Source: a virus (Duplodnaviria; Heunggongvirae; Uroviricota; Caudoviricetes). From it: a stretch of 41,350 bases of DNA. The translations under genes and the position numbers were made by a program. Under the pieces are notes generated by a model. It was not told where the DNA came from. It searched no databases and was given only the letters and a program-made list of their open reading frames with translations. How positions within the stretch are numbered: position 1 is the stretch's first letter; the number at the start of each line of letters is the position of its first letter. The stretch is from IMG/VR virus record IMGVR_UViG_3300045988_014834, positions 1 to 41,350 of that record; one strand, written 5' to 3'. This document shows positions 1 through 41,350 of this stretch, piece after piece.

Positions 1-55
1 CCCCGTCGCGCTGCACGTTTTTTCTTATCGATTACACCCATCGCGATAAGCGCCT
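1..55. repeat. Terminal direct repeat, identical to 41296-41350; circular closure or terminal redundancy
   Basis: Read directly: first 55 nt equal last 55 nt of the window. Confidence 0.9.
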
Positions 56-139
56 GTTCGTGTCCGTCGGCTATAGAATCAAACTCTCTGATTTTATGCT
101 TATCCACAAACTCGTAGGTGGCGAACCTGTACAGCGCGT

Positions 140-556
140 CTACTTTTCCTGTAATGCTTTGCGCTCGGCGTTATGGAACGCGGCCACCTGTGTACCTAAT
201 GCCCTGAACTGGTCCAGCAATTTGTTAAATGCTTCTTTAGAGAAAGGCTCATCGAAGCTCCAGCCGTTTACGACTTCTGCCGCGAGTTGTCGGTTGAGGT
301 CTTCGGCCAGTTCGTTAACCGCCAGGTTATATTCAGTATAGTCGCCGGATTCTTTGGCGGCTTTTTCCAGCTCTTCGAAACGCGCCAACCCGCGGCGGTA
401 CGCGATAATGAAAGCACGTCCGGCTTTAACGGCGGCATCCGCATCGGGACTTACAACGTTAAGCCACTCCCCTGAGTCTTCGCCATTTGGCAGGAGAATT
501 GGCATCTTCTTGCCTACCAGTGCTTTCTCTTCGAAATAAAAATCAGAAAGTTTCAT
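140..556 (-). CDS. Tail assembly chaperone (lambda G-like), 138 aa
   Basis: Sits between major tail protein and tape measure genes on the late strand; its 3' end is overlapped in the -1 frame by an ORF that runs to the tape measure start. Confidence 0.5.
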   Translation of the reverse strand: MKLSDFYFEEKALVGKKMPILLPNGEDSGEWLNVVSPDADAAVKAGRAFIIAYRRGLARFEELEKAAKESGDYTEYNLAVNELAEDLNRQLAAEVVNGWSFDEPFSKEAFNKLLDQFRALGTQVAAFHNAERKALQEK

Positions 557-664
557 TCTTTAATCCTTTGGTTAAGAGGTTACAGGTTAAGGGTAAATGC
601 GCCAGACGGGAACCACCCGCTTTTCGTGTGCGACACTAGGCGCAAACTTATTCTAGCACACTAC

Positions 665-693
665 TTGCACACCCCAATATAATAGGGTACTAT
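665..693 (+). promoter_or_regulatory. Early promoter: -35 TTGCAC, 17-nt spacer, -10 TACTAT
   Basis: Sequence TTGCACACCCCAATATAATAGGGTACTATTCAC, nearly identical copies at 8523 and (reverse) 20188-20216. Confidence 0.6.
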
Positions 694-723
694 TCACTCA
701 CACCAACAATGAAGGAGTTTAAA

Positions 724-915
724 ATGTCCAGTTTACCAGTTTCCTTAATTCTGTTTGCACTACTAGCTTATTTTGCACCTTTCCTGGTTGCGTACTTCCG
801 TAATCATAAGGCGAAGTTAGCTATATTCATGGCTAACCTGTTTCTTGGTTGGGCTCTGCTGCCGTGGGTCTTTATTTTAATCTGGGCGTGCAACTCGAAT
901 GTTAACGAGAAGTAA
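724..915 (+). CDS. Small two-helix membrane protein, superinfection-immunity-like (Imm family pattern), 63 aa
   Basis: AAGGAG 6 nt upstream of the ATG at 724; two hydrophobic helices; motif YF.P....YFRNH...LAIF.ANLFLGW...PW..ILIWA matches my recollection of the Imm_superinfect family. Confidence 0.55.
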   Translation: MSSLPVSLILFALLAYFAPFLVAYFRNHKAKLAIFMANLFLGWALLPWVFILIWACNSNVNEK

Positions 916-953
916 GCTAGTATAGGACAAATCCTAAACACGAGGACGTAAGA

Positions 954-2084
954 ATGGCCCAGAAGAAAATAACCGACGAACAGTTACAGGAAGAATTGAA
1001 CGCCGGGATGAAGAATATCGACATTGCCCGTAAATACGGCATCTCCGACCGCGTTATTCGTATTCGCAAAGCGAAGCTGGCTAAGAAAGGCGTAGGCCAC
1101 GGGCGTGACGTTAGCCATCTCGTGCCGGACGGCTACAAGATTAAAGGAACGTCATCCCTGGTGGACGAGTTCGGCAACACTAAGCTGCAATGGGTTAAGA
1201 CCGACACCGATGCGGAACGTCAGGTCGAGTTAATGAAGGCCGTAATCGAGGGCATGAAGTCAGAGATTACCCCTGTTGCGCCTGTTAAAGCGACTCGAGC
1301 CAAACGCGACGACAAGCTACTCAATCTTTACACTGTATCTGATTTCCATCTCGGTATGCTGGCATGGGCCGACGAGAGCGGCGACGACTGGGATATGAAG
1401 ATTGCAGAAGACCTGTTCTCCCGCTGGTTCGATGCCGCGTTTCAGAAAGCACCGGATGCTGGAACAGGGGTTATTAACCTGCTGGGCGACCTTGCACACT
1501 TTGATAGTCTGGATGCCGTTACCCCGGCGAGTGGTCATGTTCTTGACGCCGACACCCGTTACCAGAAACTTGTCCGCTACATGATTCGCATGGTCCGCCG
1601 TGTTGTAGATATGGCGCTCGTTAAGCATAAAAATGTTCGCTTGCTTATTGTGCAAGGGAACCACGACGAGAGTGGCATGATTTGGTTAGCTGAGATGTTC
1701 AGTACGCTGTACGACAATGAGCCTCGTGTGTTCGTCGATACGTCGCCGGATGTTTACAAGATGGTGCAACACGGCAAAACGACGTTGTTCTTTACACACG
1801 GGCATAAATGCCGGTTTGAGGTGGTCGAACCCATTATGATAGCTAAGTTCAGAAAAGCATTTGGCGAAAGCGAGTACAGTTATGCACATGTTGGGCATCT
1901 CCACCACCAAAAGATCGTAGAAAGCAGGAATATGGTAGTGGAGCAGCATCGCACTCTCGCGGCGAAAGATGCATATGCTTCTCGCGGCGGGTGGATGTCG
2001 GGCCGTAGTGCAAACGTAATTACTTATAGCGCCGAATATGGCGAGGTCGCACGTTTAACTATTTCACCGGAGATGCTGGGATGA
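954..2084 (+). CDS. HTH domain fused to a calcineurin-like metallophosphoesterase, 376 aa
   Basis: N-terminal HTH-like segment (NIDIARKYGISDRVIRIRKAK); ordered phosphoesterase motifs DFHLG, GDLAHFD, GNHDE, HGH, GHLHH. Confidence 0.6.
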   Translation: MAQKKITDEQLQEELNAGMKNIDIARKYGISDRVIRIRKAKLAKKGVGHGRDVSHLVPDGYKIKGTSSLVDEFGNTKLQWVKTDTDAERQVELMKAVIEGMKSEITPVAPVKATRAKRDDKLLNLYTVSDFHLGMLAWADESGDDWDMKIAEDLFSRWFDAAFQKAPDAGTGVINLLGDLAHFDSLDAVTPASGHVLDADTRYQKLVRYMIRMVRRVVDMALVKHKNVRLLIVQGNHDESGMIWLAEMFSTLYDNEPRVFVDTSPDVYKMVQHGKTTLFFTHGHKCRFEVVEPIMIAKFRKAFGESEYSYAHVGHLHHQKIVESRNMVVEQHRTLAAKDAYASRGGWMSGRSANVITYSAEYGEVARLTISPEMLG

Positions 2085-2311
2085 CTTCAAAATATGACCA
2101 TACACTCACCAACACCGCAGGCGATTCCATTACATGTGATGTTTATGATGTGCTAAGGGCCTTCGTTATCCACGACCCCGCGCTACAACACGCATTAAAG
2201 AAACTGCTATGCATGGGCGGCAGGGGGCATAAGGACGCGGATACAGACCTTAACGAAGCAATTGAAAGTCTGGAGAAGTTACGGGAGTACCGAAGTAATA
2301 TTGATGAGTAA
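2081..2311 (+). CDS. Hypothetical protein, 76 aa, coupled to the phosphoesterase gene
   Basis: ATGA stop/start overlap with the upstream gene; followed by a hairpin terminator. Confidence 0.45.
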   Translation: MTSKYDHTLTNTAGDSITCDVYDVLRAFVIHDPALQHALKKLLCMGGRGHKDADTDLNEAIESLEKLREYRSNIDE

Positions 2312-2340
2312 GAAAAAGGCCCCGAAAGGGGCCTTAGTTT
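2312..2340. terminator. Bidirectional intrinsic terminator (GGCCCC-GAAA-GGGGCC)
   Basis: Perfect GC hairpin flanked by an A-run and a T-run, between convergent genes. Confidence 0.7.
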
Positions 2341-3512
2341 TATGCGTAGGTTATACGCTGAATAACAATAGACGACTGGTACTGATTGCCTGTGGACTGT
2401 CCTTCTATGCTTTGGGTGATTGACTCAGGCCCGCCAATCTCTGGTGTAACCGCCGTAAGTTCCGCGCGTTTCAGGCTGAAAGACATAGCCCCGTTTACCC
2501 CCGCCAGAATAGAGTTAATCTCTACCTGCTGCTCGTTGATAAACTTCTGAATCATCGCCATGTCGTACAGTTTACCGGAGATGGAGAAGGTGTTAGCTGC
2601 ACGGCTACGCTCCACAAACGCTACGTTAGTGTTACCAAGTTCGAACTGTGCGGACGCGCTGTTATCGTTGGTGATGGTCAGACTGTCACAACGCAACGGC
2701 GTAGAGCCGTCGAACACGGAAACGTCAACCGAGGAGAATGGCTCGTCACCAAACGTAACAGAGGAGAAATCAGAACCTGTCGGCGGCTCGGTGAGAATCT
2801 CCTGGCTGCGCCCGATGAACGGGAAACTGCCCGTTACCATCGCATTAACGGCCTGCTCGACAGTGAAACCGGAAACTTCCACACCTTTAGTAAGCGTGTA
2901 CGCGTCAGCCCCGCCGCACTGCCCTTTGTACCAGGTGAGAATAGAGAACGTCTTGCACTGGCTTCCTGTTTCCAGTTTATCCCCTGTCTTAGCGGCGGTA
3001 GTTACTGTCTCAGTGGTAAGAGTATGTTGGATACCCGCACCTGTAACAACAGTTGCACTTACCTCGGTTACGATAAACGGTTTTGCGTTGTCGCCCGTTA
3101 AGTCGGTAAACGCAATCAGGTCGCCCACTTCAATGCCGTCGGTAATAAAGCTGCCATCAGCACGGGTGAACGTCTTGCCCGCCGGTGCGACGGTAATCGA
3201 CAGCCCGGACAGAAAAACACCGGATTGCCACGTAGAGCCTAACGCGCCCGCTAACCAGTCATCCTGGCTTTTCGAGCTAAGCTCAATAGCATATTCACCA
3301 CTAACCTGTTTGTTACCGGTGCGGATGGACGTAGTTTCACGGCTGCCATCCAGTTCGTTGGAGGTCAGCGTGTCACGGGTAATGGCAGGAACGCCACCTG
3401 TGTTACGCAGCGGCGACCATACCGGGTTACTTGGTGTTACGCCCGGGGTAACTTCCGCCACATAGAATTGCGCGGTATTCGCGCCCTTAAAAGGAGTTGT
3501 AGCCATATTCAC
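2340..3512 (-). CDS. Major tail (tube) protein, 390 aa
   Basis: Position between neck genes and tail chaperone; Thr/Ser/Gly-rich beta-type composition; terminator immediately downstream. Confidence 0.5.
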   Translation of the reverse strand: MNMATTPFKGANTAQFYVAEVTPGVTPSNPVWSPLRNTGGVPAITRDTLTSNELDGSRETTSIRTGNKQVSGEYAIELSSKSQDDWLAGALGSTWQSGVFLSGLSITVAPAGKTFTRADGSFITDGIEVGDLIAFTDLTGDNAKPFIVTEVSATVVTGAGIQHTLTTETVTTAAKTGDKLETGSQCKTFSILTWYKGQCGGADAYTLTKGVEVSGFTVEQAVNAMVTGSFPFIGRSQEILTEPPTGSDFSSVTFGDEPFSSVDVSVFDGSTPLRCDSLTITNDNSASAQFELGNTNVAFVERSRAANTFSISGKLYDMAMIQKFINEQQVEINSILAGVNGAMSFSLKRAELTAVTPEIGGPESITQSIEGQSTGNQYQSSIVIQRITYA

Positions 3513-3925
3513 AGCCTCTTGGTGAATGCAATAAAGTTAATTGACAATGGCCGTTTGGCCCATCCGTTTTCTACAATCAGCGGCCCCAGGCTAACCGATT
3601 GAACCTCGGCGCAGATGTCGTTACGTGAAAATGACTTACCTGCCTTAAACGCCGTGTTAAGTAAGTCTGCCATTTTATTGATTGGCGCGCTACCTTTCAC
3701 CGATGCGTAGTTAATATCTACCTGATAGACGCCAGCGCGTTGCTCGGTGAAGAACAAATCCGCCTGCTCCGTATCCGCCAGCAACATGTAACTCGCCAGA
3801 TACGCCGTATCGGTTGACGTCGGCGCGTCGATATTTTCGAGCGCGACCTTGATGCCGTTGGCGGTTCCGAAGGCTACCAGCGGCACATCGAACGCTTTTG
3901 TTAAGTCCTCAAAGTAGCCCATCAT
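3509..3925 (-). CDS. Neck/tail completion protein (hypothetical), 138 aa
   Basis: Coupled late-strand gene between capsid and tail genes. Confidence 0.35.
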   Translation of the reverse strand: MMGYFEDLTKAFDVPLVAFGTANGIKVALENIDAPTSTDTAYLASYMLLADTEQADLFFTEQRAGVYQVDINYASVKGSAPINKMADLLNTAFKAGKSFSRNDICAEVQSVSLGPLIVENGWAKRPLSINFIAFTKRL

Positions 3926-4317
3926 TTCACCTTGTTGGCTTCTTCGTTAATGAGTTGCTGGAATCGGGACACGTTAGTTCTGACAACCCCGGCGGGCGCT
4001 TGCTGCGACCAGCCATACTCCAGCCGTTGTGCGTACGGCAGATTATTTGTCAGCGTGAACTCGCGCCAGTCTGCTGCTTTCAGCACGAAACCCGTAGCGT
4101 TTCCGGTTGCTGTGGCCCCTGATTTATCGGTAGCATCTGTAACCCCGTAAGCAGGTGTTCCACCAGATGCCATCCAGTTCATACGAAAGCGGCCTGTATC
4201 TACCGGACTCGCCTTTATGATAGCGGAAAACAGCTTGATAGACACCTGACGCATCACCTTCTCGGGGTTCTTCTTCGCCTTTTCCACGAACTTAGAGACG
4301 TCAAGCGCGAAACTCAT
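3922..4317 (-). CDS. Head-tail joining protein (hypothetical), 131 aa
   Basis: Synteny in the late operon. Confidence 0.35.
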   Translation of the reverse strand: MSFALDVSKFVEKAKKNPEKVMRQVSIKLFSAIIKASPVDTGRFRMNWMASGGTPAYGVTDATDKSGATATGNATGFVLKAADWREFTLTNNLPYAQRLEYGWSQQAPAGVVRTNVSRFQQLINEEANKVK

Positions 4318-4727
4318 TTTCTCACCTGAATAAAGTAGGCCACGACATCATCATTAACCATCTTCTTCTCGATAGCTACGACAGACCATTGCTCGCCGCC
4401 GAATTGTACCTTGTCTTCCATCTTCGGAGCGACACTGCAATCGGCTTTAACAATCACGTCACCGGCCTGAATCGTCGTACCGTTTACCAGTCCCGCGTTT
4501 ACCGGAACTGGAACGGCCTTCAACGGCAGCACTTCATCCGCAGACCAGACGTATTCACCAAGAACTTCATCCCACACTTTCGAGCCAGAGCGAATTAGAG
4601 ATACCGTGCTACCGAATTTGGTTAGCAGGCGTGTGCCCACGCCTTGCATACGTCTACTGAAAGCTGTACCCATTACGCGGCCTCCAGTCTCGAGATAACC
4701 AGTAGCGCGGATGGTGCTGTGCCCCAT
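4314..4727 (-). CDS. Head-tail connector protein (hypothetical); true start probably the ATG at 4673
   Basis: Synteny; internal Met gives an ATGA overlap with the upstream gene. Confidence 0.35.
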   Translation of the reverse strand: MGHSTIRATGYLETGGRVMGTAFSRRMQGVGTRLLTKFGSTVSLIRSGSKVWDEVLGEYVWSADEVLPLKAVPVPVNAGLVNGTTIQAGDVIVKADCSVAPKMEDKVQFGGEQWSVVAIEKKMVNDDVVAYFIQVRK

Positions 4728-5287
4728 GCAGTTACAGTAGCCGCTTGCGGATATACACCACCAAAGTTGCTTCCGGCGCTGTCTCGCATAATCTGAACGG
4801 CAAACGTCTGGCCTGCGGAGGGGTTAATAACTACACGAGACTCAATCGGGATTGTGGTGTCCGCGCTCACCAGTTTCGTGGCGGCTGGCGAGCCGTACTG
4901 AGCGCCGTTAAGGAGAATGCGGGACAACAGGATGGATGTACCGCTGGCCCCTGTACGCCCCGCCTGTAACTTGATGCGAACGGCATAGTTACCCGCGGTG
5001 TTAAAAGTAACCAGCCCCGCGGCATTTATCATTACAGGGTCTGACGCGCCACCCTGCGCGGAGCCGAAAGTTAACTGCAACGCCGTATCTACTGCGGGAG
5101 GCGTTTGTGTTACGGTAGACGCAGCACGGAGAACTTCAACCTCTTTAACACCCGGAGTGGCGTAAATAGGTGAGTCCGCCATCTGTGTCATTACTTCGCG
5201 TAACTTCTCGGGTGTGATAAGCCCGGTGGTGTTATCGGGAAGGTTCGCTCCGATAAGGGTAAACATCTCTGTTTTGGTCTTTGCCAT
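4673..5287 (-). CDS. Structural protein (hypothetical), 204 aa
   Basis: Late-operon position downstream of the major capsid gene. Confidence 0.35.
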   Translation of the reverse strand: MAKTKTEMFTLIGANLPDNTTGLITPEKLREVMTQMADSPIYATPGVKEVEVLRAASTVTQTPPAVDTALQLTFGSAQGGASDPVMINAAGLVTFNTAGNYAVRIKLQAGRTGASGTSILLSRILLNGAQYGSPAATKLVSADTTIPIESRVVINPSAGQTFAVQIMRDSAGSNFGGVYPQAATVTAWGTAPSALLVISRLEAA

Positions 5288-5289
5288 TT

Positions 5290-5802
5290 TCAGCCCCGGT
5301 ACACGTTAAACGAGAAACCATTGTTAAGACCGCCGCACAGTAACGGACGTAAGGCGTCGTCAGCAGCGGTAATAGTGGTCGTGGCGCCACTGCTGCCGTT
5401 GTTGAAGTAGGTCACTGTCACCGCACCCTCAACACGCTCGGTCTGCACGGAGCGCCCGTCTGAGTTAGCCCGCACTTCCGTACCCGCGCCATATGTGGCG
5501 GAGGCGATTACCTGCGCAAGAATTACCTGTTTCGGAATGGCATTGTTCGGTACAGGGAAGCCGTTCAACGTTACCCCAGTGCGGGGGTATGCCAGAGACT
5601 GCCCGGCGGATACGCGGCGACCGCACATCTGCGGTTCTGCAAGCCCGACATAAGTAGCACCATTGCGCAGGGCAACCTCCGCGGCAGTATCGTCTTCCGG
5701 CAGCTCCAGGCCATAATTAGCCGCTAACGCGCGGGCGTCAGCCAGACTAATGTAACTGTCAGCATTAGGGACGATTTCACCCGTTTCCACGATTAGCGGC
5801 AT
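5290..5802 (-). CDS. Head completion/structural protein (hypothetical), 170 aa
   Basis: Late-operon position. Confidence 0.35.
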   Translation of the reverse strand: MPLIVETGEIVPNADSYISLADARALAANYGLELPEDDTAAEVALRNGATYVGLAEPQMCGRRVSAGQSLAYPRTGVTLNGFPVPNNAIPKQVILAQVIASATYGAGTEVRANSDGRSVQTERVEGAVTVTYFNNGSSGATTTITAADDALRPLLCGGLNNGFSFNVYRG

Positions 5803-5993
5803 GAATTATTCCTCTGATTTCGCCCGACGCTGGCGGCGCGGTGTCTCTTCTTTAGTCGATTCTACCACGGCACCTTCTGGTGCGAAACGAGCATCTACTA
5901 CACGGAACCCCCGACGGTTATATTCTCGCTTCTGCTCGATGGTAATCGGCATTGGTACGTATTTAATTTCCACTTTAATTTCTCCTAGTAAAA

Positions 5994-6015
5994 AGGGGCC
6001 GTAGCCCCTTTGTTT
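5994..6015. terminator. Hairpin terminator/attenuator just downstream of the major capsid gene
   Basis: AGGGGC-CGTA-GCCCCT with T-runs on both sides. Confidence 0.5.
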
Positions 6016-6030
6016 TTACCACTAACTGTA

Positions 6031-6999
6031 TCACTTGTCCGCGTCGGCGATTGCCAGAGTACCGAGGGTGTGTTTGTTCTCGGCAACAGCTTTGTCCCAG
6101 TTGGTCGCGGTGAACAGTTCTGCGTCCAGCGGAGATTTACCGCCGTTGGCGACATCCCAGCTATAGCCTTTCAGTTTCAGGCCGAAGCTGTAATCCGCCT
6201 GCCAGGTGGTCTGGATGCGGGTGTTACCGTTGCTGGTATCAATGTTGCTGATAATGTCAGAAGCATTATCAACGATGATGCCGTTTGCAACTACTGACAG
6301 GACCTTAGTCTTGTTCGGAGTACCAGCTTCGTACAGCGCAGGGATGTCGGAGATCACATAACGCTTACCGAGAACATCGACAACCATAACGTTACCAGCA
6401 ACGAACAGCTGGTTTGCGTTAGTCAGCGCTTTATCTACCAGCGTGTGATAAGCAGCACCAGTCATGATGTCGGTAATCAGCAGCTGAGACTGGTCGCCGA
6501 ATTTAGCGTGGCTGTTGTTCAGCACGTTCAGGGACAGACCCACGGTTGCAGATACGTCGTTAACCAGCGCGGCCTGACCAGATACCGCCGCAACAGCTGC
6601 GCCAACAGCAGTGTTGAGCTGGTCCGCTAACAGTGCGTCAGAGAAGCCTTCGGAAATAGCACGAATCGCGCTCGCCGGGTCTTCGTTAAGCCAGGTCATT
6701 TGCGCAGGCTCGAACAGTACCGGTCCGAAGCCGCCAGCGACTTTAACGCCTACATGCTCGCCCTGAGTCAGCGCGGTAGCTGCCTGAGACGCGATAGCGG
6801 CGTAACGGTCAACGCGGCGTTTAGCGGAGGCAATCTGGTTAAAGAAAGACTCACGTGAGAAGTCACCGCGCCATGAAGCGGTAGACAGTACAATTGCACC
6901 ACCGGAGGCTGCGTTAAACTGGTCAGTTTTCTGGCCAAGCAGTTCGATAGTGGTACCGACGATGTCGTCGTTATAAACCTTCATATCTGACAGAGACAT
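6031..6999 (-). CDS. Major capsid protein, 322 aa
   Basis: Follows the scaffold gene; size and composition typical of an HK97-fold capsid protein; attenuator hairpin downstream. Confidence 0.65.
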   Translation of the reverse strand: MSLSDMKVYNDDIVGTTIELLGQKTDQFNAASGGAIVLSTASWRGDFSRESFFNQIASAKRRVDRYAAIASQAATALTQGEHVGVKVAGGFGPVLFEPAQMTWLNEDPASAIRAISEGFSDALLADQLNTAVGAAVAAVSGQAALVNDVSATVGLSLNVLNNSHAKFGDQSQLLITDIMTGAAYHTLVDKALTNANQLFVAGNVMVVDVLGKRYVISDIPALYEAGTPNKTKVLSVVANGIIVDNASDIISNIDTSNGNTRIQTTWQADYSFGLKLKGYSWDVANGGKSPLDAELFTATNWDKAVAENKHTLGTLAIADADK

Positions 7000-7005
7000 A
7001 TTCTG

Positions 7006-7632
7006 TTATCCTCGTTTGCCGTATTTGGCGTTAAGTTTTTGCTGGATTACGTCCGCACCACCGGCCCCGCCAGTAGAATTTTTGTTACCGGAAGCCCCGC
7101 CGCCGGTTGCTGCATCTGCTTTAATCAGATGCGAAAATGCTTTGTGCTCACGCAGATACTTTTTAAATTGCTCTGCGTCGGTGGTGATGACATTACCGTC
7201 TGCACCTGTGAACTTGGTCACAACGTCATCGCCGTCAAATTCGGTCTTGACCATCATAGCGATAATATCCGCTGCGCTCTCATCAATCAACATTCCAGAC
7301 AACTGGCTGATAACTGATTTACGTTCCGCGCCGAGGATACGCTCAGCCATTTTGCTAATCTTACCGTCTTTCTCGGCGAGTACTGGCTCATACTGACTGC
7401 GCAACGTTTTCTCGAATGCCTCAAGTTCGCCGTTCTGTTTTGCGCGTTCCTGTTCGGCTTTCAGCTTCGCATCTGCGGCTTCTTTAGCGGCAGCGGCAGC
7501 AGCTTTCTTTTCAGACAAGAGTTTCTCGTTGTTAGCTTTAAGACCGGATACCAGCGCGTCAACTTCTTCTTTTGTAAACGTGGTCTTAGCCTCTTGTTGT
7601 TCGATAATTTCGTCTTTCACTTCTTCGCTCAT
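7006..7632 (-). CDS. Scaffolding protein (track ORF starts at a TTG at 7683; likely ATG at 7632)
   Basis: Ala/Lys/Glu-rich coiled-coil composition, directly upstream of the capsid gene. Confidence 0.55.
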   Translation of the reverse strand: MSEEVKDEIIEQQEAKTTFTKEEVDALVSGLKANNEKLLSEKKAAAAAAKEAADAKLKAEQERAKQNGELEAFEKTLRSQYEPVLAEKDGKISKMAERILGAERKSVISQLSGMLIDESAADIIAMMVKTEFDGDDVVTKFTGADGNVITTDAEQFKKYLREHKAFSHLIKADAATGGGASGNKNSTGGAGGADVIQQKLNAKYGKRG

Positions 7633-7711
7633 CAGTATGTCCCCTGGACGTTGGAATCCGGGCCACCCGGATTTACATGTCAAGAATAAATTATTCCAAC
7701 ATGCAAGGCAA

Positions 7712-7975
7712 CTATTCCAGAATATTCCTCACGTAATCCTGCAACATGAACACTTTCAGCCGCAGCTGCCGTACACATTCGGCGTTCTGAACGTCGATGG
7801 CTAAATCCTCGTCAGCGTCGCTACTTGGCATCGCCAGTTTGCACGGCGGCTGCATCATCGTCGTATCCGGAGATGGAATTGGCGTTTGCGACGGCGCGGG
7901 ACTTGAGTTGCACGCGCTCAGGGTCAAAAGTGCACACGCTGCGACCAGGCGTTTTGATGTACTTAACGACTTCAC
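7712..7975 (-). CDS. o-spanin (Rz1-like lipoprotein), 87 aa
   Basis: Signal peptide with lipobox LSAC, Pro-rich mature region, starts inside the upstream gene in a different frame. Confidence 0.5.
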   Translation of the reverse strand: MKSLSTSKRLVAACALLTLSACNSSPAPSQTPIPSPDTTMMQPPCKLAMPSSDADEDLAIDVQNAECVRQLRLKVFMLQDYVRNILE

Positions 7976-8207
7976 GGGTAATCACCTCTGATTTCGTCTT
8001 GCCTTCGTTGTCAGCGGCTGCGGCCTTTGATTCATCCTGCTGCTGCCGTTGTGTTTTCTTCGCTAACTCAGCCTGGGCTTTCTGCTGTTGCTGCGAAACG
8101 AGATTCGCCCGGCCTTCGCTCCAGCCGCTGCGGTACTGATAGATGCCGTGTGCGTAAGCCAGGATGATGAAACATGCTCCTGCTACGACAGTTGCTTTAA
8201 GATTCAT
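7821..8207 (-). CDS. i-spanin (Rz-like), 128 aa
   Basis: N-terminal transmembrane helix then charged Gln/Lys-rich region; embeds the lipoprotein ORF. Confidence 0.5.
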   Translation of the reverse strand: MNLKATVVAGACFIILAYAHGIYQYRSGWSEGRANLVSQQQQKAQAELAKKTQRQQQDESKAAAADNEGKTKSEVITREVVKYIKTPGRSVCTFDPERVQLKSRAVANANSISGYDDDAAAVQTGDAK

Positions 8208-8306
8208 GTTTCCCCTTTCTCGATAAGTAAAGCCCCGCCTTAAAGCGGGGCGCTAGTCCTTATCATTTAAACATAGAAACGGCGTAATCTCAGTAAACCA
8301 GTTACT

Positions 8307-8460
8307 TTTTACACAAGCAATAGAGTATGGCCCTTCCGAACGCGTCAGCGTAACTACACTCAGGACTTACGTCCCGCTCCGTTACCTGCCCGCGCCGCGG
8401 TCGCTTGTTCACACTTCACAAGCTCAGGAGGAGCTTAGCACACTTTTAGTGAAAAGTCAA
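8307..8460. repeat. Conserved ~150-bp noncoding element, copy A (second copy 20382-20525)
   Basis: About 75 percent identity to copy B with compensatory changes in a hairpin (GGAC-TTAC-GTCC here, GTGCC-TAAT-GGCAC in B). Confidence 0.6.
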
Positions 8461-8522
8461 CTATTCGAATAGTTTATTCCAACATTTACAATTTAGTGGA
8501 ATAACTGGAATACATAAATAGT

Positions 8523-8551
8523 TTGCACACCCCGATATAATAGGGTACTAT
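8523..8551 (+). promoter_or_regulatory. Early promoter copy (TTGCAC N17 TACTAT) driving the methyltransferase
   Basis: TTGCACACCCCGATATAATAGGGTACTATTCAG. Confidence 0.6.
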
Positions 8552-8579
8552 TCAGTTAACTTGAACAGCAGGAGTTAAA

Positions 8580-9308
8580 ATGTTTACTTTGAAACGTGGG
8601 GATTGTCTGGAGTTGATGCATGACGTACCAGATAAGAGTGTAGACCTTATTTTATGCGATTTACCTTATGGTACGACGCAAAACAAATGGGATACGGTAA
8701 TACCTTTCGATGCCCTATGGGGCCATTACATGCGTATTTCTCGCGGTGCTATTGTGCTAACAGCAGCGCAACCTTTCACTAGCGCGTTGATTATGAGTAA
8801 TGCTAAATTGTTCAAATACTCGTGGGTTTGGGATAAGGCAAATAGCACTGGATTCCTTAACGCTAAAAAGCAACCTTTACGCCGAACAGAGGACGTGGTT
8901 GTATTTTATGGCTCACAGCCAACCTATAACCCTCAAATGGAAGTTAGAGGTAAGCCCCGTAAGAAAGGTGGGTATATTAAAAAAGACGGCTCTGACAACT
9001 ATGGGTCTTTTAAAAGTGTAGAATCTGTTAGTAATGATTACTACCCCACCAATTTGATAGAAATATCTAATGCTAATAGGTCGGAAAAGTGCCACCCCAC
9101 CCAAAAACCAGTAGCGTTGATGGAATACCTGATTAAGACGTATACAAACGAAGGGGATACAGTTCTTGATAACTGTATGGGCAGCGGGACGACCGGAGTT
9201 GCGTGTGCGAACACAAACCGGAAGTTTATAGGCATGGAGTTAGACCGTGATTACTTCCGTATAGCCAGAAGACGCATATCTGAAGCATATAAAACTAAGG
9301 CCCCTTAA
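8580..9308 (+). CDS. Orphan DNA methyltransferase (N6-adenine/N4-cytosine beta-class), 242 aa
   Basis: Catalytic-motif region DLILCDLPYG followed later by the AdoMet motif HPTQKP...VLDNCMGSGTT; no restriction enzyme partner nearby. Confidence 0.85.
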   Translation: MFTLKRGDCLELMHDVPDKSVDLILCDLPYGTTQNKWDTVIPFDALWGHYMRISRGAIVLTAAQPFTSALIMSNAKLFKYSWVWDKANSTGFLNAKKQPLRRTEDVVVFYGSQPTYNPQMEVRGKPRKKGGYIKKDGSDNYGSFKSVESVSNDYYPTNLIEISNANRSEKCHPTQKPVALMEYLIKTYTNEGDTVLDNCMGSGTTGVACANTNRKFIGMELDRDYFRIARRRISEAYKTKAP

Positions 9309-9320
9309 GGGGCCTTTTAT
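9295..9320. terminator. Bidirectional hairpin terminator (AAGGCCCC-TTAA-GGGGCCTT)
   Basis: Perfect hairpin between convergent genes. Confidence 0.65.
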
Positions 9321-9781
9321 CATTCTGGCTTAGTGACCTTCGCTGCTTTACTGACAGCCTCTACGCCGTCAGCATCGGTAACTTTAACGAAGTATCCACC
9401 GACGGCATTAACCGTCAGAGACAACGCCTCTTCAGGGGCGTTGACTACTTCCTTCCCGTCTTTGTACCAGGTAAGCGCATACGGAGCTTTACCCGCCTTA
9501 ACTTCGACAGAGATAGTGGCGCTGCCGTCTGCCAGTTCGACGTCTTTTGGTTGCACTGAGAAATACACGTCGCCAGCATCAGCCAGATACGGAATTTCAT
9601 AAAGCATACCAGCCGCGGGCAGCGCAATGCCGGTCTTGTCTGCAAACGGCATATCGTCTACTGGCGTACCTAGTACACTTTCGTCTTCAATAAACACCAC
9701 GTTCTCGCCGGAGCCAGACACGCGGGCGTACTGGACTACGCGACGCGACGGTACATCAGTTACTTTGAAAAATCCCATCAT
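9320..9781 (-). CDS. Structural protein with beta-rich (Ig-like?) C-terminal domain, 153 aa
   Basis: Position after the head morphogenesis gene; composition only. Confidence 0.3.
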   Translation of the reverse strand: MMGFFKVTDVPSRRVVQYARVSGSGENVVFIEDESVLGTPVDDMPFADKTGIALPAAGMLYEIPYLADAGDVYFSVQPKDVELADGSATISVEVKAGKAPYALTWYKDGKEVVNAPEEALSLTVNAVGGYFVKVTDADGVEAVSKAAKVTKPE

Positions 9782-10857
9782 TATTCCTCTTTCAGATAAT
9801 CAGCAACACGTTTATCGAGTTCCGCCATCTGCTTAAGCGTGAGCGGATTCCAAAAACCATCTACAGATATTACGCGAAACTCTTCCGGTGATATACCGCT
9901 GTTGCGGAAAATCTTACCGCGCACCGGGCCGAGCGCCTGGTCCTGGAACCACGCTGGTTGTTGTTTCAGGAACTCGTAGTAAGTGGTGTCTGCGCTTACC
10001 TGAGTACCGCCGTCCGCACCCTTAGCCGCTCGTTTCGCACCTTTATCGAGGAAGTCGAACTCGGAACTGATTACCGGAGCTGTGCACGATCGACAGTTAG
10101 GATGGGCGGGGGGCATCGGCCCCTTACCAATTTCCCACGTCATTCCGTCTCTGGCTCTGCAAATCGTACTGGTACGACTGTCCAGCGTCGACACCCACTC
10201 GTATTTCTCGATGATGTCGTCGTTCTGGCGATACGTCTCGTTGCGGGCTTCGTTGGATACGTGGGACAGCGCGGTGCGGATTACGGTAGCGGCATTACGT
10301 TCAGAGATGTCCGCCAGCCCACCAGCGCCAACAACATTCTTAACAATCTGCCGTGTCGTTTGACCTTGTACAAAGCCCATCTTAACGCCGGTTACCAGGC
10401 GCGATACTTCTGTTTCACCCCAGCCATCCATCAGCTTAGTGAAATCGACGGGCTTGTCGCTTAACGATAAGGGTTGAAACTCGGCGGCGGCCCACACTTG
10501 TTCGGCGGTTGGCGTAACAAATTCCGCATTTACGTTGGCGGTAAGTGTCTTTACATTCCACCCGGCCTCATATGCCGCCAGTTCCTTAAGGTCTTCTGTC
10601 AGCTTTGTTTGCCAGTCGCCGGTAAGTCCGGTTAGTGCTTCTTCCAGGTCGCGTAACAGTTTATTCAGCCGTGCGGTGCTGCGACCGTCGTCGCCAAATA
10701 ACAGCACCTGCCGTTTGATTTCATCTCGCATTTCCTGAATGAGCGGTGCGAGGTCTTTCACTTCGCCTGATGCGGTGCGTTGTAGCCATATTTGGTGGCT
10801 GATTAGTGATGTAAGTAAGCTCATAGATAAACCCTGTGGCGCTAAAGTTAATAGCAT
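9781..10857 (-). CDS. Head morphogenesis protein (SPP1 gp7 / Mu F-like), 358 aa
   Basis: Follows the portal gene; conserved C-terminal Cys-containing region (ICRARDG...HPNCRSC). Confidence 0.65.
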   Translation of the reverse strand: MLLTLAPQGLSMSLLTSLISHQIWLQRTASGEVKDLAPLIQEMRDEIKRQVLLFGDDGRSTARLNKLLRDLEEALTGLTGDWQTKLTEDLKELAAYEAGWNVKTLTANVNAEFVTPTAEQVWAAAEFQPLSLSDKPVDFTKLMDGWGETEVSRLVTGVKMGFVQGQTTRQIVKNVVGAGGLADISERNAATVIRTALSHVSNEARNETYRQNDDIIEKYEWVSTLDSRTSTICRARDGMTWEIGKGPMPPAHPNCRSCTAPVISSEFDFLDKGAKRAAKGADGGTQVSADTTYYEFLKQQPAWFQDQALGPVRGKIFRNSGISPEEFRVISVDGFWNPLTLKQMAELDKRVADYLKEE

Positions 10858-10893
10858 ACTATAAGAAAGCCCCTTTCGGGGCTATATGTGAAC

Positions 10894-12387
10894 TTACTGC
10901 TGGGTGGTGTCCTGTTGCTGCGCCGACTGCGGAATTTCTCCTGCTACCTGAGAAACAGCACCTAACGGCAGAGGCACATCTTCGATAGCGTTCTGAATGT
11001 CCTCATCTGTCCAGTCAGTTACGCCAGCTTTACGCAATGCCGCGTAATAAGCGGTAGCCGGTAGCAGGCCTGCGTTGATATCGGCCATCCACTGAGCACG
11101 GTCCTGAGCGGTCATCGGTTGCAGGAAGAACTCCATATTCAGCTTGAACTCAATCTCAGTACCGTCACTAAGCCCAAGCATACCAGCTACCCATTTCAGC
11201 GCATCGGTATACGCCATGCTTACGTTACGTGCGATTGTTGCCATAACGGACGTATCAGCGCCGCGTTGCAGGCGTGCCGATTCAGCAGTGATTTGCTGCG
11301 TCGGGGTGATAAGCTGCGCGCCAATCTGGATGGCCTGATTCTCTTTATCCAGCATGTTCTGCTTGGCAAGATTGTTCTCTCCTGCCTGAACCAGAAACGC
11401 ATTGCCGCCGTAACCAATGTTATGGCCTGAACGCGACCCCATGCGCACGCCGTGAGGGTTAGCTTCTTTCCACTGCGCCATGCTCATATTCTCACCGGGA
11501 GCGATGAACAGAGTAGGCTGGCCTACGACGAAGCTGGACTCCTCATTGTCTGCGCTGTTGCGGAAGTGTCCAATATTGAGTTCAGCCAACGGCAGCAAAG
11601 GTGCATCGTCAGGGGTTGAGTCGTTATTCCCCGCGCCAATGAACGTGAACGGAATCACCCCGACCGGAATATTACCGAGTTTCGGGAAGATTTCGATATA
11701 GCCACCTTCCATCAGTGCGCCTTTCTGGTTAAAGCGGTACAGACGCTGGCGATACTGGCCTTCGAAGATATCAAGGACGCGGTATTGCTCGCCGTAGTTT
11801 GGGCTAAACTCATCCGTGCCGTCGGTGTACTCATATTCTTCACACAATACGACCATAACCACGCGATTGACCGACCCTACGCGCTCGAGGCGCCAGTTGA
11901 TGATGTTCTCTGCGGTGTAGAAAGCGATTGTCGGGTTAAGTAAGCCCTCGTTTTGCTCAGCCATAGTGGCGACTTCTACCGCGGGGGCATCAACCAGCAA
12001 ACCGCCACGTCCGACAGCGTCAATCTCATACAGGGTATCCTGAGCGTGCTGCCACAGGCCGACACCAGACCCGTCGCAGTTAGTGGTCAGGTACTCCATC
12101 TGAGACGGAATAATCATCTCGGGGTCTTTGCGCATTACGCTGCCTACCATACCGGAAAGCGTTCGCTTGGTGAAGTTGTAGCAAATAGCCCCTGCTTCAT
12201 ATTCGGCCTGACGCTGGCGACCATACACAGGGTCCGGCTCATTCTTGCCGACGTCACGTAAATACGATGTAAGGTCGCCAGAAAGAGCATGTCGCACCTT
12301 CTGCCACTTAGGGAAATACTCTTCGTACTGGCGGTGGCGGGTTTTAACGTTCTGCCCTTGCCCTGCGTTACTGTTTGCGGAAACCAT
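10894..12387 (-). CDS. Portal protein, 497 aa
   Basis: Immediately downstream of the terminase large subunit; size; acidic Gln-rich C-terminus. Confidence 0.7.
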   Translation of the reverse strand: MVSANSNAGQGQNVKTRHRQYEEYFPKWQKVRHALSGDLTSYLRDVGKNEPDPVYGRQRQAEYEAGAICYNFTKRTLSGMVGSVMRKDPEMIIPSQMEYLTTNCDGSGVGLWQHAQDTLYEIDAVGRGGLLVDAPAVEVATMAEQNEGLLNPTIAFYTAENIINWRLERVGSVNRVVMVVLCEEYEYTDGTDEFSPNYGEQYRVLDIFEGQYRQRLYRFNQKGALMEGGYIEIFPKLGNIPVGVIPFTFIGAGNNDSTPDDAPLLPLAELNIGHFRNSADNEESSFVVGQPTLFIAPGENMSMAQWKEANPHGVRMGSRSGHNIGYGGNAFLVQAGENNLAKQNMLDKENQAIQIGAQLITPTQQITAESARLQRGADTSVMATIARNVSMAYTDALKWVAGMLGLSDGTEIEFKLNMEFFLQPMTAQDRAQWMADINAGLLPATAYYAALRKAGVTDWTDEDIQNAIEDVPLPLGAVSQVAGEIPQSAQQQDTTQQ

Positions 12388-12398
12388 TTGTTGTCCTC

Positions 12399-13649
12399 TT
12401 AAAGTGCGAAAGTCACCGGGATGTTGATTACTGGTTTAACCACCGGCATCTCGTAAACTACAGGATAGCCGAGAGCATCCGCCATATGGTCAATGATGCC
12501 GTCTTTAGCTGGCTCTCCGTTATCGTCGTATGCCTGCTGTTCCAGCGTCTTCGCTATCTCAGGGCATAAGTGGTCATTAACCCACAGCTTACCTTTTTCC
12601 AACGCGGTATTCACTGCTAAAACACGGTCTTTAACCGGGGGGTTGGCGGATTTAGTGCGAACATCAAACCCGGCCTGCTGTAGTAATGCGATATCAGAGA
12701 TTGACGCTGAGTTGGTTTTGCGGTTCTTGCCGCTGGCGTCGGGGTAAACGACGATGCTGTGACCTTGCGACTTCCACTTCTCGGTAATTACGCGCACGGT
12801 GTCCGGCGTGTCGAACAGGCCTTTCAGTTCTGCTACCGCGTGCCAGCCGTCTTTACGCTGCACGTATACGGCACTTGCGTTCTTCGTAACGTTGAAGTCC
12901 TGCCCAATGTACAGCGTGTCACCTGGTTGAATTGTCTCTTTGCTGCGGTGCTTACGGCGGTCATACGCGTAATACACGCTGCCGGAGGTAAGGTTGACGA
13001 ACTCACCATTCAGGTACGCGTTAATTAATTGCGCGGGGTAAGTCTCAGTCAGTGAGCTAATGTAGTCAGGCGGCAGGAATCGCGCATTCTCGTGTGTGGA
13101 AGCCTGCACCATCGAGTAACTTGGCGTCGGATTCTCTTTGAACTTGGCATAGACGAACTTAAACCCTTCCGGCGTCGTGGTGACAGAGATGTGGTTAATT
13201 ACACCGGGAATAACCAGACGCATACGGGCTACTATTTTGTTCCACGCCAGCTCCGCTTTTTCTCGGCTCAATACGTCCAACTCATCGACGACCGCAGCCG
13301 CGATTTTGAAACCAACAATCGAGCCAGGGTTATCCATTGAACGGCAGATAACTGTACCTAACACTGTCTTACCGCGGGTGACAACAACTTCTTTGTCGCC
13401 AGATTTAACCAGCACATCGAGGCCTAGCAGGTTAGCGGCTTCCTCAAATGTCGGGTAGAAGATGTCGCGAATAGCCGGGTATGTGGGCCCGAAGTAGCCG
13501 AGGCGCGTACCGGGGTGCTTGAGCATAAACGTAAGTAAGTCCAGACAGCCAACAAAGGTTTTGCCGCTTCCGAAGCCGCCAACGTAGGCCTTGTATTTAT
13601 TGTCGCAATTCAGGAACAGTGCCTGTGGTGCGGATAGCTGAATACTCAT
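12399..13649 (-). CDS. Terminase large subunit, 416 aa
   Basis: Walker A GGFGSGKT near the N-terminus; position ahead of portal. Confidence 0.85.
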   Translation of the reverse strand: MSIQLSAPQALFLNCDNKYKAYVGGFGSGKTFVGCLDLLTFMLKHPGTRLGYFGPTYPAIRDIFYPTFEEAANLLGLDVLVKSGDKEVVVTRGKTVLGTVICRSMDNPGSIVGFKIAAAVVDELDVLSREKAELAWNKIVARMRLVIPGVINHISVTTTPEGFKFVYAKFKENPTPSYSMVQASTHENARFLPPDYISSLTETYPAQLINAYLNGEFVNLTSGSVYYAYDRRKHRSKETIQPGDTLYIGQDFNVTKNASAVYVQRKDGWHAVAELKGLFDTPDTVRVITEKWKSQGHSIVVYPDASGKNRKTNSASISDIALLQQAGFDVRTKSANPPVKDRVLAVNTALEKGKLWVNDHLCPEIAKTLEQQAYDDNGEPAKDGIIDHMADALGYPVVYEMPVVKPVINIPVTFAL

Positions 13650-14230
13650 TCCTCTACCTCGCCCATATTAGTTGTTACGATTTTACCTACTGGCTCAGCG
13701 ACACTGAAAACAATCTCAGTCGGTGCCGTTTCTTCGGTGGATTCAACTGGTTTCTCTTTGCTAAGGCCGAGCTTAGCCGCGGCAAACGTAGCTGAGATAC
13801 CTGCGGCCCCTGTCTCGGTGAAATATGCCTCTTCCAGTGCCTGTGCGGTCTCGTAGGCTTCTGCGAATGCGGGAATCTCACGCAGCCACAGCTTAATAAT
13901 CGGGATAGTGACACCAATATGTAAGGCGAAGCGGGCCAGCGACGGTGGTTTATCCTGAATCAGCGGGCGTTCGTCGCCTTTGGACGTAGGCACAAGCTCC
14001 CATGACGTGCGGTCGAAGAACTCGATTAACGCGTCGCAATAGTCCGGGTCCCACAACGCAGCGGAATTACGGGATGATTGATAAAGGCTCTGTTTGCCGC
14101 GCGGTCGTTTACGACGACGGTTTGCGCTAACTGCTTCTTCATGTGCAGCTTGCACCACCTCTGGCGATGGCTGCTTGAGTTTCAGCTTCATAGAATCCCC
14201 TTGCATATGCGTCTGACCATCAGAGCGCAT
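13646..14230 (-). CDS. Terminase small subunit candidate (likely start at the ATG near 14191)
   Basis: Coupled upstream of the large subunit; basic N-terminal region. Confidence 0.45.
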   Translation of the reverse strand: MRSDGQTHMQGDSMKLKLKQPSPEVVQAAHEEAVSANRRRKRPRGKQSLYQSSRNSAALWDPDYCDALIEFFDRTSWELVPTSKGDERPLIQDKPPSLARFALHIGVTIPIIKLWLREIPAFAEAYETAQALEEAYFTETGAAGISATFAAAKLGLSKEKPVESTEETAPTEIVFSVAEPVGKIVTTNMGEVEE

Positions 14231-14256
14231 CAGACGCGCCCTACGCGTCTAAAGGG

Positions 14257-14290
14257 ATTATATAAGGGGATTGGGTGGGATGTACAGAAA
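14257..14290 (-). promoter_or_regulatory. Candidate late promoter: perfect -10 TATAAT, poor -35
   Basis: Minus-strand TATAAT at 14262-14257, just after the early-operon terminator and upstream of the terminase genes. Confidence 0.35.
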
Positions 14291-14312
14291 AGCCCTCAGT
14301 AGAGGGCTTGTG
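14288..14312 (-). terminator. Intrinsic terminator ending the small-gene operon
   Basis: Hairpin AGCCCTC-AGTA-GAGGGCT followed by a T-rich run on the minus strand. Confidence 0.55.
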
Positions 14313-14318
14313 GTGTGA

Positions 14319-14474
14319 CTATTCGGTTATATCGCCGCCGTCTACCAGTGCGATTGGTATTCTAACTTCGCCGTTGAATGTTTCGGCGTACCAGAACTTC
14401 TCGCACTGCGTTACGCTGAAAACATCGAGTTCTGACGTAGCGCCTGTTTTCCAGTAGATAGTTAACTTTTTCAT
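14319..14474 (-). CDS. Small protein, 51 aa (ORF below track cutoff)
   Basis: ATGA overlap with the upstream HTH gene; terminator downstream. Confidence 0.35.
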   Translation of the reverse strand: MKKLTIYWKTGATSELDVFSVTQCEKFWYAETFNGEVRIPIALVDGGDITE

Positions 14475-14731
14475 TCCCCACTCTCCTCTTTAGCAATGCG
14501 TTGCTCTGTTTTAGTGATACCCCGGCGCGTGAATAACACCGGGCTTGTTTTAACGTGTGTCATCAGACGATTGTTATAAATTACGTGGCGCTCGCAATCG
14601 ACGTCTTTACTGTACTTCGCAATCGTCATTTCGTTGATGCCGGTTTGTCGGCAAGTCTCTGCCATCGTGCCGTATTCTTTAATCAGGTTCGGAATGCTGG
14701 TAATCATCCTAAGAAATTCCTCGTTGTCCAC
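14471..14731 (-). CDS. Small HTH DNA-binding protein (likely start ATG at 14707, 78 aa)
   Basis: HTH-like segment MAETCRQTGINEMTIAKYSKD; last large gene of the small-gene operon. Confidence 0.45.
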   Translation of the reverse strand: MDNEEFLRMITSIPNLIKEYGTMAETCRQTGINEMTIAKYSKDVDCERHVIYNNRLMTHVKTSPVLFTRRGITKTEQRIAKEESGE

Positions 14732-14874
14732 ATCGCATTCGGATATTTGTTATCGCGGTCCTGCACTACAGCAATCATGTTACCGCGTTGCACGAGGCAG
14801 AAGTGGCGTTGCTGCTCGCCGTTGTAGCGACGCCAGATTGCTTCTTCGATTGCTGCGTTGATGTCACTGAACAT
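14704..14874 (-). CDS. Small protein, 56 aa
   Basis: ATG start, stop overlaps the next ATG. Confidence 0.35.
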   Translation of the reverse strand: MFSDINAAIEEAIWRRYNGEQQRHFCLVQRGNMIAVVQDRDNKYPNAMWTTRNFLG

Positions 14875-14876
14875 AA

Positions 14877-15059
14877 CTACCCCACTATCTCATCACCAAG
14901 CCACGCCGTTTCTCGTATATCGTCAACCACACAGGCGGCGTGCTCACGGCTAATTGCAAAAATGTAGAAGCTGAACTTCTTCCCGTCGGCGTCGATGTGG
15001 TTAACCGAGTAAGGTTTCCACAGGACGCCATCAATTACTACTGGTTCAGGCGCTTTCAT
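14877..15059 (-). CDS. Small protein, 60 aa
   Basis: Track ORF in a coupled series. Confidence 0.35.
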   Translation of the reverse strand: MKAPEPVVIDGVLWKPYSVNHIDADGKKFSFYIFAISREHAACVVDDIRETAWLGDEIVG

Positions 15060-15198
15060 TCTTCATGCGCTCAAGTAACAACTTAAACGCCTCCAGTTGA
15101 AACTCACCGTTAATCGACAGTTGCCCGCCTAACGTCTGTTTCTCCGACTCAAGCACCATAATACGGCGCTCGAGCGATGCTATTGTGATTTTAGGCAT
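15046..15198 (-). CDS. Small coiled-coil protein, 50 aa
   Basis: Heptad-like leucine pattern; overlaps neighbours by a few nt. Confidence 0.3.
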   Translation of the reverse strand: MPKITIASLERRIMVLESEKQTLGGQLSINGEFQLEAFKLLLERMKNESA

Positions 15199-15376
15199 TG
15201 GTGTCACCTTTGTTCAGGTTGAAGCGGTTAATCAGTTCACGGCGTGTCTCGTACAGCGACTCTACCATTTGCTCGGCTACCGCGATTTTAGTATTCAGGA
15301 CGTACATCACGTGGCTGATATCTACGCCGCTGTTAACGGCCTCTACCATCATCTTTTCGTAGTCGCGGTCAGTCAT
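15191..15376 (-). CDS. Small protein, 61 aa
   Basis: Track ORF, coupled. Confidence 0.35.
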   Translation of the reverse strand: MTDRDYEKMMVEAVNSGVDISHVMYVLNTKIAVAEQMVESLYETRRELINRFNLNKGDTNA

Positions 15377-15531
15377 TCCTTACGCTCTCCCCACATGCGA
15401 TTGAGATACTTGTTCTTGTCCGGCCCCGGGAAACTGTTACGTTTCATCAGTTCCTCGCGTGTCGGGAACGGGGTGTGATTGACTTTACGGCCTACTCGTA
15501 ATGGTGTGCTTACTGGGCCTTGTTCGCTCAT
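15373..15531 (-). CDS. Small protein, 52 aa
   Basis: ATGA overlaps on both sides. Confidence 0.3.
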   Translation of the reverse strand: MSEQGPVSTPLRVGRKVNHTPFPTREELMKRNSFPGPDKNKYLNRMWGERKE

Positions 15532-15677
15532 TTCTTCTCTCCTGCATATGCTGCTTTCAGGGTCTGCATCGCAGCGAACCAGAACGCGGCCGCCGGGATG
15601 CTGTTGCTCAGGTTACTAACGGCGATGCGTGCCATCAGTTGTGCGTCTTTAAATGCTTCGATATCTGTGATTTTCAT
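15528..15677 (-). CDS. Small protein, 49 aa, first gene after the promoter
   Basis: GGAG upstream of the ATG; about 25 nt downstream of the predicted start site. Confidence 0.3.
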   Translation of the reverse strand: MKITDIEAFKDAQLMARIAVSNLSNSIPAAAFWFAAMQTLKAAYAGEKK

Positions 15678-15710
15678 CTTCTCTACTCCGTTCTCGTTGT
15701 CGATGAAGTA

Positions 15711-15739
15711 AATATAGTAGGGTCGAGGGTAATAGTCAA
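15711..15739 (-). promoter_or_regulatory. Near-consensus sigma70 promoter: TTGACT, 17 nt, TATATT
   Basis: Minus strand reads TTGACTattaccctcgaccctacTATATT. Confidence 0.6.
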
Positions 15740-15760
15740 CTAGTCATTGCAGAAAATAGA

Positions 15761-15795
15761 TAAAAAAAAATCCCGGCTGGGTCAGGGCCGGGATA
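15761..15795 (-). terminator. Strong intrinsic terminator after the endolysin gene
   Basis: CCCGGC/GCCGGG stem followed by a run of nine T on the minus strand. Confidence 0.7.
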
Positions 15796-15858
15796 AAACT
15801 GGAGAGCAGAGGGATGGAGCAGGAGGTGATTTAAGTATCGTCTGATTAGTCTTAGGTG

Positions 15859-16347
15859 TCAACCTTTCACCGCGCGCCCAATAGCCTCAGCCTCCCGCCA
15901 CGGTTTACCGTCGAATAGTGCAAGACGTCCCGCGGTACGGCGACGCAGGCCGAGTAATGGTTTGCCGTTCTGGTTGATGAACAGCGCCAGCTTAGCCCGC
16001 AGCGTCGAGATATCGCCGGAACGCAGCGCCTTACCTGTGCCAGTAGTAGCGGCAATCACACCAGCACCTGCGTTGTATACCAGGTCACACACTGCGTCGA
16101 ACTGCGCCTGGGTCAGTGAATGGTGTGCTGCTGCATCAACCGCAACTACAGCCTTAGCCATATCACGATTCAGTAACAGGAGGCCTTGCCCCTTCGTAAT
16201 CTTCTGCCCTTCGTACACATGAGGGCCATAGCTTCCGTAGCCTATGGTTAAGTATTTTTCCGAAGGTGTCGCGCGGTATGCGGTCCCGCGGAATCCCTCG
16301 AACGCAGCGGTAAAATGCAATCCATTATCTGAAATGTTTCGAGACAC
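15859..16347 (-). CDS. Endolysin (GH24 lysozyme, T4 E / P22 gp19-like), 162 aa
   Basis: Catalytic region FEGFRGTAY...TIGYG and conserved C-terminal motifs; adjacent to holin-like genes. Confidence 0.85.
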   Translation of the reverse strand: MSRNISDNGLHFTAAFEGFRGTAYRATPSEKYLTIGYGSYGPHVYEGQKITKGQGLLLLNRDMAKAVVAVDAAAHHSLTQAQFDAVCDLVYNAGAGVIAATTGTGKALRSGDISTLRAKLALFINQNGKPLLGLRRRTAGRLALFDGKPWREAEAIGRAVKG

Positions 16348-16597
16348 GCTTATGCCCTCCGTATGATAGCCACGCCTGGCGAATCTGACGCAGCGAAACT
16401 AATGTGATTAATGTCTCCGGCAGCGTCGGCGACATGCCACCCTGTAACAGGTGAATACACCCGGCAGCGCAGACGATAGCAGTCAGGATATAGAGCACCC
16501 GACCAAATATCCCGTCGTCAACGCTGGGGTGATACACGTTAAACAGCGATGTGCCTCCGATCGCCAGCATACCGCCGAACCAGAATAACTCATTCAT
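16325..16597 (-). CDS. Holin/antiholin-like membrane protein, 90 aa
   Basis: Two predicted transmembrane helices; between holin and endolysin. Confidence 0.4.
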   Translation of the reverse strand: MNELFWFGGMLAIGGTSLFNVYHPSVDDGIFGRVLYILTAIVCAAGCIHLLQGGMSPTLPETLITLVSLRQIRQAWLSYGGHKRVSKHFR

Positions 16598-16898
16598 CTG
16601 TGCCTCCTCGACGTTCGATGTATTCTCCGGCTACGATGCCAGAAAGGCGGGAATAGATAGGCATCCAGAGAATGGCAATGATGAATCCGAGGCCAGCTAT
16701 CTCGCGCTCACCGGTAATACCGAACCATTGGGCAGCAAGAGGCGCGCCGAAAATGGCACACGCGAAGCCGGTTAGAAGAAATACCAGTCCGTCAATCGGC
16801 CCGGATATAGACTTTTTATGTTGTCTTAGTCCGACCAATCCACCTACCAGCGCGGCAGCGAGAAGCCACCCCGTCACTGTTTCAGTAAATTTATCCAA
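16590..16898 (-). CDS. Holin-like membrane protein, 102 aa
   Basis: Three hydrophobic helices, charged C-terminus, just upstream of the endolysin. Confidence 0.5.
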   Translation of the reverse strand: MDKFTETVTGWLLAAALVGGLVGLRQHKKSISGPIDGLVFLLTGFACAIFGAPLAAQWFGITGEREIAGLGFIIAILWMPIYSRLSGIVAGEYIERRGGTDE

Positions 16899-16973
16899 GA
16901 TGAATCCTCCAGGTGCGTATTAAGTATGCAGTAACTGGAGGATAGCACGGTTAGGAATTATCTTAATAACGGT

Positions 16974-17267
16974 TTATTTATGTCTCCAGATGTACTGTCG
17001 TCTCTGTGGTTTCGTCGGAATATCATCGTACCCCAGCGATTTCCAGTAATTAAATAGCCGATTAGCTATAGCGGCGCGTTCCTGCGTTTTAAACTCACCG
17101 AGGTTCACGGCCTTACCGTTCTGGAATCCGCAGGCACGGATAGCTTTACGTCTGGCCTGAATCTCAGGGTACAGCGTGTTACCGCGACGCTTGTATATCT
17201 GTGTTTTAGCTCTCGGTGACAGCGGCGCAAGGCCGCTTCGTTTCAGGATGTCAGTTGCAAGGGTCAT
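16974..17267 (-). CDS. Hypothetical basic protein, possibly DNA-binding, 97 aa
   Basis: Basic composition; weak AP2-like pattern. Confidence 0.3.
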   Translation of the reverse strand: MTLATDILKRSGLAPLSPRAKTQIYKRRGNTLYPEIQARRKAIRACGFQNGKAVNLGEFKTQERAAIANRLFNYWKSLGYDDIPTKPQRRQYIWRHK

Positions 17268-17497
17268 AGCAGAATACCTAGTTCGTATATGGTTTGCTGG
17301 TCTACAAACTCAGGCGCTATAACGTCACTATAACCACTATACACCTTACTCGCTTCTCGCACGAGACAACGGGCGGCCGCTTTTATTTCCAGAAGCTCGG
17401 CTTCTAGTTTCGCGTAGTCTTCGTAGCCTACCCAATCACCTTCATCGTGTGGCCCTATTAAACCACCCTGTAATAAATATCTCTGTACCATAATCAC
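17264..17497 (-). CDS. Hypothetical protein, 77 aa
   Basis: Coupled ORF in the early operon. Confidence 0.35.
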   Translation of the reverse strand: MIMVQRYLLQGGLIGPHDEGDWVGYEDYAKLEAELLEIKAAARCLVREASKVYSGYSDVIAPEFVDQQTIYELGILL

Positions 17498-17697
17498 TTC
17501 TCCTGTTTACCAAGTCGCTTAGGCGAGCAGATAGCGCGTACCTCTGAATCGTTGGGCTTGTCGCCCTGAAACAGGAAGTGCGCGTTCTCTGCGGCGCGTG
17601 CCGCTGACTGGCACGCCTCCATCGAATAAAACGTTTCTGATGCCGCCAGGTGCATATGCCCTGCGGACAGTACCCAGATAAACAAGATGCTGGTCAT
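17494..17697 (-). CDS. Small predicted secreted protein, 67 aa
   Basis: N-terminal signal-peptide-like stretch MTSILFIWVLSAGHMHLAAS; two Cys in the mature part. Confidence 0.35.
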   Translation of the reverse strand: MTSILFIWVLSAGHMHLAASETFYSMEACQSAARAAENAHFLFQGDKPNDSEVRAICSPKRLGKQEK

Positions 17698-18149
17698 TTC
17701 TTTAACCCGCACTTCTTGCACATCATCGAAGCACTTGTATCGTAAAAGTACCAATCGTGCTCGCATTCCTGCGCGTCTTCCTTACGGCAACCATATTGCT
17801 CAGGCACGCACCCGCCTTTGCGGATAAGTTTGTACGCCTCTGCGTCACCAGTAGCCCGAACCAGCGCCAAATGCAATTCCTTAAGCTCCGCCCGCGCATC
17901 GCGTAACTGGTTCTTGAGTGACTGCACCTCATGCGCCAGGTCTTCGCGCTGTTGCTTGTACGGGTTGTGCTCCAGACCTATGTAAGCATCGATTATTGCG
18001 TTTTCCTCGTCGGTATAGTTACCGCGACCCGCGATACTACGGTCGATACTCCACCGTTCAATCTCACCCATTACATCTACGACAGATAGCTGCTGCCGTA
18101 GCTGGTCAATCAGGTACTCGAATACTTCGTTTTTGTTACTCATCATCAA
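17694..18149 (-). CDS. Hypothetical protein with C-terminal Cys-rich zinc-ribbon-like motif, 151 aa
   Basis: C-terminal Cys cluster ending CKKCG. Confidence 0.4.
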   Translation of the reverse strand: MMMSNKNEVFEYLIDQLRQQLSVVDVMGEIERWSIDRSIAGRGNYTDEENAIIDAYIGLEHNPYKQQREDLAHEVQSLKNQLRDARAELKELHLALVRATGDAEAYKLIRKGGCVPEQYGCRKEDAQECEHDWYFYDTSASMMCKKCGLKK

Positions 18150-18276
18150 ACCCCATTGTTATCACTTTCGTGTCGCCGTTACACACCGAAGTGCTGCCTA
18201 GTATCTCGTAAGCATCAACCAGTTCGCCTAAAGTCCAGGACCTATACCCTTCCATCCAAGTTGCTGCGGGAATCAT
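18136..18276 (-). CDS. Small protein, 46 aa
   Basis: Promoter plus GAGGAG upstream; overlaps the next gene start. Confidence 0.3.
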   Translation of the reverse strand: MIPAATWMEGYRSWTLGELVDAYEILGSTSVCNGDTKVITMGFDDE

Positions 18277-18307
18277 ATTCTGTCTCTCCTCTCGTTCGTG
18301 TAAATGA

Positions 18308-18336
18308 ATAGTAGCCTATTCTATCTTAGCGTGCAA
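18308..18336 (-). promoter_or_regulatory. Promoter TTGCAC, 17 nt, TACTAT (early-type, divergent spacer)
   Basis: Minus strand TTGCACgctaagatagaataggcTACTATTCA. Confidence 0.5.
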
Positions 18337-18343
18337 GTAAATT

Positions 18344-18514
18344 TTATTGGTGTTTTAAAGATAATCGTTCGCTACGAATCCAATAGTACCTTGGACGTCT
18401 GGCCCACTGACGCCATCGCATAACACGGTACTTGTTGCCGTCTGACGCAACAATAAGCCCTAATCGCTTTTCCCCGTTTCTACCGGTCCAGGTTACGATG
18501 TCATTCAGTTTCAT
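18344..18514 (-). CDS. Small basic protein, 56 aa
   Basis: GGAG upstream; Arg/Trp-rich C-terminus. Confidence 0.3.
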   Translation of the reverse strand: MKLNDIVTWTGRNGEKRLGLIVASDGNKYRVMRWRQWARRPRYYWIRSERLSLKHQ

Positions 18515-18575
18515 TGTTGCATCTCCTGCAATAGTCGCTTCGATTGTTGCGTTTGGTGAAATAGAACAAAAATGA

Positions 18576-18595
18576 GAAAAATGATACGCTGCTGT
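18576..18595 (-). terminator. Hairpin ACGCTGCT-GTGT-AGCAGCGT followed by a T-rich run on the minus strand
   Basis: Read from sequence. Confidence 0.45.
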
Positions 18596-18638
18596 GTAGC
18601 AGCGTAAGTCACTCAGTAAAATCTTAAACTATTGAACA

Positions 18639-18851
18639 TCACACTTCCGGCGGCTCGGGTAAGGGCATCCAGTGGGTTACAACTCCCGCATCATTCGCAT
18701 ACAGCTTGCTGTAACAATATATTTTCCAAATGGGAGTGTTGTCGGCGTACACGAAGTAATAACCCTCATGCACCTGACTGTCTTCCGTGCAAACAAGAAT
18801 GTCGGCAAATTCTTCCGGCATCCGCTCACTACACTTAATCCACTCACCCAT
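18639..18851 (-). CDS. DUF551-like phage protein, 70 aa
   Basis: Pattern W.KCSERMPEE...VTHWMPLPEPP matches my recollection of the DUF551 family. Confidence 0.45.
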   Translation of the reverse strand: MGEWIKCSERMPEEFADILVCTEDSQVHEGYYFVYADNTPIWKIYCYSKLYANDAGVVTHWMPLPEPPEV

Positions 18852-18854
18852 AAA

Positions 18855-18998
18855 TCACCTCGGATTCGCAACAGACAACACACCAGCTTTCCACGCCCGC
18901 CACGCGAGACGCGTCTTAACGTTCAGGTATTCTTTCTTCGAACCCTTGTTAACCGGCAGACCCTCGACGACGGCCCACCGCTCGAATGCTTCTCTCAT
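18855..18998 (-). CDS. Small protein, 47 aa
   Basis: Coupled between flanking genes. Confidence 0.3.
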   Translation of the reverse strand: MREAFERWAVVEGLPVNKGSKKEYLNVKTRLAWRAWKAGVLSVANPR

Positions 18999-19001
18999 AA
19001 C

Positions 19002-19217
19002 TCAACTCCTGCGTCTAACATTGTGCCCAGGGGCATAGCACCGTGTTCTGTCTTTACTTATCACCCAACCGTCGGACCTTGCTCGCCTTGCACACTCGGA
19101 CCACGTTTCCCCAGCATACTCCCCTGAGTCCACCATACTCCATTGTTTTGAATTACACTCATCGCAATCACAATAGAGATGTACAGCATATCCCGCGGCT
19201 ACCATACCAACCCCCAC
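19002..19217 (-). CDS. Cys-rich small protein (putative zinc-binding), 71 aa
   Basis: CDCDEC ... C ... C pattern. Confidence 0.35.
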   Translation of the reverse strand: MGVGMVAAGYAVHLYCDCDECNSKQWSMVDSGEYAGETWSECARRARSDGWVISKDRTRCYAPGHNVRRRS

Positions 19218-19276
19218 AACGCGTGCACCGCATAAACGGCGCTGACAATTAAAATAAACGGGTAATTATTCATAAC

Positions 19277-19543
19277 CTAGTCCTTAACCCTTACCCAGAA
19301 CTCACCCTGTACCCAGCACCATAAAAGATTACGTGTATTGTTCACCATCCCGTAATCATTGCGAGCACGAATCGGATAAACGTCTTTATACAGCAGAATC
19401 CCTGTTCGCAGAAACTCAGGATCGCGAGTCGCAGCGCGCCACATGTTGTAAAATTGCTCAAGCCCAGCGCCCCTGGCCATTACTCGCACCTTATGCAGTT
19501 TTTCGGCAACAGTTTCCAGTTCGGTGGTATTCATTAACGGCAA
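19277..19543 (-). CDS. Hypothetical protein, 88 aa
   Basis: Track ORF in the early operon. Confidence 0.35.
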   Translation of the reverse strand: MPLMNTTELETVAEKLHKVRVMARGAGLEQFYNMWRAATRDPEFLRTGILLYKDVYPIRARNDYGMVNNTRNLLWCWVQGEFWVRVKD

Positions 19544-19737
19544 CCTCCCTCAGAGTCGTCGGCACGAGCATCGTGATTCGATGCCGTTCGTAGCGCACGT
19601 AAAACTTTTAGCAATAGCTCGCATGTCCCGGAAGAAATAGTTGGACCATCTAAGATAACAACCTCGTATCTGTTTACCTGAAAATGCACTTTCTCCAGTC
19701 TATGATGTTTCAGTTCTTCAAATAATTCTTCCATCAC
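19534..19737 (-). CDS. Hypothetical protein, 67 aa
   Basis: Coupled ORF. Confidence 0.35.
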   Translation of the reverse strand: MMEELFEELKHHRLEKVHFQVNRYEVVILDGPTISSGTCELLLKVLRALRTASNHDARADDSEGGCR

Positions 19738-19925
19738 TTAGCCCCTTTGAATTTAAAATTGTTGCCGATGAGTTTCATATCCTGCGCGTATAGAACGGTG
19801 AGATACGACCCCGTTAAAGATTTGGCAAAATAGATATTATTTTCTCTATGAAATGCGAAGATAACCGCTAACTCTCCGGTCTCTGTAACCCTCACCAACT
19901 GACCCTTCTTAAACATAACCCTCAC
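19734..19925 (-). CDS. Hypothetical protein, 63 aa
   Basis: Coupled ORF. Confidence 0.35.
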   Translation of the reverse strand: MRVMFKKGQLVRVTETGELAVIFAFHRENNIYFAKSLTGSYLTVLYAQDMKLIGNNFKFKGAK

Positions 19926-19934
19926 TCCTCTGTC

Positions 19935-20153
19935 TTATTTAAAGTAGATAGCGAATTTCTTGTAACCCGCAGGCTCGTTACGAAGCCCTTTACCGTTAGC
20001 GAAACGTTGTACGTTGATAAAATCATTTTCATCCATTCCGTCGGTGTCGAACGTACAGAAGTTGCGTTTGTTCCCAATAATTACGCGCTCTGAGGTATCG
20101 ATGCCGTAAACTTCTTTGATTGCGGAAACTACGCTTGCAGTCGCTTTGTTCAT
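19935..20153 (-). CDS. First early-left gene, hypothetical, 72 aa
   Basis: AGGAAT upstream; about 30 nt downstream of the early promoter. Confidence 0.4.
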   Translation of the reverse strand: MNKATASVVSAIKEVYGIDTSERVIIGNKRNFCTFDTDGMDENDFINVQRFANGKGLRNEPAGYKKFAIYFK

Positions 20154-20187
20154 TTCTGAATTCCTTATGTCTCGTTCCGATAAGTGA

Positions 20188-20216
20188 ATAGTATACTATT
20201 ATGTTGGGGTGTGCAA
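20188..20216 (-). promoter_or_regulatory. Early promoter copy (TTGCAC N17 TACTAT) for the leftward early operon
   Basis: Minus strand TTGCACACCCCAACATAATAGTATACTATTCAC. Confidence 0.6.
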
Positions 20217-20381
20217 GAGATTAGTTACGTTGCCGTTGTGATTCTTTCGTTTCTTAAAAGAGTACGCAACGCAGTGGGTGGGCGTTAGCCCACCCCAGCG
20301 GAGTGAAGTACTCTCTACATTGCTTACGGCAACTATAGAAACTTTTAATTATCAGTGACTTGGGTATTTAGGCGGGATTAA

Positions 20382-20525
20382 CAATAGACTTTGGCCCTTC
20401 CGAAAGCGCCAGCGGAACTACACTCAAGTGCCTAATGGCACGCGTTGCGTTCCCTGCCGCTCCGCGGTCGCTTGCGATATCTCACAAGCTCAGTGAAGCT
20501 TAGCATATTTTTAAGTAAAAGTCAA
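20382..20525. repeat. Conserved ~150-bp noncoding element, copy B
   Basis: Aligns with 8307-8460 including covarying hairpins. Confidence 0.6.
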
Positions 20526-20572
20526 TACCAGTAGCATCTTTTGTATCTTAGTAACTTTGTGCGGTGTTTTGG

Positions 20573-20601
20573 TTGCTTTTACATTCCCGCTATCCTATAC
20601 T
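20573..20601 (+). promoter_or_regulatory. Rightward early promoter candidate (TTGCTT, 17 nt, TATACT)
   Basis: Read from sequence, upstream of the HTH gene at 20633. Confidence 0.45.
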
Positions 20602-20632
20602 CGGTTTCACCAAACCAACAGGAGATGTAAAA

Positions 20633-20815
20633 ATGCAGCATTACATGACACAGAATGAAGTAGCTGAACGTATCGGGGTGACCCGTCAGACAATTAATAA
20701 CTGGTTGCGCAGTGGTAAATTCCCGGATTGTTGTATTAAGGTTATGGGCCGCCGTTTACCAGGAACATTTGATCGTAATAAAGTTGAAGCGTGGATTAAG
20801 GAGAACGTGAAATGA
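20633..20815 (+). CDS. Small HTH DNA-binding protein (AlpA/Xis-like), 60 aa
   Basis: GGAG then ATG; HTH-like segment MTQNEVAERIGVTRQTINNWLRSGKFP. Confidence 0.5.
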   Translation: MQHYMTQNEVAERIGVTRQTINNWLRSGKFPDCCIKVMGRRLPGTFDRNKVEAWIKENVK

Positions 20816-21102
20816 AAGGTGTAATATTCCATGATAAAGAGAACGACAATTCTTATATGGTTTATTTGGTGCAAGGCGAGTATGCGTTGTGCTTTAACGT
20901 TTCTTGTAAACTGGACTCTTATTCACCGTTTTGCGTTACAGAAGAATTGCAGTTGATTAGTCTCCGAAGACTCAGCACAATGTCGGCCTCCATCGATGTC
21001 TCTGACCACTTAGCGTACGTTTATCAGTATTTCGGCGATGAGATTGTTGTAGATTATTATCGTAAGTATGAGCATTTGATGGGATGTCTGGCTAAAAGAT
21101 AA
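20812..21102 (+). CDS. Hypothetical protein, 96 aa
   Basis: ATGA-coupled to the upstream gene. Confidence 0.35.
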   Translation: MKGVIFHDKENDNSYMVYLVQGEYALCFNVSCKLDSYSPFCVTEELQLISLRRLSTMSASIDVSDHLAYVYQYFGDEIVVDYYRKYEHLMGCLAKR

Positions 21103-21160
21103 AAGAAAGCCCCGACGCGGTGAACGCCGAGGCCAAATTACTTGCTGAAGGAAATACAAC

Positions 21161-23428
21161 ATGTACGATGTAATTTTATCCTACTCGTGGTCACGTCGCA
21201 ACGCGCGAGCAGAGAAAAAGGATATAAACGTCAGAACCACACACACGGCAACACTGGACGACCTGAAAGAGTTAATCCGGCCGCTCGATGCCGTCCGCGA
21301 TGGGATTAACCCTAAGACCGCTCCCGGTTATATCACTGCCGCGTGTGACTCAACGCACAGCACCGTAAAAGACCCGGAAACCGGTGACTTTAAGCAGGCA
21401 CGTAAAGGCTTTTTCTATCGCTGTGACGCGTCTGTAAGCAAATCGTCACTGGCGTATCTGGACTTTGACAGCGCAACGCCGGAAGAATATCAGGAAGCGG
21501 TGCGCCTGGTTAAGCGCAGCCGCCATGCCATGTGCCTCTATACCACGGCTTCCCATACAGATGAGTCGCCACGCTTTCGTGTCGTCATGCCGCTGGCCCG
21601 CCCGGTTGAAGGCGGTGACATCATCCGCGTTCGTCATGGATTGCTGGAGCACTTCTTCAAAGGCATGGGCGCTGACCGCAGCGGGTTCACTCTGTCCCAG
21701 CCGATGTACCTGCCGCCGGTTGGCTCTACTGTTATCTGGTCGCGTCGCAATGACCTGATTGACCCCGACGAGTTACTGGAAGGTATCCCCGCCGTTGATG
21801 TTAGCAGCGCATCGGATTACCAGATACCGGAAGAACTGCGCACCGCGTTTACTGATGCGTTTGAAGCACTGGCGTTTGAGTACGGCGGGGTCATGACGCC
21901 GCGCGGCCTTAAGATGCCTGCTACACCGGAACATGCAGAGAACTACAGCGACCCGACGCCGCGCCCGGACGACTTCCTGCTGTGCTTCCCGCGCGAGGGA
22001 TACGAAGCGCCTAACGTAACCATGATTCACGACACCGACATCACGGCGACCGAAGGCATGCCCCCGAAAGAGGTGTGGAAATACGCGTGTGATGCTACCG
22101 GGCTGCCATTCAGTGAAGTGGCAGAGGCCATCGGTTGGGGTGCGCGTGAATCTGTCTCATGCAGCCTCGACGACCTGGAAGACGACGAGGACTCAGAGGA
22201 GGACGAGCTACCGGAACCGGTAAAGGCTGATTTCGTCGTAGAAGGGTACATGCCGTCGGATTGCATCTGGGATATTGTTGGGGAATCTGGCACGTACAAA
22301 TCATTCTATACGCTGGGGATAATGTACCTGAGCGCCGCCGGATACCGGTTTGCAGGGGCTGATACCCAGCGTTGCCACCATTTCTATATCGACGGTGAGG
22401 GTGGCGCAGCTACCCGCACACGTATCGATGCACTCGCAGCCAAATATGGTGAGGAAGGTAAAGATTATGTACATGTCATCGATATGGGTGAAGTCGGCAA
22501 GCTGAAAAGCCTGATTAAGCTAATGCGTGAAACTGCGGGCGACGAGCCAATCGGCATGGTTGCGTTCGACACCCTTAATCAGACCCTGGCCCTGACGATT
22601 GATAAGTTCGATGAGAACAGTTCATCAACAGCAATCGGCATGGGTAAAGTTATCGCCATTCTGAAAGAAGTACGCGACGCAACTAAAGCCGCGGTGGGTG
22701 TCGTTCACCATACCCCGAAGGGCGGAAAGAAAGCCCGCGGCAGTGGGGCGCTGTATGCGGGTGTCGACGTGGAACTGACAATAGAACGCGCGACCGAACG
22801 TCAGATAAACGTATACCACTCTAAATTTAAGCACGGGCCTCAACAGAAAACGGTTGGTATGGTGCTGGAGTCGGTACAGTTCCGCGAAGCCCCGCCGTCG
22901 AAAGAATACCGCGCGGTTGAGTTCCTCGGTAGCGCAGAGGAATACGGCACAATAGTAAACCTCGACCTGCCTGAGCCGCACAAGGCGCTTGTGCTGATGC
23001 CGTGGGGTTTCGAGCCGTTCAAAACTGACGAGGAGAAAGAGAGGGAAGAAGGGCTGACAAAGGAAGGTAAAGAAAACGTACGTAAAACCGTAGAGAACGC
23101 CGTCAACAGTTCAGAAGCCACGATACTCGCCGCGTTTGAACTGGCGGAAGGAACCTACAACGGCAACGAGGGCATCACGGTAGCCGCAGCGAATAAGCTC
23201 GCGCAGTCTGACCCCAACGCAAAGGCGTTTAACTCCAAAGAAGCCATAGAACGCGGGAAGATTAAGAAAATGGTTGAGGCGGGGTATCTCGTGCCCGGGA
23301 CTGACGAAAACAATCAGATAATCCCGGGCCGTTACAGACTTAACACCCGGATAACGGATAACAAGATTCCGAAGACAATATACGAACCGAATGAAATGTT
23401 GACAGTAACAGAGGAGGATTTGGAATGA
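21161..23428 (+). CDS. Replicative primase/helicase (primase-like N-terminal region plus P-loop ATPase), 755 aa
   Basis: Walker A GESGTYKS; RecA-like core; size and position at the head of the replication module. Confidence 0.5.
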   Translation: MYDVILSYSWSRRNARAEKKDINVRTTHTATLDDLKELIRPLDAVRDGINPKTAPGYITAACDSTHSTVKDPETGDFKQARKGFFYRCDASVSKSSLAYLDFDSATPEEYQEAVRLVKRSRHAMCLYTTASHTDESPRFRVVMPLARPVEGGDIIRVRHGLLEHFFKGMGADRSGFTLSQPMYLPPVGSTVIWSRRNDLIDPDELLEGIPAVDVSSASDYQIPEELRTAFTDAFEALAFEYGGVMTPRGLKMPATPEHAENYSDPTPRPDDFLLCFPREGYEAPNVTMIHDTDITATEGMPPKEVWKYACDATGLPFSEVAEAIGWGARESVSCSLDDLEDDEDSEEDELPEPVKADFVVEGYMPSDCIWDIVGESGTYKSFYTLGIMYLSAAGYRFAGADTQRCHHFYIDGEGGAATRTRIDALAAKYGEEGKDYVHVIDMGEVGKLKSLIKLMRETAGDEPIGMVAFDTLNQTLALTIDKFDENSSSTAIGMGKVIAILKEVRDATKAAVGVVHHTPKGGKKARGSGALYAGVDVELTIERATERQINVYHSKFKHGPQQKTVGMVLESVQFREAPPSKEYRAVEFLGSAEEYGTIVNLDLPEPHKALVLMPWGFEPFKTDEEKEREEGLTKEGKENVRKTVENAVNSSEATILAAFELAEGTYNGNEGITVAAANKLAQSDPNAKAFNSKEAIERGKIKKMVEAGYLVPGTDENNQIIPGRYRLNTRITDNKIPKTIYEPNEMLTVTEEDLE

Positions 23429-23622
23429 GCGGTAAATTTAAAGAAGTAAGCGACGAACTGAAAGGTAATAAATACACCAACCACAGAGGTGAAGTAGTGG
23501 AAGTTCTTAACGTAGTTCCTTATGGGCGTGGGTATCATGTTGTATACAGCTACACAGAGGCTTACAGCGTGTATTGCGGGTTAGGTAAGTTTCGAAAAAG
23601 ATACCCGATAAAGGTGCAATAA
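23425..23622 (+). CDS. Hypothetical protein, 65 aa
   Basis: ATGA overlap with the primase stop behind a strong GAGGAGG. Confidence 0.4.
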   Translation: MSGKFKEVSDELKGNKYTNHRGEVVEVLNVVPYGRGYHVVYSYTEAYSVYCGLGKFRKRYPIKVQ

Positions 23623-23650
23623 AAAAAAAGAAAGGGGCGTTAAGCCCCTT
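23622..23650 (-). terminator. Hairpin terminator (GGGGC-GTTAA-GCCCC) with T9 on the minus strand
   Basis: Read from sequence; stop codon of the HTH gene lies in the loop. Confidence 0.55.
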
Positions 23651-23855
23651 CACCAAACGCCAGCCACTTGGCGTCTACTTGCAGCACTTCCGCCAGTTTG
23701 AACAGCGTCGCCGGGCGGACGTCCTGAGTTACTCCAAGCGCCAGCTGGTTAATTGCACCCTGGGAAACGCCGGCCAGAACAGCCAGACGGCGCTGGGAGA
23801 TGCCGAGTTCTTTACGGCGTTGTTCTACACGAATGCCTAGTTCAGATGGTTGCAT
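23640..23855 (-). CDS. Cro/CI-type (XRE family) HTH regulator, 71 aa, divergent within the replication arm
   Basis: ELGISQRRLAVLAGVSQGAINQLALG is a classic XRE-type HTH; AAGGAG upstream. Confidence 0.6.
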   Translation of the reverse strand: MQPSELGIRVEQRRKELGISQRRLAVLAGVSQGAINQLALGVTQDVRPATLFKLAEVLQVDAKWLAFGEGA

Positions 23856-23919
23856 GTCAATTACTCCTTAGTCAGTTGATATGTGAATAGTACCATATTA
23901 ATTATTTTAGAAAAGCCCA

Positions 23920-23948
23920 TTGACAAGTGAATAGCTCGCTATTATAGT
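23920..23948 (+). promoter_or_regulatory. Middle promoter TTGACA, 17 nt, TATAGT with embedded palindrome AATAG-N4-CTATT (23930-23943)
   Basis: ttgacaagtgAATAGctcgCTATTatagtt. Confidence 0.55.
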
Positions 23949-23979
23949 TAGCACATACCAAACGAGAGGAGCGAAACAA

Positions 23980-24450
23980 ATGTTAGACCAATTTCTGAAA
24001 TTACTTGAGCGTTTCGTAGTTGCCCACGAACTGATTGCTGCGAACAGTGTGAAACAAGTAGTCGTTGCTGAAACCGCAACAATCGAGACCACTGTTGCGA
24101 AAGAAGCAACAAAAGAAATCCCAGTCGAAGGTGAAGACCTCGTCGACACTAAACCGGCAGAAGAAGAGAAGCCAAAACGCAAGCCGCGTAAAGCTAAAGT
24201 AGAGGAGCCGACGCCAGAGCCGGAAGAAGAGAAGGAAGAAGTCGATTACCAGTCTCTGCGCGACCAGATTCAGGCTATCGACGATGCGATTAATGAAGGT
24301 CCGAGCGATGCCGCGTGCGATGATTCCGATGAACTGCTGGAAGAGTTCACCGGTAAGAAAATGAAGATTGCCGCGATTAAAGACGAAGACCTGGCCGAGT
24401 ACCTGGAACGCCTGACGGCAATCAAGAACAAGTATTTCGAAGAAGAATAA
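23980..24450 (+). CDS. Highly acidic protein, 156 aa
   Basis: Long Glu/Asp-rich stretches, short basic patch KPKRKPRKAK, C-terminus YFEEE. Confidence 0.45.
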   Translation: MLDQFLKLLERFVVAHELIAANSVKQVVVAETATIETTVAKEATKEIPVEGEDLVDTKPAEEEKPKRKPRKAKVEEPTPEPEEEKEEVDYQSLRDQIQAIDDAINEGPSDAACDDSDELLEEFTGKKMKIAAIKDEDLAEYLERLTAIKNKYFEEE

Positions 24451-24493
24451 CTATCTCGCGGCCTTCGGGCCGCTTTAACTGAGGGTCGGAAAT

Positions 24494-24766
24494 ATGATTT
24501 ATCAACTCTACCGCGCCGTAGACAGGCGAGATAACACCGAGGCGTTGTGGCTATTGCGTGCGCCGTCAGGGGCGCACCAGATGGAAGAGATGGCCTACTT
24601 AGGCAAAGTACCACGGCCTAAAGATATAGGCCGTCATGTGTCGCAGATTAAGCGCACGACTTTCGCCAAGCCAGACTTTTATGTCTTCGAGTCGATGTAT
24701 GGCTGGGCTATGCATTGCGATCATAAGACCAGGCATTTAATTGACCAGTGGGAGAACATGGTATGA
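24494..24766 (+). CDS. Hypothetical protein, 90 aa
   Basis: Track ORF with GAGGG upstream. Confidence 0.4.
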   Translation: MIYQLYRAVDRRDNTEALWLLRAPSGAHQMEEMAYLGKVPRPKDIGRHVSQIKRTTFAKPDFYVFESMYGWAMHCDHKTRHLIDQWENMV

Positions 24767-25110
24767 CGGATAAATGGTGGCTTAATTTGCGCAGCGGTGA
24801 CAAGGTTTACACCGTCGGTGACCGCAGAAAGAACAGTGGCGCAGCTACTGTTCTACAAAATGGCAAAAAGTACATACACATTGCGCATGAAGCTCGGGCG
24901 CTCCGCGTGAATAAATCATCCGGCAGGCTTGAGGATTACCCAAAAACATTTATATACAAAAGTGAAAAGCATCACATGGCCGCTGTTGACGCAAGACGTC
25001 AGTTCGCAGGAATGTTGCGACAGTTAAGTGACTTACATCGTGATGATTCTTTCATTCCTACAGAAGAACAGTTACAAGCATTAAACTTGTATTTGGAGAG
25101 TTTACGATGA
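24748..25110 (+). CDS. Hypothetical protein, about 115-120 aa
   Basis: Coupled ORF. Confidence 0.4.
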   Translation: MGEHGMTDKWWLNLRSGDKVYTVGDRRKNSGAATVLQNGKKYIHIAHEARALRVNKSSGRLEDYPKTFIYKSEKHHMAAVDARRQFAGMLRQLSDLHRDDSFIPTEEQLQALNLYLESLR

Positions 25111-26348
25111 TTCTAAAAGAACGCGGCGGCAATAATGATGTGCACGCCTTACTGTCACCGTCTGGGGCTAAAAAGTGGCTTACATGCAGTGCATCACTGG
25201 CCTGTGAGAAAGATATTCCTAACACGTCGGGTAAAGCCGCTGTATTAGGCACAGCCATGCACACCATAGCTGAGGTACATCTCAACGCCTATATTCGCGG
25301 AACTGCGTTGCCGTTAGAGCGTGAAGTTGGTGCTTACGTGCTGGATGAGGGTAAAGGCCAGATTAAGGCGCTAATCAGCCCGATGAAAGGTGCGGTACTG
25401 ATTACGGCGGACATGATTGAGCAGGTGCGCAAGTACACCGACTACTGTAAGGCAATTATCGATGTAGCGACTTACGCCAAGCTCGAGATGCGCGTCAATC
25501 TTACGGAGGTATTGCATCCGGGTTACGAAGGCGTTGAGACGTTCGGAACGGCTGACCTTGTTGCCGTTCAGGAACTAGCAAACACCGACGAGCACATGCT
25601 CATTATCGGTGACCTGAAAACAGGACGGCATCGTGTCGAAGCGAAAGAAAACAAGCAGCTTATGCTTTACGCTCTCGGTGTTTATCGCCGACTCAAGAGG
25701 CGCTATAACATCACCGTGGTTCGTCTGGTAATATTCCAGCCGTACGCTGGTGGTGCGTCGGAGTGGGGCATCTCGGTTGAAGGTCTGGAACTGTTCGCCA
25801 AGTTTGCACAAAAACGCGCGCTGTTAGCCCTTGATGCGTATTCCCGTGGCAAGAAGAACCTGAAAGCGTCTGACTTCAGGCCATCGGTAGATGGTTGTCA
25901 GTGGTGCCGGTTCTCCGAACAATGCGCCGCACGTACAAAGACGGTTAACGCAGTACTGGCGGAAGAACTGGAAGACGATTTTGCGCTTGAGCTTACGCCT
26001 GAGCAACTCGTAGCTGAGTATGAGAAGTTGCCGTTGTTGCGACAGCACATCGACAAGGTCGAGAAAGCTATGGCCGCCGCGTTGCATTCCGGTAAGAAAG
26101 TGCCGGGGTACAAGCTGGTAGAAGGTCACCATGGTAATCGTGCGTGGAAAGATGCGGAGAAAGTAGCAGAACTCTACGGCGACAAGCTGACTAAAGAAGT
26201 GCTCATGTCACCTACCGAAGCTGTTAAAGTCATACCGGAAGAAGAACTGAAAGACTTCATTACCCGTAAGCCCGGCGCACCGTGTGTTGCAACGGCAGAC
26301 GACAAACGCCCTGAGTGGAATCAGGTAACAGAGGAGGATTTAGAATGA
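25107..26348 (+). CDS. PD-(D/E)XK nuclease, Cas4-like (DUF2800-type phage exonuclease), 413 aa
   Basis: Core GTADLVAV...IGDLKTGR and C-terminal Cys cluster CQWCRFSEQC. Confidence 0.6.
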   Translation: MILKERGGNNDVHALLSPSGAKKWLTCSASLACEKDIPNTSGKAAVLGTAMHTIAEVHLNAYIRGTALPLEREVGAYVLDEGKGQIKALISPMKGAVLITADMIEQVRKYTDYCKAIIDVATYAKLEMRVNLTEVLHPGYEGVETFGTADLVAVQELANTDEHMLIIGDLKTGRHRVEAKENKQLMLYALGVYRRLKRRYNITVVRLVIFQPYAGGASEWGISVEGLELFAKFAQKRALLALDAYSRGKKNLKASDFRPSVDGCQWCRFSEQCAARTKTVNAVLAEELEDDFALELTPEQLVAEYEKLPLLRQHIDKVEKAMAAALHSGKKVPGYKLVEGHHGNRAWKDAEKVAELYGDKLTKEVLMSPTEAVKVIPEEELKDFITRKPGAPCVATADDKRPEWNQVTEEDLE

Positions 26349-26518
26349 TGGTTTATATACTCACGCGGTATCACCGCCGATACTCTATTCAAGAACTTGA
26401 TATTGTTTCTGTTCACGCCAAACGCGCCGACGCCGACAAAATTGCAGAAGAGAAGAACTCAAAGCATGATGCGGTGCAACCTTATATCTATAAGGTAGTT
26501 CCGAAGAGACTTAAATAA
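26345..26518 (+). CDS. Small basic protein, 57 aa
   Basis: ATGA overlap with the nuclease stop behind GAGGAGG. Confidence 0.35.
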   Translation: MMVYILTRYHRRYSIQELDIVSVHAKRADADKIAEEKNSKHDAVQPYIYKVVPKRLK

Positions 26519-26522
26519 AGTG

Positions 26523-26552
26523 TTGACAACCTGAATAGTTAGCTATTATAGT
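26523..26552 (+). promoter_or_regulatory. Middle promoter TTGACA ... TATAGT with palindrome AATAG-N4-CTATT (26534-26547)
   Basis: ttgacaacctgAATAGttagCTATTatagtt. Confidence 0.5.
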
Positions 26553-26607
26553 TCTAATCACTGGCCGGGCAGTTCCCGGAGTAAACTTTGAAAAGCGAGA
26601 AATCAAG

Positions 26608-27234
26608 ATGGGACTGAAATTAAATCTGCGTAAAGTAAACACTGCATGGGTTAACGTATTCGAACGCGAAAAAGACCGTGAAAACGATGATGGCTCAATC
26701 ACTAAAGGCCAGTACAGCGCGACTATTATCCTGCCGTCTGACCATGCTCAAATCGACGCGCTTTACGATACCGTTTACGCTGTAGTTGAAGAAGCATTAG
26801 GCGCAGCCGCTGCCGAGAAATGGATGAAGTCCAACTACGGCGAAGGGAAGCACATGGATAAATGCGCGATTAAAGACATTGCAGAGCGCGACAATCCGTT
26901 TGAGGACTTCCCGGAAGGCTTCTACTTCAAAGCGAAGGCACAGAAACAGCCGCTGATTGTAACCTCTAAAAAAGGTGAGACTCAGGTAGAGCAGGACTTC
27001 AACGTAGACGGCGAACAGATTGAAGGCGAACAGGTTTACAGCGGCTGCGTAGCTAACGTAAGTGTTGAAATCTGGTTCAGCCAGAAATACAAAGTACTCG
27101 GCGTTAACCTGCTGGCTATTAAATACGTCGGCGAAGGTAAAGCGTTCGGTGGTTCTAAAGTCGCTGCAAGCGTCAATGACCTGGAAGACGACGAAGAAGA
27201 TGAAGCACCGCGCCGTGAACGTCGTCGCCGCTAA
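26608..27234 (+). CDS. ssDNA-binding protein candidate (DUF2815-like), 208 aa
   Basis: Acidic C-terminal tail DLEDDEEDEAP; lies between the Cas4-like nuclease and the polymerase. Confidence 0.45.
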   Translation: MGLKLNLRKVNTAWVNVFEREKDRENDDGSITKGQYSATIILPSDHAQIDALYDTVYAVVEEALGAAAAEKWMKSNYGEGKHMDKCAIKDIAERDNPFEDFPEGFYFKAKAQKQPLIVTSKKGETQVEQDFNVDGEQIEGEQVYSGCVANVSVEIWFSQKYKVLGVNLLAIKYVGEGKAFGGSKVAASVNDLEDDEEDEAPRRERRRR

Positions 27235-27295
27235 TATCTGAATCAATCTAACTAAGGCCCTTCATTGGGCCTTTTTACTAAGGGTCGAAAATAAT

Positions 27296-29566
27296 ATGCC
27301 TAATTTATTATACCTGGATACTGAGACATTCTCTGAAGCGGACTTAAAGAAAGTCGGATCGTATGCGTATGCGGAGCATCCGACAACCGAGATTATAATT
27401 TGTACATATGCCATTGATGATGGGCCCGTAGAAGTATGGGATTGCACTTCCGAACCGGTAATGCCAATAAGCCTCCGCATTGCGCTGCGCAATGTTATGC
27501 GCGGACGTATGAGAATTGTAGGCCATAACTTTTTAATGTTCGACAGGCTTGTTATGAAGCACTGCTGGGGCGTTGATATCAAGCCAAGAAACACCATTGA
27601 CACGATGATTAGAGCGTTTCGTCACGCGTTGCCGGGGTCACTTGATGCGCTGTGCGAAGTGCTGGGCGTATCTGCGGACAACGCTAAAGATAAACGCGGC
27701 AAGGCGCTGATTCAGCGTTTCTCTAAACCCACGCCGAAGAACTACAAAATCCGCCGCTACACCGCTGAAACTCACCCTGACGAGTGGGCTCTGTTCATCA
27801 AGTATGCCGTGAGCGACATCACTGCGATGCGTGAAGTCTTCCATAAGCTGCCGCGTTGGGGTAACTCAGAGTTTGAAGACCGCGTACTGGAACTGGACCA
27901 GTTAATCAACGACCGAGGCTTCTTTGTTGACACGGCTCTTGCTGAGGCGGCGGTAGCGGCAGTGGAACGCCACAAGCAAGAGCTAAAAAACGAGGCCCGC
28001 GCGAAATTCGGGGGGAAACTAACTGGCAAAGATTTCCTGCCAATCCTTCGGGAACTGGCACCGGCCTACAACATTTATAATGCGCAGAAAGCAACGCTCG
28101 AAGGTTTGCTAGAGGACGACGACCTGCCTGATGATGCGCGTACAATCATTGAGATGCGCCTCGGCGCGGCCTCCACGGCGTCGACAAAATACAAACCGCT
28201 CCTGCTAGGACGGTCCAAAGACGGACGGCGCCGTGGTTGCATCCAGTACGGTGGGGCAAAGCGCACTTTACGATTTGCGGGTAAAGGGTTCCAGCCGCAG
28301 AACCTGTCGCGTGGGTACTACCACGACGACCCAACCAACGAGGAAAAGAAACTCGTACGCCAGCCGTGGGAGTCTGACGAAGACTGGAACCGCAGGCTTA
28401 ACCCGCTATCCTTCGGCATCAATTTGCTTTTAAAGGGTCGGGCGCATCGCCGTTTTGATATATCTAAACTAACGGCCTCAACTGTCCGCAGTTGCATCAT
28501 CCCGGAAAAAGGCAATAAGTTGCTCGTTGCCGACTACTCAAACGTGGAAGGTCGTGGGTTAGCCTGGACGGCGGGGGAGACGTCTGCCCTTGAGACGTTC
28601 CGCGCGGGGATTGATATCTATTGCGCCACAGCTGGTAAGATGTTCGGCATGGACCCTATTGAGCTTAAAGCCACCCGTAAGGACCTGCGTCAGGTCGGGA
28701 AATGTTGCGAGCTCGGCCTCGGCTACGAGGGGGGCGTAGGGGCCTTCATGACTATGGCTAAAACTTACGGGCTGGACCTCTTTAAAATGACGGAGACAAT
28801 GCGGGGGACATTCCCTGACCATATATGGGCCGCCACTGCCCGAGGTTATGAATGGGCGCGGATCCAGGAGGCTAAGCGACCTCCAAAACCCGGTAAAAAG
28901 GATGAACGGGCCTCTTACGTGTTGCCTAAGGAAGTGTGGCGTACCTGTGATGCTATCAAGCGCATGTGGCGGGAAGCTCACCCGGAAACAGTGAAATTCT
29001 GGAACGACCTTAAGGATTCGGTAATTGCTGCAATCAGAAATCCGGGACGAGAGTTTTGGGCGGGAGCCAGAGTCCGCCTTAACGGCGACAGAGCTATTCG
29101 CATCTGGCGTACTAAAGAGAAAGACAGACAGGGTAACTTTGTGCCAGGTTGGTGGCTGTGCGTGGAGTTGCCGTCCGGACGCATCATGTCCTACCCTGGC
29201 ATAGGCTTAAGCGTGACTAAAGAAACTGACGAGGATGGGCGCGTAACAACTAACGTTCGCATTAAGTACCAGGGTGAAAACCAGACTACCCGCCAGTGGA
29301 CAACTTTGTACACACACGGTGGAAAATTGTGTGAAAACATCATCCAGGCGTTGTGCCGTGATTTACTGGTTAACGGACTCCTGACGGTCGAGGCAGCGGG
29401 CTACCCAATTGTACTTCACGTGCATGACGAATGCGTCGCCGAAACACCAGACACACCGGAGTACACGGTTAACGAGATGGGTGACCTGTTATGCTCATTA
29501 CCTGAATGGGCTGAAGGATTCCCACTAACATGGGCCGGGGAAGAGGTGTACCGTTATGCTAAGTAA
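27296..29566 (+). CDS. DNA polymerase, family A, with 3'-5' exonuclease domain, 756 aa
   Basis: Exo I motif YLDTETF; PolA motif A DYSNVE, motif B K..G.YG, motif C VHDE. Confidence 0.85.
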   Translation: MPNLLYLDTETFSEADLKKVGSYAYAEHPTTEIIICTYAIDDGPVEVWDCTSEPVMPISLRIALRNVMRGRMRIVGHNFLMFDRLVMKHCWGVDIKPRNTIDTMIRAFRHALPGSLDALCEVLGVSADNAKDKRGKALIQRFSKPTPKNYKIRRYTAETHPDEWALFIKYAVSDITAMREVFHKLPRWGNSEFEDRVLELDQLINDRGFFVDTALAEAAVAAVERHKQELKNEARAKFGGKLTGKDFLPILRELAPAYNIYNAQKATLEGLLEDDDLPDDARTIIEMRLGAASTASTKYKPLLLGRSKDGRRRGCIQYGGAKRTLRFAGKGFQPQNLSRGYYHDDPTNEEKKLVRQPWESDEDWNRRLNPLSFGINLLLKGRAHRRFDISKLTASTVRSCIIPEKGNKLLVADYSNVEGRGLAWTAGETSALETFRAGIDIYCATAGKMFGMDPIELKATRKDLRQVGKCCELGLGYEGGVGAFMTMAKTYGLDLFKMTETMRGTFPDHIWAATARGYEWARIQEAKRPPKPGKKDERASYVLPKEVWRTCDAIKRMWREAHPETVKFWNDLKDSVIAAIRNPGREFWAGARVRLNGDRAIRIWRTKEKDRQGNFVPGWWLCVELPSGRIMSYPGIGLSVTKETDEDGRVTTNVRIKYQGENQTTRQWTTLYTHGGKLCENIIQALCRDLLVNGLLTVEAAGYPIVLHVHDECVAETPDTPEYTVNEMGDLLCSLPEWAEGFPLTWAGEEVYRYAK

Positions 29567-29687
29567 ACTGATTATAGCGGTACTGGCGGGATTCGCTGCC
29601 GGTGTTTACTGTCACGAGGGGCAATACGGCATGATTGTCGCCGTACTAGGCATGTTCATCGCAATTTATCTGTGGGTGCTGGAATGA
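29556..29687 (+). CDS. Small hydrophobic membrane peptide, 43 aa
   Basis: ATG overlapping the polymerase 3' end; one transmembrane helix. Confidence 0.3.
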   Translation: MLSKLIIAVLAGFAAGVYCHEGQYGMIVAVLGMFIAIYLWVLE

Positions 29688-29773
29688 AAATTTACCGGTT
29701 ATACGAAGAAGACTGTAGAATCTGTCTGCGCTGCGGGATTGAGCATACGAAACGGGAGGGGTGTGTACTATGA
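29684..29773 (+). CDS. Small Cys-rich (zinc-ribbon-like) peptide, 29 aa
   Basis: ATGA overlap; Cys pattern C-x2-C ... C. Confidence 0.25.
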   Translation: MKIYRLYEEDCRICLRCGIEHTKREGCVL

Positions 29774-29922
29774 CGATGTTTGTATTTTGGTCGACAGTAA
29801 CCCTGCTCGCACTGTTACTCGGCGCGGGAATAGCCGCGATGTTCTGTTATGGCCTGTTCTTTAAGTTTGTCGGTGTTGCCGTTCTGGGAGGGGCTTTCCT
29901 TACTTGGGTTCTGCGCTCATGA
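29770..29922 (+). CDS. Small membrane protein, 50 aa
   Basis: ATGA overlaps on both sides; two hydrophobic segments. Confidence 0.3.
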   Translation: MTMFVFWSTVTLLALLLGAGIAAMFCYGLFFKFVGVAVLGGAFLTWVLRS

Positions 29923-30203
29923 CTAAAGAGGGCCGCGTACAGAAATACGCAAAGGAGCGATTCGAGGCCCTCGGGGGCCTCGTTCGAAAGCTGTCTTATG
30001 AGGGACGCTCCGGCGCCCCCGACCTCCTGGTAATTCTCCCCGGCGGCATTGTCTGGTTTGTCGAGGTTAAGAAAGACGAAAATACGAAGCCAGACCCGCA
30101 CCAGTTACGTGAACATGAGAGATTTCGAAAACGTGGTGCAAATGTTTTTGTCGTCGGTTCGTTTAAACAGGTTGACGACCTAATAGCGAACTATTATAGT
30201 TAG
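29919..30203 (+). CDS. VRR-NUC domain nuclease, 94 aa
   Basis: Core PDLLVILPGGIVWFVEVKK (D...E.K PD-(D/E)XK pattern). Confidence 0.55.
   Translation: MTKEGRVQKYAKERFEALGGLVRKLSYEGRSGAPDLLVILPGGIVWFVEVKKDENTKPDPHQLREHERFRKRGANVFVVGSFKQVDDLIANYYS
30172..30200 (+). promoter_or_regulatory. Middle promoter TTGACG, 17 nt, TATAGT with palindrome AATAG-N4-CTATT (30182-30195)
   Basis: ttgacgacctAATAGcgaaCTATTatagtt, inside the 3' end of the VRR-NUC gene. Confidence 0.5.
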
Positions 30204-30233
30204 TCCTACACCAACAATATAAGGAATTGAGAA

Positions 30234-30425
30234 ATGAAACACGAATATGACCGCAAGCCAGCCCGTGACATCGTACCAGGTGACATGATTTTCAACGTTA
30301 AGACACGCCAGCCTGTTGCCGTTGATACGGTGTTCGTCGAGTCGAACGGTAAACTGGTTATCGAGGACGTAACCGGTAACGTTACGGCGTTTGGGCGTAA
30401 AGAGTTAGTTCTGGTGTTGAAATGA
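30234..30425 (+). CDS. Hypothetical protein, 63 aa
   Basis: AAGGAAT upstream of the ATG. Confidence 0.4.
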   Translation: MKHEYDRKPARDIVPGDMIFNVKTRQPVAVDTVFVESNGKLVIEDVTGNVTAFGRKELVLVLK

Positions 30426-30919
30426 ACAAATTAACTAGAAGGCCTGATATTGAGGAGGCGAAACGTCTTCTTAACTATGACCCCGAAACAGGCGTATTTA
30501 CACGGAAAGTAAGCATAAAAGGTAGGAATGCGGGGGAGGTAGCCGGGGGTCCAAACGACAAAGAATACATAGTTATCACCGTATCTGGTGTAAGAATAAA
30601 AGCCCACCATCTGGCATGGGCTTTCGTCTACGGAGAATATCATAATGGTGAGCTTGACCATAAAGACCGTAACAGGGCTAATAACGCCATAAATAATATA
30701 AGGCCAGCAACCAGGAGCCAGCAGATTCAGAACCGAGACTGCGCATCACATAACACTAGCGGTGCGATAGGGGTTTACCAAATACCCTCTGGCAGGTGGC
30801 GCGCCAGAATAGGCGTCAATAACAAATACATCCACCTTGGCTATTTTGACACTATAGAAGAAGCGTCGCGCGTATACCAAAGAGCCGCGGAAATATACTT
30901 CGGGGAGTTCAGGGCATGA
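30422..30919 (+). CDS. HNH homing endonuclease with C-terminal AP2-like DNA-binding domain, 165 aa
   Basis: HNH motif HH...ELDHKDRNRANN..NN; C-terminal GVYQ..SGRWRARI...LGYF.T.EEA..Y. Confidence 0.65.
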   Translation: MNKLTRRPDIEEAKRLLNYDPETGVFTRKVSIKGRNAGEVAGGPNDKEYIVITVSGVRIKAHHLAWAFVYGEYHNGELDHKDRNRANNAINNIRPATRSQQIQNRDCASHNTSGAIGVYQIPSGRWRARIGVNNKYIHLGYFDTIEEASRVYQRAAEIYFGEFRA

Positions 30920-32340
30920 GTAAGTTTAGGCGCAGGGAATATCAGAAAATAATGACGTCGTTTATGTTACGGCACCCACGTTGCAATATCTGGTGCGGCA
31001 TGGGAGGGGGTAAAACCTCCTCTACTATGTGGGTGCTCAACAGATTGTTTCGCAACGGGCAGCTTACTGAAGAGGACCGAGTGTTAATTCTGGCTCCTTT
31101 ACGTGTTGCGTCAGGTACGTGGCCAGCGGAACAGGCACGTTGGAATTTCCCATGCCTGAGTGTCGTAGATGCCACCGGTTCAGAGAAGCGCCGCATCGCG
31201 GCGCTGGAGTCCGACGCTAACGTGGTATGCACCAACTATGAAGTTATCGAGTGGCTTATTGACTATTACGGCAAAGACGACTGGCCTTTCACCGTTATCG
31301 TTGCCGATGAAAGCACGAAGCTAAAATCATTCCGCAGCCGTTCTGGCGGTAGCAAGCGGGCAAAGGCGCTTAGTAAAGTGGCGTTCGGAAAGGTTAAGCG
31401 TTTCATTAACCTGACGGGCACACCGTCGCCAAACGGCCTCAAGGACTTGTGGGGGCAGAACTGGTTTATCGACGCTGGCGAGCGACTCGGTTCTTCATAC
31501 ACGGCATTCACCGACCGATGGTTTAACTCGGTGCAGAAAGGTAAGTCGGCTATGGCGCGGGGGTATCACGCACGACCTGGTGCAGATAATGAAATTCACC
31601 AGAAGATGAAGGACATTAGTCTCACGATTGACGCCGCCGAGTGGTTCGGATGCGAAGCGCCGATTATTGTACCGGTTGAAATTGACCTGCCTAAGAAAGC
31701 ACGTCAGGCGTATATCGATATGGAGGAGAAGCTATTCGCGGAACTGGAGAGCGGAGAAGTCGAAGCGGCTAACGCCGCGGCGAAGACCTCAAAGTGTTTG
31801 CAGATTGCGTCTGGTGCCGTGTATGTGTCAGGACCAGACGGAGAAGCAACCAAAGACTGGGAGAAAGTGCACGACACGAAACTGGATGCGCTGGAGTCGA
31901 TTGTTGAGGAGTTACAGGGCGCGCCGTTACTTGTGGCCTATCAGTTCAAGCACGAACTGGAGCGCATCCTTAAGCGGTTCCCGCAGGCACAGGCGTTTGC
32001 CAAAGGTGTGAAGGGTAATAAGCAGATGGAAGCGTGGAACCGCGGTGAAATCGAAATATTATGCGTACACCCTGCGTCAGCCGGGCATGGTTTGAATTTG
32101 CAGGACGGCGGACATCATCTGGCGTTTATTTCGCAAGGGTGGAACCTTGAGCACTATTTGCAGGTTGTCGAGCGCATAGGCCCAGTTCGCCAGAAACAGG
32201 CGGGCCACGAACGCCCTGTGTTCCTTTACCACATTGTTGCTAAAGACACGCTGGACGAGGTTGTTGCCGCGCGTACCGACGAGAAGAAATCGGTACAGGA
32301 AGAATTGCTTAATTACATGAAGAGACGAGGTAAGAAATGA
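30916..32340 (+). CDS. SNF2/DEAD-like superfamily 2 helicase, 474 aa
   Basis: Walker A GMGGGKT, DEST box, LTGTPSPN motif. Confidence 0.7.
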   Translation: MSKFRRREYQKIMTSFMLRHPRCNIWCGMGGGKTSSTMWVLNRLFRNGQLTEEDRVLILAPLRVASGTWPAEQARWNFPCLSVVDATGSEKRRIAALESDANVVCTNYEVIEWLIDYYGKDDWPFTVIVADESTKLKSFRSRSGGSKRAKALSKVAFGKVKRFINLTGTPSPNGLKDLWGQNWFIDAGERLGSSYTAFTDRWFNSVQKGKSAMARGYHARPGADNEIHQKMKDISLTIDAAEWFGCEAPIIVPVEIDLPKKARQAYIDMEEKLFAELESGEVEAANAAAKTSKCLQIASGAVYVSGPDGEATKDWEKVHDTKLDALESIVEELQGAPLLVAYQFKHELERILKRFPQAQAFAKGVKGNKQMEAWNRGEIEILCVHPASAGHGLNLQDGGHHLAFISQGWNLEHYLQVVERIGPVRQKQAGHERPVFLYHIVAKDTLDEVVAARTDEKKSVQEELLNYMKRRGKK

Positions 32341-32546
32341 ATAATGAGTTTGATATTGACGCTTGCAACGAATTGATAAAAGCCGCTCTTAATGCCCGCG
32401 AGCAACTGCTTGCCATGCAGTTAAAGCGAGAAATAAAACGTATCAAGGAACTGGAAGAAGAGGTTCTACGACTACGGCAGCAGCGTGACGCGGCTAACGC
32501 TCTTATTCAGGAACAGAACCGAATTATTGCAGGAGATACAGAATGA
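32337..32546 (+). CDS. Small coiled-coil protein, 69 aa
   Basis: Coupled to the helicase; heptad-like charged pattern. Confidence 0.35.
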   Translation: MNNEFDIDACNELIKAALNAREQLLAMQLKREIKRIKELEEEVLRLRQQRDAANALIQEQNRIIAGDTE

Positions 32547-32826
32547 AAGTCAACGAACTACTCCAGGAATCCGCGTACACCCTCACTCAGCGTGGTGAGC
32601 AGAACGGATACGATAAGAAGGAAGAGGCAGTGCTGCCGAGGTTGCGGCGCTGTTTAACCTGAAGACGGGTCATAGCCTTACTGAGTCCGATGCCTGGCAA
32701 TTCATGATTTGCCTGAAGGAGGTGCGTCTAAAACAGCAGCGGAAGAATGGCGGTGATAAGAAGGACACGCCGATAGACCTGATATCTTACCAGGCGCTGC
32801 TCGCGGAATGTTTAACTGATAAATGA
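32543..32826 (+). pseudogene. Gene split across two frames (frameshifted or recoded)
   Basis: ATG-initiated 39-codon ORF (32543-32662) overlaps a start-less 69-codon open frame (32617-32826) around a purine run. Confidence 0.4.
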
Positions 32827-32855
32827 AAAAGGCCCCTAAAGGGGCCTTAATTTTA
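32826..32855. terminator. Bidirectional terminator (GGCCCC-TAAA-GGGGCC) between replication arm and tailspike
   Basis: Perfect hairpin with flanking A and T runs. Confidence 0.7.
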
Positions 32856-34721
32856 CTGTTTAACGCGCATAAGCCAGGGGGCATCTGCGGTGTTGAACGC
32901 AAGTACGACAACACTGCCTGGCGGGAGAACTCCCAGACCCAGACTCCCTTTTGCGTAGGTGCTGCCCGCCAGTGGCCATACCTGAACTGTGTTAACCACA
33001 ACGCTGGTAATAGAGCCGCCAATCAGGGTTATGTTTTCTGGCCTTGCACCAACTGTAATGGTGAGCGGCGAGGTAGCTCCCGCAAAAGTTGCCGTGGTGA
33101 CCCCCCGCGCTTTATCACCTTTGTTATTCTCGAACACCATCCCAGTTTTTTCGGCCCCGCCGATACCATCGCCGGATTGCGACCGGAAAAAGTTACTAGA
33201 AATATGAAGCTGTCCAACATGATTATCCACCGAAATACACGCAGAGGTGCTACTACGGAATGTATTCGCTGTGATATCCGTAAAGTTAGCAGTAGAGCCA
33301 AACTGAACCGGGACAGTACCTCCGTTAATGGTGCTGCCAGTTAGCTTGGTCCCTACGCCGGCATCTAACAAAAATGCGTTATTTATATAAGCCTGAGCAC
33401 CGTCAATTAACACAGTATCTGCTCCCGGGCCAATGTTAATAGCGTAATCTGTATCCTGGCCCGCGAACCAACAACTATTAAACTGGGCGGCCCGGACATT
33501 GTCCAGATAGATAAAATTAACATTCGACGGCGAGTCAAAGTTGACGCTGTCAAACATCAATGAAATGGCTTTCGCGGTAGAACTCGCGCCAACCTCAAGA
33601 TGCACCTTAGAGTAAGAATAGAACACGGCAGCCCGGACGAACACACCTTCTACATAATCACCCAGGCTCATACCCGTAACGCCCCGTTCAAAGCGTCCAC
33701 CACTGATAGTAGTGTCGAATGTTTTCAGGGCACCATTCCCGAGACCTACCAGTTGAATATCTTTACCGGTCGTACCGGTTGACGCACAGTTGATAATGTT
33801 GGTTACGATAGTGTTATTAAGTCGGATAAAACCAAACGCTTTATTATCACCATAGCAGTAAGCATTTTTAATAGTCATCAGCCCGACATTTTGCGCCACA
33901 ATCTGCTGCTGGGTGGTAGCTACAGTGTTGGTCATGGTCGCGCCAATAATCATGGGCGAATTAACCTGACTGCTGCCGAAGCCGATACGGAAATGAGGCG
34001 CGTCTACAGTCTGCATGATTTCAGAACGGTCAAAATTCAACTCAATCTGAGACGTGACATTTATTGCCGCGGAAATCTTATAGATCTTTTTCGCAGGGAA
34101 TACTGAGCTCTCAACAGTCCTGACGCCACTCAATGCCGCCGCTTGCAGGGCTGCGGTATCGTCTGTAACTCCATCCCCCTTAGCCCCGAAATCCTCAAAT
34201 GTAAGAACATCACTATTTTTATTATGCTGCGTTCTTGCAACGGCCTCCGTAACTGGTTGCCGGGTTGTTACAAGGGCGTCGCCTAAGTTATCAGCGGGGG
34301 ATAACAACTGACCGCGCAAAGTGATGTCGCCAACGGGACGCCATGCGCCAGACGCAATACCACCAGTTGACGACGGAGAAGAACCGGCCGGTATAACCTT
34401 CGGCAGCAATCCCTGCCAGTAATAGTAATCGTTGTCGCCACCGCCGGCAGACGGCCACAGGACCGATTTATTCCTGTCGTTTGTACTTAGTGTGCCGCCC
34501 GTTGTGAAATCAAAGGATGCCGGTTCGAAGCCGATATCGCGCATGATTGCGGGGAGAGTTTTCTGGGTCTGCCCAGTAACCTGATTTGTCGCGTAATCGA
34601 TATCAGCACCCGTAGCAACACCGCCGGATTTACCCGTGATAACCTCAGCCTCGAAAATCTGGTGTTTCTTGGCGGTCTGTAAATCCGCCAGGCTTAAAAC
34701 GTCACCGCATCCGCTTGACAT
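32853..34721 (-). CDS. Tailspike / receptor-binding protein (probable beta-helix), 622 aa
   Basis: Last gene of the tail operon; Asn/Gly/Thr-rich periodic composition. Confidence 0.55.
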   Translation of the reverse strand: MSSGCGDVLSLADLQTAKKHQIFEAEVITGKSGGVATGADIDYATNQVTGQTQKTLPAIMRDIGFEPASFDFTTGGTLSTNDRNKSVLWPSAGGGDNDYYYWQGLLPKVIPAGSSPSSTGGIASGAWRPVGDITLRGQLLSPADNLGDALVTTRQPVTEAVARTQHNKNSDVLTFEDFGAKGDGVTDDTAALQAAALSGVRTVESSVFPAKKIYKISAAINVTSQIELNFDRSEIMQTVDAPHFRIGFGSSQVNSPMIIGATMTNTVATTQQQIVAQNVGLMTIKNAYCYGDNKAFGFIRLNNTIVTNIINCASTGTTGKDIQLVGLGNGALKTFDTTISGGRFERGVTGMSLGDYVEGVFVRAAVFYSYSKVHLEVGASSTAKAISLMFDSVNFDSPSNVNFIYLDNVRAAQFNSCWFAGQDTDYAINIGPGADTVLIDGAQAYINNAFLLDAGVGTKLTGSTINGGTVPVQFGSTANFTDITANTFRSSTSACISVDNHVGQLHISSNFFRSQSGDGIGGAEKTGMVFENNKGDKARGVTTATFAGATSPLTITVGARPENITLIGGSITSVVVNTVQVWPLAGSTYAKGSLGLGVLPPGSVVVLAFNTADAPWLMRVKQ

Positions 34722-34733
34722 ATAGAGTCCTCT

Positions 34734-37289
34734 TTAATTAAAACCATTGCTGAATCCGTCGGAGAAACCGCTACCAAAAGGTGCTACGCCGTCGTATTTA
34801 TAAAATCCGTCGTCATAGTTGTAGCCTGTAATCTTGACCGTGCGGTCGTCGCCCGGGTCGATTGAAGAAACAACTATCTTCTGTGCATTATGCCTTGCTT
34901 CGTTGCCGAATGAAAACTCAGTTTTTAGTGCACTATTCCCCGTGTAGATTGCCTCCTCCGGAGCGGAGAGCATAATCACCTCGCGGTCATGGCTTCCTTT
35001 GATAACAGAGATACTCTGCACCGAGCCATCGCGCTTCTTGAGGATGATGGAGTGGTCATCGCCGGGGGTAAACGTAACAGGCTGGGATAGCGTAAGTGTA
35101 AGCCCATTAACGGCAACAACATAACCATCCTGCGGCGCGATACGTGAACCTTTAACCACACTGATTACGCCACCCGGGGTGGCGAGTGCGCCCTCTTCGG
35201 TAGCTTCAAACTCTACGACAACTTTACTTAACGCGTTGCGCTGATAGCGACGCCACGCCAGCCAGTACGCTTGCTGATAGTTGCGCACGCCCTTCGATTC
35301 GTATTCCTCGGTGTTTGCGCCGAGTTCTTCCGGGATATAAATAGTTTCCTGTACGTTAGTATCCGGGTCTATGTACGAGAACGACAGGCTATCGTAGGTT
35401 GTCGAATCGTTGAATGTGCGCGACCATTTCTCTGTACCAGTAGTTTTGCTGCGGTGGGTGAACACCATCTCTGGCCCAGCTACCGGGCGGTCGAATCGCA
35501 GCATAATATCCGCGCCTTTACGGTATGCAGTACAGAACACGGCCTCCGCTATTGTCTGAACGATGTCCTGCATCGTGGTGTCATAGTCGTCGAACGTGTA
35601 GCAGAACTGCCCCGCTAATTCACTGCCGAAATATGACTCAATTTCTTCCTGCACAGCAAGTAACTTGTCCATGTTTGCCGTTGTCAGTTCCAGATTGCCT
35701 ACTGCGGGGTCGCGAGCCAATCGTATCAACGACTGCACCGCCTGAGTGTTTGGCGACATTACTGTATCGAATACCCCATTGCCTAAGTATTTGTAGCACA
35801 TCTCGGTTGCGATCATGCGTAGCTCGGGGTTGTCGATACTGGCGGCACGCGGTGTCTGTTTGCGGGCGCAGTGTACCGTTGTCCTGTTGCCATAGTGCGG
35901 GGTTGTGTCCAGAGACTGCCCGTACAGGTTAATGAAGGTTATCTCGTCGCTTACCGTTCCGTCGTAGTCCTTGTCGAAATTAGTTATACGGCGCATACGG
36001 GCGCGAAAACGAGATGCGGTCGGCAACTGCCCGTAGATAGACGTACCGACGTAATCCGTATTATTGCCTGTAATTGTGGCCTGTACCGTGTAAATATCGC
36101 TCAACGGGTTGCGCTGAGAATCAATCATCTGATACTGGAGTTCTACCGTTACGCTGGTGCGGTTATAGCCGCCGTCGTATTTGTAGAGGCCGTTCTGCCC
36201 CGCGACGTTAGCGAGCACCCGGTCAACTTCTCCGCGCACCATGTAATACCAGTCGGTCAGGGATACGTCATAGGTGTTGCTAGGGCCGATAAACGTATCA
36301 GAACGCTCTGTAAGTGCGTAAGTCTCTCCGCTATTAAGATTTCCCCAGTTACCTATATTCCCGACGTACAGCCGAACCTCGAAGTCGTCGACATATAAAA
36401 CCTCAAATGAGCCGTTCAGGTTGGTGACGTCCTTAACGTCAAAATTGCTCAACACCGCCACATCACCAACGCTAAGAAACTCAGAAAAAGCAGAGTCACC
36501 TGACGGGTCATATAGGTAGCCGGTGGTCGAAATACGTTTGGCGGTCCCACCAGAGCTTGGGTTAGCCCCGATGTCGTTTGGCGCTTTCAGTACAATACCG
36601 TCAACGTCGTCGTTGGAATATGTCACATAGAGTTTCTGGTCAATGACGTCGCCGATTTGTAGTTGCGGCGATGTGGTGTTGTTCGGTGATGTATACGGCG
36701 CGTATACGGCAACAGAGGAACCTGTGATGTCGCTTATCAGGGTGTCGCCCTCTGTTACGCCATCAGCCTCAATATGCAGATGTCCGCGTCCTGCGTCGTA
36801 GTACGAATACTCCAGTAAAGCACCAGTGGAGTTGAACGCTTTATACGTCTGCATCAGGTCGTTAGGGATTGTCTGCACAGTCCCGCAGATGTCATAAGAG
36901 CGCTCGTAAGGACGCGGCTTGTTGGAGCGGTCTGTGAGGCTGTTGTTCGGTGATGTTGTCTGGTTATTAACAGCGGTATAGTTAGCGTTAGACGTCTGGC
37001 TAAGCCCAAACAACTTGGCGATTGGCTTAAGGATAAAACCGAACACCTTACTAACTGCACCAAGCGCCCCGCTACCAGCACCCTCAATAATGTGGTACAC
37101 AGCGTCTTCGTCTTTAAGCGCGTCGAAGTCGTCCGTTACGTCTGTATCATCGCCAATCTCGCCGAGGTAGACGCGCACCGGCACGCCGTCCGGGATACGG
37201 TTAACGACAAACTCCATCGGCATCCCGACGTGTTTTGTACGGTCGAAAGCGCCTTCCGCGTTTCGCGTGTAGTGCAGGATTATCGCCAA
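34734..37289 (-). CDS. Central tail fibre / tip protein (lambda J-like), 851 aa
   Basis: Large protein after the NlpC/P60-like tail assembly gene. Confidence 0.5.
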   Translation of the reverse strand: MAIILHYTRNAEGAFDRTKHVGMPMEFVVNRIPDGVPVRVYLGEIGDDTDVTDDFDALKDEDAVYHIIEGAGSGALGAVSKVFGFILKPIAKLFGLSQTSNANYTAVNNQTTSPNNSLTDRSNKPRPYERSYDICGTVQTIPNDLMQTYKAFNSTGALLEYSYYDAGRGHLHIEADGVTEGDTLISDITGSSVAVYAPYTSPNNTTSPQLQIGDVIDQKLYVTYSNDDVDGIVLKAPNDIGANPSSGGTAKRISTTGYLYDPSGDSAFSEFLSVGDVAVLSNFDVKDVTNLNGSFEVLYVDDFEVRLYVGNIGNWGNLNSGETYALTERSDTFIGPSNTYDVSLTDWYYMVRGEVDRVLANVAGQNGLYKYDGGYNRTSVTVELQYQMIDSQRNPLSDIYTVQATITGNNTDYVGTSIYGQLPTASRFRARMRRITNFDKDYDGTVSDEITFINLYGQSLDTTPHYGNRTTVHCARKQTPRAASIDNPELRMIATEMCYKYLGNGVFDTVMSPNTQAVQSLIRLARDPAVGNLELTTANMDKLLAVQEEIESYFGSELAGQFCYTFDDYDTTMQDIVQTIAEAVFCTAYRKGADIMLRFDRPVAGPEMVFTHRSKTTGTEKWSRTFNDSTTYDSLSFSYIDPDTNVQETIYIPEELGANTEEYESKGVRNYQQAYWLAWRRYQRNALSKVVVEFEATEEGALATPGGVISVVKGSRIAPQDGYVVAVNGLTLTLSQPVTFTPGDDHSIILKKRDGSVQSISVIKGSHDREVIMLSAPEEAIYTGNSALKTEFSFGNEARHNAQKIVVSSIDPGDDRTVKITGYNYDDGFYKYDGVAPFGSGFSDGFSNGFN

Positions 37290-37645
37290 AATTCAATCTC
37301 CGTGTACGTGTCTCTGAGGTCCGCCAGCCGGTCAAGCCGTACCTGACGGGATGCAAGCTCGCAATGACTCACCATCCCGTCGAAGTAAACTCCCGCGTGC
37401 CACACGATACGACCGCCGCGGCGATACCCCATAAGCACCGCACAGAAGTTTTCAGGCTTATCAATTTTCGTAAGCCCCTTCGTGTTGCGGTGGCCTTCGT
37501 CAAACGCTTCGTTAATTGCCGTTGGGCTTGTAACGTCGAACGCCGGGGTTTCTAATCCGGCATCTGCCCGTACAATGCGCACGTGATGCCAGCAATTGCG
37601 TTTGCGAAAGTCGTAAGGTATGCCCGTGTAATCATTAATATTCAT
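37280..37645 (-). CDS. Tail assembly protein with NlpC/P60-like Cys/His residues (lambda K-like), 121 aa
   Basis: NCWHHV ... VWHAGVY ... HCE pattern; position. Confidence 0.45.
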   Translation of the reverse strand: MNINDYTGIPYDFRKRNCWHHVRIVRADAGLETPAFDVTSPTAINEAFDEGHRNTKGLTKIDKPENFCAVLMGYRRGGRIVWHAGVYFDGMVSHCELASRQVRLDRLADLRDTYTEIEFWR

Positions 37646-38172
37646 GTGGTCAACAGGCCGCGTAATAACGGTATCTCTTTAGGTGTCATCAGTATACCAG
37701 TGCTTCGTTGGTTCAGCATAGGCGTACCGACATCCGCAGAGAACTCGCCCTTCTCCTGGTTGATGGCCTGTAACTCGTACACGACAGGGCCATCAGCCGG
37801 GTAAGACAGGTCGGTGCTGACGTAACGGCGGAATACGAACTTCGGCAACTCGGTATTGCTCATCGGGATTTTATCCATCTCATCGTCCAGTTGATTGAGA
37901 ATATCCGGTAAAGTAAACGTCGTCGTCTGGTCCATATCACTGTTGTTAGCAGCCCCCGACGCCTCCATCGGGGTTGGTTCGAAGGTGATTGTTTCGCCCG
38001 TCTCCAGTGTTGCCGTAAGTTCCTGTAACCCGCGCACAAGATAATACGTCTTTGACAGCAACGGGTGGCTGATTTGCAACGTGATGTAATCCAGTTCGCC
38101 GTCGGGATTTGAGGCCAGCTTACGGCGATAGGCTGCTTCTACTGATTCCTGGCTCATTGCATCGGGTCCCAA
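37642..38172 (-). CDS. Minor tail protein (lambda L-like), 176 aa
   Basis: Synteny after the tape measure gene. Confidence 0.4.
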   Translation of the reverse strand: MGPDAMSQESVEAAYRRKLASNPDGELDYITLQISHPLLSKTYYLVRGLQELTATLETGETITFEPTPMEASGAANNSDMDQTTTFTLPDILNQLDDEMDKIPMSNTELPKFVFRRYVSTDLSYPADGPVVYELQAINQEKGEFSADVGTPMLNQRSTGILMTPKEIPLLRGLLTT

Positions 38173-38654
38173 ATTCGTGGAAACGTCGATTGTGCGGTTC
38201 CGTAGGCTTTAAGGAAACATCCCAGCCCATCACCATAGCAACCATACAAATCCGGCAGATTGTTAACAAGACACTGGTTCTCAAGGTCCTGGAACGGCGA
38301 TTTCTCGGCGGTTGCCGTGAAAGTAATCGTCCAGTTAATGCCGTCTTCGGTGGACTCAGCGATGGTGGACGTGATGGTTACCTGGTAATCCTCGATACCC
38401 ATGCCGAAGTCATGCGCCATCCAGAAACTTGACGCACCGCCATCGACTTTCTCAAGGAACGACAGAAACGCCTGCCGCCCTAGCGCCGATGTAATCAGGG
38501 TTACGCTGACAGGGAACACGTCGTAATACGTGTCACGGCCCTGGCGCACCCCGCCGCCAGCTAAATCAACGCTCCATACGTTGTTGCGTCTGGTCATTGA
38601 GTAGCCTTTCGACACTATAGGACGGAGGCCACGTGGGAAATATAAGTCGCTCAT
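38154..38654 (-). CDS. Minor/distal tail protein (lambda M-like), 166 aa
   Basis: Immediately downstream of the tape measure gene. Confidence 0.4.
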   Translation of the reverse strand: MSDLYFPRGLRPIVSKGYSMTRRNNVWSVDLAGGGVRQGRDTYYDVFPVSVTLITSALGRQAFLSFLEKVDGGASSFWMAHDFGMGIEDYQVTITSTIAESTEDGINWTITFTATAEKSPFQDLENQCLVNNLPDLYGCYGDGLGCFLKAYGTAQSTFPRIWDPMQ

Positions 38655-41077
38655 TATTTGAACCCCGGCGCGTTTCTTGTGGCCTTGCGGGCCTTGCTAA
38701 TCTTACTGTTGCTGTTCTGCAAAGAGGCCGCCACTTGCTCCTCGATGATGATGCGCAAACGACCTTCATCATCTTGTTCGGTGGATACGCGGCCAATCTG
38801 ACTCGATGTGTTATTTACAATGGTAACATTAGTTGGTCCGCTATTTCCGCTATTATCGCCGTTTAACTGTTGTCGTGTTTGGCTTGCGTTCACCGCGCGC
38901 CCCGCCCCTGCCATCTTGATAATCTCGGGGCCGCGCTCACCAACAAGATAGCTGCCGCCCGCGTTCATTTGACCTCCTTGTTCGCGGAACCCCGTTAAGG
39001 CTAACGCTTGGGTACCCGCAACCGTTGATGTGATGCCTGCCATCGCCGGTGCGCTGTTTGTCCCTAGAGTAGCCAGGGACGCCATAGCTGCAGCGGGGGC
39101 ATACGCTGCAGCAATCGCCGCGCCGGTAGCCGATGCTGTCGCGATGGACGCCGCGGATGCCATTTGTCCTATAATCATGTTTTTCAGGTACTCCACCCCC
39201 ATCTGCGTTAGCCCTGAAACGACTGAGGACAGAATGGCGTTACCGAGGTTCGCCATTGCTTCGCTAGCGGTCTGTGTGCCGTTAATGAGGCCAACTATGG
39301 AGCTGGATGCGGATGCACCAACAGCGTCAAGGGAATCCATTAACATATTGTTCCACTCGGACTGGTTGCGGAAACGCTCCTCGGCCGCGGCGGCCAACCC
39401 ATCGTTATACTGCTTGTCCAGTTCAGCCCGTGCCTGCAACGCGACTTCATGTACGGAGTTTTCTTGTGCCTCATATTCCTCTATAACCGCAAGACGCTTC
39501 TGCCGTTCAAGCTGTAAGTTTGCTATGGGGTCGATTGATGCCAGAACCGCTACACCTTGTTGCAGTTTTTTCTGTTCCTCGGCTAACTCTTTATCAATAG
39601 CGTCTTGTCGTTTTTGCCCGTATTGAAGAACTATTGCGGTTTTCGCCTTTTCATATTCTTCAGCAGTTAGCGCCCCTTCTTTTCGGTATTTAGCGGCCTC
39701 CTTAAGTTTCTGCTGTTCCTGAGCGTCAATAGCCTTTAACTCGTCGTTGTTCTGACGGGCCAGAGTATCGAGATAATCTTGCGCCTGTTTACGCAATTGC
39801 TCCGCTTTCTTAGCGGCGGCTTTCGCATCTTTGTCGTTGGTGTTTCCGGCTCCGCCATTTCCGCCCTTTTTATTAACAAGGCTGGCCAAGTCAATTTCCT
39901 GCTTCTTGCGCTCGTCGTACTGCTTGCGCTGTTCCTCAATTTCTTTCTTACGCTGCTTAGACCTGTTGGTAATGGCCTGTGATTCCGCCTCTGCGCGTTT
40001 TATGCTGGCGGCGTATGCGGCGTCGGCCTCTGCGGTCAGGTTTTTAAATGTGAGCGCTGCCGTTTTGCTCGGGTCAAACACGTCGGCAAGGGTCTGTCCT
40101 AACGCTACGGCGTAATCGTCAATGCGCTGGAACCACGCAATAACCTCGTGGAATGTCTGCTGGATGTCAGGCAGCCACTCACGGATAGCGTCCGGTATAG
40201 TTCCCAGCGAGTCGGACATATCAACGGATTTGTCCTCTGTATCGAATGCCAGGTCATCCAGGGCATCAGAAATAAACTTGAACGACTCATTGAACAGCGT
40301 TACCCAATCCTGGAGCGTGGCTGCTATCTCATTAGACGCTATAGCGTCGGTGAGCGCTGTAATAGCATCTTCCGCTGTTGCTGCTTGTTCACCTACCGCG
40401 TCACCAAAACCGGATTGTGCTACCGCGAGAACAAGGCCATCGAAGGAGTCGGCGAGGCTTGACAATTGACCGTCTAATGTCTTCGAGCGCGTCTCCATCG
40501 CTCCGGCGAAATCAGTGTTGCCAATGTTTAGCAGGTATTTCTGAATCTCTTCGGAGTTCTTCTTAACCGTGGTTGTTACGCCGCGGAACGTGAAAGAAAC
40601 GGTATCCGCCTGTTGCGACGACTTGATGCCAAACTCTTTTAGTCGCTCAAACTCAAAGGTACTGGCGTCGGCAACTGCCTCAATCATCTGATTAAGGTCT
40701 TTACCCATCGCCGCCGCGGTGTTGCCGTAGGAGATTAATGCCTCTTTGCTGGGGTTCAGACCCAGGGCCACCAGCTTAGTAAAGCCTTCCACCGCCTGAT
40801 TAAGCCCGTATGGTGTTTCTTTTGCGAACTGTTGCAGGACGCTGAAAGCCTTAGCCGCGTTCTCTGCGCTTCCGGTCATCGTGATGAGGCCGGAGTTCAG
40901 CTTGTCGAAGTTGCGCTGGGAGTCCACCAGCGCGCTGAATACCTGCTTAGCAGTTTCCAGACTGACAACGGCGGCGGCGGCAGCGCCCGCAGCTTTGGTA
41001 AGCCCGTTCAGTTGTGATGTGGTTTTATCGACGCCGGTCGATGATACTCGTACTATCAAACTAGCGGTATCAGCCAT
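38654..41077 (-). CDS. Tail tape measure protein (track start is a TTG at 41092; likely ATG at 41077)
   Basis: Long Ala/Gln/Glu-rich coiled-coil protein with Gly-rich C-terminal region; sits between chaperone and minor tail genes. Confidence 0.8.
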   Translation of the reverse strand: MADTASLIVRVSSTGVDKTTSQLNGLTKAAGAAAAAVVSLETAKQVFSALVDSQRNFDKLNSGLITMTGSAENAAKAFSVLQQFAKETPYGLNQAVEGFTKLVALGLNPSKEALISYGNTAAAMGKDLNQMIEAVADASTFEFERLKEFGIKSSQQADTVSFTFRGVTTTVKKNSEEIQKYLLNIGNTDFAGAMETRSKTLDGQLSSLADSFDGLVLAVAQSGFGDAVGEQAATAEDAITALTDAIASNEIAATLQDWVTLFNESFKFISDALDDLAFDTEDKSVDMSDSLGTIPDAIREWLPDIQQTFHEVIAWFQRIDDYAVALGQTLADVFDPSKTAALTFKNLTAEADAAYAASIKRAEAESQAITNRSKQRKKEIEEQRKQYDERKKQEIDLASLVNKKGGNGGAGNTNDKDAKAAAKKAEQLRKQAQDYLDTLARQNNDELKAIDAQEQQKLKEAAKYRKEGALTAEEYEKAKTAIVLQYGQKRQDAIDKELAEEQKKLQQGVAVLASIDPIANLQLERQKRLAVIEEYEAQENSVHEVALQARAELDKQYNDGLAAAAEERFRNQSEWNNMLMDSLDAVGASASSSIVGLINGTQTASEAMANLGNAILSSVVSGLTQMGVEYLKNMIIGQMASAASIATASATGAAIAAAYAPAAAMASLATLGTNSAPAMAGITSTVAGTQALALTGFREQGGQMNAGGSYLVGERGPEIIKMAGAGRAVNASQTRQQLNGDNSGNSGPTNVTIVNNTSSQIGRVSTEQDDEGRLRIIIEEQVAASLQNSNSKISKARKATRNAPGFK

Positions 41078-41350
41078 GATTTCTACCTTCAAAGATTGCT
41101 TCTAAGCCCATGATAATGTCTATCTCGAACAGGCTAAGCTGTTTTTGCGTAACATCGAGATAGGCTTTCAGGTCTTGCCACGTAACGGATTCTCTTGCGA
41201 ACAATACTACAGCGTCCTCGCGCGCGTGTCGCGTAAACTTAATGTCGCAATACGTCTCAAAGGTGGATATAAAAAGGGGTGGGCATTCTGGCCCACCCCG
41301 TCGCGCTGCACGTTTTTTCTTATCGATTACACCCATCGCGATAAGCGCCT
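41070..41350 (-). CDS. T-like -1 frame extension of the tail chaperone; in the circular genome it continues as 56-170
   Basis: Open minus-strand frame from the stop at 171-173 through the junction to 41070, ending in overlap with the tape measure ATG; no convincing own start codon. Confidence 0.45.
   Translation of the reverse strand, partial: ALIAMGVIDKKKRAARRGGPECPPLFISTFETYCDIKFTRHAREDAVVLFARESVTWQDLKAYLDVTQKQLSLFEIDIIMGLEAIFEGRNHG
41276..41299 (-). terminator. Terminator-like hairpin GGGGTGGGC-ATTCTG-GCCCACCCC with T5 on the minus strand
   Basis: Read from sequence; lies inside the chaperone extension frame. Confidence 0.4.
41296..41350. repeat. Second copy of the 55-bp terminal repeat
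   Basis: Identical to 1-55. Confidence 0.9.

Follow-up and report, generated by a model that had tools for sequence, protein, structure and literature searches.

The locus examined here raises two questions: whether a TATAAT hexamer between a string of small genes and the terminase genes of a siphophage is a real promoter, and what the palindromic leader that follows it does. The window, meaning the whole stretch of DNA that was analysed (41,350 nt), was found to cover almost the whole genome of a K1G-like siphophage (Kagunavirus, Guernseyvirinae). The 1.2 kb surrounding the module showed 88-94% identity to many Kagunavirus Escherichia phages and was also related to Salmonella Jersey-like phages in the hundreds. 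The minus strand is the coding strand for every gene around the module. Read 5' to 3' on this strand, the module consists of a terminator, a -35, a -10, a first hairpin (H1), a 1-nt linker, a second hairpin (H2), a Shine-Dalgarno (SD) sequence and the ATG of terS. The features of the locus, in the order of reading, are as follows.

15859-16898, minus strand: lysis genes
14319-15677, minus strand: string of small nin-like ORFs
14284-14309, minus strand: intrinsic terminator with an 8-bp perfect inverted repeat, closing the upstream small-gene (nin-like/lysis) operon
14281-14286, minus strand: weak -35-like hexamer TGTACA (4/6 match, 18-nt spacer)
14251-14272, minus strand: two pyrimidine-rich anti-SD copies, AAUCCCCUU at 14272-14264 and AAUCCCUUU at 14259-14251
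14257-14262, minus strand: -10 hexamer TATAAT
14249-14251, minus strand: predicted transcription start, the A at 14250, which is the first nucleotide of H1 and lies 7 nt after the -10
14232-14250, minus strand: leader hairpin H1, AGACGCG(U)-AGG-(G)CGCGUCU, with a stem of 7-8 bp and an (A/U)GG triloop
14207-14230, minus strand: leader hairpin H2, AUGCG-C-UCUGA-UGG-UCAGA-CGCAU
14196-14202, minus strand: terS Shine-Dalgarno AAGGGGA, 4 nt past H2 and 4 nt ahead of the ATG
13646-14191, minus strand: terS, small terminase of 181 aa with its ATG at 14191 (phrog_3064, E 8e-74)
12399-13649, minus strand: terL
10894-12387, minus strand: portal gene
10883-10868, minus strand: terminator-like hairpin after the portal gene
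10868-13649, minus strand: rest of the probable terS transcription unit (terL, portal gene and terminator-like hairpin)

Within the intergenic string, CCCTTT lies between TATAAT and H1, a single G separates H1 from H2, and H2 is followed by ATGC, AAGGGGA (the SD), TTCT and the ATG at 14191. A purine-rich SD was present at the equivalent position in all clades examined. The genes terS, terL and portal probably form one transcription unit, as judged from the lack of promoter or terminator calls between them. The ATG of the next gene lies 11 nt past the terminator-like hairpin that follows the portal gene, with no promoter call between.

The original prediction had placed the site just after the terminator of the small-gene operon, and a G+C-rich hairpin with a U-tract was indeed found at 14309-14284, directly upstream of the promoter. 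Its DNA reads AAGCCCTC-TACT-GAGGGCTT plus TTTTCT and its RNA AAGCCCUC-UACU-GAGGGCUU followed by UUUUCU, as in intrinsic terminators, and the pairing is kept in relatives, where the stem covaries from CCCTC/GAGGG to CCCGC/GCGGG. The homologous hairpin carries a terminator annotation in phage Snoke and was predicted as terminator T23 in fBC-Eco01 (PMC9825357 supplement). The fBC-Eco01 paper gives no promoter prediction at the terS module (PMC9825357), probably because that record was linearised inside the module.

A perfect TATAAT was found at 14262-14257 on the minus strand, and the -35 was as poor as had been described, the best candidate being TGTACA at 14286-14281. Together the two hexamers matched the consensus at 10 of 12 positions across a C-rich spacer. 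From this sequence alone, the promoter does not rise above chance. TATAAT occurred 12 times in the window against approximately 18 expected, and a promoter scan over 6 kb returned 10 promoter-like sites, compared with 5.5 in shuffled sequence. The terS site was the only TA[TC]AAT in the window with a perfect stem of at least 6 bp within a few nucleotides downstream. The support for the promoter is comparative: many diverged clades have kept the -10, the two hairpins and the distance that separates the -10 from the first of them.

The -10 read TATAAT or TACAAT in every clade examined, with the A at position 2 and the T at position 6 of a sigma-70 promoter always present and the third position alone varying. 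The third position is the least constrained one of the sigma-70 -10 box. The -35 TGTACA was kept in the E. coli and Salmonella clades, and a TTGCCT or TTGCGT at exactly 17-nt spacing was found in the phiEap-2, St162/TS6, Smarc3, S11a, L177, L180 and L183 clades. Dhillonvirus promoters had an extended -10, TGTTATAAT, and no recognisable -35 was found in two clades (L070-like and L084-like). The sequences of the spacer and discriminator diverged freely between clades, and the distance from the -10 to the first paired base of H1 stayed at 6-9 nt in all of them. This pattern reads as the classic footprint of a promoter at an operon boundary. With its -10 kept in all clades and a better -35 in most relatives, the candidate flagged ahead of the terminase genes is very probably a real host-type promoter of the packaging genes. 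A promoter on the plus strand at the same TATA-rich site was rejected for lack of conservation, the plus strand of the Salmonella clade having GGATTGTACAG there.

Approximately 10 other promoter-like sites in the window had a strong TTGACA and a TATAGT-like -10 with the palindrome AATAGTnnnnCTATT in between, a motif reported by others as "phage promoters" (PMC9825357 supplement). The palindrome was absent from the terS promoter, which therefore belongs to a different regulatory class. The timing of the terS promoter, which the original prediction suggested might be late, cannot be inferred from sequence, and literature searches found no transcript map or start-site data for Guernseyvirinae or Dhillonvirus.

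The inverted repeat predicted at 14232-14250 was found as AGACGCG-TAGGG-CGCGTCT, with its arms AGACGCG and CGCGTCT at 14250-14244 and 14238-14232, and it forms H1. In H2 a 1-nt bulge separates a lower from an upper stem of 5 bp each, and an A-U pair closes the UGG triloop; the two-hairpin element is 44 nt long. The leader folded better than its shuffles, with z-scores of -2.6 for 77 nt and -2.9 for the 48-nt core. The CTGATG repeats that had been noted in the leader are present twice, as TCTGATG at 14234-14228 and 14224-14218, but they do not stand as a separate motif; they are a by-product of the 5' side of H2 and are not kept as a repeat in distant clades. Two further candidates were confined to the E. 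coli clade and were rejected: a riboswitch-like alternative pairing of GCGTCTGA with TCAGACGC, which results from the TCTGATG repeat and is unconserved elsewhere, and a boxA-like CGCUCUGA, whose segment is paired within H2.

Regions upstream of terS were collected from 49 IMG/VR loci for which the window's TerS was the query, from more loci retrieved with the TerS of phiEap-2 and L057, and from GenBank phages, Dhillonviruses and metagenomes. All collected loci showed the same order of terminator, -35, -10, H1, H2, SD and ATG. RNAalifold on 25 distinct leaders recovered both hairpins without a broken pair, and single-sequence folds gave the same two-hairpin shape in 12 of 13 clade representatives. 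Pairs were counted over the 7 bp of H1 and the 5 bp of the H2 apex in three alignments of 21, 31 and 37 distinct sequences, in which 98.0%, 98.4% and 97.9% of the cells were paired, respectively. Four pairs had changes on both sides. None of 500 column shuffles reached the observed pairing or covariation score, and controls with the partners slid by 1-3 columns showed 17-53% pairing. Loss of the leader structure among the aligned relatives, named in the original prediction as part of the outcome that would speak against it, was thus not seen, and its suggestion of a regulatory structure in the leader gained from the covariation of both hairpins across clades.

Every one-sided change that kept a pair produced a sense-strand wobble, G.U or U.G (A-U to G.U, C-G to U.G and G-C to G.U). 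The same changes would leave A.C mismatches in the antisense strand and a broken DNA palindrome, which makes the sense-strand RNA the object of selection. Compensatory and wobble changes on the transcribed strand are the signs of a conserved cis-regulatory RNA structure, and the substitutions indicate that the leader structure acts as RNA, in cis. The stems were found to turn over widely. The upper stem of H2 occurred as UCUGA/UCAGA, UAUGA/UCAUA, UGCGA/UCGCA, GCCGA/UCGGC and GUGA/UCAC, the lower stem as AUGCG/CGCAU, GUGUA/UACAC, CUGUG/CACAG and UAUGC/GCAUA, and the H1 of Serratia phage Smarc3 keeps the AGG loop on a stem of wholly different sequence (AAGGCCC/GGGCUUU). The loops were constant: H1 has an (A/U)GG triloop followed by G, and H2 a UGG closed by A-U, read as GAUGGUC in nearly all clades and as UAUGGUA in S11a. 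Across clades the hairpins were 0-3 nt apart and H2 was 1-6 nt from the SD. The 5' UTR measured 59-66 nt in the 13 clade representatives and 59 nt in the window.

The leader forms an island of conservation. Between the window and distant clades its identity was 64-78%, and that of the terS coding DNA and of the DNA upstream of the terminator was approximately 54%, against 49-52% in shuffled controls. Among carriers of the module, TerS identity fell to approximately 31% (125 aa aligned), and the TerL of the window was 54% identical to the TerL of other clades. BLAST found the module in approximately 470 Guernseyvirinae and 157 Dhillonvirus records, and it was also present ahead of terS in a Serratia phage and a Klebsiella phage. 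By these searches the two-hairpin leader is conserved in more than 600 related phage genome records. A strict 18-base pattern gave 60 loci in IMG/VR, of which two were chance matches and the rest lay on contigs of the same phage group; every new locus that was read lay directly upstream of terS.

A covariance model built from the alignment found one copy of the element in the window (70 bits) and no second copy there, and it matched in Smarc3, TS6, Dhillonvirus and S11a. Among metagenome loci, which were gathered with a 4-sequence TerS alignment, the model matched all 20 whose TerS was at least 47% identical to the phiEap-2 type and none of 60 more distant ones. In all 20 matching loci the element ended approximately 15-20 nt ahead of the ATG. 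A search of viral contigs with the Smarc3 TerS gave no matches. The best Rfam hit in the window had an E-value of 0.51 at unrelated coordinates, and no gathering-level match was found in the window or at the loci of six relatives. The leader is a new RNA motif, absent from Rfam, of a familiar kind, the structured 5' UTR, and the comparison that supports it is unusually clean.

The best explanation of these findings, which we would place evenly between right and wrong, is a sigma-70 promoter of terS-terL-portal whose transcript opens with a stabilising hairpin. Host RNA polymerase (sigma-70) would initiate the packaging operon just past the intrinsic terminator of the upstream operon. With a start at about 14250, the mRNA would begin with a compact 59-nt 5' UTR made of H1, 1 nt, H2, 4 nt, the SD and the AUG. 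In E. coli mRNA a 5'-terminal stem-loop blocks 5'-end-dependent decay by RppH and RNase E, and the most likely role of H1, at the 5' end, would be to shield the transcript in this way. H1 and H2 together would lock up the leader and leave the ribosome-binding site exposed, and the (A/U)GG triloops would be probable contacts for a factor, of the host or the phage, by which expression is tuned. Predicted accessibility of the ribosome-binding site with the native leader was at or above the shuffled-leader mean in 13 of 13 clade representatives, a weak trend (median p 0.165) that was significant in no single clade. We infer the promoter activity, the start site and the stabilising and translation-supporting role from these comparisons. 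A simple 5' stabiliser needs neither a second hairpin nor conserved loops, so the stabilising role is probably incomplete, and the triloops may be read by a trans-acting factor or by RNA polymerase itself. A larger claim, that the leader is a previously undescribed riboregulator of the packaging genes whose triloops dock a host or phage factor or, put-like, RNA polymerase, is tentative and rather improbable. If true, such a factor would control the timing and the amount of terminase and portal protein made in Guernseyvirinae, Dhillonvirus and related enterobacterial siphophages.

Fixed loops on stems that turn over fully, as seen for (A/U)GG plus G in H1 and A-UGG-U in H2 including in Smarc3, S11a and Dhillonvirus, are also what would be expected if the two hairpins were an operator for a trans-acting RNA-binding factor, phage or host, that recognises the triloops. 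H2 lies only 4 nt from the SD in the window and abuts it in every clade; binding would then repress terS translation or set its timing, with the operon affected through coupling, and a plain stabiliser would have no need of the conserved loops. We regard this operator as fairly unlikely. The hairpins overlap neither the SD nor the AUG, unlike most known translational operators, and no candidate for the factor emerged. Clades that share the leader have strongly different TerS and TerL, which makes either protein an unlikely factor in a sequence-specific way. A CsrA/RsmA site was rejected, as the loops are AGG or UGG followed by G (H1) or U (H2) and lack the GGA core of CsrA sites.

A reading by RNA polymerase itself would make the leader a put-like cis-acting antitermination RNA, in which the nascent hairpins bind the polymerase and overcome downstream terminators, so that one promoter could serve a long structural operon past, for instance, the hairpin at 10883-10868. 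The put RNA of HK022 renders RNA polymerase resistant to terminators by way of the beta' zinc-binding domain. The layout fits, with two adjacent hairpins 0-3 nt apart directly past a promoter as in HK022 putL (PMC9378689). The terminator-like hairpin after the portal gene and the close, promoterless start of the next gene fit as well. The loops are conserved, the hosts are all Enterobacterales, as would suit a target on host polymerase, and conservation of the leader is independent of the downstream protein sequence. Antitermination of this kind is nevertheless unlikely: the element has stems of 7-8 bp and 10-12 bp within 44 nt, against long irregular stems and a triplex in the approximately 70-73 nt of put (PMC9378689). 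The element is also single-copy and at terS only. Homology to HK022 put RNA was rejected on this size mismatch and on the covariance model, which had no match in the HK022 genome (best E 0.54, in tail genes), leaving a similarity of layout alone.

The pyrimidine-rich stretches around the -10 could point to another kind of control, of the T4 lysozyme-gene type, in which read-through transcripts are silenced by anti-SD pairing and promoter-started ones are translated. AAUCCCCUU at 14272-14264 is a perfect 9-nt complement of the terS SD, AAUCCCUUU at 14259-14251 is a second copy, and both would occur only in transcripts that read through the terminator. In such transcripts the predicted unpaired fraction of the ribosome-binding site fell from approximately 0.65 to 0.3-0.4. 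However, dinucleotide-shuffled upstream arms sequestered the site almost equally (p 0.1-0.4), so composition explains most of the effect. Cognate discriminator/SD pairs beat all but 36 of 5040 permutations over 7 clades, which are not independent, and the common natural variants CCATTT, CTATTT and CCAATT as well as L039 lose the discriminator pairing. Control by anti-SD pairing, which could coexist with the stabilised sigma-70 transcript, has a low probability in our view.

The palindromes could instead be a DNA site, either a pac or TerS-binding site for headful packaging or the operator of a DNA-binding regulator, and a packaging-related structure had been one suggestion of the original prediction. 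In some phages the pac site lies in or next to terS, and the conserved sequences at the apices might in principle be recognised as DNA. These phages package by a headful mechanism with pac not located (PMC10783031; PMC9825357), and literature searches found no located pac site for them. A DNA site is very unlikely: substitutions in the stems are free wherever pairing is preserved, the G.U pairs are valid in the sense strand only (C.A on the opposite strand), the leader is kept upstream of a TerS only approximately 31% identical, and no extra copies occur elsewhere in the genome.

The weakest reading, that the segment is coding and either TerS starts at the in-frame ATG at 14230 with a 13-residue N-terminal extension, as several database records annotate it, or a regulatory upstream ORF lies there, is barely credible: the ORF does span 13646-14230, an AUG or GUG stands in frame and stop-free in the E. 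coli, Salmonella, phiEap-2 (L053) and St162 sequences (39, 39, 42 and 45 nt) and the AGGG of the H1 loop lies 8 nt upstream of ATG 14230, but a 1-nt indel breaks the frame in the close phiEap-2 relatives L054-L056, the L070 clade has no start codon there, in Dhillonvirus and S11a the frame runs into stops at different points ahead of the SD, the compensatory changes in the stems are non-synonymous, the peptide is unconserved, and the PHROG profile begins at MKLKLK. The comparison thus indicates that the true terS start is 14191 and not ATG 14230.

Guernseyvirinae and Dhillonvirus phages rank among the coliphages and Salmonella phages that are isolated most often, and their use in therapy and biocontrol is widely proposed; next to nothing of their transcriptional programme has been mapped so far. 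The gains from this locus are a well-supported packaging-gene promoter and operon boundary, corrected terS starts for many database records, and a compact, strongly covarying RNA motif of 44 nt that Rfam lacks and that mutagenesis could test directly. Should the loops bind a factor or RNA polymerase, they would offer a new handle on terminase timing in virulent siphophages without their own polymerase, as well as a small portable part for phage engineering. Should the leader be only a 5' stabiliser, it would be a useful annotation and ordinary biology.

Among known systems, the closest to the favoured stabilising leader are the 5'-terminal stem-loop mRNA stabilisers of E. coli, such as the ompA 5' UTR, reportedly described by Emory, Bouvet and Belasco in 1992. 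Both have a stable hairpin at most 1-2 nt from the 5' end, which here is a predicted one, then a second hairpin and the ribosome-binding site; ompA-type stabilisers depend on no specific loop sequence, whereas both triloops are conserved here. In the T4 gene e/soc-type system, as McPheeters et al. are said to have shown in 1986, early read-through transcripts hide the ribosome-binding site and late ones start inside the hairpin. As in gene e, the terS promoter is embedded in SD-complementary sequence, and only read-through transcripts could sequester the ribosome-binding site; unlike in gene e, the complementarity is no better than in composition-matched shuffles and is lost in natural variants. 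The pac region of SPP1 overlaps the promoter region of terS, and both siphophages have repeats and a promoter just upstream of terS and package by a headful mechanism, but the substitutions here indicate RNA pairing and not DNA recognition, with conservation independent of the TerS sequence.

In staphylococcal phages, a RinA-dependent late-operon promoter lies immediately upstream of terS (PMC3152322). The terS promoter resembles it in its weak -35, its position directly upstream of terS and its presumed control of packaging and morphogenesis genes, and differs in that neither an activator of the RinA, Ogr or Q type nor a site for one was identified. Finally, HK022 putL and putR measure approximately 70-73 nt, contain a triplex and long bulged stems, follow the early promoters and occur twice per genome (PMC9378689). 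Like them, the leader described here would act in cis as an RNA of two stem-loops past a promoter of an enterobacterial siphophage, and no protein is obviously dedicated to it; unlike them, it is a 44-nt element, single-copy and always placed at terS.

TerS was annotated from the in-frame ATG/GTG at the base of hairpin 2 in many database records (window equivalent 14230, minus strand), for example in L051 (St162 gp32), while in some records the genome was linearised at this ATG/GTG and several records start at this ATG. The ATG at 14230 was ruled out as the TerS start as it was not conserved among the relatives compared, and the real start is at 14191, giving a protein beginning MKLKLK. Similarly, TerS of Dhillonvirus was annotated as MHKRAYIM..., with a start within hairpin 2 and the SD (506-530 in L153, the CHD5UKE2 locus, and relative loci L155-L169). 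The conserved SD (AAAGGG) and its spacing indicate that translation begins further downstream, at the ATG that gives MAEIK...

Comparison of the packaging module (12399-14191) with the relative loci L041, L036 and L053 (phiEap-2) indicated that there is a mosaic joint within the module. Over its first ~154 residues, TerS was ~89% identical between the window and Jersey-like Salmonella phages whereas the C-terminus differed, and the 416-aa TerL was ~54% identical to the 424-aa TerL of those phages. This fits an exchange of the TerS tail jointly with TerL.

The minus (sense) strand of the terS promoter region (14251-14289) was strikingly G-poor and pyrimidine-rich with one G in ~40 nt, and the homologous region in the relative locus L071 had no G in 44 nt. 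This composition was kept in all clades but the sequence itself was not. Possible reasons include a role as a reservoir of anti-SD sequence and the loading of Rho onto read-through RNA.

Features identified around the terS and structural genes were:

14471-14731, minus strand, 86-aa phrog_268 protein with NinH-like annotation in several relatives, one gene upstream of the terS promoter
10868-10883, minus strand, terminator-like hairpin (AGCCCC-GAAA-GGGGCU then UUCUU) directly 3' of the portal gene
954-2084 and 8580-9308, plus strand, ORFs inserted in opposite orientation into the minus-strand structural gene run
2316-2335, bidirectional terminator hairpin, AAGGCCCC...GGGGCCTT, T-runs on both sides
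9297-9316, bidirectional terminator hairpin, same arms, T-runs on both sides

Counterparts of the phrog_268 protein with 57-69% identity occurred in the Salmonella, phiEap-2 and St162 clades, and none turned up in the L070 and L084 flanks. No promoter was called between the post-portal hairpin and the ATG of the next gene at 10857, and head genes downstream of this hairpin would need read-through. The two plus-strand ORFs, flanked by the bidirectional hairpins, look moron-like.

Finally, the AATAGTnnnnCTATT palindrome had 22 matches in the window against 2 expected (both strands counted), including:

681-694, palindrome
8452-8465, palindrome
8539-8552, palindrome
15731-15744, palindrome
18307-18320, palindrome
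20187-20200, palindrome
23886-23899, palindrome
23930-23943, palindrome
26534-26547, palindrome
30182-30195, palindrome

Several sites (e.g. 23930, 26534 and 30182) carried it inside the spacer of a strong promoter-like TTGAC(A)...TATAGT, and GGGGTGTGCAAG followed some copies. An RNA polymerase gene was absent from these phages despite the label 'phage promoters' given to this motif by PHIRE in the related phage fBC-Eco01 (PMC9825357). The sites look like a promoter class bearing an operator.

What the first reader, a model, noticed from the sequence alone, without database searches (positions are those of the whole stretch)
14319..15739. Operon of eight translationally coupled small genes behind a near-consensus promoter, ending in an HTH protein
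From the promoter TTGACT-N17-TATATT (15739-15711) to the terminator at 14312-14288 I find eight consecutive minus-strand ORFs of 49-78 aa, most joined by ATGA or short overlaps. Several are below the ORF-track cutoff. The seventh encodes an HTH protein. The unit is bracketed by the endolysin terminator and the terminase operon. Strong promoter, several tiny unknown proteins, then an HTH regulator is the layout of anti-defense (acr-aca-like) or host-takeover loci; the HTH protein could alternatively be the late-gene activator.
Basis: partly seen in the sequence, partly recalled or inferred. Interest (0 to 1): 0.65.

Follow-up and report, generated by a model that had tools for sequence, protein, structure and literature searches.

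The report
Phage small-gene accessory operon with NinH
This is a real promoter-to-terminator operon of eight tiny, conserved genes, one of them a NinH-type DNA-binding protein. It forms the variable accessory-gene slot of K1G/Jersey-like phages; relatives already annotate these genes, their functions are unknown, and nothing links them to anti-CRISPR-type loci.

Summary
The window is a Kagunavirus-like (Guernseyvirinae) phage genome. Eight minus-strand ORFs (49-78 aa) lie between an invariant sigma-70 promoter (TTGACT-N17-TATATT, 15739-15711) and a hairpin terminator (14309-14284). They are joined by four ATGA overlaps, an 8-nt and a 14-nt overlap, and one 2-nt gap.

All eight match PHROG families and show dN/dS of 0.10-0.28 across 36 related loci. 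The promoter is exact in 36/36 loci. Both flanking terminators show compensatory stem changes.

Gene content between the conserved boundary cassettes is mosaic: 53 ORF clusters in 36 loci. Four genes form a backbone (o1, o2 = DUF2737, o3, o7 = NinH-like); o4-o6 are semi-conserved and o8 is rare.

The HTH protein is a NinH homologue (35% identity to lambda NinH). In this clade the base-contacting Arg (Fis R85 / NinH R30) is an invariant Glu.

Nothing supports an acr-aca operon. There is no operator repeat, no Aca or Acr homology, and the HTH gene is not the last gene. The "RNA polymerase inhibitor" label on an o5 homologue could not be reproduced.

Best reading: a constitutively promoted, probably early accessory or host-modulation module, analogous to lambdoid nin/PL accessory regions. 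Function is unproven. It is an ordinary but well-defined feature, already annotated in relatives.

The parts
15761..15794 (-). Intrinsic terminator ending the lysis (endolysin) transcript: stem AUCCCGGC/GCCGGGAU, 9-nt loop, then nine U.
   Evidence: Fold dG -13.8, z -2.7. Present in 34/36 loci by strict criteria, with a compensatory C-G to T-A change in Salmonella-type loci.
15711..15739 (-). Sigma-70 promoter TTGACT-N17-TATATT; the probable +1 is near 15704 (inferred).
   Evidence: Scan gives 10/12 matches. Both hexamers and the spacing are exact in 36/36 related loci, including Jersey-like Salmonella phages, while the spacer varies. Annotated as 'host promoter 6' in fBC-Eco01.
15678..15704 (-). 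Conserved 5' leader with the Shine-Dalgarno GGAG (15689-15686). The gene that follows the leader differs between phages.
   Evidence: Alignment of 36 loci: the leader is nearly invariant up to the ATG, and several different first genes follow it.
15528..15677 (-). o1, 49 aa, basic, unknown function (phrog_2180). Backbone gene.
   Evidence: PHROG E 2e-25. Present in 36/36 modules, dN/dS 0.16. Homologues also occur in phages outside the Guernseyvirinae, e.g. IME207 and PaulSarasin (their families were not checked here).
15373..15531 (-). o2, 52 aa, very basic (pI 10.3), DUF2737 family. Backbone gene.
   Evidence: Pfam PF10930 39.1 bits, above the gathering score of 25. Present in 35/36 modules, dN/dS 0.23. 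Lambdoid homologues lie directly after abc2 in the PL operon.
15191..15376 (-). o3, 61 aa, acidic, unknown function (phrog_1402). Backbone gene, restricted to Guernseyvirinae.
   Evidence: PHROG E 5e-22. Present in 36/36 modules, dN/dS 0.26. Distribution. Not related to NinH despite some database labels.
15046..15198 (-). o4, 50 aa from the ATG. This is the minimal form of a family with a conserved N-terminal domain of about 48 aa and swappable C-terminal extensions.
   Evidence: phrog_9023/10200 E 1e-24 to 1e-27. Present in 29/36 modules, dN/dS 0.28. Alignment shows the variable C-termini.
14877..15059 (-). o5, 60 aa, acidic (charge -4), three strands plus a helix, unknown function. The most conserved of the eight.
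14704..14874 (-). o6, 56 aa, unknown function (phrog_5407).
   Evidence: PHROG E 2e-25. Present in 31/36 modules, dN/dS 0.21. Homologues lie in the left-end small-gene cluster of N4-like Gamaleyavirus phages, upstream of RNAP1.
14471..14707 (-). o7, 78 aa, NinH-family helix-turn-helix protein of a divergent Guernseyvirinae subfamily. Backbone gene.
   Evidence: BLASTP against lambda NinH: 35% identity, E 3e-10. Pfam NinH 26.0 bits, below the gathering score of 29.8. Cluster representatives that are 90-97% identical carry PF06322. AF2 model: three helices plus a beta-hairpin. Present in 36/36 modules, dN/dS 0.15. Glu replaces the Arg of Fis R85 / NinH R30.
14319..14474 (-). o8, 51 aa, acidic, unknown function (phrog_22569). 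It occupies the variable last slot of the operon.
   Evidence: PHROG E 5e-21. Present in only 4/36 modules and 20 GenBank phage records, plus Shigella phage Sd1. dN/dS 0.10.
14284..14309 (-). Intrinsic terminator of the operon: stem AAGCCCUC/GAGGGCUU, 4-nt loop, weak U-tract UUUUCUGU.
   Evidence: Fold dG -15.4, z -3.9. Present in 34/36 loci, with a compensatory T-A to G-C change in Salmonella-type loci.
14257..14286 (-). Context: promoter TGTACA-N18-TATAAT of the terminase/structural operon. It abuts the terminator and is followed by a conserved leader of about 65 nt.
   Evidence: Scan; conservation.

Best explanation
The region is one self-contained transcription unit. It is the small-gene accessory module of Guernseyvirinae siphophages (Kagunavirus and Jersey-like), sitting between the lysis cassette and the packaging/structural operon.

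Shown:
- A conserved cassette (terminator, promoter, leader, SD) opens the unit, and a second conserved cassette (terminator, then the terS promoter) closes it.
- All eight ORFs are protein-coding and under purifying selection.
- Between the two cassettes the gene content is mosaic. Four genes form a backbone (o1, o2/DUF2737, o3, o7/NinH-like). The remaining slots gain, lose or swap small genes.

Inferred:
- Host sigma-70 RNA polymerase fires the invariant, operator-less promoter without any phage factor. The unit would then be on from DNA entry, making an mRNA of about 1.4 kb.
- Ribosomes load at the conserved SD and re-initiate across the ATGA and short overlaps.
- The products are small cytoplasmic proteins that modulate host or phage DNA transactions or host factors. 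This rests on analogy with where homologues sit: lambda ninH in the nin region, DUF2737 next to the anti-RecBCD gene abc2 in the P22/HK97-type PL operon, and o6 in the N4-like left-end early cluster.
- The HTH protein is a NinH/Fis-like nucleoid-protein mimic rather than a dedicated operon repressor. Because Glu replaces its base-contacting Arg, it should not recognise the G-N13-C sites of lambda NinH.

Which cellular targets the eight proteins hit is unknown.
For: Identity of the phage and annotation of the same genes in relatives.

Coding status: PHROG hits for all eight; dN/dS 0.10-0.28; third-position bias.

Promoter exact in 36/36 loci with a variable spacer, and a conserved leader followed by different first genes.

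Both terminators are conserved with compensatory changes.

Mosaic content: 53 ORF clusters in 36 modules of 1171-2974 bp, with a fixed backbone order.

NinH homology and an HTH plus beta-hairpin model.

DUF2737 above the Pfam threshold, located next to abc2 in lambdoid phages.

o6 homologue in the N4-like early cluster.

Lambda NinH is an early-expressed, Fis-like DNA-bending protein, and its deletion gives small plaques (PMC7166090).

The module promoter lacks the AATAG-N4-CTATT palindrome that sits in the spacer of the other near-consensus promoters of this genome.
Against: - No function has been tested for any of the eight proteins or their close homologues.
- Early timing is inferred from promoter type only. 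The one available RNA-seq study of a close relative places its NinH gene in a broad 'middle' class with 42 of 57 genes, at very coarse resolution (PMC12645636).
- Four genes are universally conserved across two genera. That fits a core role rather than a purely accessory one.
- The terminator's U-tract is weak, so read-through into the terminase operon is possible and the unit may not be fully autonomous.
- Context analogies with lambdoid and N4-like phages are indirect.
Confidence: 0.6

Rival explanations
1. An acr-aca-type anti-defence operon. The small upstream proteins inhibit CRISPR-Cas or other defences, and the HTH protein (o7) represses the strong promoter as Aca proteins do.
For: The layout resembles such loci: a strong promoter, several tiny unknown proteins (some acidic) and an HTH protein. 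The region is hypervariable between conserved flanks, like known anti-defence accessory regions (concept in bioRxiv 10.1101/2023.04.06.535777).
Against: - o7 is a NinH-family protein, and no Aca-like or XRE-type HTH family matches it.
- It is the seventh of eight genes, and in most relatives another gene follows it.
- There is no inverted repeat of 10 nt or more at or near the promoter.
- The promoter spacer varies freely among relatives.
- No hit to anti-defence or defence families for the eight proteins or for the 10 commonest accessory clusters in relatives.
- Kagunavirus isolates are reported to be highly sensitive to restriction-modification systems and variably sensitive to the Old system (PMC11990801).
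Confidence: 0.1
2. A regulatory module for late genes. The NinH-like protein, alone or with partners, activates the adjacent terminase/structural promoter or relieves the conserved terS leader, much as lambda places ninH just upstream of Q.
For: - o7 always lies one variable gene upstream of terS.
- The terS promoter has a poor -35 (TGTACA) and an 18-nt spacer.
- It is followed by a conserved leader of about 65 nt with two hairpins.
- These phages have no RNA polymerase gene of their own (ORF inventory), so some factor must time the late genes.
Against: - Lambda NinH is not the late regulator; Q is. It behaves as a general Fis-like DNA bender (PMC7166090).
- No sequence motif is shared between the terS promoter region and other promoters.
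- The genome-wide palindrome, a candidate regulator site, is absent from both the module and the terS promoter.
- In the K1B4 RNA-seq the NinH gene and the structural genes fall in the same temporal class.
Confidence: 0.12
3. A packaging helper. The NinH-like DNA-bending protein acts at the nearby packaging-initiation region to assist terminase, as IHF does at lambda cos. The other small genes would be unrelated passengers.
For: o7 is constantly close to terS and to the place where many deposited genomes are opened. NinH-family proteins bend DNA.
Against: This is purely positional. The pac/cos site is not mapped. o7 lacks the Fis-type Arg contacts. Lambdoid ninH genes are not adjacent to cos.
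Confidence: 0.06
4. The ORFs are chance open frames in a non-coding or antisense region.
For: Each ORF is very short, and some fall below common gene-caller cut-offs.
Against: dN/dS is 0.10-0.28 for all eight. Variation is biased to the third codon position. PHROG E-values are 1e-21 to 1e-35. Start positions are conserved in homologues.
Confidence: 0.01

Closest known systems
Lambda nin region and NinH (PF06322), the Fis-like nucleoid-protein mimic
   Same: o7 is homologous to lambda NinH: 35% identity over 51 residues. It has the same three-helix HTH plus beta-hairpin plan. T32, K35, H45 and H55 are conserved. Like lambda ninH, it sits in a run of small, overlapping, mostly uncharacterised genes upstream of the late functions.
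   Different: - Only one nin-region gene is shared; the Pfam and PHROG scans gave no other named nin family.
- The run lies between the lysis and terminase genes, not between replication genes and Q.
- It has its own promoter and terminator rather than being part of the PR transcript.
- The Arg that contacts the flanking guanines (NinH R30 / Fis R85) is an invariant Glu here, and R34 is Ala or Ser.
- A basic C-terminal tail with an insertion of about 9 aa is added.
- The window protein scores below the Pfam gathering threshold.
DUF2737 genes of P22/HK97-type lambdoid phages (P22 ORF-56, HK97 gp38, mEp043 gp37)
   Same: o2 passes the Pfam threshold for DUF2737. In both settings it is a gene of about 55 aa inside a string of small early accessory genes.
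   Different: In lambdoid phages it directly follows the anti-RecBCD gene abc2 in the PL operon. Here there is no abc2, erf or kil neighbour. The function is unknown in both settings.
acr-aca anti-CRISPR operons
   Same: A strong promoter, several tiny proteins and one HTH protein in a single operon; variable content between relatives.
   Different: The HTH is not an Aca family member and is not terminal. The promoter has no operator repeats. There is no Acr homologue and no evidence of autoregulation.
Phage accessory regions (hypervariable gene slots between conserved flanks; Silas et al., bioRxiv 10.1101/2023.04.06.535777) and the early small-gene clusters of N4-like phages
   Same: Flanks and boundary cassettes are conserved while content is highly variable (53 clusters in 36 loci). 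The genes are small and are shared horizontally with other coliphage groups: lambdoid phages, N4-like phages and other siphophages such as Shigella phage Sd1.
   Different: Four of the genes are not variable at all; they are conserved across both genera. No gene in the slot has a demonstrated counter-defence role.
T7 Gp2, inhibitor of host RNA polymerase (PDB 2LMC/2WNM)
   Same: One GenBank record labels the o5 homologue 'RNA polymerase inhibitor'. Both are acidic proteins of about 60 aa with a small beta/alpha fold.

Membership tests
Phage NinH family (PF06322) | Significant sequence similarity to lambda NinH | tested here: met
   BLASTP 35% identity over 51 aa, E 3e-10, with the lambda sequence verified from NC_001416. 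Relatives 90-97% identical carry PF06322 and the UniRef name 'Protein ninH'.
Phage NinH family (PF06322) | Score at or above the Pfam gathering threshold | tested here: not met
   26.0 bits against a cut-off of 29.8, E 8.6e-6.
Phage NinH family (PF06322) | Three-helix N-terminal HTH followed by two beta-strands | tested here: met
Phage NinH family (PF06322) | Fis-type DNA-contact residues shown to be needed for lambda NinH binding (N18, R30, T32, K35, R56) | tested here: not met
   T32 and K35 are kept. N18 becomes T, R30 becomes E (invariant in the clade) and R56 becomes V. Mutant data are in PMC7166090 Table 1.
Phage NinH family (PF06322) | Homodimer that binds and bends DNA at G-N13-C sites | not testable with these tools
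   Needs EMSA, SELEX or FRET with purified o7.
acr-aca operon | HTH regulator of a known Aca family, usually the last gene | tested here: not met
   Only NinH matches o7 in Pfam and NCBIfam. o8 follows o7, and other genes follow it in relatives. No dedicated Aca library was available.
acr-aca operon | Inverted-repeat operator overlapping the operon promoter | tested here: not met
   No inverted repeat of 10 nt or more near 15711-15739. The spacer sequence is variable in relatives.
acr-aca operon | At least one protein that inhibits CRISPR-Cas | not testable with these tools
   No homology to annotated anti-CRISPR or anti-defence PHROGs. A functional assay is needed.
DUF2737 (PF10930) | Score above the Pfam gathering threshold | tested here: met
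   o2: 39.1 bits against 25, E 7e-10.
T7 Gp2-like RNA polymerase inhibitor | Sequence or profile homology to Gp2 | tested here: not met
   BLASTP E 0.16. hhalign probability 0.6% against the T7 gene 2 product. PDB phmmer finds nothing.
T7 Gp2-like RNA polymerase inhibitor | Gp2 fold as the best structural match | tested here: inconclusive
Phage accessory region (hypervariable slot between conserved flanks) | Conserved flanking genes with variable gene content between them across related genomes | tested here: met
   36 modules of 1171-2974 bp hold 53 ORF clusters, bounded by conserved endolysin and terS genes and conserved boundary cassettes.
Intrinsic (Rho-independent) terminator | GC-rich hairpin followed by a U-tract | tested here: met
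   Upstream: 8-bp stem plus U9. Downstream: 8-bp stem plus UUUUCUGU, a weak tract. Both stems show compensatory changes.

The most novel reading that the evidence does not exclude
The unit is a counter-defence or host-takeover island. Its four universally conserved proteins (o1, DUF2737, o3 and the NinH-like protein) would act together on a host nucleoid or recombination target. The NinH-like protein has a recognition helix with charge reversal at the key Arg positions. It would then work not as a DNA-sequence reader but as a decoy or protein-binding antagonist, for example of Fis or of a DNA-sensing defence. The variable slots would hold host-specific inhibitors.
Probability: 0.2. Interest if true: 0.55.

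Novelty: new member of a known kind. Interest (0 to 1): 0.3.

Why it matters
Guernseyvirinae phages (K1G-like coliphages, Jersey-like Salmonella phages) are widely used as therapy and biocontrol candidates and as small chassis for phage engineering.

This analysis marks a 1.4-kb unit with sharply conserved boundaries, where nature swaps small genes in and out. That makes it a natural insertion site for payloads. It is also a compact list of candidates for host-interaction screens: four backbone proteins and about 50 variable ones.

It also shows that the NinH family has a subfamily lacking the Fis-type arginine contacts. That qualifies the common annotation of these proteins as 'transcriptional regulator' or 'NinH'.

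The finding itself does not overturn anything. The genes are already annotated as hypothetical proteins in many GenBank records.

Tried and rejected

2. o3 as a second NinH-like or HTH protein, as some records label it; in addition, phrog_268 aligns to the o3 N-terminus. hhalign and BLASTP show no relation to NinH. The PHROG overlap probably comes from fused o3+o7 gene calls in phages where the two genes are adjacent.

3. DUF2737 as 'NinZ' of the nin region. The lambdoid homologues checked lie after abc2 in the PL operon, not in the nin region.

4. An SD-sequestering hairpin in the o1 leader. It is weak (dG -7.7, z -1.7) and needs bases upstream of the probable transcription start, so it was dropped.

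5. An operator in the module promoter. No inverted repeat is present. Only the right half of the genome-wide palindrome appears, and it is mutated in the window.

6. Defence-system homology (PADLOC): nothing below E 0.03. NCBIfam: nothing. Rfam and tRNA scans of the window: nothing.

7. Temporal class from published RNA-seq of phage K1B4. The data are too coarse, and the supplementary files hold no per-gene phage time course.

8. Literature on Jerseyvirus transcriptomics, Guernseyvirinae anti-defence and phage CM001 essentiality: nothing relevant found.
Full report
WHAT THE WINDOW IS

A megablast of 14200-15900 finds 367 phage records. The best are Kagunavirus genomes at 90-95% identity (K1G/K1H-like coliphages, subfamily Guernseyvirinae). 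Jersey-like Salmonella phages match at lower identity.

The ORF map shows a minus-strand run. It goes from about 18150 through two holins and the endolysin (15859-16347, Pfam Phage_lysozyme), then the small-gene region, then terS, TerL (Terminase_6N/6C), portal and head genes. Replication genes lie on the plus strand. No phage RNA polymerase gene is evident.

CHECK OF THE OBSERVATION

The eight minus-strand ORFs are present as described:
- o1 15677-15528 (49 aa)
- o2 15531-15373 (52 aa)
- o3 15376-15191 (61 aa)
- o4 15198-15046 (50 aa)
- o5 15059-14877 (60 aa)
- o6 14874-14704 (56 aa)
- o7 14707-14471 (78 aa)
- o8 14474-14319 (51 aa)

Four junctions are ATGA overlaps. Two are longer overlaps (8 and 14 nt) and one is a 2-nt gap. 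The ATG starts of o4 and o7 are the ones used by all homologues.

The promoter TTGACT-N17-TATATT lies at 15739-15711. A consensus match alone is not above chance in this region (7 sites against 4.8 +/- 2.0). Comparative data settle the matter, as described below.

The downstream terminator is an 8-bp hairpin at 14309-14290 followed by UUUUCUGU. The endolysin terminator is an 8-bp hairpin plus nine U at 15794-15761.

COMPARATIVE EVIDENCE

I collected 50 IMG/VR loci with the o7 protein and three annotated GenBank relatives. The stretch between endolysin and terS could be extracted from 36 genomes.

1. All eight ORFs are coding. Each hits a PHROG family with E 1e-21 to 1e-35. Nei-Gojobori dN/dS is 0.16, 0.23, 0.26, 0.28, 0.12, 0.21, 0.15 and 0.10 for o1 to o8. 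Variable sites are concentrated at codon position 3 (224/173/371).

2. The promoter is functional by conservation. Both hexamers and the 17-nt spacing are identical in 36/36 loci. This includes the Salmonella-type genomes, whose neighbouring proteins are only 62-87% identical, and the spacer itself varies.

3. The promoter is part of a conserved cassette: terminator, T-run, promoter, a leader of about 27 nt, and an SD. The first gene after the leader differs among phages.

4. The far end is a second conserved cassette: the terminator hairpin, directly abutting a TGTACA-N18-TATAAT promoter, then a conserved terS leader. Both hairpins carry compensatory double changes in the Salmonella-type loci: C-G to T-A upstream and T-A to G-C downstream.

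5. Between the cassettes the content is mosaic. Modules are 1171-2974 bp long and hold 53 ORF clusters. The backbone order is fixed: o1, o2, o3, (o4), (o5), (o6), o7, a variable last gene, then terS. o1, o3 and o7 are in 36/36 modules and o2 in 35/36. o4, o5 and o6 are in 29-31. o8 is in only 4.

6. Among the inserted genes of relatives, the only recognisable ones are a DUF3850/ASCH RNA-binding-type domain and a few small proteins whose hydrophobic sequences suggest membrane proteins. The rest are unknown.

WHAT THE PROTEINS ARE

o7 (NinH family). BLASTP against lambda NinH gives 35% identity and E 3e-10. Close relatives carry PF06322. The window protein itself scores just below the Pfam gathering threshold (26.0 against 29.8 bits).

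Lambda NinH is an early-expressed, Fis-like homodimer that bends DNA and prefers G-N13-C sites. R30, T32, K35 and R56 are needed for binding. An alignment of the Guernseyvirinae clade with lambdoid NinH proteins and Fis gives these results:
- T32, K35, H45 and H55 are kept.
- The Arg equivalent to NinH R30 / Fis R85 is an invariant Glu in this clade.
- R34 / Fis R89 is Ala or Ser.
- N18 is variable.

The protein is therefore a divergent NinH subfamily. Its DNA specificity must differ, and DNA binding as such remains unproven.

o2 (DUF2737). It scores above the Pfam threshold. Its lambdoid homologues lie directly after the anti-RecBCD gene abc2 in the PL operon: P22 ORF-56 and mEp043 gp37.

o6. 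It has homologues in the left-end small-gene cluster of N4-like Gamaleyavirus phages, upstream of RNAP1.

o1 and o8. Both have homologues in phages outside the Guernseyvirinae, for example Salmonella phage IME207 for o1 and Shigella phage Sd1 for o8.

o3. It is confined to the Guernseyvirinae.

o4. It is the minimal form of a family with a conserved 48-aa N-terminal domain and interchangeable C-termini.

No protein matches PADLOC or NCBIfam models.

REGULATORY LOGIC

The window contains a quasi-palindrome, AATAGTAnnCTATTAT, at nine sites against 0.85 expected. At three plus-strand near-consensus promoters (23920, 26523, 30172) it sits in the spacer, which is an operator-like position.

The small-gene promoter carries only the right half of this palindrome, and that half is mutated in the window. 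There is no inverted repeat of 10 nt or more anywhere near it.

I infer that the unit is transcribed by unaided host RNA polymerase and is not under the control that acts on the palindrome-bearing promoters.

Timing is not measured. The only RNA-seq on a close relative (K1B4) places its NinH gene in a 'middle' class holding 42 of 57 genes.

INTERPRETATION

The best-supported reading is a self-contained, constitutively promoted accessory module. It has a four-gene backbone plus exchangeable slots. It is functionally analogous to the lambdoid nin and PL accessory regions and to the early small-gene clusters of other virulent phages.

The module probably encodes modulators of host or phage DNA transactions. 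It possibly encodes counter-defence factors.

The acr-aca reading fails each testable defining feature: Aca-type HTH, terminal position, operator repeats and known Acr homology.

Reported phenotypes of Kagunavirus isolates argue against a potent anti-restriction function in the lineage. They are highly sensitive to restriction-modification systems and variably sensitive to Old.

The late-activator and packaging-helper ideas rest only on the position next to terS. They remain minor rivals.

NOVELTY

The genes, the promoter and the terminators are already annotated or predicted in relatives such as fBC-Eco01 (PMC9825357). NinH and DUF2737 are known families.

New here:
- the delimitation of the unit by two conserved boundary cassettes;
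- the split into backbone genes and variable slots;
- the recognition that the NinH-like clade lacks the Fis-type arginines.

This is an ordinary but well-defined feature: a new member of a known kind.

Noticed in passing
window 679-694, 8537-8552, 10848-10863, 18307-18322, 20185-20202, 23886-23901, 23930-23945, 26534-26549, 30180-30197: A quasi-palindrome, AATAGTAnnCTATTAT, occurs at nine sites (0.85 expected by chance). Three sites sit in the spacer of near-consensus sigma-70 promoters of the replication region, an operator-like position. Four others share a longer conserved block (…TATTATATyGGGGTGTGCAAG); on the other strand that block carries a perfect TATAAT facing nearby operons. The fBC-Eco01 paper called this motif a 'phage RNA polymerase promoter', but these phages have no such polymerase. 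It is probably the binding site of an unidentified phage regulator.
   Followed up: partly
window 14191-14257 (minus strand): The terminase operon has a conserved leader of about 65 nt with two hairpins (AGACGCG-tagg-GCGCGTCT and GCGTCTGA…TCAGACGC). It is conserved, with pair-preserving changes, in Salmonella-type relatives. It could be a regulatory RNA, an operator or part of the packaging signal.
   Followed up: partly
window 14191 vs 14230: The mechanical ORF list starts terS at the ATG at 14230. The start conserved in all relatives is the ATG at 14191 (MKLKLKQ…), preceded by AAGGGG. The first 13 codons of the listed ORF are probably leader, not protein.
   Followed up: partly
window 2316-2335, 9297-9316, 32829-32848: Three near-identical copies of a 20-nt hairpin, AAGGCCCCnnnnGGGGCCTT, are flagged as terminators on both strands. 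Two close the plus-strand ORFs (954-2084 and 8580-9308) that are embedded in the minus-strand structural region.
   Followed up: no
window 15046-15198 and related loci L002-L052: The o4 family has a conserved 48-aa N-terminal domain joined to at least four unrelated C-terminal extensions in different phages. One extension has a Cys/His pattern resembling a zinc ribbon. The window carries the bare N-terminal form.
   Followed up: partly
window 15834-15862 (minus strand): A second promoter-like site, TTGACA-17-GATACT, lies at the end of the endolysin gene. It sits just upstream of the endolysin terminator, so any transcript from it would end almost at once. It is annotated as 'host promoter 5' in fBC-Eco01.
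   Followed up: no
window 14804-14835: A 10-12 bp inverted repeat lies inside the o6 coding sequence. It is the only inverted repeat of 10 nt or more in the operon. Its significance is unknown.
   Followed up: no
L002 2382-2567 (PQ141284, phage fEg-Eco06): The o5 homologue is deposited as 'RNA polymerase inhibitor; similar to 2LMC_A'. Profile and fold comparisons here do not support that label, which may spread through annotation pipelines.
   Followed up: yes
phrog_268 vs o3 (15191-15376) and o7 (14471-14707): The 119-position PHROG profile for NinH-like proteins aligns to o3 over positions 1-41 and to o7 over positions 44-117. This suggests that fused o3+o7 gene calls, from phages where the two genes are adjacent, contaminate the family. 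That would explain the 'NinH-like' labels on o3 homologues.
   Followed up: partly

Follow-up and report, generated by a model that had tools for sequence, protein, structure and literature searches.

A dyad recurring in promoter-like sites of a Kagunavirus genome is a candidate operator for a 434 Cro-like protein

The Cro protein of phage 434 binds 14-bp dyad operators in which the outer bases are conserved and the centre is variable. Autonomous promoter-gene-terminator units in the late operons of lambdoid phages are reportedly what Juhala and Hendrix had in mind with the concept of the moron. The concept has been applied to Serratia phage eta (PMC3918226). Among the Guernseyvirinae, a group described as strictly virulent, a repeat has been reported with PHIRE in the phages Golestan (PMC7203180, Table S4) and fBC-Eco01 (PMC9825357, Table S2), and in GenBank OM272052 the site is annotated as 'promoter'. 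The portions of the two papers that deal with the motif treat it as a directional promoter, which one of them credits to a phage RNA polymerase; in those portions we found no dyad symmetry, no flanking -35/-10 hexamers, no two registers and no link to an HTH gene. Our search of the literature on the Guernseyvirinae returned neither a TSS map nor any study of an operator or regulator.

The stretch of DNA analysed here (the window, 41,350 nt) is a complete Kagunavirus genome (Guernseyvirinae), and its source is a virulent E. coli phage. No cI or integrase is annotated in its relatives. ARAGORN found no tRNA in the window, and Rfam gave no match over the whole window at the gathering threshold and none in two large non-coding regions at E<=1. 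The repeat described below is the one known from the papers on related phages, sharing with the Golestan and fBC-Eco01 motifs the same 20 nt at the same genomic positions (e.g. TAATAGGGTACTATTCA and TGAATAGTACCCTATTATAT).

A degenerate 32-mer, TTGCACACCCCRAYATAATAGKRTACTATTCA, matched the window at exactly three places, 665-696 (+), 8523-8554 (+) and 20185-20216 (-), compared to no match in 100 dinucleotide-preserving shuffles even at 3 mismatches. The family of near-identical repeats proposed in the initial annotation is therefore real, although the coordinates given there covered the first 29 nt (-35 through -10) of a consensus written out to 32 nt. By hand count, the first copy (P1) agreed with the second (P2) at 31/32 positions and with the third (P3) at 29/32. 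The spacer-divergent relative also proposed there was found at 18305-18336 (-) with 25/32 identity (78%). We defined class A as TTGCAC-N17-TACTAT, which occurred without mismatch at four places in the window only:

665-696, plus strand: P1, predicted class A promoter with -35 TTGCAC at 665-670, -10 TACTAT at 688-693 and dyad AATAG/CTATT at 681-694; heads the Imm/phosphoesterase cassette
8523-8554, plus strand: P2, predicted class A promoter with dyad at 8539-8552 and -10 at 8546-8551; heads the methylase cassette
20185-20216, minus strand: P3, predicted class A promoter, the copy named in the initial annotation, with -35 at 20216-20211 and -10 at 20193-20188
18305-18336, minus strand: P4, predicted class A promoter with the divergent spacer GCTAAGATAG, dyad at 18307-18320 and -10 at 18313-18308

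All four copies were intergenic, with 28-34 nt between the -10 and an RBS-preceded ATG, and P1, P2 and P4 lay downstream of predicted terminators. P3, whose dyad is a perfect 14-bp palindrome, AATAGTATACTATT (20187-20200), heads a leftward block of small ORFs beginning at ATG 20153; P4 heads ORFs that start at 18276 and extend in the direction of the holin and endolysin genes. At ~23887-23915 (-), upstream of an HTH gene, lay a fifth member, which shares the TACTATTCA -10 region but has a poor -35. The sigma-70-type anatomy claimed for the family held, with a TTG-containing -35, a 17-nt spacer, a -10 with A2 and T6, and the start codon at the distance given above. The class A hexamers retained 7/12 consensus positions (TTG; T1, A2, A5 and T6), below the 9/12 cut-off of a generic promoter scan, and hence went unlisted by it. 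That scan was uninformative here, because class A was unlisted and the total of promoter-like hits in the window was not above that in shuffles. From their anatomy, we believe the class A sites are likely sigma-70-type promoters of the host RNA polymerase, with activity, strength and use by the unaided host enzyme taken as assumptions. The same 39-nt sequence recurred 365 times across 156 phage records, each listed record having 1-4 copies; nearly all of these records are named Escherichia, Kagunavirus or Salmonella phages, and none is from outside enterobacterial hosts.

Conservation of the repeat beyond its hexamers had been taken to extend over some 30 bp and to imply an extra recognition requirement. 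Conservation beyond the hexamers was indeed found, not over the whole 30 bp but confined to a 14-bp dyad, AATAG-N4-CTATT, that overlaps the class A -10 (TGAATAG-N4-CTATTCA, 18 bp, when the flanks are counted). Among orthologues, the class A spacer was variable in its upstream half (ACCCCA). The same dyad occurred, unnoticed in the initial annotation, in the spacers of three replication-gene promoters, which we call class B (TTGACA-N17/18-TATAGT, near-consensus), and with one mismatch at two more promoters, so that it is not the mark of a class of accessory-gene promoters:

23920-23948, plus strand: predicted class B promoter TTGACA-N17-TATAGT with dyad at 23930-23943, divergent from a Cro-like gene; heads 23980-24450 and replication genes
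26523-26552, plus strand: predicted class B promoter TTGACA-N18-TATAGT with dyad at 26534-26547; heads the Gp2.5-like SSB and DNA polymerase genes
30172-30200, plus strand: predicted class B promoter TTGACG-N17-TATAGT with dyad at 30182-30195; heads 30234-32546 (HNH endonuclease, SNF2 helicase)
23886-23899, minus strand: one-mismatch dyad AATATGGTACTATT overlapping the TACTAT -10 (23892-23887) of the predicted Cro-like gene promoter, whose -35 is poor
15711-15744, minus strand: predicted promoter TTGACT-N17-TATATT downstream of the lysis-gene terminator, with one-mismatch dyad ACTAGTTGACTATT (15744-15731) over the -35
10850-10863, minus strand: one-mismatch dyad TATAGTATGCTATT just past the terminator that separates the portal gene from the head-morphogenesis gene

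The arrangement near the lysis genes was conserved in Kagunavirus, and its version in Jerseyvirus SE2 reads AATAGTTGACTAGT. The site at 10850-10863 is also among those reported from PHIRE for phage Golestan (PMC7203180). The predicted promoter of the terminase and structural genes (14286-14257) was free of the dyad. Judged from the sequence, the dyad thus marks most of the phage's promoter-like sites.

The dyad was strongly over-represented. Seven exact copies were present in the window compared to ~0.05 expected per genome, all of them overlapping or abutting a -10, and 11 copies compared to 1.1 expected when one mismatch was allowed. An unbiased scan of the window for palindromes returned the dyad as the commonest one outside terminators (7 exact), and the same scan of four other Kagunavirus genomes again ranked it most frequent, with 6-8 exact copies each; Jerseyvirus SE2 had 3. 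When class A was defined by its hexamers only, 47/49 unique sites (~35 Guernseyvirinae loci) carried AATAG at the same spacer position. Orthologous sites kept both half-sites, and the central 4 bp varied (CTCG/TTCG/TTAG/CTAG in one set, CGAA/CGAG/CAGA/CGGG/CGGA in a second and GGTA/GATA/TATA/GTTA/GCGT in a third). Conserved half-sites around a changing centre are the usual pattern of an operator bound by a dimer. The base flanking the half-site was G in Kagunavirus and T or A in Jerseyvirus, with the same AATAG core. An IMG/VR scan for the 14-base pattern TGAATAGNNNNCTATTAT, which served only to enlarge the set of orthologues, returned at least 119 loci, of which only ~34 were Guernseyvirinae fragments by BLAST; most of the remainder had a single match and are probably chance hits.

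The register of the dyad relative to the -10 differed between the two classes, its centre lying at about -12.5 from the inferred transcription start in class A and at about -18.5 in class B. Class B orthologues had spacers of 17 or 18 nt, and in both cases the dyad kept its position relative to the -10. These two registers, each at a fixed distance to the -10, indicate that the dyad is likely a separate module, outside the sequence that polymerase recognizes.

We give about an even chance to the reading that these sites combine host-type promoters with a dyad operator for a dimeric HTH protein of the phage, the favoured candidate being a Cro-like HTH_3 protein acting as a repressor:

23640-23855, minus strand: HTH_3 (Xre/Cro) protein of 71 aa (Pfam HTH_3, 1.2e-12), favoured candidate binder of the dyad

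In this mechanism, the host RNA polymerase would read class A as sigma-70-type promoters, and the dyad would be the operator of the 71-aa protein, which, bound over core promoter elements, would occlude the polymerase. As it accumulated, HTH_3 would turn down all operator-bearing promoters together, namely those of the early small-ORF block, the replication genes and the two antisense accessory cassettes, and the dyad-free promoter of the terminase and structural genes would be spared. What the analysis shows directly is the sequences with their statistics and conservation, the gene content and the protein homology; promoter activity, binding, the timing and repression as the direction of control are what we infer.

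The candidate resembles 434 Cro in several respects. It is a 71-aa single-domain protein whose best sequence match in the PDB was 434 Cro, also of 71 aa (E 4.9e-7). Its single-sequence AF2 model (pLDDT 84, five helices) matched 2cro best in Foldseek (TM 0.72-0.78, 40% identity), with the C-proteins C.AhdI and C.BclI among the other fold matches. Beyond the subfamily, the closest homologue carries the annotation cro and lies beside a cI gene in a lambdoid phage. As with the 434 operators, the putative target is a dyad of 14 bp, placed over core promoter elements, whose outer bases are conserved and whose centre varies, and, as in phage 434, the gene is part of a divergent promoter region with dyads in it. 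That control region has two of them, spaced 44 bp apart and not in tandem, the weaker one on the predicted promoter of the Cro-like gene itself; a terminator (23651-23631) follows this gene. Unlike phage 434, this virulent phage is without a cI partner, an integrase or any lysogeny module, and the divergent gene at 23980-24450 (phrog_3127, function unassigned) had no HTH and was no cI partner. The sites also differ from a tandem OR1-3 cluster in being dispersed over 9-11 promoter and other sites genome-wide, and the half-site is AATAG here compared to ACAA in 434, binding here being a prediction. A functional likeness extends to phi29 p4 and the controller (C) proteins of R-M systems, small DNA-binding proteins that act at inverted repeats over promoters and govern expression timing; as with C proteins, a methylase is among the putatively controlled genes. 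This likeness is functional only, as sequence and fold of HTH_3 are closer to 434 Cro and the phage has no restriction gene.

A second small HTH protein could fill the same role:

20633-20815, plus strand: HTH_17 (excisionase/MerR-like) protein of 60 aa, first gene of the rightward operon, rival candidate binder

That the architecture is the same, with HTH_17 as the early master regulator of the dyad-bearing promoters, seems to us unlikely, although the comparison of genera lends it some weight. HTH_17 was 82-86% identical between Kagunavirus and Jerseyvirus, both of which have AATAG-N4-CTATT, and it was absent from Cornellvirus SP-031 and from St162, which are without this dyad. SP-031 and St162 kept HTH_3 at 39-41% identity, and their analogous promoters carried a different AT-rich dyad, ATTAS-N4-STAAT, of modest enrichment (2 exact copies compared to 0.1 expected; 9-10 compared to ~3 with one mismatch). 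This dyad had first been defined as ATTAG-N4-CTAAT, a form that was not enriched (3-4 sites compared to ~1 expected) and was dropped. Dyads at equivalent promoter positions in phages without any HTH_17 count against HTH_17 as the binder. So does Kagunavirus LM02P1, in which the dyad was unchanged (8 exact copies) and HTH_3 was 98.6% identical, whereas HTH_17 was only 69% identical, with many substitutions in the HTH region (TRQTINNW to SPMTLNRW). As to covariation of recognition helix and half-site across genera, the HTH_3 protein of Jerseyvirus, 51% identical to that of the window, differed at 4/7 recognition-helix positions, and the AATAG core was the same. Taken together, the phyletic evidence is mixed and does not appear to single out HTH_3 cleanly, because HTH_17 is so similar in Kagunavirus and Jerseyvirus, which have the dyad in common.

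The remaining points on HTH_17 concern its type. It had weak MerR-like matches (Pfam MerR_1, E 0.005, 17.4 bits against a cut-off of 21.6; phrog_2474, E 6e-6), and the class B dyads, like MerR operators, are located in the spacer that separates -35 and -10. Spacers here were 17-18 nt, however, compared to 19-20 nt in MerR-activated promoters, and the 60-aa protein is without the MerR-type coiled-coil dimerisation helix; on these grounds and the sub-threshold MerR_1 match, activation of the MerR type was rejected. Excisionase-type HTH_17 proteins usually bind direct repeats, which also counts against HTH_17. The region upstream of its gene was without an exact dyad. Activation of the lambda CII type (TTGC-N6-TTGC) was likewise rejected, on sequence and spacing.

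It is quite improbable, in our view, that the sites are plain host-type promoters with no extra factor, their identity stemming from recent duplication or gene conversion of a module travelling with insertion hot-spots and the dyad being either a by-product of the symmetry that surrounds an A/T-rich -10 or a -10 read in both directions. P1, P2 and P3 do share spacer bases that are dispensable in orthologues (ACCCCAAYAT), which indicates common descent of these three copies. The perfect palindrome of P3 would place TACTAT on both strands, and class A, read as its reverse complement, looks like the -10 region of class B (CTATTATAT/CTATTATAG). On the opposite strand at P1 and P2, however, there was no acceptable -35. 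Otherwise unrelated promoters (class B, lysis-proximal and that of the HTH gene) retained the half-sites, and did so in two registers with respect to the -10. Polymerase recognition does not involve the left half-site AATAG of class A, which was nevertheless near-invariant across the sites collected without bias (47/49), and the excess of exact dyads over expectation also argues against a by-product.

We consider it very improbable that the phage exploits a DNA-binding protein of its host (E. coli/Salmonella) for which the dyad is the site: Kagunavirus and Jerseyvirus have related hosts and a common dyad despite diverged Cro-like proteins, but Cornellvirus and St162 infect Salmonella and are without it, and we know of no enterobacterial regulator with an AATAG-N4-CTATT consensus. 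That these are promoters for a phage-encoded RNA polymerase or sigma-like factor, as suggested by the label 'Phage RNAP promoter' (PP1-PP7) that the motif listing of fBC-Eco01 gives to the same 20-mers (PMC9825357) and by their listing as conserved phage promoters in Golestan (PMC7203180), is hardly credible and largely refuted by gene content, since Pfam returned no RNA polymerase for the ten largest of the scanned ORFs (390-851 aa; nine had other assignments, and the 851-aa ORF without a Pfam hit corresponds to an annotated tail protein), none of the tested ORFs of middle or small size gave a sigma-like match, and neither factor is annotated in relatives; the motif, moreover, always lay between a TTG-containing -35 and a TAnnnT -10 at sigma-70 spacing, and the palindrome occurs in either orientation with respect to transcription (class A compared to class B), which is incompatible with a directional polymerase promoter.

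The operator reading, with HTH_3 as the favoured repressor, bears on the two accessory cassettes. Pfam assignments bore out that the plus-strand class A copies head an Imm/phosphoesterase cassette (P1) and an N6/N4 methylase (P2), and both cassettes were antisense as proposed, lying between minus-strand tail, head and lysis genes:

724-2335, plus strand: accessory cassette 1, with Imm_superinfect at 724-915, calcineurin-like phosphoesterase at 954-2084 and a predicted bidirectional terminator at 2316-2335
8580-9316, plus strand: accessory cassette 2, with N6_N4 DNA methylase at 8580-9308 and a predicted bidirectional terminator at 9297-9316

In the first cassette, the Imm ATG at 724 is preceded by AAGGAG, and a 76-aa remnant of an ATPase/PNK-like gene was found at 2081-2311; its neighbours are the tail assembly chaperone (140-556, -) and tail tube (2340-3512, -) genes. 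By their predicted elements (own promoter, cargo and terminator), both cassettes are classic morons, which would be plugged into a shared circuit. Like lambdoid morons, they lie between conserved structural genes and are polymorphic among relatives in presence and cargo: the methylase and P2 were absent from phage P AB-2017, and Bas72 and K1B4 have other genes behind the same promoter. GC content was deviant in the methylase cassette (0.40-0.42 compared to ~0.50-0.53 in the flanks), and not clearly so in the Imm cassette (0.45-0.55). Unlike lambdoid morons, the cassettes reside in a virulent phage, so that there is no prophage expression, are antisense to the surrounding operon, and have predicted promoters that are copies of the phage's own module rather than idiosyncratic.

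The initial annotation placed both accessory functions under immediate-early control, a timing that is a proposal only. Timing data come from a time-course RNA-seq of phage K1B4 (PMC12645636), the sole transcriptome of a relative, in which the Imm and methylase genes were classed as late-peaking. This counts against a simple early shut-off repressor, because their transcripts should then peak early. The weight of that experiment is low, since synchrony was poor, phage reads stayed at <=8.9% of the total, sampling ran to 120 min compared to a 30-min latent period, and DNA polymerase was also classed as 'late'. K1B4 genes 004 and 008 are matched to HTH_3 and HTH_17 by gene order only. An HTH domain gene was among only four early genes in these data, and by the same gene-order match it would be the HTH_17 homologue, which favours HTH_17 as the regulator.

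Kagunavirus and Jerseyvirus are widely isolated for therapy and biocontrol and have been proposed as a synthetic-biology chassis (PMC11990801), and their transcriptional programme is essentially unstudied. The value of the present reading lies in engineering and annotation; conceptually it is unsurprising and of modest interest. Reading the repeat as host-type promoters with a dyad operator would correct the attribution in the literature to a phage RNA polymerase, of which none was found among the ORFs tested, and the hypothesis is concrete and cheap, as it involves a single small protein and a single site of 14 bp. A promoter module that is portable and co-regulated would explain how accessory functions (superinfection exclusion, methylase, phosphoesterase/PNK) may be expressed inside antisense late operons. 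Somewhat more tentatively, a virulent siphophage subfamily may have kept a cI-less 434 Cro-like protein as a genome-wide governor of transcription, with its operator in the core of at least 7-9 promoter-like sites, including those of horizontally exchanged anti-defence/exclusion cassettes. If this is true, any gene behind the portable promoter module would be automatically wired into the temporal programme of the phage.

The window begins and ends with the same 55 nt (1-55 and 41296-41350), and it therefore represents a complete genome of 41,295 bp, assembled as a circle. Escherichia phages of Kagunavirus (Guernseyvirinae), such as P AB-2017 and HSE2, matched it at 88-91% identity across 60-80% of a 25-kb query. 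Its genes fall into two blocks:

~20.6 to 32.5 kb, plus strand: rightward block with HTH_17 protein, helicase-primase, PD-(D/E)XK nuclease, Gp2.5-like SSB, DNA polymerase A, HNH endonuclease and SNF2 helicase
from 20.2 kb across the junction to 32.85 kb, minus strand: leftward block with small ORFs without assigned function, holins and endolysin, further small ORFs, and terminase, portal, head and tail genes

The initial annotation described a repeated promoter family of ~30 bp. A 32-nt consensus matched the window exactly three times, at 665-696 (+), 8523-8554 (+) and 20185-20216 (-), and had no match in 100 shuffles even with up to three mismatches permitted. The pattern TTGCAC-N17-TACTAT without mismatches added a single site, the fourth copy at 18308-18336 (-). 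Counted from the sequences, identity of these other class A copies (P2 to P4) to the first (P1) is 31/32, 29/32 and 25/32. All four lie 28-34 nt 5' of an ATG bearing a Shine-Dalgarno sequence. Given the shuffle result and this placement, the repeat is real and far above chance, and with their sigma-70-type hexamers the copies are predicted to be promoters, as had been proposed. The relative K1B4 carries five class A copies.

All four copies contain the 14-bp dyad AATAG-N4-CTATT, with the -10 hexamer TACTAT occupying dyad positions 8-13. Searched for alone, the dyad occurred at seven exact and four one-mismatch sites in the window, against expectations of ~0.05 exact and 1.1 with one mismatch allowed. 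The remaining three exact dyads lie inside the spacers of class B promoters, the only near-consensus sigma-70 promoters of the genome's right half. The sites outside P1 to P4 are:

23920: class B promoter with exact dyad, TTGACA-17-TATAGT
26523: class B promoter with exact dyad, TTGACA-18-TATAGT
30172: class B promoter with exact dyad, TTGACG-17-TATAGT
23886-23899: one-mismatch dyad covering the TACTAT -10 of the promoter of the 71-aa HTH gene
15731-15744: one-mismatch dyad covering the -35 of the promoter after the lysis-gene terminator
10850-10863: one-mismatch dyad directly past the terminator separating portal and head-morphogenesis genes
8452-8465: one-mismatch dyad AAAAGTCAACTATT within a degenerate class A look-alike, TAGCAC-N17-AACTAT (8436-8465, plus strand), ~60 nt 5' of P2

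When all 5+N+5 palindromes were enumerated without bias in the window and four other Kagunavirus genomes, the dyad ranked first, above terminator stems; those four genomes carry 6-8 copies each. Three exact dyads occur in Jerseyvirus SE2, where AATCG/CGATT variants also stand at the same promoter positions. Separately, some Kagunaviruses carry one more exact dyad, cAATAG-N4-CTATTg, directly after the terminator TACGCTGCTGTGTAGCAGCGTA, with obvious promoter hexamers absent (loci L006 18327, L035 9946, L095 3445, L072 5508 and L127 36765). The window has this terminator (18585-18606), and the adjoining dyad is absent.

Promoters were then redefined by their hexamers alone in a pool of ~35 Guernseyvirinae genomes and fragments. 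AATAG occupied spacer positions 11-15 in 47 of the 49 unique class A sequences, and the upstream spacer ACCCCA was weakly conserved. At orthologous sites the half-sites are constant and the central four bases vary. The dyad centers at ~-12.5 from the inferred start in class A and at ~-18.5 in class B. Spacers of class B orthologues measure 17 or 18 nt, and the extra base sits between the -35 and the dyad. With its flanks the dyad reads TGAATAG-N4-CTATTAT, and its class A orientation is opposite to that in class B; since both orientations are used, a symmetric protein-binding site is expected, not a directional polymerase-recognition element. The extra recognition element beyond the hexamers that the initial annotation had proposed is present, but judging from sequence comparison its actual form is this dyad, a putative operator-like module separate from the polymerase signals and common to most other promoter-like sites of the phage.

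The phage encodes two small DNA-binding proteins. One, of 71 aa (23640-23855, -), has an HTH_3 domain, and its best match among all solved structures was phage 434 Cro, likewise 71 aa (E 4.9e-7). A single-sequence AlphaFold model (pLDDT 84, five helices) gave a predicted fold closest to 2cro (TM 0.72-0.78, 40% identity). The nearest homologue beyond the subfamily, from a lambdoid Klebsiella phage, is annotated cro and adjoins a cI gene. 434 Cro binds 14-bp dyads with conserved outer bases and a variable center, and the window dyads follow the same pattern. The HTH_3 gene and the class B promoter at 23920 stand back-to-back; the gene has a weakened dyad on its own promoter, and the two dyad centers are 44 bp apart.

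The rival binder is the 60-aa excisionase/MerR-like HTH_17 protein (20633-20815, +). Between the dyad-sharing Kagunavirus and Jerseyvirus it retains 82-86% identity, compared with a mere 51% and several recognition-helix changes for HTH_3, and Cornellvirus SP-031 and St162 lack both HTH_17 and the AATAG-N4-CTATT dyad. In Kagunavirus LM02P1, however, HTH_17 is much diverged (69% identity, helix altered), while HTH_3 is 98.6% identical and the eight dyads are unchanged. Moreover, the Cornellvirus group without HTH_17 has another AT-rich dyad, ATTAS-N4-STAAT, at equivalent promoters, including both that flank its HTH_3 gene (2 exact against ~0.1 expected; 9-10 one-mismatch against ~3 expected). 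The comparative evidence is mixed, and on balance HTH_3 is clearly favored over HTH_17 as the candidate dyad binder.

With spacers of 17-18 nt and a protein of only 60 aa, MerR-type activation is unlikely. A phage RNA polymerase was rejected: none of the ten largest ORFs scanned (390-851 aa) is one, nine of the ten having other Pfam assignments and the 851-aa ORF being the counterpart of an annotated tail protein; the smaller ORFs tested yielded no sigma-like protein, and neither is annotated in relatives. Pure common descent accounts for the ACCCCAAYAT common to P1-P3, not for the dyad in unrelated promoters.

A protein bound to the dyad would span -19 to -6 in class A or -25 to -12 in class B and so occlude RNA polymerase, which makes repression the economical reading. 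Early and middle promoters bearing the dyad would be damped and the structural operon spared. One further site was seen at an operon start:

14257-14310, minus strand: terminator, then TGTACA-N18-TATAAT (14286-14257), directly 5' of the terminase small subunit

This candidate late promoter is the sole site without the dyad among the promoter-like sites examined at operon starts, which would fit such damping. The only transcriptome of a relative, K1B4, covers time points from 5 to 120 min, the latent period being 30 min; phage reads made up at most 8.9% of the total, and 4 genes were classed as early, 42 as middle and 11 as late, the late class taking in Imm, two methylases and DNA polymerase (PMC12645636). 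It gives no support to the "immediate-early" cassette expression originally suggested, and is weak evidence either way because the infection was clearly non-synchronous.

The accessory units behind P1 and P2 were confirmed as antisense insertions within late operons, being plus-strand cassettes flanked by minus-strand structural and lysis genes:

behind P1, plus strand: cassette 1, with a 63-aa Imm_superinfect protein (Pfam E 4.8e-13), a calcineurin-like phosphoesterase and a 76-aa ORF
2081-2311, plus strand: the 76-aa ORF, an ATPase/PNK-like gene remnant matching only the C-terminal third of ATPase/PNK-like PHROG families
behind P2, plus strand: cassette 2, with an N6_N4 DNA methylase (E 6.4e-30)
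2316-2335 (cassette 1), 9297-9316 (cassette 2), 32829-32848; variant 27255-27272: near-identical bidirectional terminators, AAGGCCCC-N4-GGGGCCTT

These terminators border the antisense cassettes and also mark where the replication and tail operons converge. At the position of the 76-aa remnant, HAD-hydrolase and ATPase genes are intact in P AB-2017; the window therefore holds what a deletion has left of a phosphoesterase plus 3'-phosphatase/kinase (RNA-repair-like) cassette. The methylase and P2 are missing from P AB-2017, Bas72 and K1B4 have different small genes behind the same promoter, and GC content of the methylase cassette is 0.40-0.42 against ~0.50-0.53 in its surroundings. Both cassettes are morons in the classic sense.

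Two copies of a ~125-nt element, ~75-89% identical, lie in the two largest non-coding regions: one 5' of P2 (8318-8445, plus strand), the other in the interval from P3 to the HTH_17 gene (20382-20510, plus strand). Among 13 unique variants taken from Guernseyvirinae loci, the hairpin at the center differs in sequence but remains complementary (GGAC/GTCC, GTGCC/GGCAC, CGGAC/GTCCG, GTGC/GCAC, ACGTC/GACGT, CACG/CGTG); compensatory changes also occur in an enclosing stem, among them a G.U pair that could form on the plus strand only. Rfam gave no match even at E<=1. The element may act as a cis-regulatory leader or small RNA not described before, or as a DNA structure, for instance an origin. The look-alike at 8436-8465 (+) is carried by the 3' end of the first copy, and the second contains a still weaker one, 5' of the HTH_17 gene. 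The first gene behind P4 (17694-18276, -) is split into overlapping ORFs of 46 aa (18136-18276) and 151 aa (17694-18149), the P AB-2017 counterpart being the single 182-aa gene P_44; this reflects either a frameshift or a sequencing error. Whatever the promoter class, 5' leaders have short common motifs, which may be translation-initiation or RNA-processing signals:

700-720, 18285-18300, 20165-20180, 23950-23970, 30205-30225: leaders with ACACCAACAAT and ACGAACGAGAGGAG / AAACGAGA

The motif itself is already published. PHIRE gave seven sites in Golestan, including TAATAGGGTACTATTCATTA (PMC7203180, Table S4), and seven in fBC-Eco01, with consensus tgAATAGTa-ccTATTat-T, named "phage-encoded RNA polymerase" promoters (PMC9825357); GenBank OM272052 annotates a motif site as "promoter". 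The passages and supplements of the Golestan and fBC-Eco01 reports that were searched contain no mention of the dyad symmetry, flanking sigma-70 hexamers, two registers or link to a Cro-like gene, and a literature search found no study of transcription regulation in Guernseyvirinae. The arrangement combines elements of known kinds, phage promoters of host type that carry a putative Cro-type operator, and moron cassettes, and it corrects the existing "phage RNA polymerase" attribution.

Follow-up and report, generated by a model that had tools for sequence, protein, structure and literature searches.

A covarying structured RNA behind a predicted dedicated promoter in Guernseyvirinae phages

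Introduction

What kind of element sits in the divergent early control region of this phage, repeated at a second site and carrying promoter-like hexamers on its minus strand, and what would it do there? The stretch analysed here (the window, 41,350 bp) had been read from its letters alone, and positions 20382-20525 had been picked out as the second copy (copy B) of an element whose TTGACT and TAAGCT hexamers are 17 nt apart, exactly as in the first copy (copy A), with a stable hairpin downstream. The original prediction held that this architecture recurs at two early control regions and represents a shared regulatory or RNA-coding module. Its positions are correct throughout: both hexamers and their spacing, the hairpin, the leftward early promoter, and the rightward promoter at 20573-20601.

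The window is collinear with the E. coli Kagunavirus/Guernseyvirinae siphophages, and the region in question is 94-98% identical to fPoEco01, Ivi and Bas70. This collinearity and identity mark the window, at the level of sequence, as a complete Kagunavirus (Guernseyvirinae) siphophage genome. Its two ends (1-55 and 41296-41350) are identical over 55 bp, which reflects a short terminal repeat or, for a circularly permuted genome, an overlap left by assembly. In the annotated relatives Bas70 and Jersey, a single very long leftward transcription unit of ~29 kb begins at the divergent region near 20.5 kb (Table 1), and the rightward genes, from 20.6 to 32.5 kb, are replication genes.

The Guernseyvirinae, comprising the Jersey-like Salmonella phages and the Kagunavirus coliphages, are among the phages most often isolated for therapy and biocontrol, and serve as models in the BASEL collection. 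They time their late genes without an RNA polymerase of their own or a recognisable Q or N protein. A conserved structured RNA positioned where the late operon begins is a specific candidate for this timing control, and one that is easy to test.

Table 1. Positions of the two RNA copies, their predicted promoters and the surrounding features
Feature	Position	Strand	Description or basis
Promoter P_A	8432..8460	(-)	same TTGACT-N14-TGC-TAAGCT pattern as P_B
Copy A structured RNA core	8313..8431	(-)	covariance model, 99.9 bits
Copy A P1	8423-8417 with 8409-8403	(-)	
Copy A P2-P3 arm	8400-8381 with 8354-8336	(-)	
Copy A P4	8375-8362	(-)	
Copy A invariant UUCGGAAGGGCC	8340-8329	(-)	
Copy A hairpin	8232..8251	(-)	GCCCCGC-UUUAA-GGCGGGGC, then UUUACUUAU; terminator-like; ~25 nt upstream of Rz start codon
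Rz-like spanin, first late-operon gene behind copy A	7821..8207	(-)	Bas70/Jersey annotation
Promoter P_B	20497..20525	(-)	TTGACT -35 at 20525-20520; TAAGCT -10 at 20502-20497; 17-nt spacer
Copy B structured RNA core, type B1	20377..20496	(-)	covariance model, MFE, covariation
Copy B P1	20489-20483 with 20476-20470	(-)	
Copy B long arm P2a/P2b/P2c/P3	20467-20449 with 20418-20400	(-)	
Copy B P4 hairpin	20441-20428	(-)	
Copy B invariant UUCGGAAGGGCC	20404-20393	(-)	
Copy B CUAUUG	20387-20382	(-)	
Copy B hairpin	20276..20295	(-)	GGGTGGGC-GTTA-GCCCACCC; minus-strand RNA GGGUGGGC-UAAC-GCCCACCC; ~100 nt past core
Class I early leftward promoter	20188..20216	(-)	TTGCAC-N17-TACTAT; operator-like palindrome AATAG-N4-CTATT at 20187-20200
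First gene (72 aa) of leftward operon predicted to be fed by P_B and early promoter	19935..20153	(-)	
Leftward unit, part 1: small early genes, holins, endolysin		(-)	Bas70/Jersey annotation
Leftward unit, part 2: terminase, portal, head morphogenesis genes		(-)	Bas70/Jersey annotation
Leftward unit, break: opposite-strand methylase cassette and bidirectional terminator	8.5-9.3 kb		
Leftward unit, part 3: Rz/Rz1 spanins, scaffold, major head protein, connector		(-)	Bas70/Jersey annotation
Leftward unit, part 4: tail genes	across window ends to tailspike at 32.85 kb	(-)	
AATAG-N4-CTATT palindromes	681-694, 8539-8552, 18307-18320, 20187-20200, 23930-23943, 26534-26547, 30182-30195		

Two copies with the same promoter-like geometry

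Copy B is a direct repeat of 8318-8462 (copy A). A repeat search pairs 8318-8362 with 20382-20426 at 89% identity, the alignment runs for ~150 nt, and islands of similarity follow further downstream. The pattern TTGACT-N14-TGN-TAAGCT occurs exactly twice in the window (8432-8460 and 20497-20525, both on the minus strand) against 0.01 expected by chance, and a covariance model of the RNA described below likewise finds exactly two copies, at 8313-8431 (99.9 bits, E 4e-24) and 20377-20497 (86.3 bits, E 1.4e-20). The repeat, the pattern matches and the model matches all bear out the description of copy B as a second copy.

The hexamers have the layout of a host promoter. The spacer of P_B ends in TGC, placing an extended -10 TG at 20505-20504, and the predicted start lies near 20491-20489. 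A generic promoter scan makes no call at either element, because TAAGCT agrees with TATAAT at only 3/6 positions. Support for the promoter consists of the good -35, the TGn extended -10 and a geometry that is conserved across diverged types: the same layout with differing spacer sequences is present in types A, B1, B2, S and V, reading TAGACT-N14-TGT-TACGCT in the Salmonella phages and TGGACT-N14-TGA-TAACCT in the variant type.

The region upstream of P_A (8461-8513) contains a palindrome, CTATTCGAATAG, abutting the -35, along with GGAATAA, TTATTCC and GGAATAC repeats. Jersey (L204 7222-7262) and the variant contigs likewise have TTATTCC...GGAATA repeats 5′ of the promoter, and P_B has no GGAATAA/TTATTCC repeats. 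A late activator may bind at these sites. In a relative at a greater distance, with 78% major head protein identity, about five TTGCGAG/CTCGCAA motifs upstream of Rz replace the GGAATAA repeats (L292 1990-2260).

A conserved fold on the minus strand

Directly after the promoter comes an RNA of ~105-120 nt made of a short hairpin, P1, and an irregular arm of 22-24 bp, P2a-P2b-P2c-P3-P4, which holds an invariant bulged C and an invariant tandem G-U. The arm is followed by an invariant single-stranded tail, UUCGGAAGGG(C/U)C, and about 10 nt further on by (C/A)UAUUG. The features that never vary are ACCG-C-GG, the tandem G-U, and this tail with its (C/A)UAUUG. Copy B has a minimum free energy of -49.3 kcal/mol (z = -3.4), compared with -37.6 for the plus strand.

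Homologues were gathered by pattern scans of IMG/VR and of metagenomes, giving about 30 distinct relatives in five sequence types. Types A and A2 lie upstream of Rz in coliphages, type S is the orthologue of copy A in Salmonella phages, and types B1 and B2 occupy the B locus of Kagunavirus. The metagenome scan returned the same types only. Single-sequence MFE folds have the same architecture in 5/5 types, and copies A and B differ by compensatory changes. Their inner hairpins read GGGAC-GUAA-GUCC(U) (copy A) and GUGCC-AUUA-GGCAC (copy B), their P3 helices GUAAC/GUUAC (copy A) and GGAAC/GUUCC (copy B), and a pair in P2b that is C-G in copy A is A-U in copy B. P4 is wholly replaced between types, always with its pairing kept.

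Covariation was scored in two alignments, both of which lean towards the structure. In the hand-made structural alignment 94.8% of cells pair, against 28-48% when the 3′ partners are slid by 1-3 columns; 13 pairs are altered on both sides, and the covariation score is 0.40 against a shuffle mean of 0.11, with 0/500 shuffles as high. The model-fitted alignment of 27 distinct sequences gives 90.8% of cells pairing against 31-46% on sliding by 1-3 columns, 14 pairs altered on both sides, and a score of 0.31 against a shuffle mean of 0.075 (again 0/500 as high). One P2b pair lies between invariant columns and occurs as UA:13, CG:11 and AU:3, and so is unambiguous whatever the alignment choice. Plain MAFFT with RNAalifold also recovers the P2 covariation, including this UA/CG/AU pair.

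The minus strand is the folded strand. On it 96.8% of cells pair, compared with 87.8% on the complement, an excess that arises because 50 G-U cells become A-C on the complement, and minus-strand folds are 12-13 kcal/mol more stable than those of the plus strand. On this strong covariation, the element consists of a putative promoter and, behind it, a structured RNA encoded on the minus strand. The proposal of a shared regulatory or RNA-coding module is thereby sharpened to a promoter with a structured minus-strand RNA, with covariation in the fold and a downstream hairpin in every type.

Two further ideas about the RNA failed. A pseudoknot between the L1 loop and the tail, taken from the type-A MFE fold, was rejected: the tail variants CAUACU, CAUAGU and CAUAGG are uncompensated, and the type S loop is only 3 nt long. 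A mini-ORF starting at the conserved UUG of CUAUUG was discarded when variants were found to carry CUG or UUA. A rearranged variant of the RNA was also observed in two contigs (L284 2500-2640 and L286 2400-2540). There the 5′ strand of P2 is missing and ACCGCG adjoins CGGAAGGGCC; the promoter is of the same type, a hairpin of the form GUAAC...GUAA...GUUAC is kept along with the motif ACCGCGCGGAAGGGCC, and a GNRA hairpin, CGCC-GCAA-GGCG, is added. Its single-sequence MFE fold is unconvincing. This variant suggests that the invariant motif may matter more than the P2 helix.

Comparison with known RNAs, genes and motifs

The RNA resembles no catalogued family. Across the whole window, Rfam 15 gave 0 matches at the gathering threshold, and relaxing the thresholds in the neighbourhood of the two copies brought up noise only (E >= 0.56). 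ARAGORN found 0 tRNA or tmRNA genes. The copies share no ORF: the one in copy A starts with GTG and encodes 36 aa, the one in copy B encodes 24 aa and is out of register with it, and the indels between types are not multiples of three. The ops element GGCGGTAGnnTG, recognised by RfaH, has 4 one-mismatch matches in the window against 2.45 expected, none of them in the leaders. By inspection, the leaders contain neither a boxA (CGCUCUUA-like) nor a boxB hairpin with a GNRA-like pentaloop. Folds of the full leaders of types A, S, B1 and B2 contain no mutually exclusive antiterminator/terminator pairing, and the hairpin folds independently. A search of the phage genome for a complementary target of the invariant motif found none.

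No description of this RNA was found in the literature on Guernseyvirinae/Kagunavirus RNAs, on put-like RNAs, or under the motif string. The one Kagunavirus transcriptome paper, a strand-specific RNA-seq study of phage vB_Eco_K1B4, reports gene-level classes only (PMC12645636). By these comparisons the RNA is a new structured family specific to Guernseyvirinae phages, with a predicted dedicated promoter. In many of the ~450 GenBank records that contain it, the RNA is labelled "hypothetical protein" (for example Bas70_0007 and Jersey gp08); in others it is unannotated.

Distribution and genomic context

The copy A type is present in 181 E. coli-phage records and its Salmonella form in 269 Salmonella-phage records, with one copy per genome. 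Without exception, both immediately precede the Rz spanin gene and the late operon for scaffold, capsid and tail, which runs from Rz and Rz1 through scaffold and major head protein on to the tail genes. Copy A thus does not lie in an early control region, and the idea of two early control regions holds for one copy: copy B does sit in the divergent early region, and copy A is the leader of the late lysis and structural operon. Copy A is back-to-back with an early-type promoter that drives the opposite-strand methylase gene. The bidirectional terminator of the methylase cassette, upstream of P_A, does the same job as a strong terminator in Jersey that ends the preceding Hoc-like gene or operon ~50 nt before P_A.

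Copy B (types B1 and B2) occurs in Kagunavirus only, upstream of the class I leftward early promoter. This promoter lies downstream of copy B, and therefore only transcripts from P_B would carry the RNA. Jersey has copy A only. Its B locus (L204 38860-39200) has the same promoter type, TTGACA-N14-GTG-TAAGTT, followed by a different leader, which has only GGGCGAGCUAUAUU in common with the tail of the Jersey A copy. The A and B leaders of one genus are more alike in their tails than either is to its orthologue in the other genus.

Phages in which major head protein identity falls below about 94% lack the RNA, and in relatives whose major capsid protein is 83-94% identical the site is taken by unrelated leaders. 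One relative, with a 94% identical major head protein, has at this site an unrelated leader with strong structure (z = -4.4), flanked by a strong terminator on one side and Rz on the other (L283 2440-2620). This case suggests that the leaders are interchangeable modules.

Outside phage records, none of 5,426 complete E. coli genomes contains the RNA. Bacterial genomes were also scanned for the pattern CCGCGG-N40-70-TTCGGAAGGGCC, and none of the 120 matches listed was confirmed by the model; these are chance matches in high-GC sequence, and the scan is uninformative. The only plasmid match is PLSDB CP088689.1 (44,086 bp, an E. coli blood-isolate plasmid), which carries both RNA copies at 97.6% identity and is probably a Kagunavirus phage genome deposited as a plasmid.

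Hairpins downstream of the RNA

A GC-rich hairpin follows the RNA by 60-110 nt in every type, with a type-specific sequence. The stems are GCCCCGC/GCGGGGC at copy A in the E. coli phages, GCCCGGC/GCCGGGC at the same position in the Salmonella type (as GCCCGGC-UUAC-GCCGGGC), GGGUGGGC/GCCCACCC at copy B, and GGUGCC/GGCACC in type B2, again at the copy B position (GGUGCC-UUCG-GGCACC). Only the E. coli type-A hairpin passes a terminator scan, and it alone has a reasonable, if partial, U-tail. The copy B hairpin has no U-tract and is not called an intrinsic terminator in the scan. The stable hairpin named in the original prediction is thus structurally conserved, although the copy B version does not qualify as a canonical terminator.

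The hairpins bear on where transcription would go. Only ~10-20 nt separate the hairpin behind copy A from the ribosome-binding site of Rz, which leaves no space for another promoter, so late-operon transcription must pass the RNA and the hairpin. At copy B, the lack of a U-tract means that the transcript most likely continues into the operon.

What the RNA may do

Our preferred reading, which we hold tentatively, is that of a cis-acting leader RNA that would let host RNA polymerase read through downstream hairpins or terminators. A host sigma-70 promoter, with a good -35, an extended -10 and a weak -10, would start transcription a few bases before the two-domain fold. The RNA would remain part of a longer transcript, running leftward through the GC-rich hairpin into the downstream genes, and would act in cis on the polymerase that made it, either by itself, in the manner of HK022 put, or, like a nut site, with the help of a phage or host factor. 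The polymerase would then read through the nearest hairpin or terminator and the later terminators of the ~29 kb leftward unit.

Several features lead us to favour this reading. The anatomy of promoter, immediate fold, hairpin and long operon is found where leftward transcription must start or restart, and late-operon transcription has to cross both RNA and hairpin. A covarying fold, its strand and the promoter geometry are conserved together while the spacers differ. The copy B hairpin is without a U-tract, and further terminator-like sites lie on the same strand inside the leftward unit (18606-18585, 10883-10868, 9316-9297 and 2335-2316). Unpaired bases that never change and a fixed tandem G-U suggest that a conserved partner recognises the RNA. 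RNA polymerase is nearly identical in E. coli and Salmonella. At the level of annotation, neither a Q-like nor an N-like antiterminator is recorded in Bas70 (PHROG-based) or in RefSeq Jersey, and the design parallels HK022 putL/putR. Other observations count against a cis-acting leader. The downstream hairpins are mostly weak or non-canonical terminators, and the tail-gene block seems to have an extended -10 promoter of its own without the RNA. Jersey-type phages do without the RNA at the B locus, and close relatives (83-94% in major capsid protein) carry other leaders at the same site. The RNA model gives no match on the HK022 put region, and a promoter, structured RNA and terminal hairpin would also suit a stand-alone stable RNA.

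Such a stable RNA of ~200 nt would end at the downstream hairpin and act in trans, either using its invariant loops to sequester a protein of the host or phage, or base-pairing through the AU-rich spacer. We regard it as possible, if on the doubtful side. The RNA has its own predicted promoter and folds compactly, every type has a GC hairpin 60-110 nt further on, its two copies are unlinked, and its invariant single-stranded motifs suggest a binding partner; in copy A the hairpin is followed by the partial U-tail UUUACUUAU. An Hfq-type RNA would end in a Rho-independent terminator, with a long run of U, and would keep a conserved seed. However, the copy B hairpins lack a U-tract, the spacer that would serve as the seed is not conserved between types A, B and S, and the invariant motif has no complementary target in the phage genome. 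With the hairpin just before the Rz ribosome-binding site and no other promoter there, read-through would be needed anyway. Processing by RNase III or another nuclease, with the fold as an mRNA-stability element that sets the mature 5′ end and half-life of the leftward mRNAs, in the way of the repeated T7 sites or of a stem-loop that stabilises a 5′ terminus, is rather unlikely. The P2-P4 arm, at 22-24 bp with internal loops, has the size of an RNase III substrate, P1 starts within a few nucleotides of the predicted 5′ end, and a repeated element in a virulent phage would suit this role; but RNase III needs neither invariant bases outside the helix nor a fixed tandem G-U, and a dedicated promoter puts the fold at the extreme 5′ end and not between cistrons.

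It is highly unlikely that the fold is a riboswitch-like or protein-dependent attenuator, sensing a ligand or factor to decide termination at the downstream hairpin. Copy A does have the layout of a 5′ leader (conserved fold, hairpin, gene), but the hairpins fold independently and no type has a mutually exclusive pairing; a gap of 60-110 nt lies between fold and hairpin, Rfam gives no riboswitch match, and copy B is followed by a promoter and not by a gene. Least credible of all is an element acting at the level of DNA, such as a replication origin, a single-strand initiation site or a protein operator. The location of copy B at the divergent switch of early transcription and its CCGCGG palindrome would fit one, but copy A is in the late region, the upstream promoter geometry is conserved, and the compensatory changes, including the 50 G-U cells, favour one folded strand in the pattern of a helix and not of a binding site.

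Among known systems, the cis-acting leader we prefer has its closest parallel in HK022. The putL and putR RNAs are paralogous promoter-proximal RNAs that bind the beta′ zinc-binding domain, after which the polymerase resists terminators more than 10 kb away (PMC9378689). Like put in HK022, and also in HK639 and the other lambdoid phages with put-like RNAs, the RNA described here is one of two paralogous structured RNAs per genome, each immediately behind a sigma-70 promoter (here a predicted one) where a long operon with internal terminators begins (PMC9378689), a likeness that holds for Kagunavirus only, Jersey-type phages having one copy. Both also have two stem-loop domains with bulges and no recognisable dedicated antiterminator protein. 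The differences are as clear. The phage RNA is 105-120 nt long, compared with ~70 nt for put, and has a long invariant single-stranded 3′ tail. It belongs to virulent siphophages and not to lambdoid temperate phages, and it heads a late structural operon where put heads early operons. Homology with put was rejected: the RNA model, run with filters off over HK022 20000-33500 (both put sites), gave a best hit of 6.5 bits (E 2.3), and comparison by eye with the HK022 sequence found no shared motifs (put has ~70 nt, two stems and GAACGGC...GGAUGA).

Copy A is also laid out like the lambda PR′-6S RNA-tR′ region that Q controls, with a promoter, a ~200-nt leader, a hairpin terminator, lysis genes and structural genes. 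Q, however, acts via the DNA site qut and needs no conserved RNA fold, whereas in these phages it is the fold of the RNA that is conserved. Lambda nut (boxA/boxB with N) and the bipartite conAn of Gram-positive conjugative elements are likewise leader RNAs, multi-copy or at operon heads, that could recruit a polymerase factor (PMC8191782), but inspection of the phage RNA reveals no boxA consensus or boxB-type hairpin. The RNase III processing sites of T7, also a virulent phage, are similar in being irregular hairpins that recur in the genome and span about two helical turns; the phage RNA differs in its own predicted promoter, its position at the transcript 5′ end and its invariant flanking single strands.

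A bolder version of the same reading is that the RNA forms a second, evolutionarily independent class that reprograms host polymerase in cis without a phage protein and drives the whole late programme of the virulent Guernseyvirinae phages (a ~17-29 kb unit) through multiple terminators and opposite-strand cassettes. This is unlikely on present evidence. If polymerase were modified as it is by put, the RNA would be only the second such class known, and a compact part for making operons terminator-proof.

Other transcription signals in the window

A candidate extended -10 promoter for the tail-gene block, TGTGCTAGAAT (TGTGC-TAGAAT), lies at 660-650 on the minus strand. It resembles GTGTGCTAAGCT of P_A and is back-to-back with an early promoter at 665-696, and no structured RNA lies behind it. 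A family of near-identical bidirectional terminators, AAGGCCCC-N4-GGGGCCTT, occurs at 2312-2337, 9293-9318, 27250-27275 and 32825-32850; its members lie at the borders of opposite-strand cassettes and at the point where the two main transcription units converge and end. Another terminator on the minus strand (18585-18606), with a 9-bp stem and the tail UCAUUUUUCU, comes after the sixth small early gene, and a fourth class I early promoter (18307-18335, minus strand) lies one gene past it. The leftward early region is therefore split into short units.

The palindrome AATAG-N4-CTATT is found 7 times in the window against 0.03 expected, every one within a promoter. It overlaps the -10 of four TTGCAC-N17-TACTAT early promoters and lies in the spacer of three TTGACA-N17-TATAGT promoters in the replication region. 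P_A and P_B have no such palindrome. It is probably the operator of a phage regulator, for example the HTH protein encoded at 20634-20815 or the 71-aa regulator at 23640-23855.

What the first reader, a model, noticed from the sequence alone, without database searches (positions are those of the whole stretch)
23400..23428. Repeated 3' coupling module after two replication genes
The primase/helicase and the Cas4-like nuclease both end with the same peptide (VTEEDLE), encoded by GTAACAGAGGAGGATTT(A/G)GAATGA. The second copy is at 26320-26348. Each copy provides a strong GAGGAGG and an ATGA-overlapping start for a small basic downstream ORF (23425-23622 and 26345-26518). An identical C-terminal tag plus coupled micro-gene on two unrelated enzymes suggests a duplicated module.
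Basis: seen in the sequence. Interest (0 to 1): 0.4.

Follow-up and report, generated by a model that had tools for sequence, protein, structure and literature searches.

The report
Shared acidic tail on replication enzymes
Two unrelated phage replication enzymes end in the same seven amino acids because that peptide is a conserved acidic tail, probably a docking tail, that several proteins of this replication machinery share; in this genome its codons also act as the ribosome-binding site for two unrelated, optional small genes placed directly behind it.

Summary
GTAACAGAGGAGGATTT(G/A)GAATGA occurs exactly twice (23405-23428 and 26325-26348). It ends the primase-helicase and the Cas4-like DUF2800 nuclease with VTEEDLE*. 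Each copy supplies GAGGAGG plus an ATGA stop/start overlap for a small basic ORF.

The "duplicated tag plus micro-gene module" reading is mostly wrong:
- Similarity stops at the 24-mer.
- The two small ORFs are unrelated.
- In related Guernseyvirinae they are optional and replaced by at least 2 (primase site) and at least 4-5 (nuclease site) unrelated, site-specific ORFs.
- The peptide is present whether or not a small ORF follows.

The peptide is held at the protein level. Relatives without a downstream ORF encode V(S/T)EEDLE with non-Shine-Dalgarno codons. Other genera keep a matching motif on both enzymes with different codons.

Across the wider duf2800-gp2.5-polA module, nuclease, gp2.5-like SSB and primase tails co-vary within genomes (permutation z 4.3 and 4.7; the polymerase control gave none). 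The closest precedent is T7, where the gp4 and gp2.5 acidic tails dock on the polymerase.

Best reading: a shared docking tail whose GAG-GAG/TGA codon form is retained where a translationally coupled accessory gene sits behind it. Binding and coupling are inferred, not shown. The nuclease as a tail carrier appears undescribed in the literature I searched.

The parts
23405..23428 (+). Tail-coding 24-mer of the primase-helicase: V-T-E-E-D-L-E-stop. GAGGAGG at 23411-23417, ATG of ORF65 at 23425-23427, TGA stop at 23426-23428.
   Evidence: In relatives the peptide V-T-E-(E/D/G)-D-L-E is kept whether or not an ORF follows.
26325..26348 (+). Tail-coding 24-mer of the Cas4-like nuclease, 23/24 identical to the first copy. 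GAGGAGG at 26331-26337, ATG of ORF57 at 26345-26347, TGA stop at 26346-26348.
   Evidence: Relatives without a downstream ORF have GTTAGTGAAGAAGATTTRGAATAA (VSEEDLE*) followed directly by the promoter.
21161..23428 (+). Replicative primase-helicase, 755 aa. Carries the tail at its C-terminus and a second DLE motif in its interdomain linker.
   Evidence: phrog_3228 E=1e-287; Pfam AAA_25 at residues 352-522.
22163..22191 (+). Internal acidic linker motif S-L-D-D-L-E-D-D-E of the primase-helicase (residues about 335-343).
   Evidence: Direct repeat D8 with 27169-27197, 25/29 nt. Conserved in 17 relatives. Motif scan.
25107..26348 (+). Cas4-like PD-(D/E)XK nuclease (DUF2800), 413 aa. The tail lies outside the Pfam domain, which ends at residue 402.
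   Evidence: invariant C27, C264, C267, C273; conserved DKRP followed by a variable acidic tail.
23425..23622 (+). ORF65, a small basic accessory protein (phrog_36357), probably translationally coupled to the primase-helicase.
   Evidence: Found directly after the primase in the 16 close (95% identity or more) phage records among 37 tblastn hits; the listed ones are Escherichia (Kagunavirus-type) phages. Distant homologues in Skatevirus-like phages have a different RBS.
26345..26518 (+). ORF57, a small basic accessory protein, probably translationally coupled to the nuclease. Its 3' end (GAAGAGACTTAAATAA) resembles a decayed, frame-shifted copy of the nuclease tail.
   Evidence: Found in 24 phage records; in all 17 listed records that annotate the neighbouring gene by name it lies directly after the nuclease.
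26608..27234 (+). gp2.5-like / Enc34-type SSB-annealase. Carries S-V-N-D-L-E-D-D-E-E-D-E (27169-27204) after the OB fold, then an unusual basic end RRERRRR.
   Evidence: PF10991 and phrog_112.
27296..29566 (+). Family A DNA polymerase. The only universal module component without the tail motif, so it is the candidate receptor (inferred).
   Evidence: no [DEN]D[LF][DE] motif. Nuclease-polymerase tail control z=-0.6. T7 precedent in PMC12593628.
23630..23651 (.). GC-rich hairpin between the converging primase operon and the repressor gene. It is the right-hand boundary of the primase-site insertion point.
   Evidence: In ORF-free relatives it follows the primase stop codon after 5-6 nt.
26523..26552 (+). 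Near-consensus sigma-70 promoter (TTGACA-18-TATAGT) for the SSB/polymerase operon. It is the right-hand boundary of the nuclease-site insertion point.
   Evidence: In ORF-free relatives it starts 4 nt after the nuclease stop codon.

Best explanation
VTEEDLE is the local form of an acidic, leucine-containing C-terminal tail shared by several proteins of the duf2800-gp2.5-polA replication/recombination module. In this phage it sits at the C-terminus of the primase-helicase and of the Cas4-like nuclease. Related DLE motifs sit in the tail of the gp2.5-like SSB and in the primase linker.

Proposed mechanism (inferred): the tails are flexible docking peptides that bring each protein to one common receptor site. 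The receptor is most likely a basic surface of the family A polymerase. The alternative is the OB-fold groove of the SSB. This is how the T7 gp4 and gp2.5 tails dock on gp5.

A second, independent layer sits on top. The gaps directly after the two genes (stop codon to hairpin, and stop codon to promoter) are hot spots where unrelated small accessory genes have been inserted. Where one is present, the tail is written with GAG-GAG codons and a TGA stop. The tail's own codons then form a strong Shine-Dalgarno sequence 7 nt before an ATG that overlaps the stop, which would couple translation of the small gene to that of the enzyme.

The 23/24 nt identity follows from the same peptide under the same two coding constraints, not from a duplicated DNA module.

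Shown: the sequence anatomy, protein-level conservation, within-genome co-variation, variability of the cassettes, and their coding signature. Inferred: tail binding, the identity of the receptor, and actual coupling.
For: 1. The peptide is conserved independently of the RBS.
- ORF-free relatives encode VSEEDLE as GTTAGTGAAGAAGATTTRGAATAA at the nuclease.
- At the primase they show synonymous or conservative variants: GAGGAAG, GAGGATG, GTTACT and others.

2. Other genera keep matching tails on both enzymes with different codons.
- Cornellvirus Shemara: primase SEEDDLEN*, nuclease ATDSDLED*, SSB ..ATDSDLDD..
- Dhillonvirus jat: ATDDDLKD* and ATDEDLSNE*.
- L058: AEDDDLAD* and VSDDDLSN*.
- The number of residues after DL matches within four of these five lineages (1/1, 1/1, 2/2, 2/2; 3/2 in jat).

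3. The module shows wider co-variation.
- Chi-like BSPM4: primase GEWEDEV, nuclease AWDDEDDDEV, SSB DWEDEV, helicase VWDDEE.
- Staphylococcus LH1: nuclease SAEDDFDKL, SSB AAEDDFDEL.
- BPP-1-like phages: nuclease and SSB both end in DLV or DLI.

4. Permutation tests on 31 nuclease clusters (<60% identity) support genome-specific matching (right-aligned test).
- Nuclease-SSB best 7-mer: z=4.3, 0/20000 permutations reached the observed value.
- Nuclease-primase: z=4.7, 1/20000.
- Nuclease-polymerase control: z=-0.6.

5. The tail lies outside the folded domain: Pfam DUF2800 ends at residue 402 of 413. Only these two proteins in the window have an acidic C-terminus.

6. Codon identity at shared tail residues in other genomes is at expectation (34 observed, 31.1 expected, P=0.25). 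The motif is therefore held by protein-level selection, not gene conversion.

7. Precedent.
- T7 gp4 acidic tails bind basic patches of gp5 (PMC12593628).
- The acidic tails of T7-type SSBs mediate contacts with polymerase and primase-helicase, and are disordered in Enc34 (PMC5686142).
- In T7, gp2.5 ends ..EDGDF and gp4 ends ..NDTDF.

8. Coupling layer.
- GAGGAGG occurs in 12/12 primase tails with an ORF against 11/21 without (P=0.005), and in 19/19 against 0/12 at the nuclease (P=7e-9).
- No RNA structure occludes the site.
- The small ORFs show third-position variation.
- ORF65 homologues elsewhere use another RBS.
Against: - No binding data exist, and no complex could be modelled with these tools.
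- The tail here ends in glutamate, not in the aromatic or hydrophobic residue typical of T7 and E. coli SSB tails.
- In this clade the SSB ends in a basic RRERRRR stretch rather than in the motif, so the three-protein symmetry is imperfect.
- Genomes in the permutation tests are phylogenetically related, so the number of independent co-variation events (roughly 8-11 tail types) is smaller than N.
- Some Gram-positive lineages show no nuclease-SSB tail match: AFKEE.. against ..NPITGQPY.
- The Fisher tests on Shine-Dalgarno codons are not phylogenetically independent.
- The perfect Ser/Thr split between ORF-free and ORF-bearing nuclease alleles is not explained by Shine-Dalgarno or ATGA selection. 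It hints at a DNA-level copying event.
Confidence: 0.6

Rival explanations
1. DNA-level duplication or short-patch gene conversion. One 'tail + ATGA' segment was copied from the primase 3' end to the nuclease 3' end, creating a portable left junction behind which small genes are exchanged.
For: - ORF-bearing nuclease alleles (GTAACAGAGGAGG..TGA) differ from the primase tail at 1-2 of 24 nt, but from ORF-free nuclease alleles (GTTAGTGAAGAAG..TAA) at 6-7 nt.
- Meanwhile the 204 nt immediately upstream can be 94.6% identical (L028 against the window).
- Thr pairs with ORF presence and Ser with ORF absence in every contig.
- In L010 the inserted ORF ends in a second copy of the tail, GAAGATTTAGAATAA.
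- In the window 6/7 codons are identical against 2.8 expected.
Against: - Three of the differences are exactly those needed for the Shine-Dalgarno sequence and the ATGA overlap.
- The remaining codon matches are not significant (P about 0.08).
- No cassette is found at both sites, and the cassettes at the two sites are unrelated.
- Similarity does not extend a single base beyond the 24-mer.
- The peptide pre-exists at both sites without any ORF and in other genera.
- There is no general excess of codon identity in other genomes.
Confidence: 0.15
2. The shared tail is a recognition peptide for a host factor rather than a phage replisome partner. Candidates are a host protein that normally binds the SSB C-terminal tail, a chaperone, or a protease adaptor.
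For: Acidic tails with one hydrophobic residue resemble bacterial SSB C-terminal tails, which bind many host proteins (general knowledge; PMC5686142 notes that the acidic segment serves protein interactions). Tail variants differ between phages of different hosts.
Against: Phages of the same hosts carry very different tails: E. coli/Salmonella Kagunavirus EEDLE against Salmonella Chi-like WEDEV. This fits co-evolution with a phage-encoded receptor better than with a conserved host protein. The motif tracks the phage module across Gram-positive and Gram-negative hosts.
Confidence: 0.12
3. Coincidence of ribosome-binding-site requirements. Two strong Shine-Dalgarno/ATGA junctions happen to translate to the same peptide, and the peptide has no function.
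For: GAGGAGG read in frame necessarily gives Glu-Glu, and GAATGA gives Glu-stop. Four of the seven residues are therefore linked to the signal.
Against: - ORF-free relatives keep the peptide without a Shine-Dalgarno sequence (GAAGAAG) and with TAA or TAG stops.
- Other genera keep the motif with unrelated codons.
- No other gene junction in the window uses this sequence.
- The chance of an identical heptapeptide tail is about 6e-6.
Confidence: 0.02

Closest known systems
Bacteriophage T7 replisome: acidic C-terminal tails of gp4 primase-helicase and gp2.5 SSB docking on basic patches of gp5 DNA polymerase
   Same: - Two or more replication proteins of one phage carry similar acidic C-terminal tails outside their folded domains. 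In T7, gp2.5 ends ..EADEDGDF and gp4 ends ..WSNDTDF.
- The SSB here belongs to the same gp2.5/Enc34 structural type (PMC5686142).
- The polymerase is family A.
- The tails are proposed to tether partners to one hub (PMC12593628).
   Different: - The tail here ends in Leu-Glu rather than an aromatic residue.
- It is carried by a Cas4-like PD-(D/E)XK nuclease, whereas the T7 gp6 exonuclease has no acidic tail.
- The primase-helicase is of a different family (AAA_25/RepA-like, phrog_3228).
- In this clade the SSB has the motif internally, followed by a basic end.
- No binding has been measured.
duf2800-gp2.5-polA module (Steczkiewicz et al., PMC8093625) and the gp2.5-like recombinase paired with a RecE-like exonuclease (Lopes et al., PMC2896510)
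   Same: Same gene set and order: DUF2800 nuclease, gp2.5-like SSB/annealase, family A polymerase.
   Different: In the passages I read by keyword search (not the full texts), those papers describe gene context and annealing activity. I found no mention of a shared, co-varying C-terminal tail on the nuclease, SSB and primase.
Translational coupling through ATGA stop/start overlap with a Shine-Dalgarno sequence inside the upstream gene (textbook bacterial and phage operon feature)
   Same: Overlapping ATGA, GAGGAGG 7 nt upstream, no occluding RNA structure.
   Different: The Shine-Dalgarno sequence is built from the codons of a functionally constrained peptide. The downstream genes are interchangeable accessory ORFs rather than fixed operon partners.
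Phage 'morons' and mosaic accessory-gene hot spots at gene boundaries
   Same: Presence/absence polymorphism, and several unrelated small genes occupying the same intergenic slot in close relatives. Some have homologues in unrelated phages.
   Different: Classical morons carry their own promoter and terminator. These ORFs have neither, and borrow transcription and translation initiation from the upstream enzyme gene.

Membership tests
T7-type shared acidic C-terminal docking tails | The tail lies at the extreme C-terminus, outside the folded or catalytic domain | tested here: met
   The Pfam DUF2800 match ends at residue 402 of 413. In a 6-genus alignment the conserved DKRP is followed by a variable acidic tail. 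The primase tail follows the last conserved block.
T7-type shared acidic C-terminal docking tails | Acidic tail with a hydrophobic or aromatic residue at or near the C-terminus | tested here: inconclusive
   E-E-D-L-E is acidic with one Leu but ends in Glu. Sister lineages end in DLV, DLI, DFL or WEDEV, which are more canonical. T7 ends in DF.
T7-type shared acidic C-terminal docking tails | The same tail on two or more replisome proteins of one phage, co-varying between phages | tested here: met
   Identical VTEEDLE on two proteins. Permutation tests: nuclease-SSB z=4.3 (0/20000), nuclease-primase z=4.7 (1/20000), polymerase control z=-0.6.
T7-type shared acidic C-terminal docking tails | The SSB of the system is gp2.5-like | tested here: met
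   PF10991 Enc34_ssDNA-bd E=6.6e-16; phrog_112 E=2e-41. Weak PDB hits to 4jg2 and 5odj.
T7-type shared acidic C-terminal docking tails | The tail physically binds the DNA polymerase (or SSB) and is needed for coordinated replication | not testable with these tools
   No complex prediction or experiment is available here. The polymerase is inferred as receptor only because it is the universal module member without the motif.
Translationally coupled overlapping gene pair | Stop and start codons overlap, with a Shine-Dalgarno sequence 5-9 nt upstream inside the upstream ORF | tested here: met
   ATGA at 23425-23428 and 26345-26348. GAGGAGG ends 7 nt before each ATG.
Translationally coupled overlapping gene pair | The downstream ORF is a real protein-coding gene | tested here: met
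   Variable sites by codon position are 1/1/12 (ORF57) and 2/1/12 (ORF65). ORF65 matches phrog_36357 at E=7.5e-49 and has distant homologues.
Translationally coupled overlapping gene pair | Downstream translation depends on translation of the upstream gene | not testable with these tools
   Needs reporter or ribosome-profiling experiments. No occluding RNA structure is predicted, so independent initiation is also possible.
Segmental DNA duplication ('duplicated module') | Similarity extends beyond the functional signal into the flanks and the downstream gene | tested here: not met
   The alignment of 340 nt around each site is conserved only over the 24-mer. The small proteins give no BLASTP alignment at E<=100. 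The cassettes at the two sites are unrelated.
Segmental DNA duplication ('duplicated module') | Codon identity beyond what the peptide and the signals force | tested here: inconclusive
   6/7 codons are identical against 2.8 expected, but 3 are forced by the Shine-Dalgarno sequence and ATGA. For the other 4, three matches have P about 0.08. Other genomes show no excess.
Classical phage moron | Own promoter and terminator flank the inserted gene | tested here: not met
   No promoter-like site lies between the enzyme gene and the small ORF; they overlap. The flanking hairpin and promoter belong to the backbone and are present in ORF-free relatives.
Classical phage moron | Presence/absence polymorphism among close relatives, with unrelated genes in the same slot | tested here: met
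   Primase site: empty, ORF65 or ORF104. Nuclease site: empty, ORF57, ORF52, ORF60, ORF67 or ORF78/83.
duf2800-gp2.5-polA replication/recombination module | Adjacent DUF2800 nuclease, gp2.5-like SSB and family A polymerase genes | tested here: met
   25107-26348, 26608-27234 and 27296-29566. Module defined in PMC8093625.

The most novel reading that the evidence does not exclude
The duf2800-gp2.5-polA module uses a lineage-specific 'tail code'. One receptor site, on the family A polymerase or on the SSB OB fold, is contacted in turn by the SSB, the primase-helicase, the Cas4-like recombination nuclease and, in Chi-like phages, an SNF2-type helicase. All four carry the same short acidic tail. 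Tail and receptor co-evolve, so the replisome and recombination parts of different phages do not cross-react. The nuclease as a tail-bearing client would link recombination-dependent replication directly to the polymerase hub.
Probability: 0.35. Interest if true: 0.6.

Novelty: new variant of a known kind. Interest (0 to 1): 0.45.

Why it matters
If the tail is a docking peptide, one short motif would explain how a widespread but poorly studied phage replication/recombination module assembles. The module occurs in Guernseyvirinae, Dhillonvirus, Chi-like, BPP-1-like and staphylococcal phages and in many prophages.

It would extend the T7 gp4/gp2.5-gp5 paradigm to a Cas4-like nuclease. It would also give directly testable reagents: peptides, tail swaps and tail deletions.

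The within-genome co-variation is a simple sequence signature that could be used to predict replisome partners in uncharacterised phages.

The second layer shows how a constrained protein tail can double as a ribosome-binding site, turning the 3' ends of essential genes into landing sites for accessory genes. This is useful when annotating small phage ORFs and when engineering these therapeutic-candidate phages. The coupling mechanism and accessory-gene hot spots themselves are ordinary.

Tried and rejected
1. DNA duplication beyond the 24-mer: the alignment of the two 3' regions shows no flank similarity.
2. Homology of the two small proteins: none.
3. A generic phage RBS: no other junction in the window uses this sequence.
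4. An RNA element at the junctions: fold energies are no better than shuffles, z 0.88 and 0.63.
5. Movement of cassettes between the two sites: ORF65 and ORF104 were found only next to the primase (some ORF104 records annotate it merely as a helicase), and ORF57 and ORF67 only next to the nuclease, wherever the neighbouring gene is annotated by name. ORF60 has no match in the phage collection.
6. The RBS travelling with the cassette: ORF65 homologues in Skatevirus-like phages have a different upstream sequence.
7. General gene conversion between tails: codon identity in other genomes is at expectation.
8. The search for homologous proteins on the nuclease returned only relatives at least 95% identical, so it was useless for deep conservation. 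I used tblastn on phage records and IMG/VR loci instead.
9. Programmed frameshifting that would fuse enzyme and small ORF: no slippery heptamer is visible by eye before the ATGA. I did not pursue this further.
10. Literature searches for a description of shared tails in this module, or for Kagunavirus helicase-primase work, found nothing relevant. One search failed on syntax.
11. No solved structures are related by sequence to the nuclease or the primase-helicase.
12. Structure prediction was not run. Only near-identical homologues were admissible as an alignment, and complexes cannot be modelled here.
Full report
**Context.** The window is a Kagunavirus-type siphophage genome (Guernseyvirinae, K1G-like). 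The replication region 21000-27300 matches 447 phage records at 80-95% identity. The region encodes:
- a replicative primase-helicase (21161-23428; phrog_3228, AAA_25);
- a Cas4-like DUF2800/PDDEXK_1 nuclease (25107-26348);
- a gp2.5/Enc34-type SSB-annealase (26608-27234; PF10991, phrog_112);
- a family A polymerase (27296-29566).

This is the 'duf2800-gp2.5-polA module' described in PMC8093625. The gp2.5-like protein paired with a RecE-like exonuclease was described in PMC2896510.

**1.
- GTAACAGAGGAGGATTTGGAATGA (23405-23428) and GTAACAGAGGAGGATTTAGAATGA (26325-26348) are the only matches with up to 3 mismatches. Shuffles gave none.
- Both enzymes end in VTEEDLE*.
- GAGGAGG lies 7 nt before an ATG that overlaps the TGA stop.
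- The downstream ORFs (65 aa, pI 9.4; 57 aa, pI 9.7) exist.
- No other GGAGG-start junction in the window resembles this sequence.

**2. It is not a duplicated DNA module.**
- The two 3' regions align only over the 24-mer.
- The two small proteins are unrelated.
- In about 40 IMG/VR relatives, both slots are polymorphic.
  - After the primase: nothing (stop codon, 5-6 nt, then the hairpin), ORF65, or an unrelated 104-aa membrane ORF.
  - After the nuclease: nothing (the stop codon directly abuts the TTGACA promoter), ORF57, or one of four to five other ORFs. These are 52, 60, 67 and 78/83 aa long, and are variously membrane, acidic or basic proteins.
- Combinations reassort freely between genomes.
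- In the phage collection each cassette is rare and site-specific wherever the neighbouring gene is annotated by name.
  - ORF65: 37 records, of which 16 are close relatives lying directly after the primase.
  - ORF57: 24 records.
  - ORF104: 14 records.
  - ORF67: 29 records.
- ORF65 has 43-61% identical homologues in Skatevirus-like phages. There it sits upstream of the portal gene behind a different RBS (GAGGTGAAGTG). The ribosome-binding site is therefore supplied by the enzyme gene and not carried by the cassette.
- Both window ORFs are real genes: 12 of 14 and 12 of 15 variable sites are at codon position 3.

**3. The tag is a conserved peptide.**
- ORF-free relatives still encode it. 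The nuclease has GTT AGT GAA GAA GAT TTR GAA TAA (VSEEDLE). The primase has GTG ACA GAG GAG/GAA/GAT GAT TTG GAA/GAG TAG/TAA.
- More distant genera keep a matching motif on both enzymes with unrelated codons.
  - Cornellvirus Shemara: primase ..PTSEEDDLEN*, nuclease ..PATDSDLED*.
  - Dhillonvirus jat: ..SATDDDLKD* and ..EATDEDLSNE*.
  - L054: ..AADEDLE* and ..VSDSDLE*.
  - L058: ..AEDDDLAD* and ..VSDDDLSN*.
- The number of residues after D-L matches between the two proteins in four of these five lineages.
- The tail lies outside the DUF2800 domain, whose model ends at residue 402 of 413. It follows a family-wide DKRP motif.
- These are the only two proteins in the window with an acidic C-terminus.

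**4. The tail is shared across the whole module and co-varies within genomes.** I collected 80 further loci with a nuclease profile. I identified nuclease, SSB, polymerase, primase and helicase ORFs with HMMs. Examples:

| Lineage | Nuclease | SSB | Other |
|---|---|---|---|
| Chi-like BSPM4 | ..AWDDEDDDEV | ..AWDEDEDWEDEV | primase ..GEWEDEV; SNF2-type helicase ..VWDDEE |
| Staphylococcus LH1 | SAEDDFDKL | AAEDDFDEL.. | |
| BPP-1 | DDFADVSGETVEDLV | DEFDDITEGAAAADLV | |
| L060 | NDFDDVSEDAIAADLI | DDFDDISEGADAEGLV | |
| L074 | ..AESLI | ..AESLI | |
| L059 | ..AAEFI | ..AGEFV | |
| L092 | ..SDMI | ..ADMI | |
| Shemara | ATDSDL | ATDSDL | |

The window's SSB carries ..ASVNDLEDDEEDE.. after its OB fold. 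The primase linker carries SLDDLEDDEDSEEDE. These two stretches are 25/29 nt identical in DNA and are conserved in relatives.

Permutation tests used one genome per nuclease cluster (<60% identity, N=31):

| Pair | z | Permutations reaching the observed value |
|---|---|---|
| Nuclease-SSB, best 7-mer | 4.3 | 0/20000 |
| Nuclease-primase | 4.7 | 1/20000 |
| Nuclease-polymerase (control) | -0.6 | not significant |

 A stricter right-aligned test gives the same ranking.

Caveats: the genomes are related, so the independent events number about 8-11 tail types. Some Gram-positive lineages show no match.

**5. Why the DNA is nearly identical here.**
- In other genomes, codons at identical tail residues match no more often than codon usage predicts (34 against 31.1, P=0.25). 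The motif is held by selection on the protein, not by gene conversion.
- In the window 6 of 7 codons match. Three of these are forced by GAGGAGG and GAATGA. For the remaining four, three matches have P of about 0.08.
- The Shine-Dalgarno codon form tracks the presence of a downstream ORF. At the primase site it occurs in 12/12 contigs with an ORF and 11/21 without (P=0.005). At the nuclease site the split is 19/19 against 0/12 (P=7e-9). These tests are not phylogenetically independent.
- No RNA structure is predicted at either junction.

**6. Mechanism.**
- Shown: the anatomy, the protein-level conservation, the co-variation, and the variability and coding signature of the cassettes.
- Inferred: the tails are flexible docking peptides for one receptor.
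  - In T7, the gp4 acidic tails bind two basic patches of gp5, and their deletion reduces processivity (PMC12593628).
  - The acidic tails of T7-type SSBs mediate contacts with polymerase and primase-helicase, and are disordered in the Enc34 crystal (PMC5686142).
  - I confirmed that T7 gp2.5 and gp4 end in ..GDF and ..TDF, while the gp6 exonuclease has no such tail.
- The family A polymerase is the only universal module member without the motif. That makes it the most economical receptor. The OB-fold groove of the SSB, which in T7 binds its own tail, is the alternative.
- The small ORFs are most likely expressed by re-initiation or Shine-Dalgarno-driven initiation at the ATGA overlap.

**7.
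- The ORF-bearing nuclease allele (Thr, GAG GAG, TGA) is 1-2 nt from the primase tail but 6-7 nt from the ORF-free nuclease allele (Ser, GAA GAA, TAA).
- The 204 nt upstream can be 94.6% identical across that divide.
- In L010 the inserted ORF ends with a second copy of the tail, GAAGATTTAGAATAA.
- The 3' end of ORF57 looks like a decayed, frame-shifted copy of the tail.
- A short-patch recombination between the two tails, or insertion within the tail, may therefore have founded the nuclease-site slot. I give this about 15%.

**8. Novelty and verdict.**
- Translational coupling and accessory-gene hot spots are ordinary.
- Shared acidic tails are known for T7 gp4 and gp2.5.
- A Cas4-like nuclease carrying the same tail, and module-wide within-genome co-variation across many phage lineages, were not described in the papers I could search.
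- No related structures are solved.
- I rate it a new variant of a known kind, of moderate interest, and directly testable.

Noticed in passing
window 22163-22191 and 27169-27197: A second coding repeat, 25/29 nt identical. AGCCTCGACGACCTGGAAGACGACGAGGA (S-L-D-D-L-E-D-D-E) lies in the primase-helicase interdomain linker. AGCGTCAATGACCTGGAAGACGACGAAGA (S-V-N-D-L-E-D-D-E) lies in the SSB tail. Both are conserved in 17 relatives (21-26 of 29 nt). The window therefore holds four DLE motifs in three proteins.
   Followed up: partly
window 27205-27234 (SSB C-terminus): The gp2.5-like SSB of Guernseyvirinae, Cornellvirus and Dhillonvirus ends in a basic stretch (APRRERRRR, PRKRRRR, RPRRKRR..) after its acidic segment. 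Most other lineages of this SSB family end in the acidic/hydrophobic tail itself. The function of the basic end is unknown.
   Followed up: no
L010 13233-13412 (IMG/VR 3300045988_026399) and window 26500-26522: In L010 the alternative 60-aa ORF behind the nuclease ends ...KKEDLE*, using a second exact copy of the nuclease tail end (GAAGATTTAGAATAAAGTG). The insert is thus flanked by a direct repeat of the tail. The window's ORF57 ends GAAGAGACTTAAATAAAGTG, which looks like a decayed, frame-shifted remnant of the same sequence.
   Followed up: partly
window 20179-20202, 23878-23901, 23922-23945, 26532-26553: There is a family of similar promoter or operator-like sequences (GAyAwGTGAATAG...TATTAT). 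It includes two 11/12-consensus promoters at 23920-23948 and 26523-26552 that share TGAATAGyTmGCTATTATAGTT. They flank the divergent HTH repressor gene (23640-23855, minus strand) and may be repressor operators.
   Followed up: no
L050 (Salmonella phage BSPM4, Chivirus) 591-10399: Four proteins end in the same W-(D/E)-D-E-(V/E) tail: primase, DUF2800 nuclease, gp2.5-like SSB and an SNF2-type helicase. Translating the reverse cloning primer printed in PMC5686142 gives WDEDEV* for the end of the Enc34 SSB, the same tail type.
   Followed up: partly
window 24748-25110: The 120-aa ORF just upstream of the nuclease, overlapping it, matches Pfam Phage_ProQ_C_like (E=1.6e-6) and phrog_20588. It may be an RNA-binding or chaperone-like protein in the replication operon.
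   Followed up: no
L045-L047 (Skatevirus KFS-SE2, Klebsiella KpV2811, Flyfo siphovirus Tbat1_6): ORF65 homologues (core KY.NHRGE..V.NVV..G.GY.V....V.CGLGKFRKRYP.KV) sit immediately upstream of the portal (DUF1073) gene in unrelated phages of about 47 kb. This small basic protein family (phrog_36357) has moved between very different genomic contexts.
   Followed up: partly
window 25107-26348: Four cysteines (C27, C264, C267, C273) are invariant across six genera of DUF2800 nucleases, consistent with a Cas4/AddB-type iron-sulfur cluster.
   Followed up: no

What the first reader, a model, noticed from the sequence alone, without database searches (positions are those of the whole stretch)
23856..23960. 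Divergent control region: Cro/CI-type HTH gene facing a middle promoter that carries a palindromic operator
Three rightward promoters (23920, 26523, 30172) share TTGAC(A/G) ... CTATTATAGTT and each contains the inverted repeat AATAG-N4-CTATT in the spacer, overlapping the -10 region. That is the geometry of a dimeric repressor operator. The only Cro/CI-type HTH gene (23640-23855, minus strand) is transcribed divergently from the first of these promoters. I infer a circuit in which this regulator times the replication genes, an unusual switch-like unit for a phage with no integrase.
Basis: partly seen in the sequence, partly recalled or inferred. Interest (0 to 1): 0.55.

Follow-up and report, generated by a model that had tools for sequence, protein, structure and literature searches.

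The report
Cro-like repressor with dispersed promoter operators
A virulent E. coli phage of the genus Kagunavirus carries the same 14-base palindrome inside at least eight of its host-type promoters, next to a small gene resembling phage 434 Cro, which most likely shuts these promoters down during infection; this is a familiar kind of circuit in a place where it has not been described.

Summary
TTGACA/G (23920, 26523, 30172), 17/18/17-bp spacers, TATAGT and AATAG-N4-CTATT (23930, 26534, 30182) are exactly where stated. They are the three best sigma-70 matches in 14-33 kb.

The window holds 7 exact copies of the palindrome (about 0.03 expected). It also sits over the -10 of a second promoter class (TTGCAC-N17-TACTAT) at 681, 8539, 18307 and 20187. 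A 9/10 copy lies at the HTH gene's own promoter (23886).

Across 50 Kagunavirus and Jerseyvirus genomes or loci, the half-sites are as conserved as the -10, while N4 and the linker vary. More distant relatives carry different palindromes at the orthologous promoters (TTAGC-N2-GCTAA; TATAGYGCTGTA). Their Cro-like recognition helices also differ.

The 71-aa protein is a 434-Cro-like HTH by Pfam, PDB sequence search and AF2/Foldseek. A second HTH protein (HTH_17, 20633-20815) is a weaker candidate binder. Its recognition helix varies while the palindrome does not, and it was not found in a lineage that keeps the palindrome.

Verdict: a genome-wide Cro/operator turn-down circuit, not a replication-specific timer and not a bistable switch. 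Binding is inferred, not shown. It is a new member of a known kind, of moderate interest.

The parts
23640..23855 (-). Gene for the 71-aa 434-Cro-like HTH protein, the candidate operator-binding repressor
   Evidence: Pfam HTH_3 E 1.2e-12. The best PDB sequence match is 434 Cro, also 71 aa, E 4.9e-7. The AF2 model has pLDDT 84 and five helices, and its top Foldseek hit is 2cro. The gene lies at the same syntenic place in all Guernseyvirinae-like lineages examined.
23631..23651 (-). Intrinsic terminator right after the Cro-like gene, overlapping its stop codon, which makes the gene a monocistronic unit
   Evidence: The scan finds an 8-pair stem with 5 G-C pairs followed by a run of 9 T. Schulenburg annotates a terminator at the same place.
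23886..23899 (.). Imperfect palindrome AATAGTACCATATT (9 of 10 half-site positions) over the predicted -10 of the Cro-like gene's own promoter. On the minus strand this reads TGgTACTAT, an extended -10, at 23887-23895.
   Evidence: It is near-invariant in the 35 Kagunavirus loci (one locus differs at one base in the central four). In Jerseyvirus the same promoter reads TTGCAC-N17-TACTAT with a more degenerate left half.
23920..23948 (+). Promoter A1: TTGACA, 17-bp spacer, TATAGT, with operator AATAG-CTCG-CTATT at 23930-23943. It drives 23980-26518 (unknown ORFs, a ProQ-C-like protein, a Cas4-like nuclease).
   Evidence: Taken at a fixed offset from the HTH start, all 35 Kagunavirus loci have an exact palindrome while the linker and N4 vary.
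26523..26552 (+). Promoter A2: TTGACA, 18-bp spacer, TATAGT, with operator at 26534-26547. It drives the SSB (Enc34 type), the DNA polymerase and the VRR-NUC gene.
   Evidence: With an anchor that does not depend on the palindrome, 42 of 46 loci have an exact palindrome and 4 have one mismatch.
30172..30200 (+). Promoter A3: TTGACG, 17-bp spacer, TATAGT, with operator at 30182-30195. It lies inside the 3' end of the VRR-NUC ORF and drives the HNH/AP2 gene and the SNF2 helicase.
   Evidence: 41 of 44 loci have an exact palindrome.
665..694 (+). Promoter B1: TTGCAC, 17-bp spacer, TACTAT, with operator at 681-694 over the -10 (centre -12.5). It drives the superinfection-immunity gene at 709 and the phosphoesterase.
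8523..8552 (+). Promoter B2: TTGCAC, 17-bp spacer, TACTAT, with operator at 8539-8552. It drives the N6 DNA methylase gene 8580-9308.
18307..18336 (-). Promoter B4: TTGCAC, 17-bp spacer, TACTAT, with operator at 18307-18320. Here the site is the fully symmetric GAATAG-N4-CTATTC. It drives small leftward genes.
20187..20216 (-). Promoter B3: TTGCAC, 17-bp spacer, TACTAT, with operator at 20187-20200. It drives the small leftward genes 20153-19277.
   Evidence: All 35 occurrences found with a -35-based anchor carry the exact palindrome.
20633..20815 (+). Gene for the 60-aa HTH_17 (excisionase/MerR-like) protein, the rival candidate binder
   Evidence: Pfam HTH_17 E 4.5e-8 with a partial HTH_3 match. 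It is restricted to Kagunavirus and Jerseyvirus. Its recognition helix varies while the palindrome does not. It was not found in L138, which keeps the palindrome.

Best explanation
The window is an almost complete genome of a virulent Kagunavirus (Guernseyvirinae). AATAG-N4-CTATT is the operator of a phage-encoded dimeric DNA-binding protein, most probably the 71-aa 434-Cro-like protein encoded at 23640-23855.

The operator is built into host sigma-70 promoters in two registers. In class A (TTGACA-N17/18-TATAGT: the three replication/recombination operons) it fills the spacer, centred at -18.5. In class B (TTGCAC-N17-TACTAT: the immunity/phosphoesterase operon, the methylase and the small leftward genes) it covers the -10, centred at -12.5. 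In either register a bound dimer would exclude RNA polymerase.

The regulator is made from its own monocistronic unit: an extended -10 promoter, the gene, then a terminator. That promoter carries only a 9/10 copy of the site. Proposed course of events: after DNA entry all these strong promoters fire, the Cro-like protein accumulates and turns them down, and it limits its own synthesis only at higher concentration. This is lambda/434 Cro logic without a CI partner.

Shown: the sites, their positions relative to the promoter consensus, their conservation pattern, the lineage-specific replacement of the palindrome, and the family and fold of the protein.
Inferred: that the predicted promoters are used, that this protein is the binder, that it binds as a dimer, and that the effect is repression.
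For: (1) Enrichment: 7 exact copies against about 0.03 expected, and all 7 lie in promoter-like regions (six intergenic; the A3 copy sits in the 3' end of the VRR-NUC ORF). It is the top 5-N4-5 palindrome in three genomes.
(2) Footprint-like conservation: in 53 distinct A1 and A3 sequences from 50 genomes or loci, the half-site columns score 1.4-2.0 bits, like the -10. N4 scores 0.1-1.0 bit and the -35/operator linker 0.4-1.0 bit, and the linker also varies in length. Extraction that did not depend on the palindrome gave 42/46 exact copies at A2 and 41/44 at A3. Most of the rare mismatches are at dyad-related position 2/2'.
(3) The element is not needed for the promoter itself. The orthologous SSB-operon promoter keeps its -35, -10 and leader hairpin in distant lineages but carries a different dyad in the same place. 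Lineage X2 has TTAGC-N2-GCTAA, 3 exact copies per 20 kb, all in promoters, plus a 1-mismatch copy beside cro. Lineage X1 has TATAGYGCTGTA, 2 copies per locus. The element types are mutually exclusive between lineages.
(4) Each lineage has a Cro-like gene at the same position, divergent from the A1-type promoter, with its own helix 3: Kagunavirus SQGAINQ, Jerseyvirus SQSLITH, X2 SQGYISH, X1 SQGCFGH.
(5) Within the AATAG group, the base flanking the half-site tracks the Cro type. Jerseyvirus always has T (TAATAG...CTATTA). Kagunavirus has G wherever the -10 does not dictate the base.
(6) The protein is 434-Cro-like, 71 aa. Homologs at 50% identity are genuine 434-type Cro proteins with 14-bp ACAA-N6-TTGT operators upstream, so a 14-bp dyad fits the family.
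(7) An imperfect copy lies at the regulator's own promoter.
Against: No binding data exist and none were found in the literature. Three different helix-3 sequences (Kagunavirus, Jerseyvirus, L138) would all have to read AATAG. The STP-1 group has a helix close to the Jerseyvirus one, yet it has no exact and no 1-mismatch AATAG palindrome in its genome, only vestiges such as ATTAG-TTTA-GTATT at A1. The covariation rests on few independent lineages and is confounded with phylogeny. All promoters and transcription starts are predictions. Kagunavirus and Jerseyvirus also share a second HTH protein whose distribution matches that of the exact palindrome.
Confidence: 0.6

Rival explanations
1. The palindrome is an operator, but the binder is the 60-aa HTH_17 (excisionase/MerR-like) protein encoded at 20633-20815. 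The Cro-like protein has other targets.
For: HTH_17 is found only in Kagunavirus and Jerseyvirus, the two genera with the exact palindrome (443 phage records). It is 82% identical between the genera, against 51% for the Cro-like protein, which parallels the unchanged core palindrome. STP-1 lacks both HTH_17 and the palindrome but keeps a Cro-like gene.
Against: Within Kagunavirus its recognition helix exists in four variants (TRQTINNWLR, TRQTINNWIK, TRRTLNNWLK, S[PT]MTLNRWLR) with no change in the palindrome. The Kagunavirus G-flank does not follow the HTH_17 type. L138 has 5 copies of AATAG-N4-[CG]TATT in 20.5 kb and a Cro-like gene, but an HTH_17 profile finds nothing at E<=1. X1 and X2 have analogous dyads and also no HTH_17. 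From general knowledge, small HTH_17/excisionase-type proteins usually bind direct or irregular repeats rather than 14-bp dyads.
Confidence: 0.08
2. The palindrome is bound by some other factor: a host protein or an unrecognised phage protein.
For: No direct link between any protein and the site has been shown. About half of the small phage ORFs have no recognisable domain.
Against: The concerted replacement of the dyad between phage lineages that infect similar enterobacteria argues for a phage-encoded, co-evolving partner. I know of no E. coli or Salmonella regulator with this consensus (my own knowledge, not tested). The Cro-like gene is the only recognisable regulator at a conserved position in all lineages.
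Confidence: 0.12
3. There is no trans-acting factor. The shared sequence is a promoter-intrinsic element, or simply the trace of a duplicated promoter cassette. The literature labels these sites 'phage-specific promoters' found by PHIRE.
For: PHIRE-based papers report the consensus tgAATAGTa-ccTATTat-T in 7 copies in fBC-Eco01 (PMC9825357) and 7 such promoters in Golestan (PMC7203180). Part of the right half-site overlaps -10 bases.
Against: The element sits in two different registers relative to the -35 and -10 (centres -18.5 and -12.5) and in both orientations. The AATAG half has no sigma-70 role in either class. Orthologous promoters work with a different dyad or with a decayed one (STP-1, X1, X2). 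The N4 and linker drift while the half-sites do not. No phage RNA polymerase is annotated in three relatives.
Confidence: 0.08
4. The bound protein has a dual role. At the three divergent sites (681, 8539, 20187) the same operator also lies in the spacer of an opposite-strand promoter with no good -35 (CTATTATATT / TATATC / TATGTT followed by GGGG). The protein represses class B and activates or unmasks this 'class C', redirecting transcription towards the tail, head and helicase-primase genes.
For: Only the three sites in divergent intergenic regions keep a -10-like box and GGGGTGTGCAA on the opposite strand. The unidirectional B4 site does not.
Against: GGGGTGTGCAA is largely explained by the class B -35 (TTGCAC) read on the other strand. 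The Jerseyvirus site upstream of the tail-chaperone gene has no -10 on that strand (CTATTAACGG). The -35 regions are poor and not conserved. A spacer-centred site is not a usual activator position.
Confidence: 0.12

Closest known systems
Phage 434 Cro and its 14-bp operators (also lambda and P22 Cro)
   Same: Both are single-domain, 71-aa, five-helix HTH proteins. 434 Cro is the best sequence and fold match in the PDB. Both systems use 14-bp dyad sites with conserved outer bases and a variable centre, embedded in core promoters next to the gene. The expected role is turn-down of early promoters during lytic growth.
   Different: There is no CI partner, no PRM-type divergent repressor gene and no tripartite OR, so no bistable switch. 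The half-site is AATAG (5+4+5), not ACAA (4+6+4). The sites are single and spread over at least 8 promoters around the genome, in two registers. The gene has its own promoter and terminator instead of being the first gene of the rightward operon. Identity to 434 Cro is only 38-41%.
Dispersed repressor regulons of phages: P1 C1 operators, mycobacteriophage L5 gp71 operator/stoperator sites (from my own knowledge)
   Same: One small phage repressor has many copies of a short site distributed over the whole genome, controlling several operons.
   Different: Those are immunity repressors of temperate phages with asymmetric sites. L5 stoperators act within transcription units. Here the sites are dyads inside promoters of a phage with no lysogeny genes.
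Controller (C) proteins of restriction-modification systems (C.AhdI, C.BclI, C.Esp1396I)
   Same: They are small XRE-type HTH dimers. They appear among the fold matches. They bind dyads that overlap promoters and so time expression after DNA enters a new cell.
   Different: C proteins act on one or two adjacent sites at their own operon, with activation followed by repression. There is no sequence similarity between the operators. Here there are at least 8 dispersed single sites.
'Phage-specific promoters' reported by PHIRE for Kagunavirus genomes (fBC-Eco01, PMC9825357; Golestan, PMC7203180)
   Same: It is the same repeated motif. The published consensus is tgAATAGTa-ccTATTat-T, in seven copies.
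   Different: The fBC-Eco01 paper assigns the motif to a phage-encoded RNA polymerase (the Golestan paper calls them phage-specific promoters) and does not note the dyad. The sites have host-type -35 and -10 boxes, and no phage RNA polymerase is annotated in three relatives.

Membership tests
XRE / Cro-CI type HTH (Pfam HTH_3), 434 Cro subgroup | Match to the HTH_3 profile above the curated threshold | tested here: met
   48.1 bits against a cut-off of 23, E 1.2e-12. HTH_31 and HTH_19 are also above their cut-offs.
XRE / Cro-CI type HTH (Pfam HTH_3), 434 Cro subgroup | Five-helix globular fold superposable on 434 Cro or the 434 repressor N-terminal domain | tested here: met
   AF2 single-sequence model, pLDDT 84, helices 5-17, 21-28, 32-39, 48-57 and 62-66. 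Top Foldseek hits are 2cro (TM 0.72/0.78, 40% identity) and 1pra.
XRE / Cro-CI type HTH (Pfam HTH_3), 434 Cro subgroup | Cro rather than CI: a single domain of about 70 aa with no C-terminal oligomerisation or peptidase domain | tested here: met
   The ORF is 71 aa, the same length as 434 Cro.
XRE / Cro-CI type HTH (Pfam HTH_3), 434 Cro subgroup | Binds a dyad-symmetric operator as a dimer | not testable with these tools
   Only indirect evidence: a 14-bp dyad next to the gene, and lineage-specific dyads paired with lineage-specific recognition helices.
Lambdoid lysis-lysogeny switch (CI/Cro/OR) | A divergent CI-type repressor gene and an integrase that give two stable states | tested here: not met
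   No CI-length XRE protein and no integrase are annotated in fFiEco03, Jersey or Schulenburg. The gene divergent from the Cro-like gene is an unknown 156-aa ORF with no Pfam match.
Lambdoid lysis-lysogeny switch (CI/Cro/OR) | Tandem operators of graded affinity between two divergent promoters | tested here: inconclusive
   One perfect site (23930) and one 9/10 site (23886) lie 44 bp apart between the two divergent promoters. Their affinities are unknown.
Host sigma-70 promoters | -35 and -10 hexamers with a 16-18 bp spacer | tested here: met
   A1-A3 match 10-11 of 12 positions. Class B is TTGCAC-N17-TACTAT, and the last two bases of N4 are constrained to TA across genomes.
Host sigma-70 promoters | Mapped transcription start sites | not testable with these tools
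   No transcript data were found for Guernseyvirinae.
Promoters of a phage-encoded RNA polymerase (the label in the fBC-Eco01 paper) | The phage encodes its own RNA polymerase | tested here: not met
   No RNA polymerase gene is annotated in three complete relatives.
MerR-type spacer-binding activation | An over-long 19-20 bp spacer and a MerR dimer with a coiled-coil | tested here: not met
   Class A and B spacers are 17-18 bp. The HTH_17 protein is only 60 aa and matches only the N-terminal part of MerR_1, below its cut-off.

The most novel reading that the evidence does not exclude
One dyad, placed between back-to-back promoters, acts as a bidirectional early-to-late switch in a virulent phage. 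Occupancy by the Cro-like dimer silences the class B early promoter on one strand and frees or activates a promoter with no good -35 on the other strand, which leads into the tail, head and helicase-primase operons. In addition, the lineage-specific operator/helix pairs (AATAG-N4-CTATT, TTAGC-N2-GCTAA, TATAGYGCTGTA) form a natural set of orthogonal Cro-operator pairs.
Probability: 0.12. Interest if true: 0.7.

Novelty: new member of a known kind. Interest (0 to 1): 0.4.

Why it matters
Kagunavirus and Jerseyvirus phages are among the most often isolated therapeutic candidates against E. coli and Salmonella, and they are being used as small chassis for phage engineering (the BASEL preprint). 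Their gene regulation is essentially undescribed. The repeated motif is currently mislabelled as a promoter for a phage RNA polymerase, and the 'repressor' gene is sometimes read as a sign of a temperate lifestyle.

A defined Cro/operator regulon would explain how a phage with only host-type promoters orders its expression. It would mark which promoters can be changed safely. It would also supply several apparently orthogonal repressor/operator pairs from related lineages. None of this would overturn current understanding.

Tried and rejected
(1) Klebsiella phage klb_E (HTH 45% identical) turned out to be a lambdoid-type Cro/CI pair with 434-like operators. It is not a relative of the phage and was dropped.

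(2) A repeat search in STP-1 for a replacement palindrome found nothing enriched. That lineage stays unexplained.

(3) Rfam, at both the gathering and the E-value threshold, gave no family for the window or for the repeated leader element.

(4) Full-text searches for the motif string returned only unrelated papers. Searches on Guernseyvirinae, Kagunavirus and Jerseyvirus regulation returned genome announcements with no operator analysis.

(5) I considered class C opposite-strand promoters as general late promoters and marked the idea down, because the Jerseyvirus tail-operon site lacks the -10.

(6) I considered a MerR-like spacer activation mechanism. The spacers are 17-18 bp, so it was rejected.

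(7) My first logo run lost the A2 set through a window-length error. The A2 numbers come instead.

(8) The large protein-database searches were not used. Pfam, PDB and locus-derived homologs were enough.

Full report
**What the window is.** Megablast of 20-32 kb finds 455 phage records. The best are E. coli phages of the genus Kagunavirus (Guernseyvirinae) at 86-91% identity, followed by Salmonella Jerseyvirus. Annotated relatives (fFiEco03, Jersey, Schulenburg) are about 43-kb siphoviruses with no integrase, no CI-length repressor and no RNA polymerase gene. The window is therefore almost a whole genome of a virulent phage.

**Checking the observation.** The sequence reads ttgacaagtgAATAGCTCGCTATTATAGTt.
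- AATAGNNNNCTATTATAGT matches exactly at 23930, 26534 and 30182.
- The promoter scan ranks TTGACA-17-TATAGT (23920-23948), TTGACA-18-TATAGT (26523-26552) and TTGACG-17-TATAGT (30172-30200) as the three best sigma-70-like sites between 14 and 33 kb.
- The palindrome spans -25 to -12 and shares only its last T with the -10.
- The bare dyad AATAG-N4-CTATT occurs 7 times exactly, against a mean of 0.03 in Markov simulations. With up to one mismatch there are 11 matches against 1.13 expected.
- An unbiased count of all 5-N4-5 palindromes puts AATAG first in the window (7), fFiEco03 (6) and Jersey (4).
- The ORF at 23640-23855 (-) is an HTH_3 protein. It is followed at once by a strong terminator.

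Printing every site on both strands shows a second promoter class, TTGCAC-N17-TACTAT. Here the same dyad covers the -10 (centre -12.5), 25-35 nt upstream of a ribosome-binding site and an ATG. The sites are:
- 681 (+), in front of a superinfection-immunity gene and a phosphoesterase;
- 8539 (+), in front of an N6 DNA methylase;
- 18307 (-) and 20187 (-), in front of small leftward genes.

A 9/10 copy (AATAGTACCATATT, 23886) covers the predicted -10 of the HTH gene itself. The G-to-T change creates a TGn extended -10 (TGgTACTAT), and there is no recognisable -35.

The dyad thus marks at least eight promoters around the genome, not only the replication operons. Other good promoter-like sites lack it: TTGACT-17-TATATT at 15739-15711 (-) and two copies of TTGACT-17-TAAGCT.

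**Conservation.** I fetched 80 IMG/VR loci around HTH homologs and several complete genomes.
- At a fixed offset from the HTH start, all 35 Kagunavirus loci have an exact dyad at A1. Meanwhile the -35/dyad linker varies in sequence and length (AGTG, CGTG, TCATG, ACGTG, ACCTG and others) and N4 varies (CTCG, TTCG, TTCA, TTAG, CTAG, TTTG).
- The 10 Jerseyvirus loci have AATAG-AGTA-CGATT.
- With anchors that do not include the dyad, 42 of 46 loci are exact at A2 and 41 of 44 at A3. Most of the few mismatches fall at position 2 of a half-site.
- In 53 distinct A1 and A3 sequences, the half-site columns carry 1.4-2.0 bits, the same as the -10 hexamer. N4 carries 0.1-1.0 bit and the linker 0.4-1.0 bit.
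- In class B the last two N4 bases are fixed as TA. This is expected if TACTAT is the -10, while the first two are free.

This is the pattern of a protein-binding site superimposed on promoters, not of a copied cassette.

**The protein.** The closest solved sequence is phage 434 Cro, also 71 aa (E 4.9e-7), followed by the 434 and P22 c2 repressor N-terminal domains. A single-sequence AF2 model (pLDDT 84) has five helices, and 2cro is its best Foldseek hit. IMG/VR homologs at 50% identity are true 434-type Cro proteins (helix KQQSIQ) with ACAA-N6-TTGT operators upstream. The family norm is therefore a 14-bp dyad with a variable centre, in promoters next to the gene. That is the geometry seen here.

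**Which protein binds?** There is a second HTH gene. 20633-20815 encodes a 60-aa HTH_17 (excisionase/MerR-like) protein that also partly matches HTH_3. At first it looked like a serious rival:
- it occurs only in Kagunavirus and Jerseyvirus (443 records);
- it is 82% identical between the two genera, against 51% for the Cro-like protein;
- STP-1, an unclassified member of the subfamily, lacks both HTH_17 and the dyad yet keeps a Cro-like gene.

Three results weigh against it.
- Within Kagunavirus its recognition helix has four variants, one of them radical (S[PT]MTLNRW), with no change in the dyad. The Cro-like helix is constant in 37 of 38 loci.
- The base flanking the half-site follows genus and Cro type, not HTH_17 type. 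Jerseyvirus sites are always TAATAG...CTATTA. Kagunavirus has G on the side where the -10 does not dictate the base, and the unidirectional site at 18307 is GAATAG-N4-CTATTC. This holds even in Kagunavirus loci whose HTH_17 helix matches the Jerseyvirus helix through its conserved core (TRRTLNNWL).
- Loci anchored on the SSB gene sample more distant lineages (SSB 45-51% identical), described next.

**More distant lineages.** All keep a Cro-like gene divergent from an A1-type promoter. An HTH_17 profile finds nothing in them at E<=1, while it finds the positive controls at 1e-42.
- L138 (helix SQARISH) still has 5 copies of AATAG-N4-[CG]TATT in promoters.
- X2 (L134, L139; SQGYISH) has TTAGC-N2-GCTAA three times per 20 kb. 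All three are in the spacer/-10 of promoters, including the orthologous SSB promoter. A 1-mismatch copy lies beside cro.
- X1 (L133, L135-L137; SQGCFGH) has TATAGYGCTGTA twice per locus.
- The element types are mutually exclusive between lineages.
- All share a core TAG-N4-[CG]TA, and all helices begin with (S/T)Q.

Several promoters in a genome changing their dyad in concert, together with the neighbouring regulator, is the best computational evidence available for a cognate pair. It still rests on few lineages and is not corrected for phylogeny.

**Mechanism.** A dimer centred at -18.5 or -12.5 occupies the face that RNA polymerase needs, so repression is the expected effect. The regulator's own promoter has only a weakened site. 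This suggests it is shut off last. There is no CI partner, so this is one-way turn-down, like the lytic role of lambda or 434 Cro, and not a bistable switch.

**An open variant.** At the three divergent intergenic sites, the opposite strand keeps a -10-like box followed by GGGG. This could be a promoter with no good -35 that leads towards the tail, head and helicase-primase genes. However, the GGGGTGTGCAA block is mostly the class B -35 read backwards, and the Jerseyvirus tail-operon site lacks the -10. I give this variant low probability.

**Prior knowledge.** The motif has been reported by PHIRE as seven 'phage promoters' with the consensus tgAATAGTa-ccTATTat-T and assigned to a phage RNA polymerase (PMC9825357; see also PMC7203180). 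GenBank records call the gene Cro, DicA-like or 'transcriptional repressor'. I found no paper that notes the dyad, links it to the HTH protein or reports transcript data. The finding is a new member of a known kind.

**Side finding.** Two long intergenic regions share a structured element of about 130 nt on the minus strand (8306-8431 and 20365-20497). Each copy lies directly downstream of a dyad-free TTGACT-17-TAAGCT promoter. Copy 1 is followed by a hairpin with a T run and then by the spanin/head operon.
- RNAalifold finds 26 pairs, 4 of them with compensatory changes. An internal hairpin changes sequence but stays paired (GGGAC/GTCC, GTGCC/GGCAC, CACGTC/GACGTG).
- A covariance model finds it in Schulenburg (twice), SP-101 and, more weakly, Jersey.
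- Rfam has nothing for it.
- It resembles a leader/terminator control unit for late genes and may deserve its own study.

Noticed in passing
window 8306-8431 (-) and 20365-20497 (-); promoters at 8460-8432 (-) and 20525-20497 (-); hairpin with T run at about 8255-8228 (-): A structured RNA element of about 130 nt is present in two copies (about 78% identical). Each copy lies just downstream of a sigma-70-like TTGACT-N17-TAAGCT promoter that lacks the dyad. Copy 1 is followed by a terminator-like hairpin and then by the spanin/scaffold/capsid operon. RNAalifold gives 26 pairs, 4 with compensatory changes, and an internal hairpin covaries between variants. A covariance model finds it in Schulenburg (twice), SP-101, fFiEco03 and, weakly, Jersey (L002 7302-7418). 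There is no Rfam family. It could be a cis-acting leader, for example for antitermination or attenuation of late genes.
   Followed up: partly
window about 26565-26579 (+), 13 nt downstream of the A2 -10: A 5-bp hairpin at the 5' end of the predicted SSB-operon transcript is kept across distant lineages through compensatory changes: CCGGG/CCCGG, CTCGG/CCGAG, CCCAG/CTGGG and CCCGG/CCGGG. It may be an mRNA-stability element or a translational-operator element (sequences).
   Followed up: no
window 676-681 (-), 8534-8539 (-), 20200-20205 (+): At the three dyad sites in divergent intergenic regions, the strand opposite the class B promoter carries a -10-like box (TATATT, TATATC, TATGTT) followed by GGGGTGTGCAA, with no good -35. 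The unidirectional site at 18307 lacks both. These may be bidirectional promoters. The feature is not conserved at the Jerseyvirus tail-operon site.
   Followed up: partly
window 26608-27234 (+): The SSB (Enc34/DUF2815 type) is 99% identical in protein sequence to that of Salmonella phages Jersey and SP-101. The neighbouring helicase-primase and the Cro-like protein are only about 58% and 51% identical. This points to recent exchange of this gene between genera.
   Followed up: no
window 10850-10863: A one-mismatch copy of the dyad (AATAGCATACTATA) sits between the portal and head-morphogenesis genes, right after a terminator-like hairpin on the minus strand. No -35 is visible. Its function is unknown.
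   Followed up: no
window 15711-15739 (-) and 8452-8465; L004 39122 and 4236: The dyad-free TTGACT promoters are preceded by a lone AATAG half-site that abuts the -35 (AATAGTTGACT), and this is conserved in SP-101. It may be a half-operator or only A/T-rich upstream DNA.
   Followed up: no
L086/L087 (Salmonella phage STP-1), L141, L147: In this Guernseyvirinae lineage the Cro-like gene is the first gene of the helicase-primase operon. HTH_17 is absent, and the A1-type promoters carry ATTAG-yTTA-GTAT instead of the dyad. What the regulator binds there is unexplained.
   Followed up: partly
window, upstream of many start codons (e.g. 23961-23971, 18283-18293): A shared leader/ribosome-binding block, AACGAGAGGAG, precedes the first gene of several operons in Kagunavirus and Jerseyvirus.
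   Followed up: no
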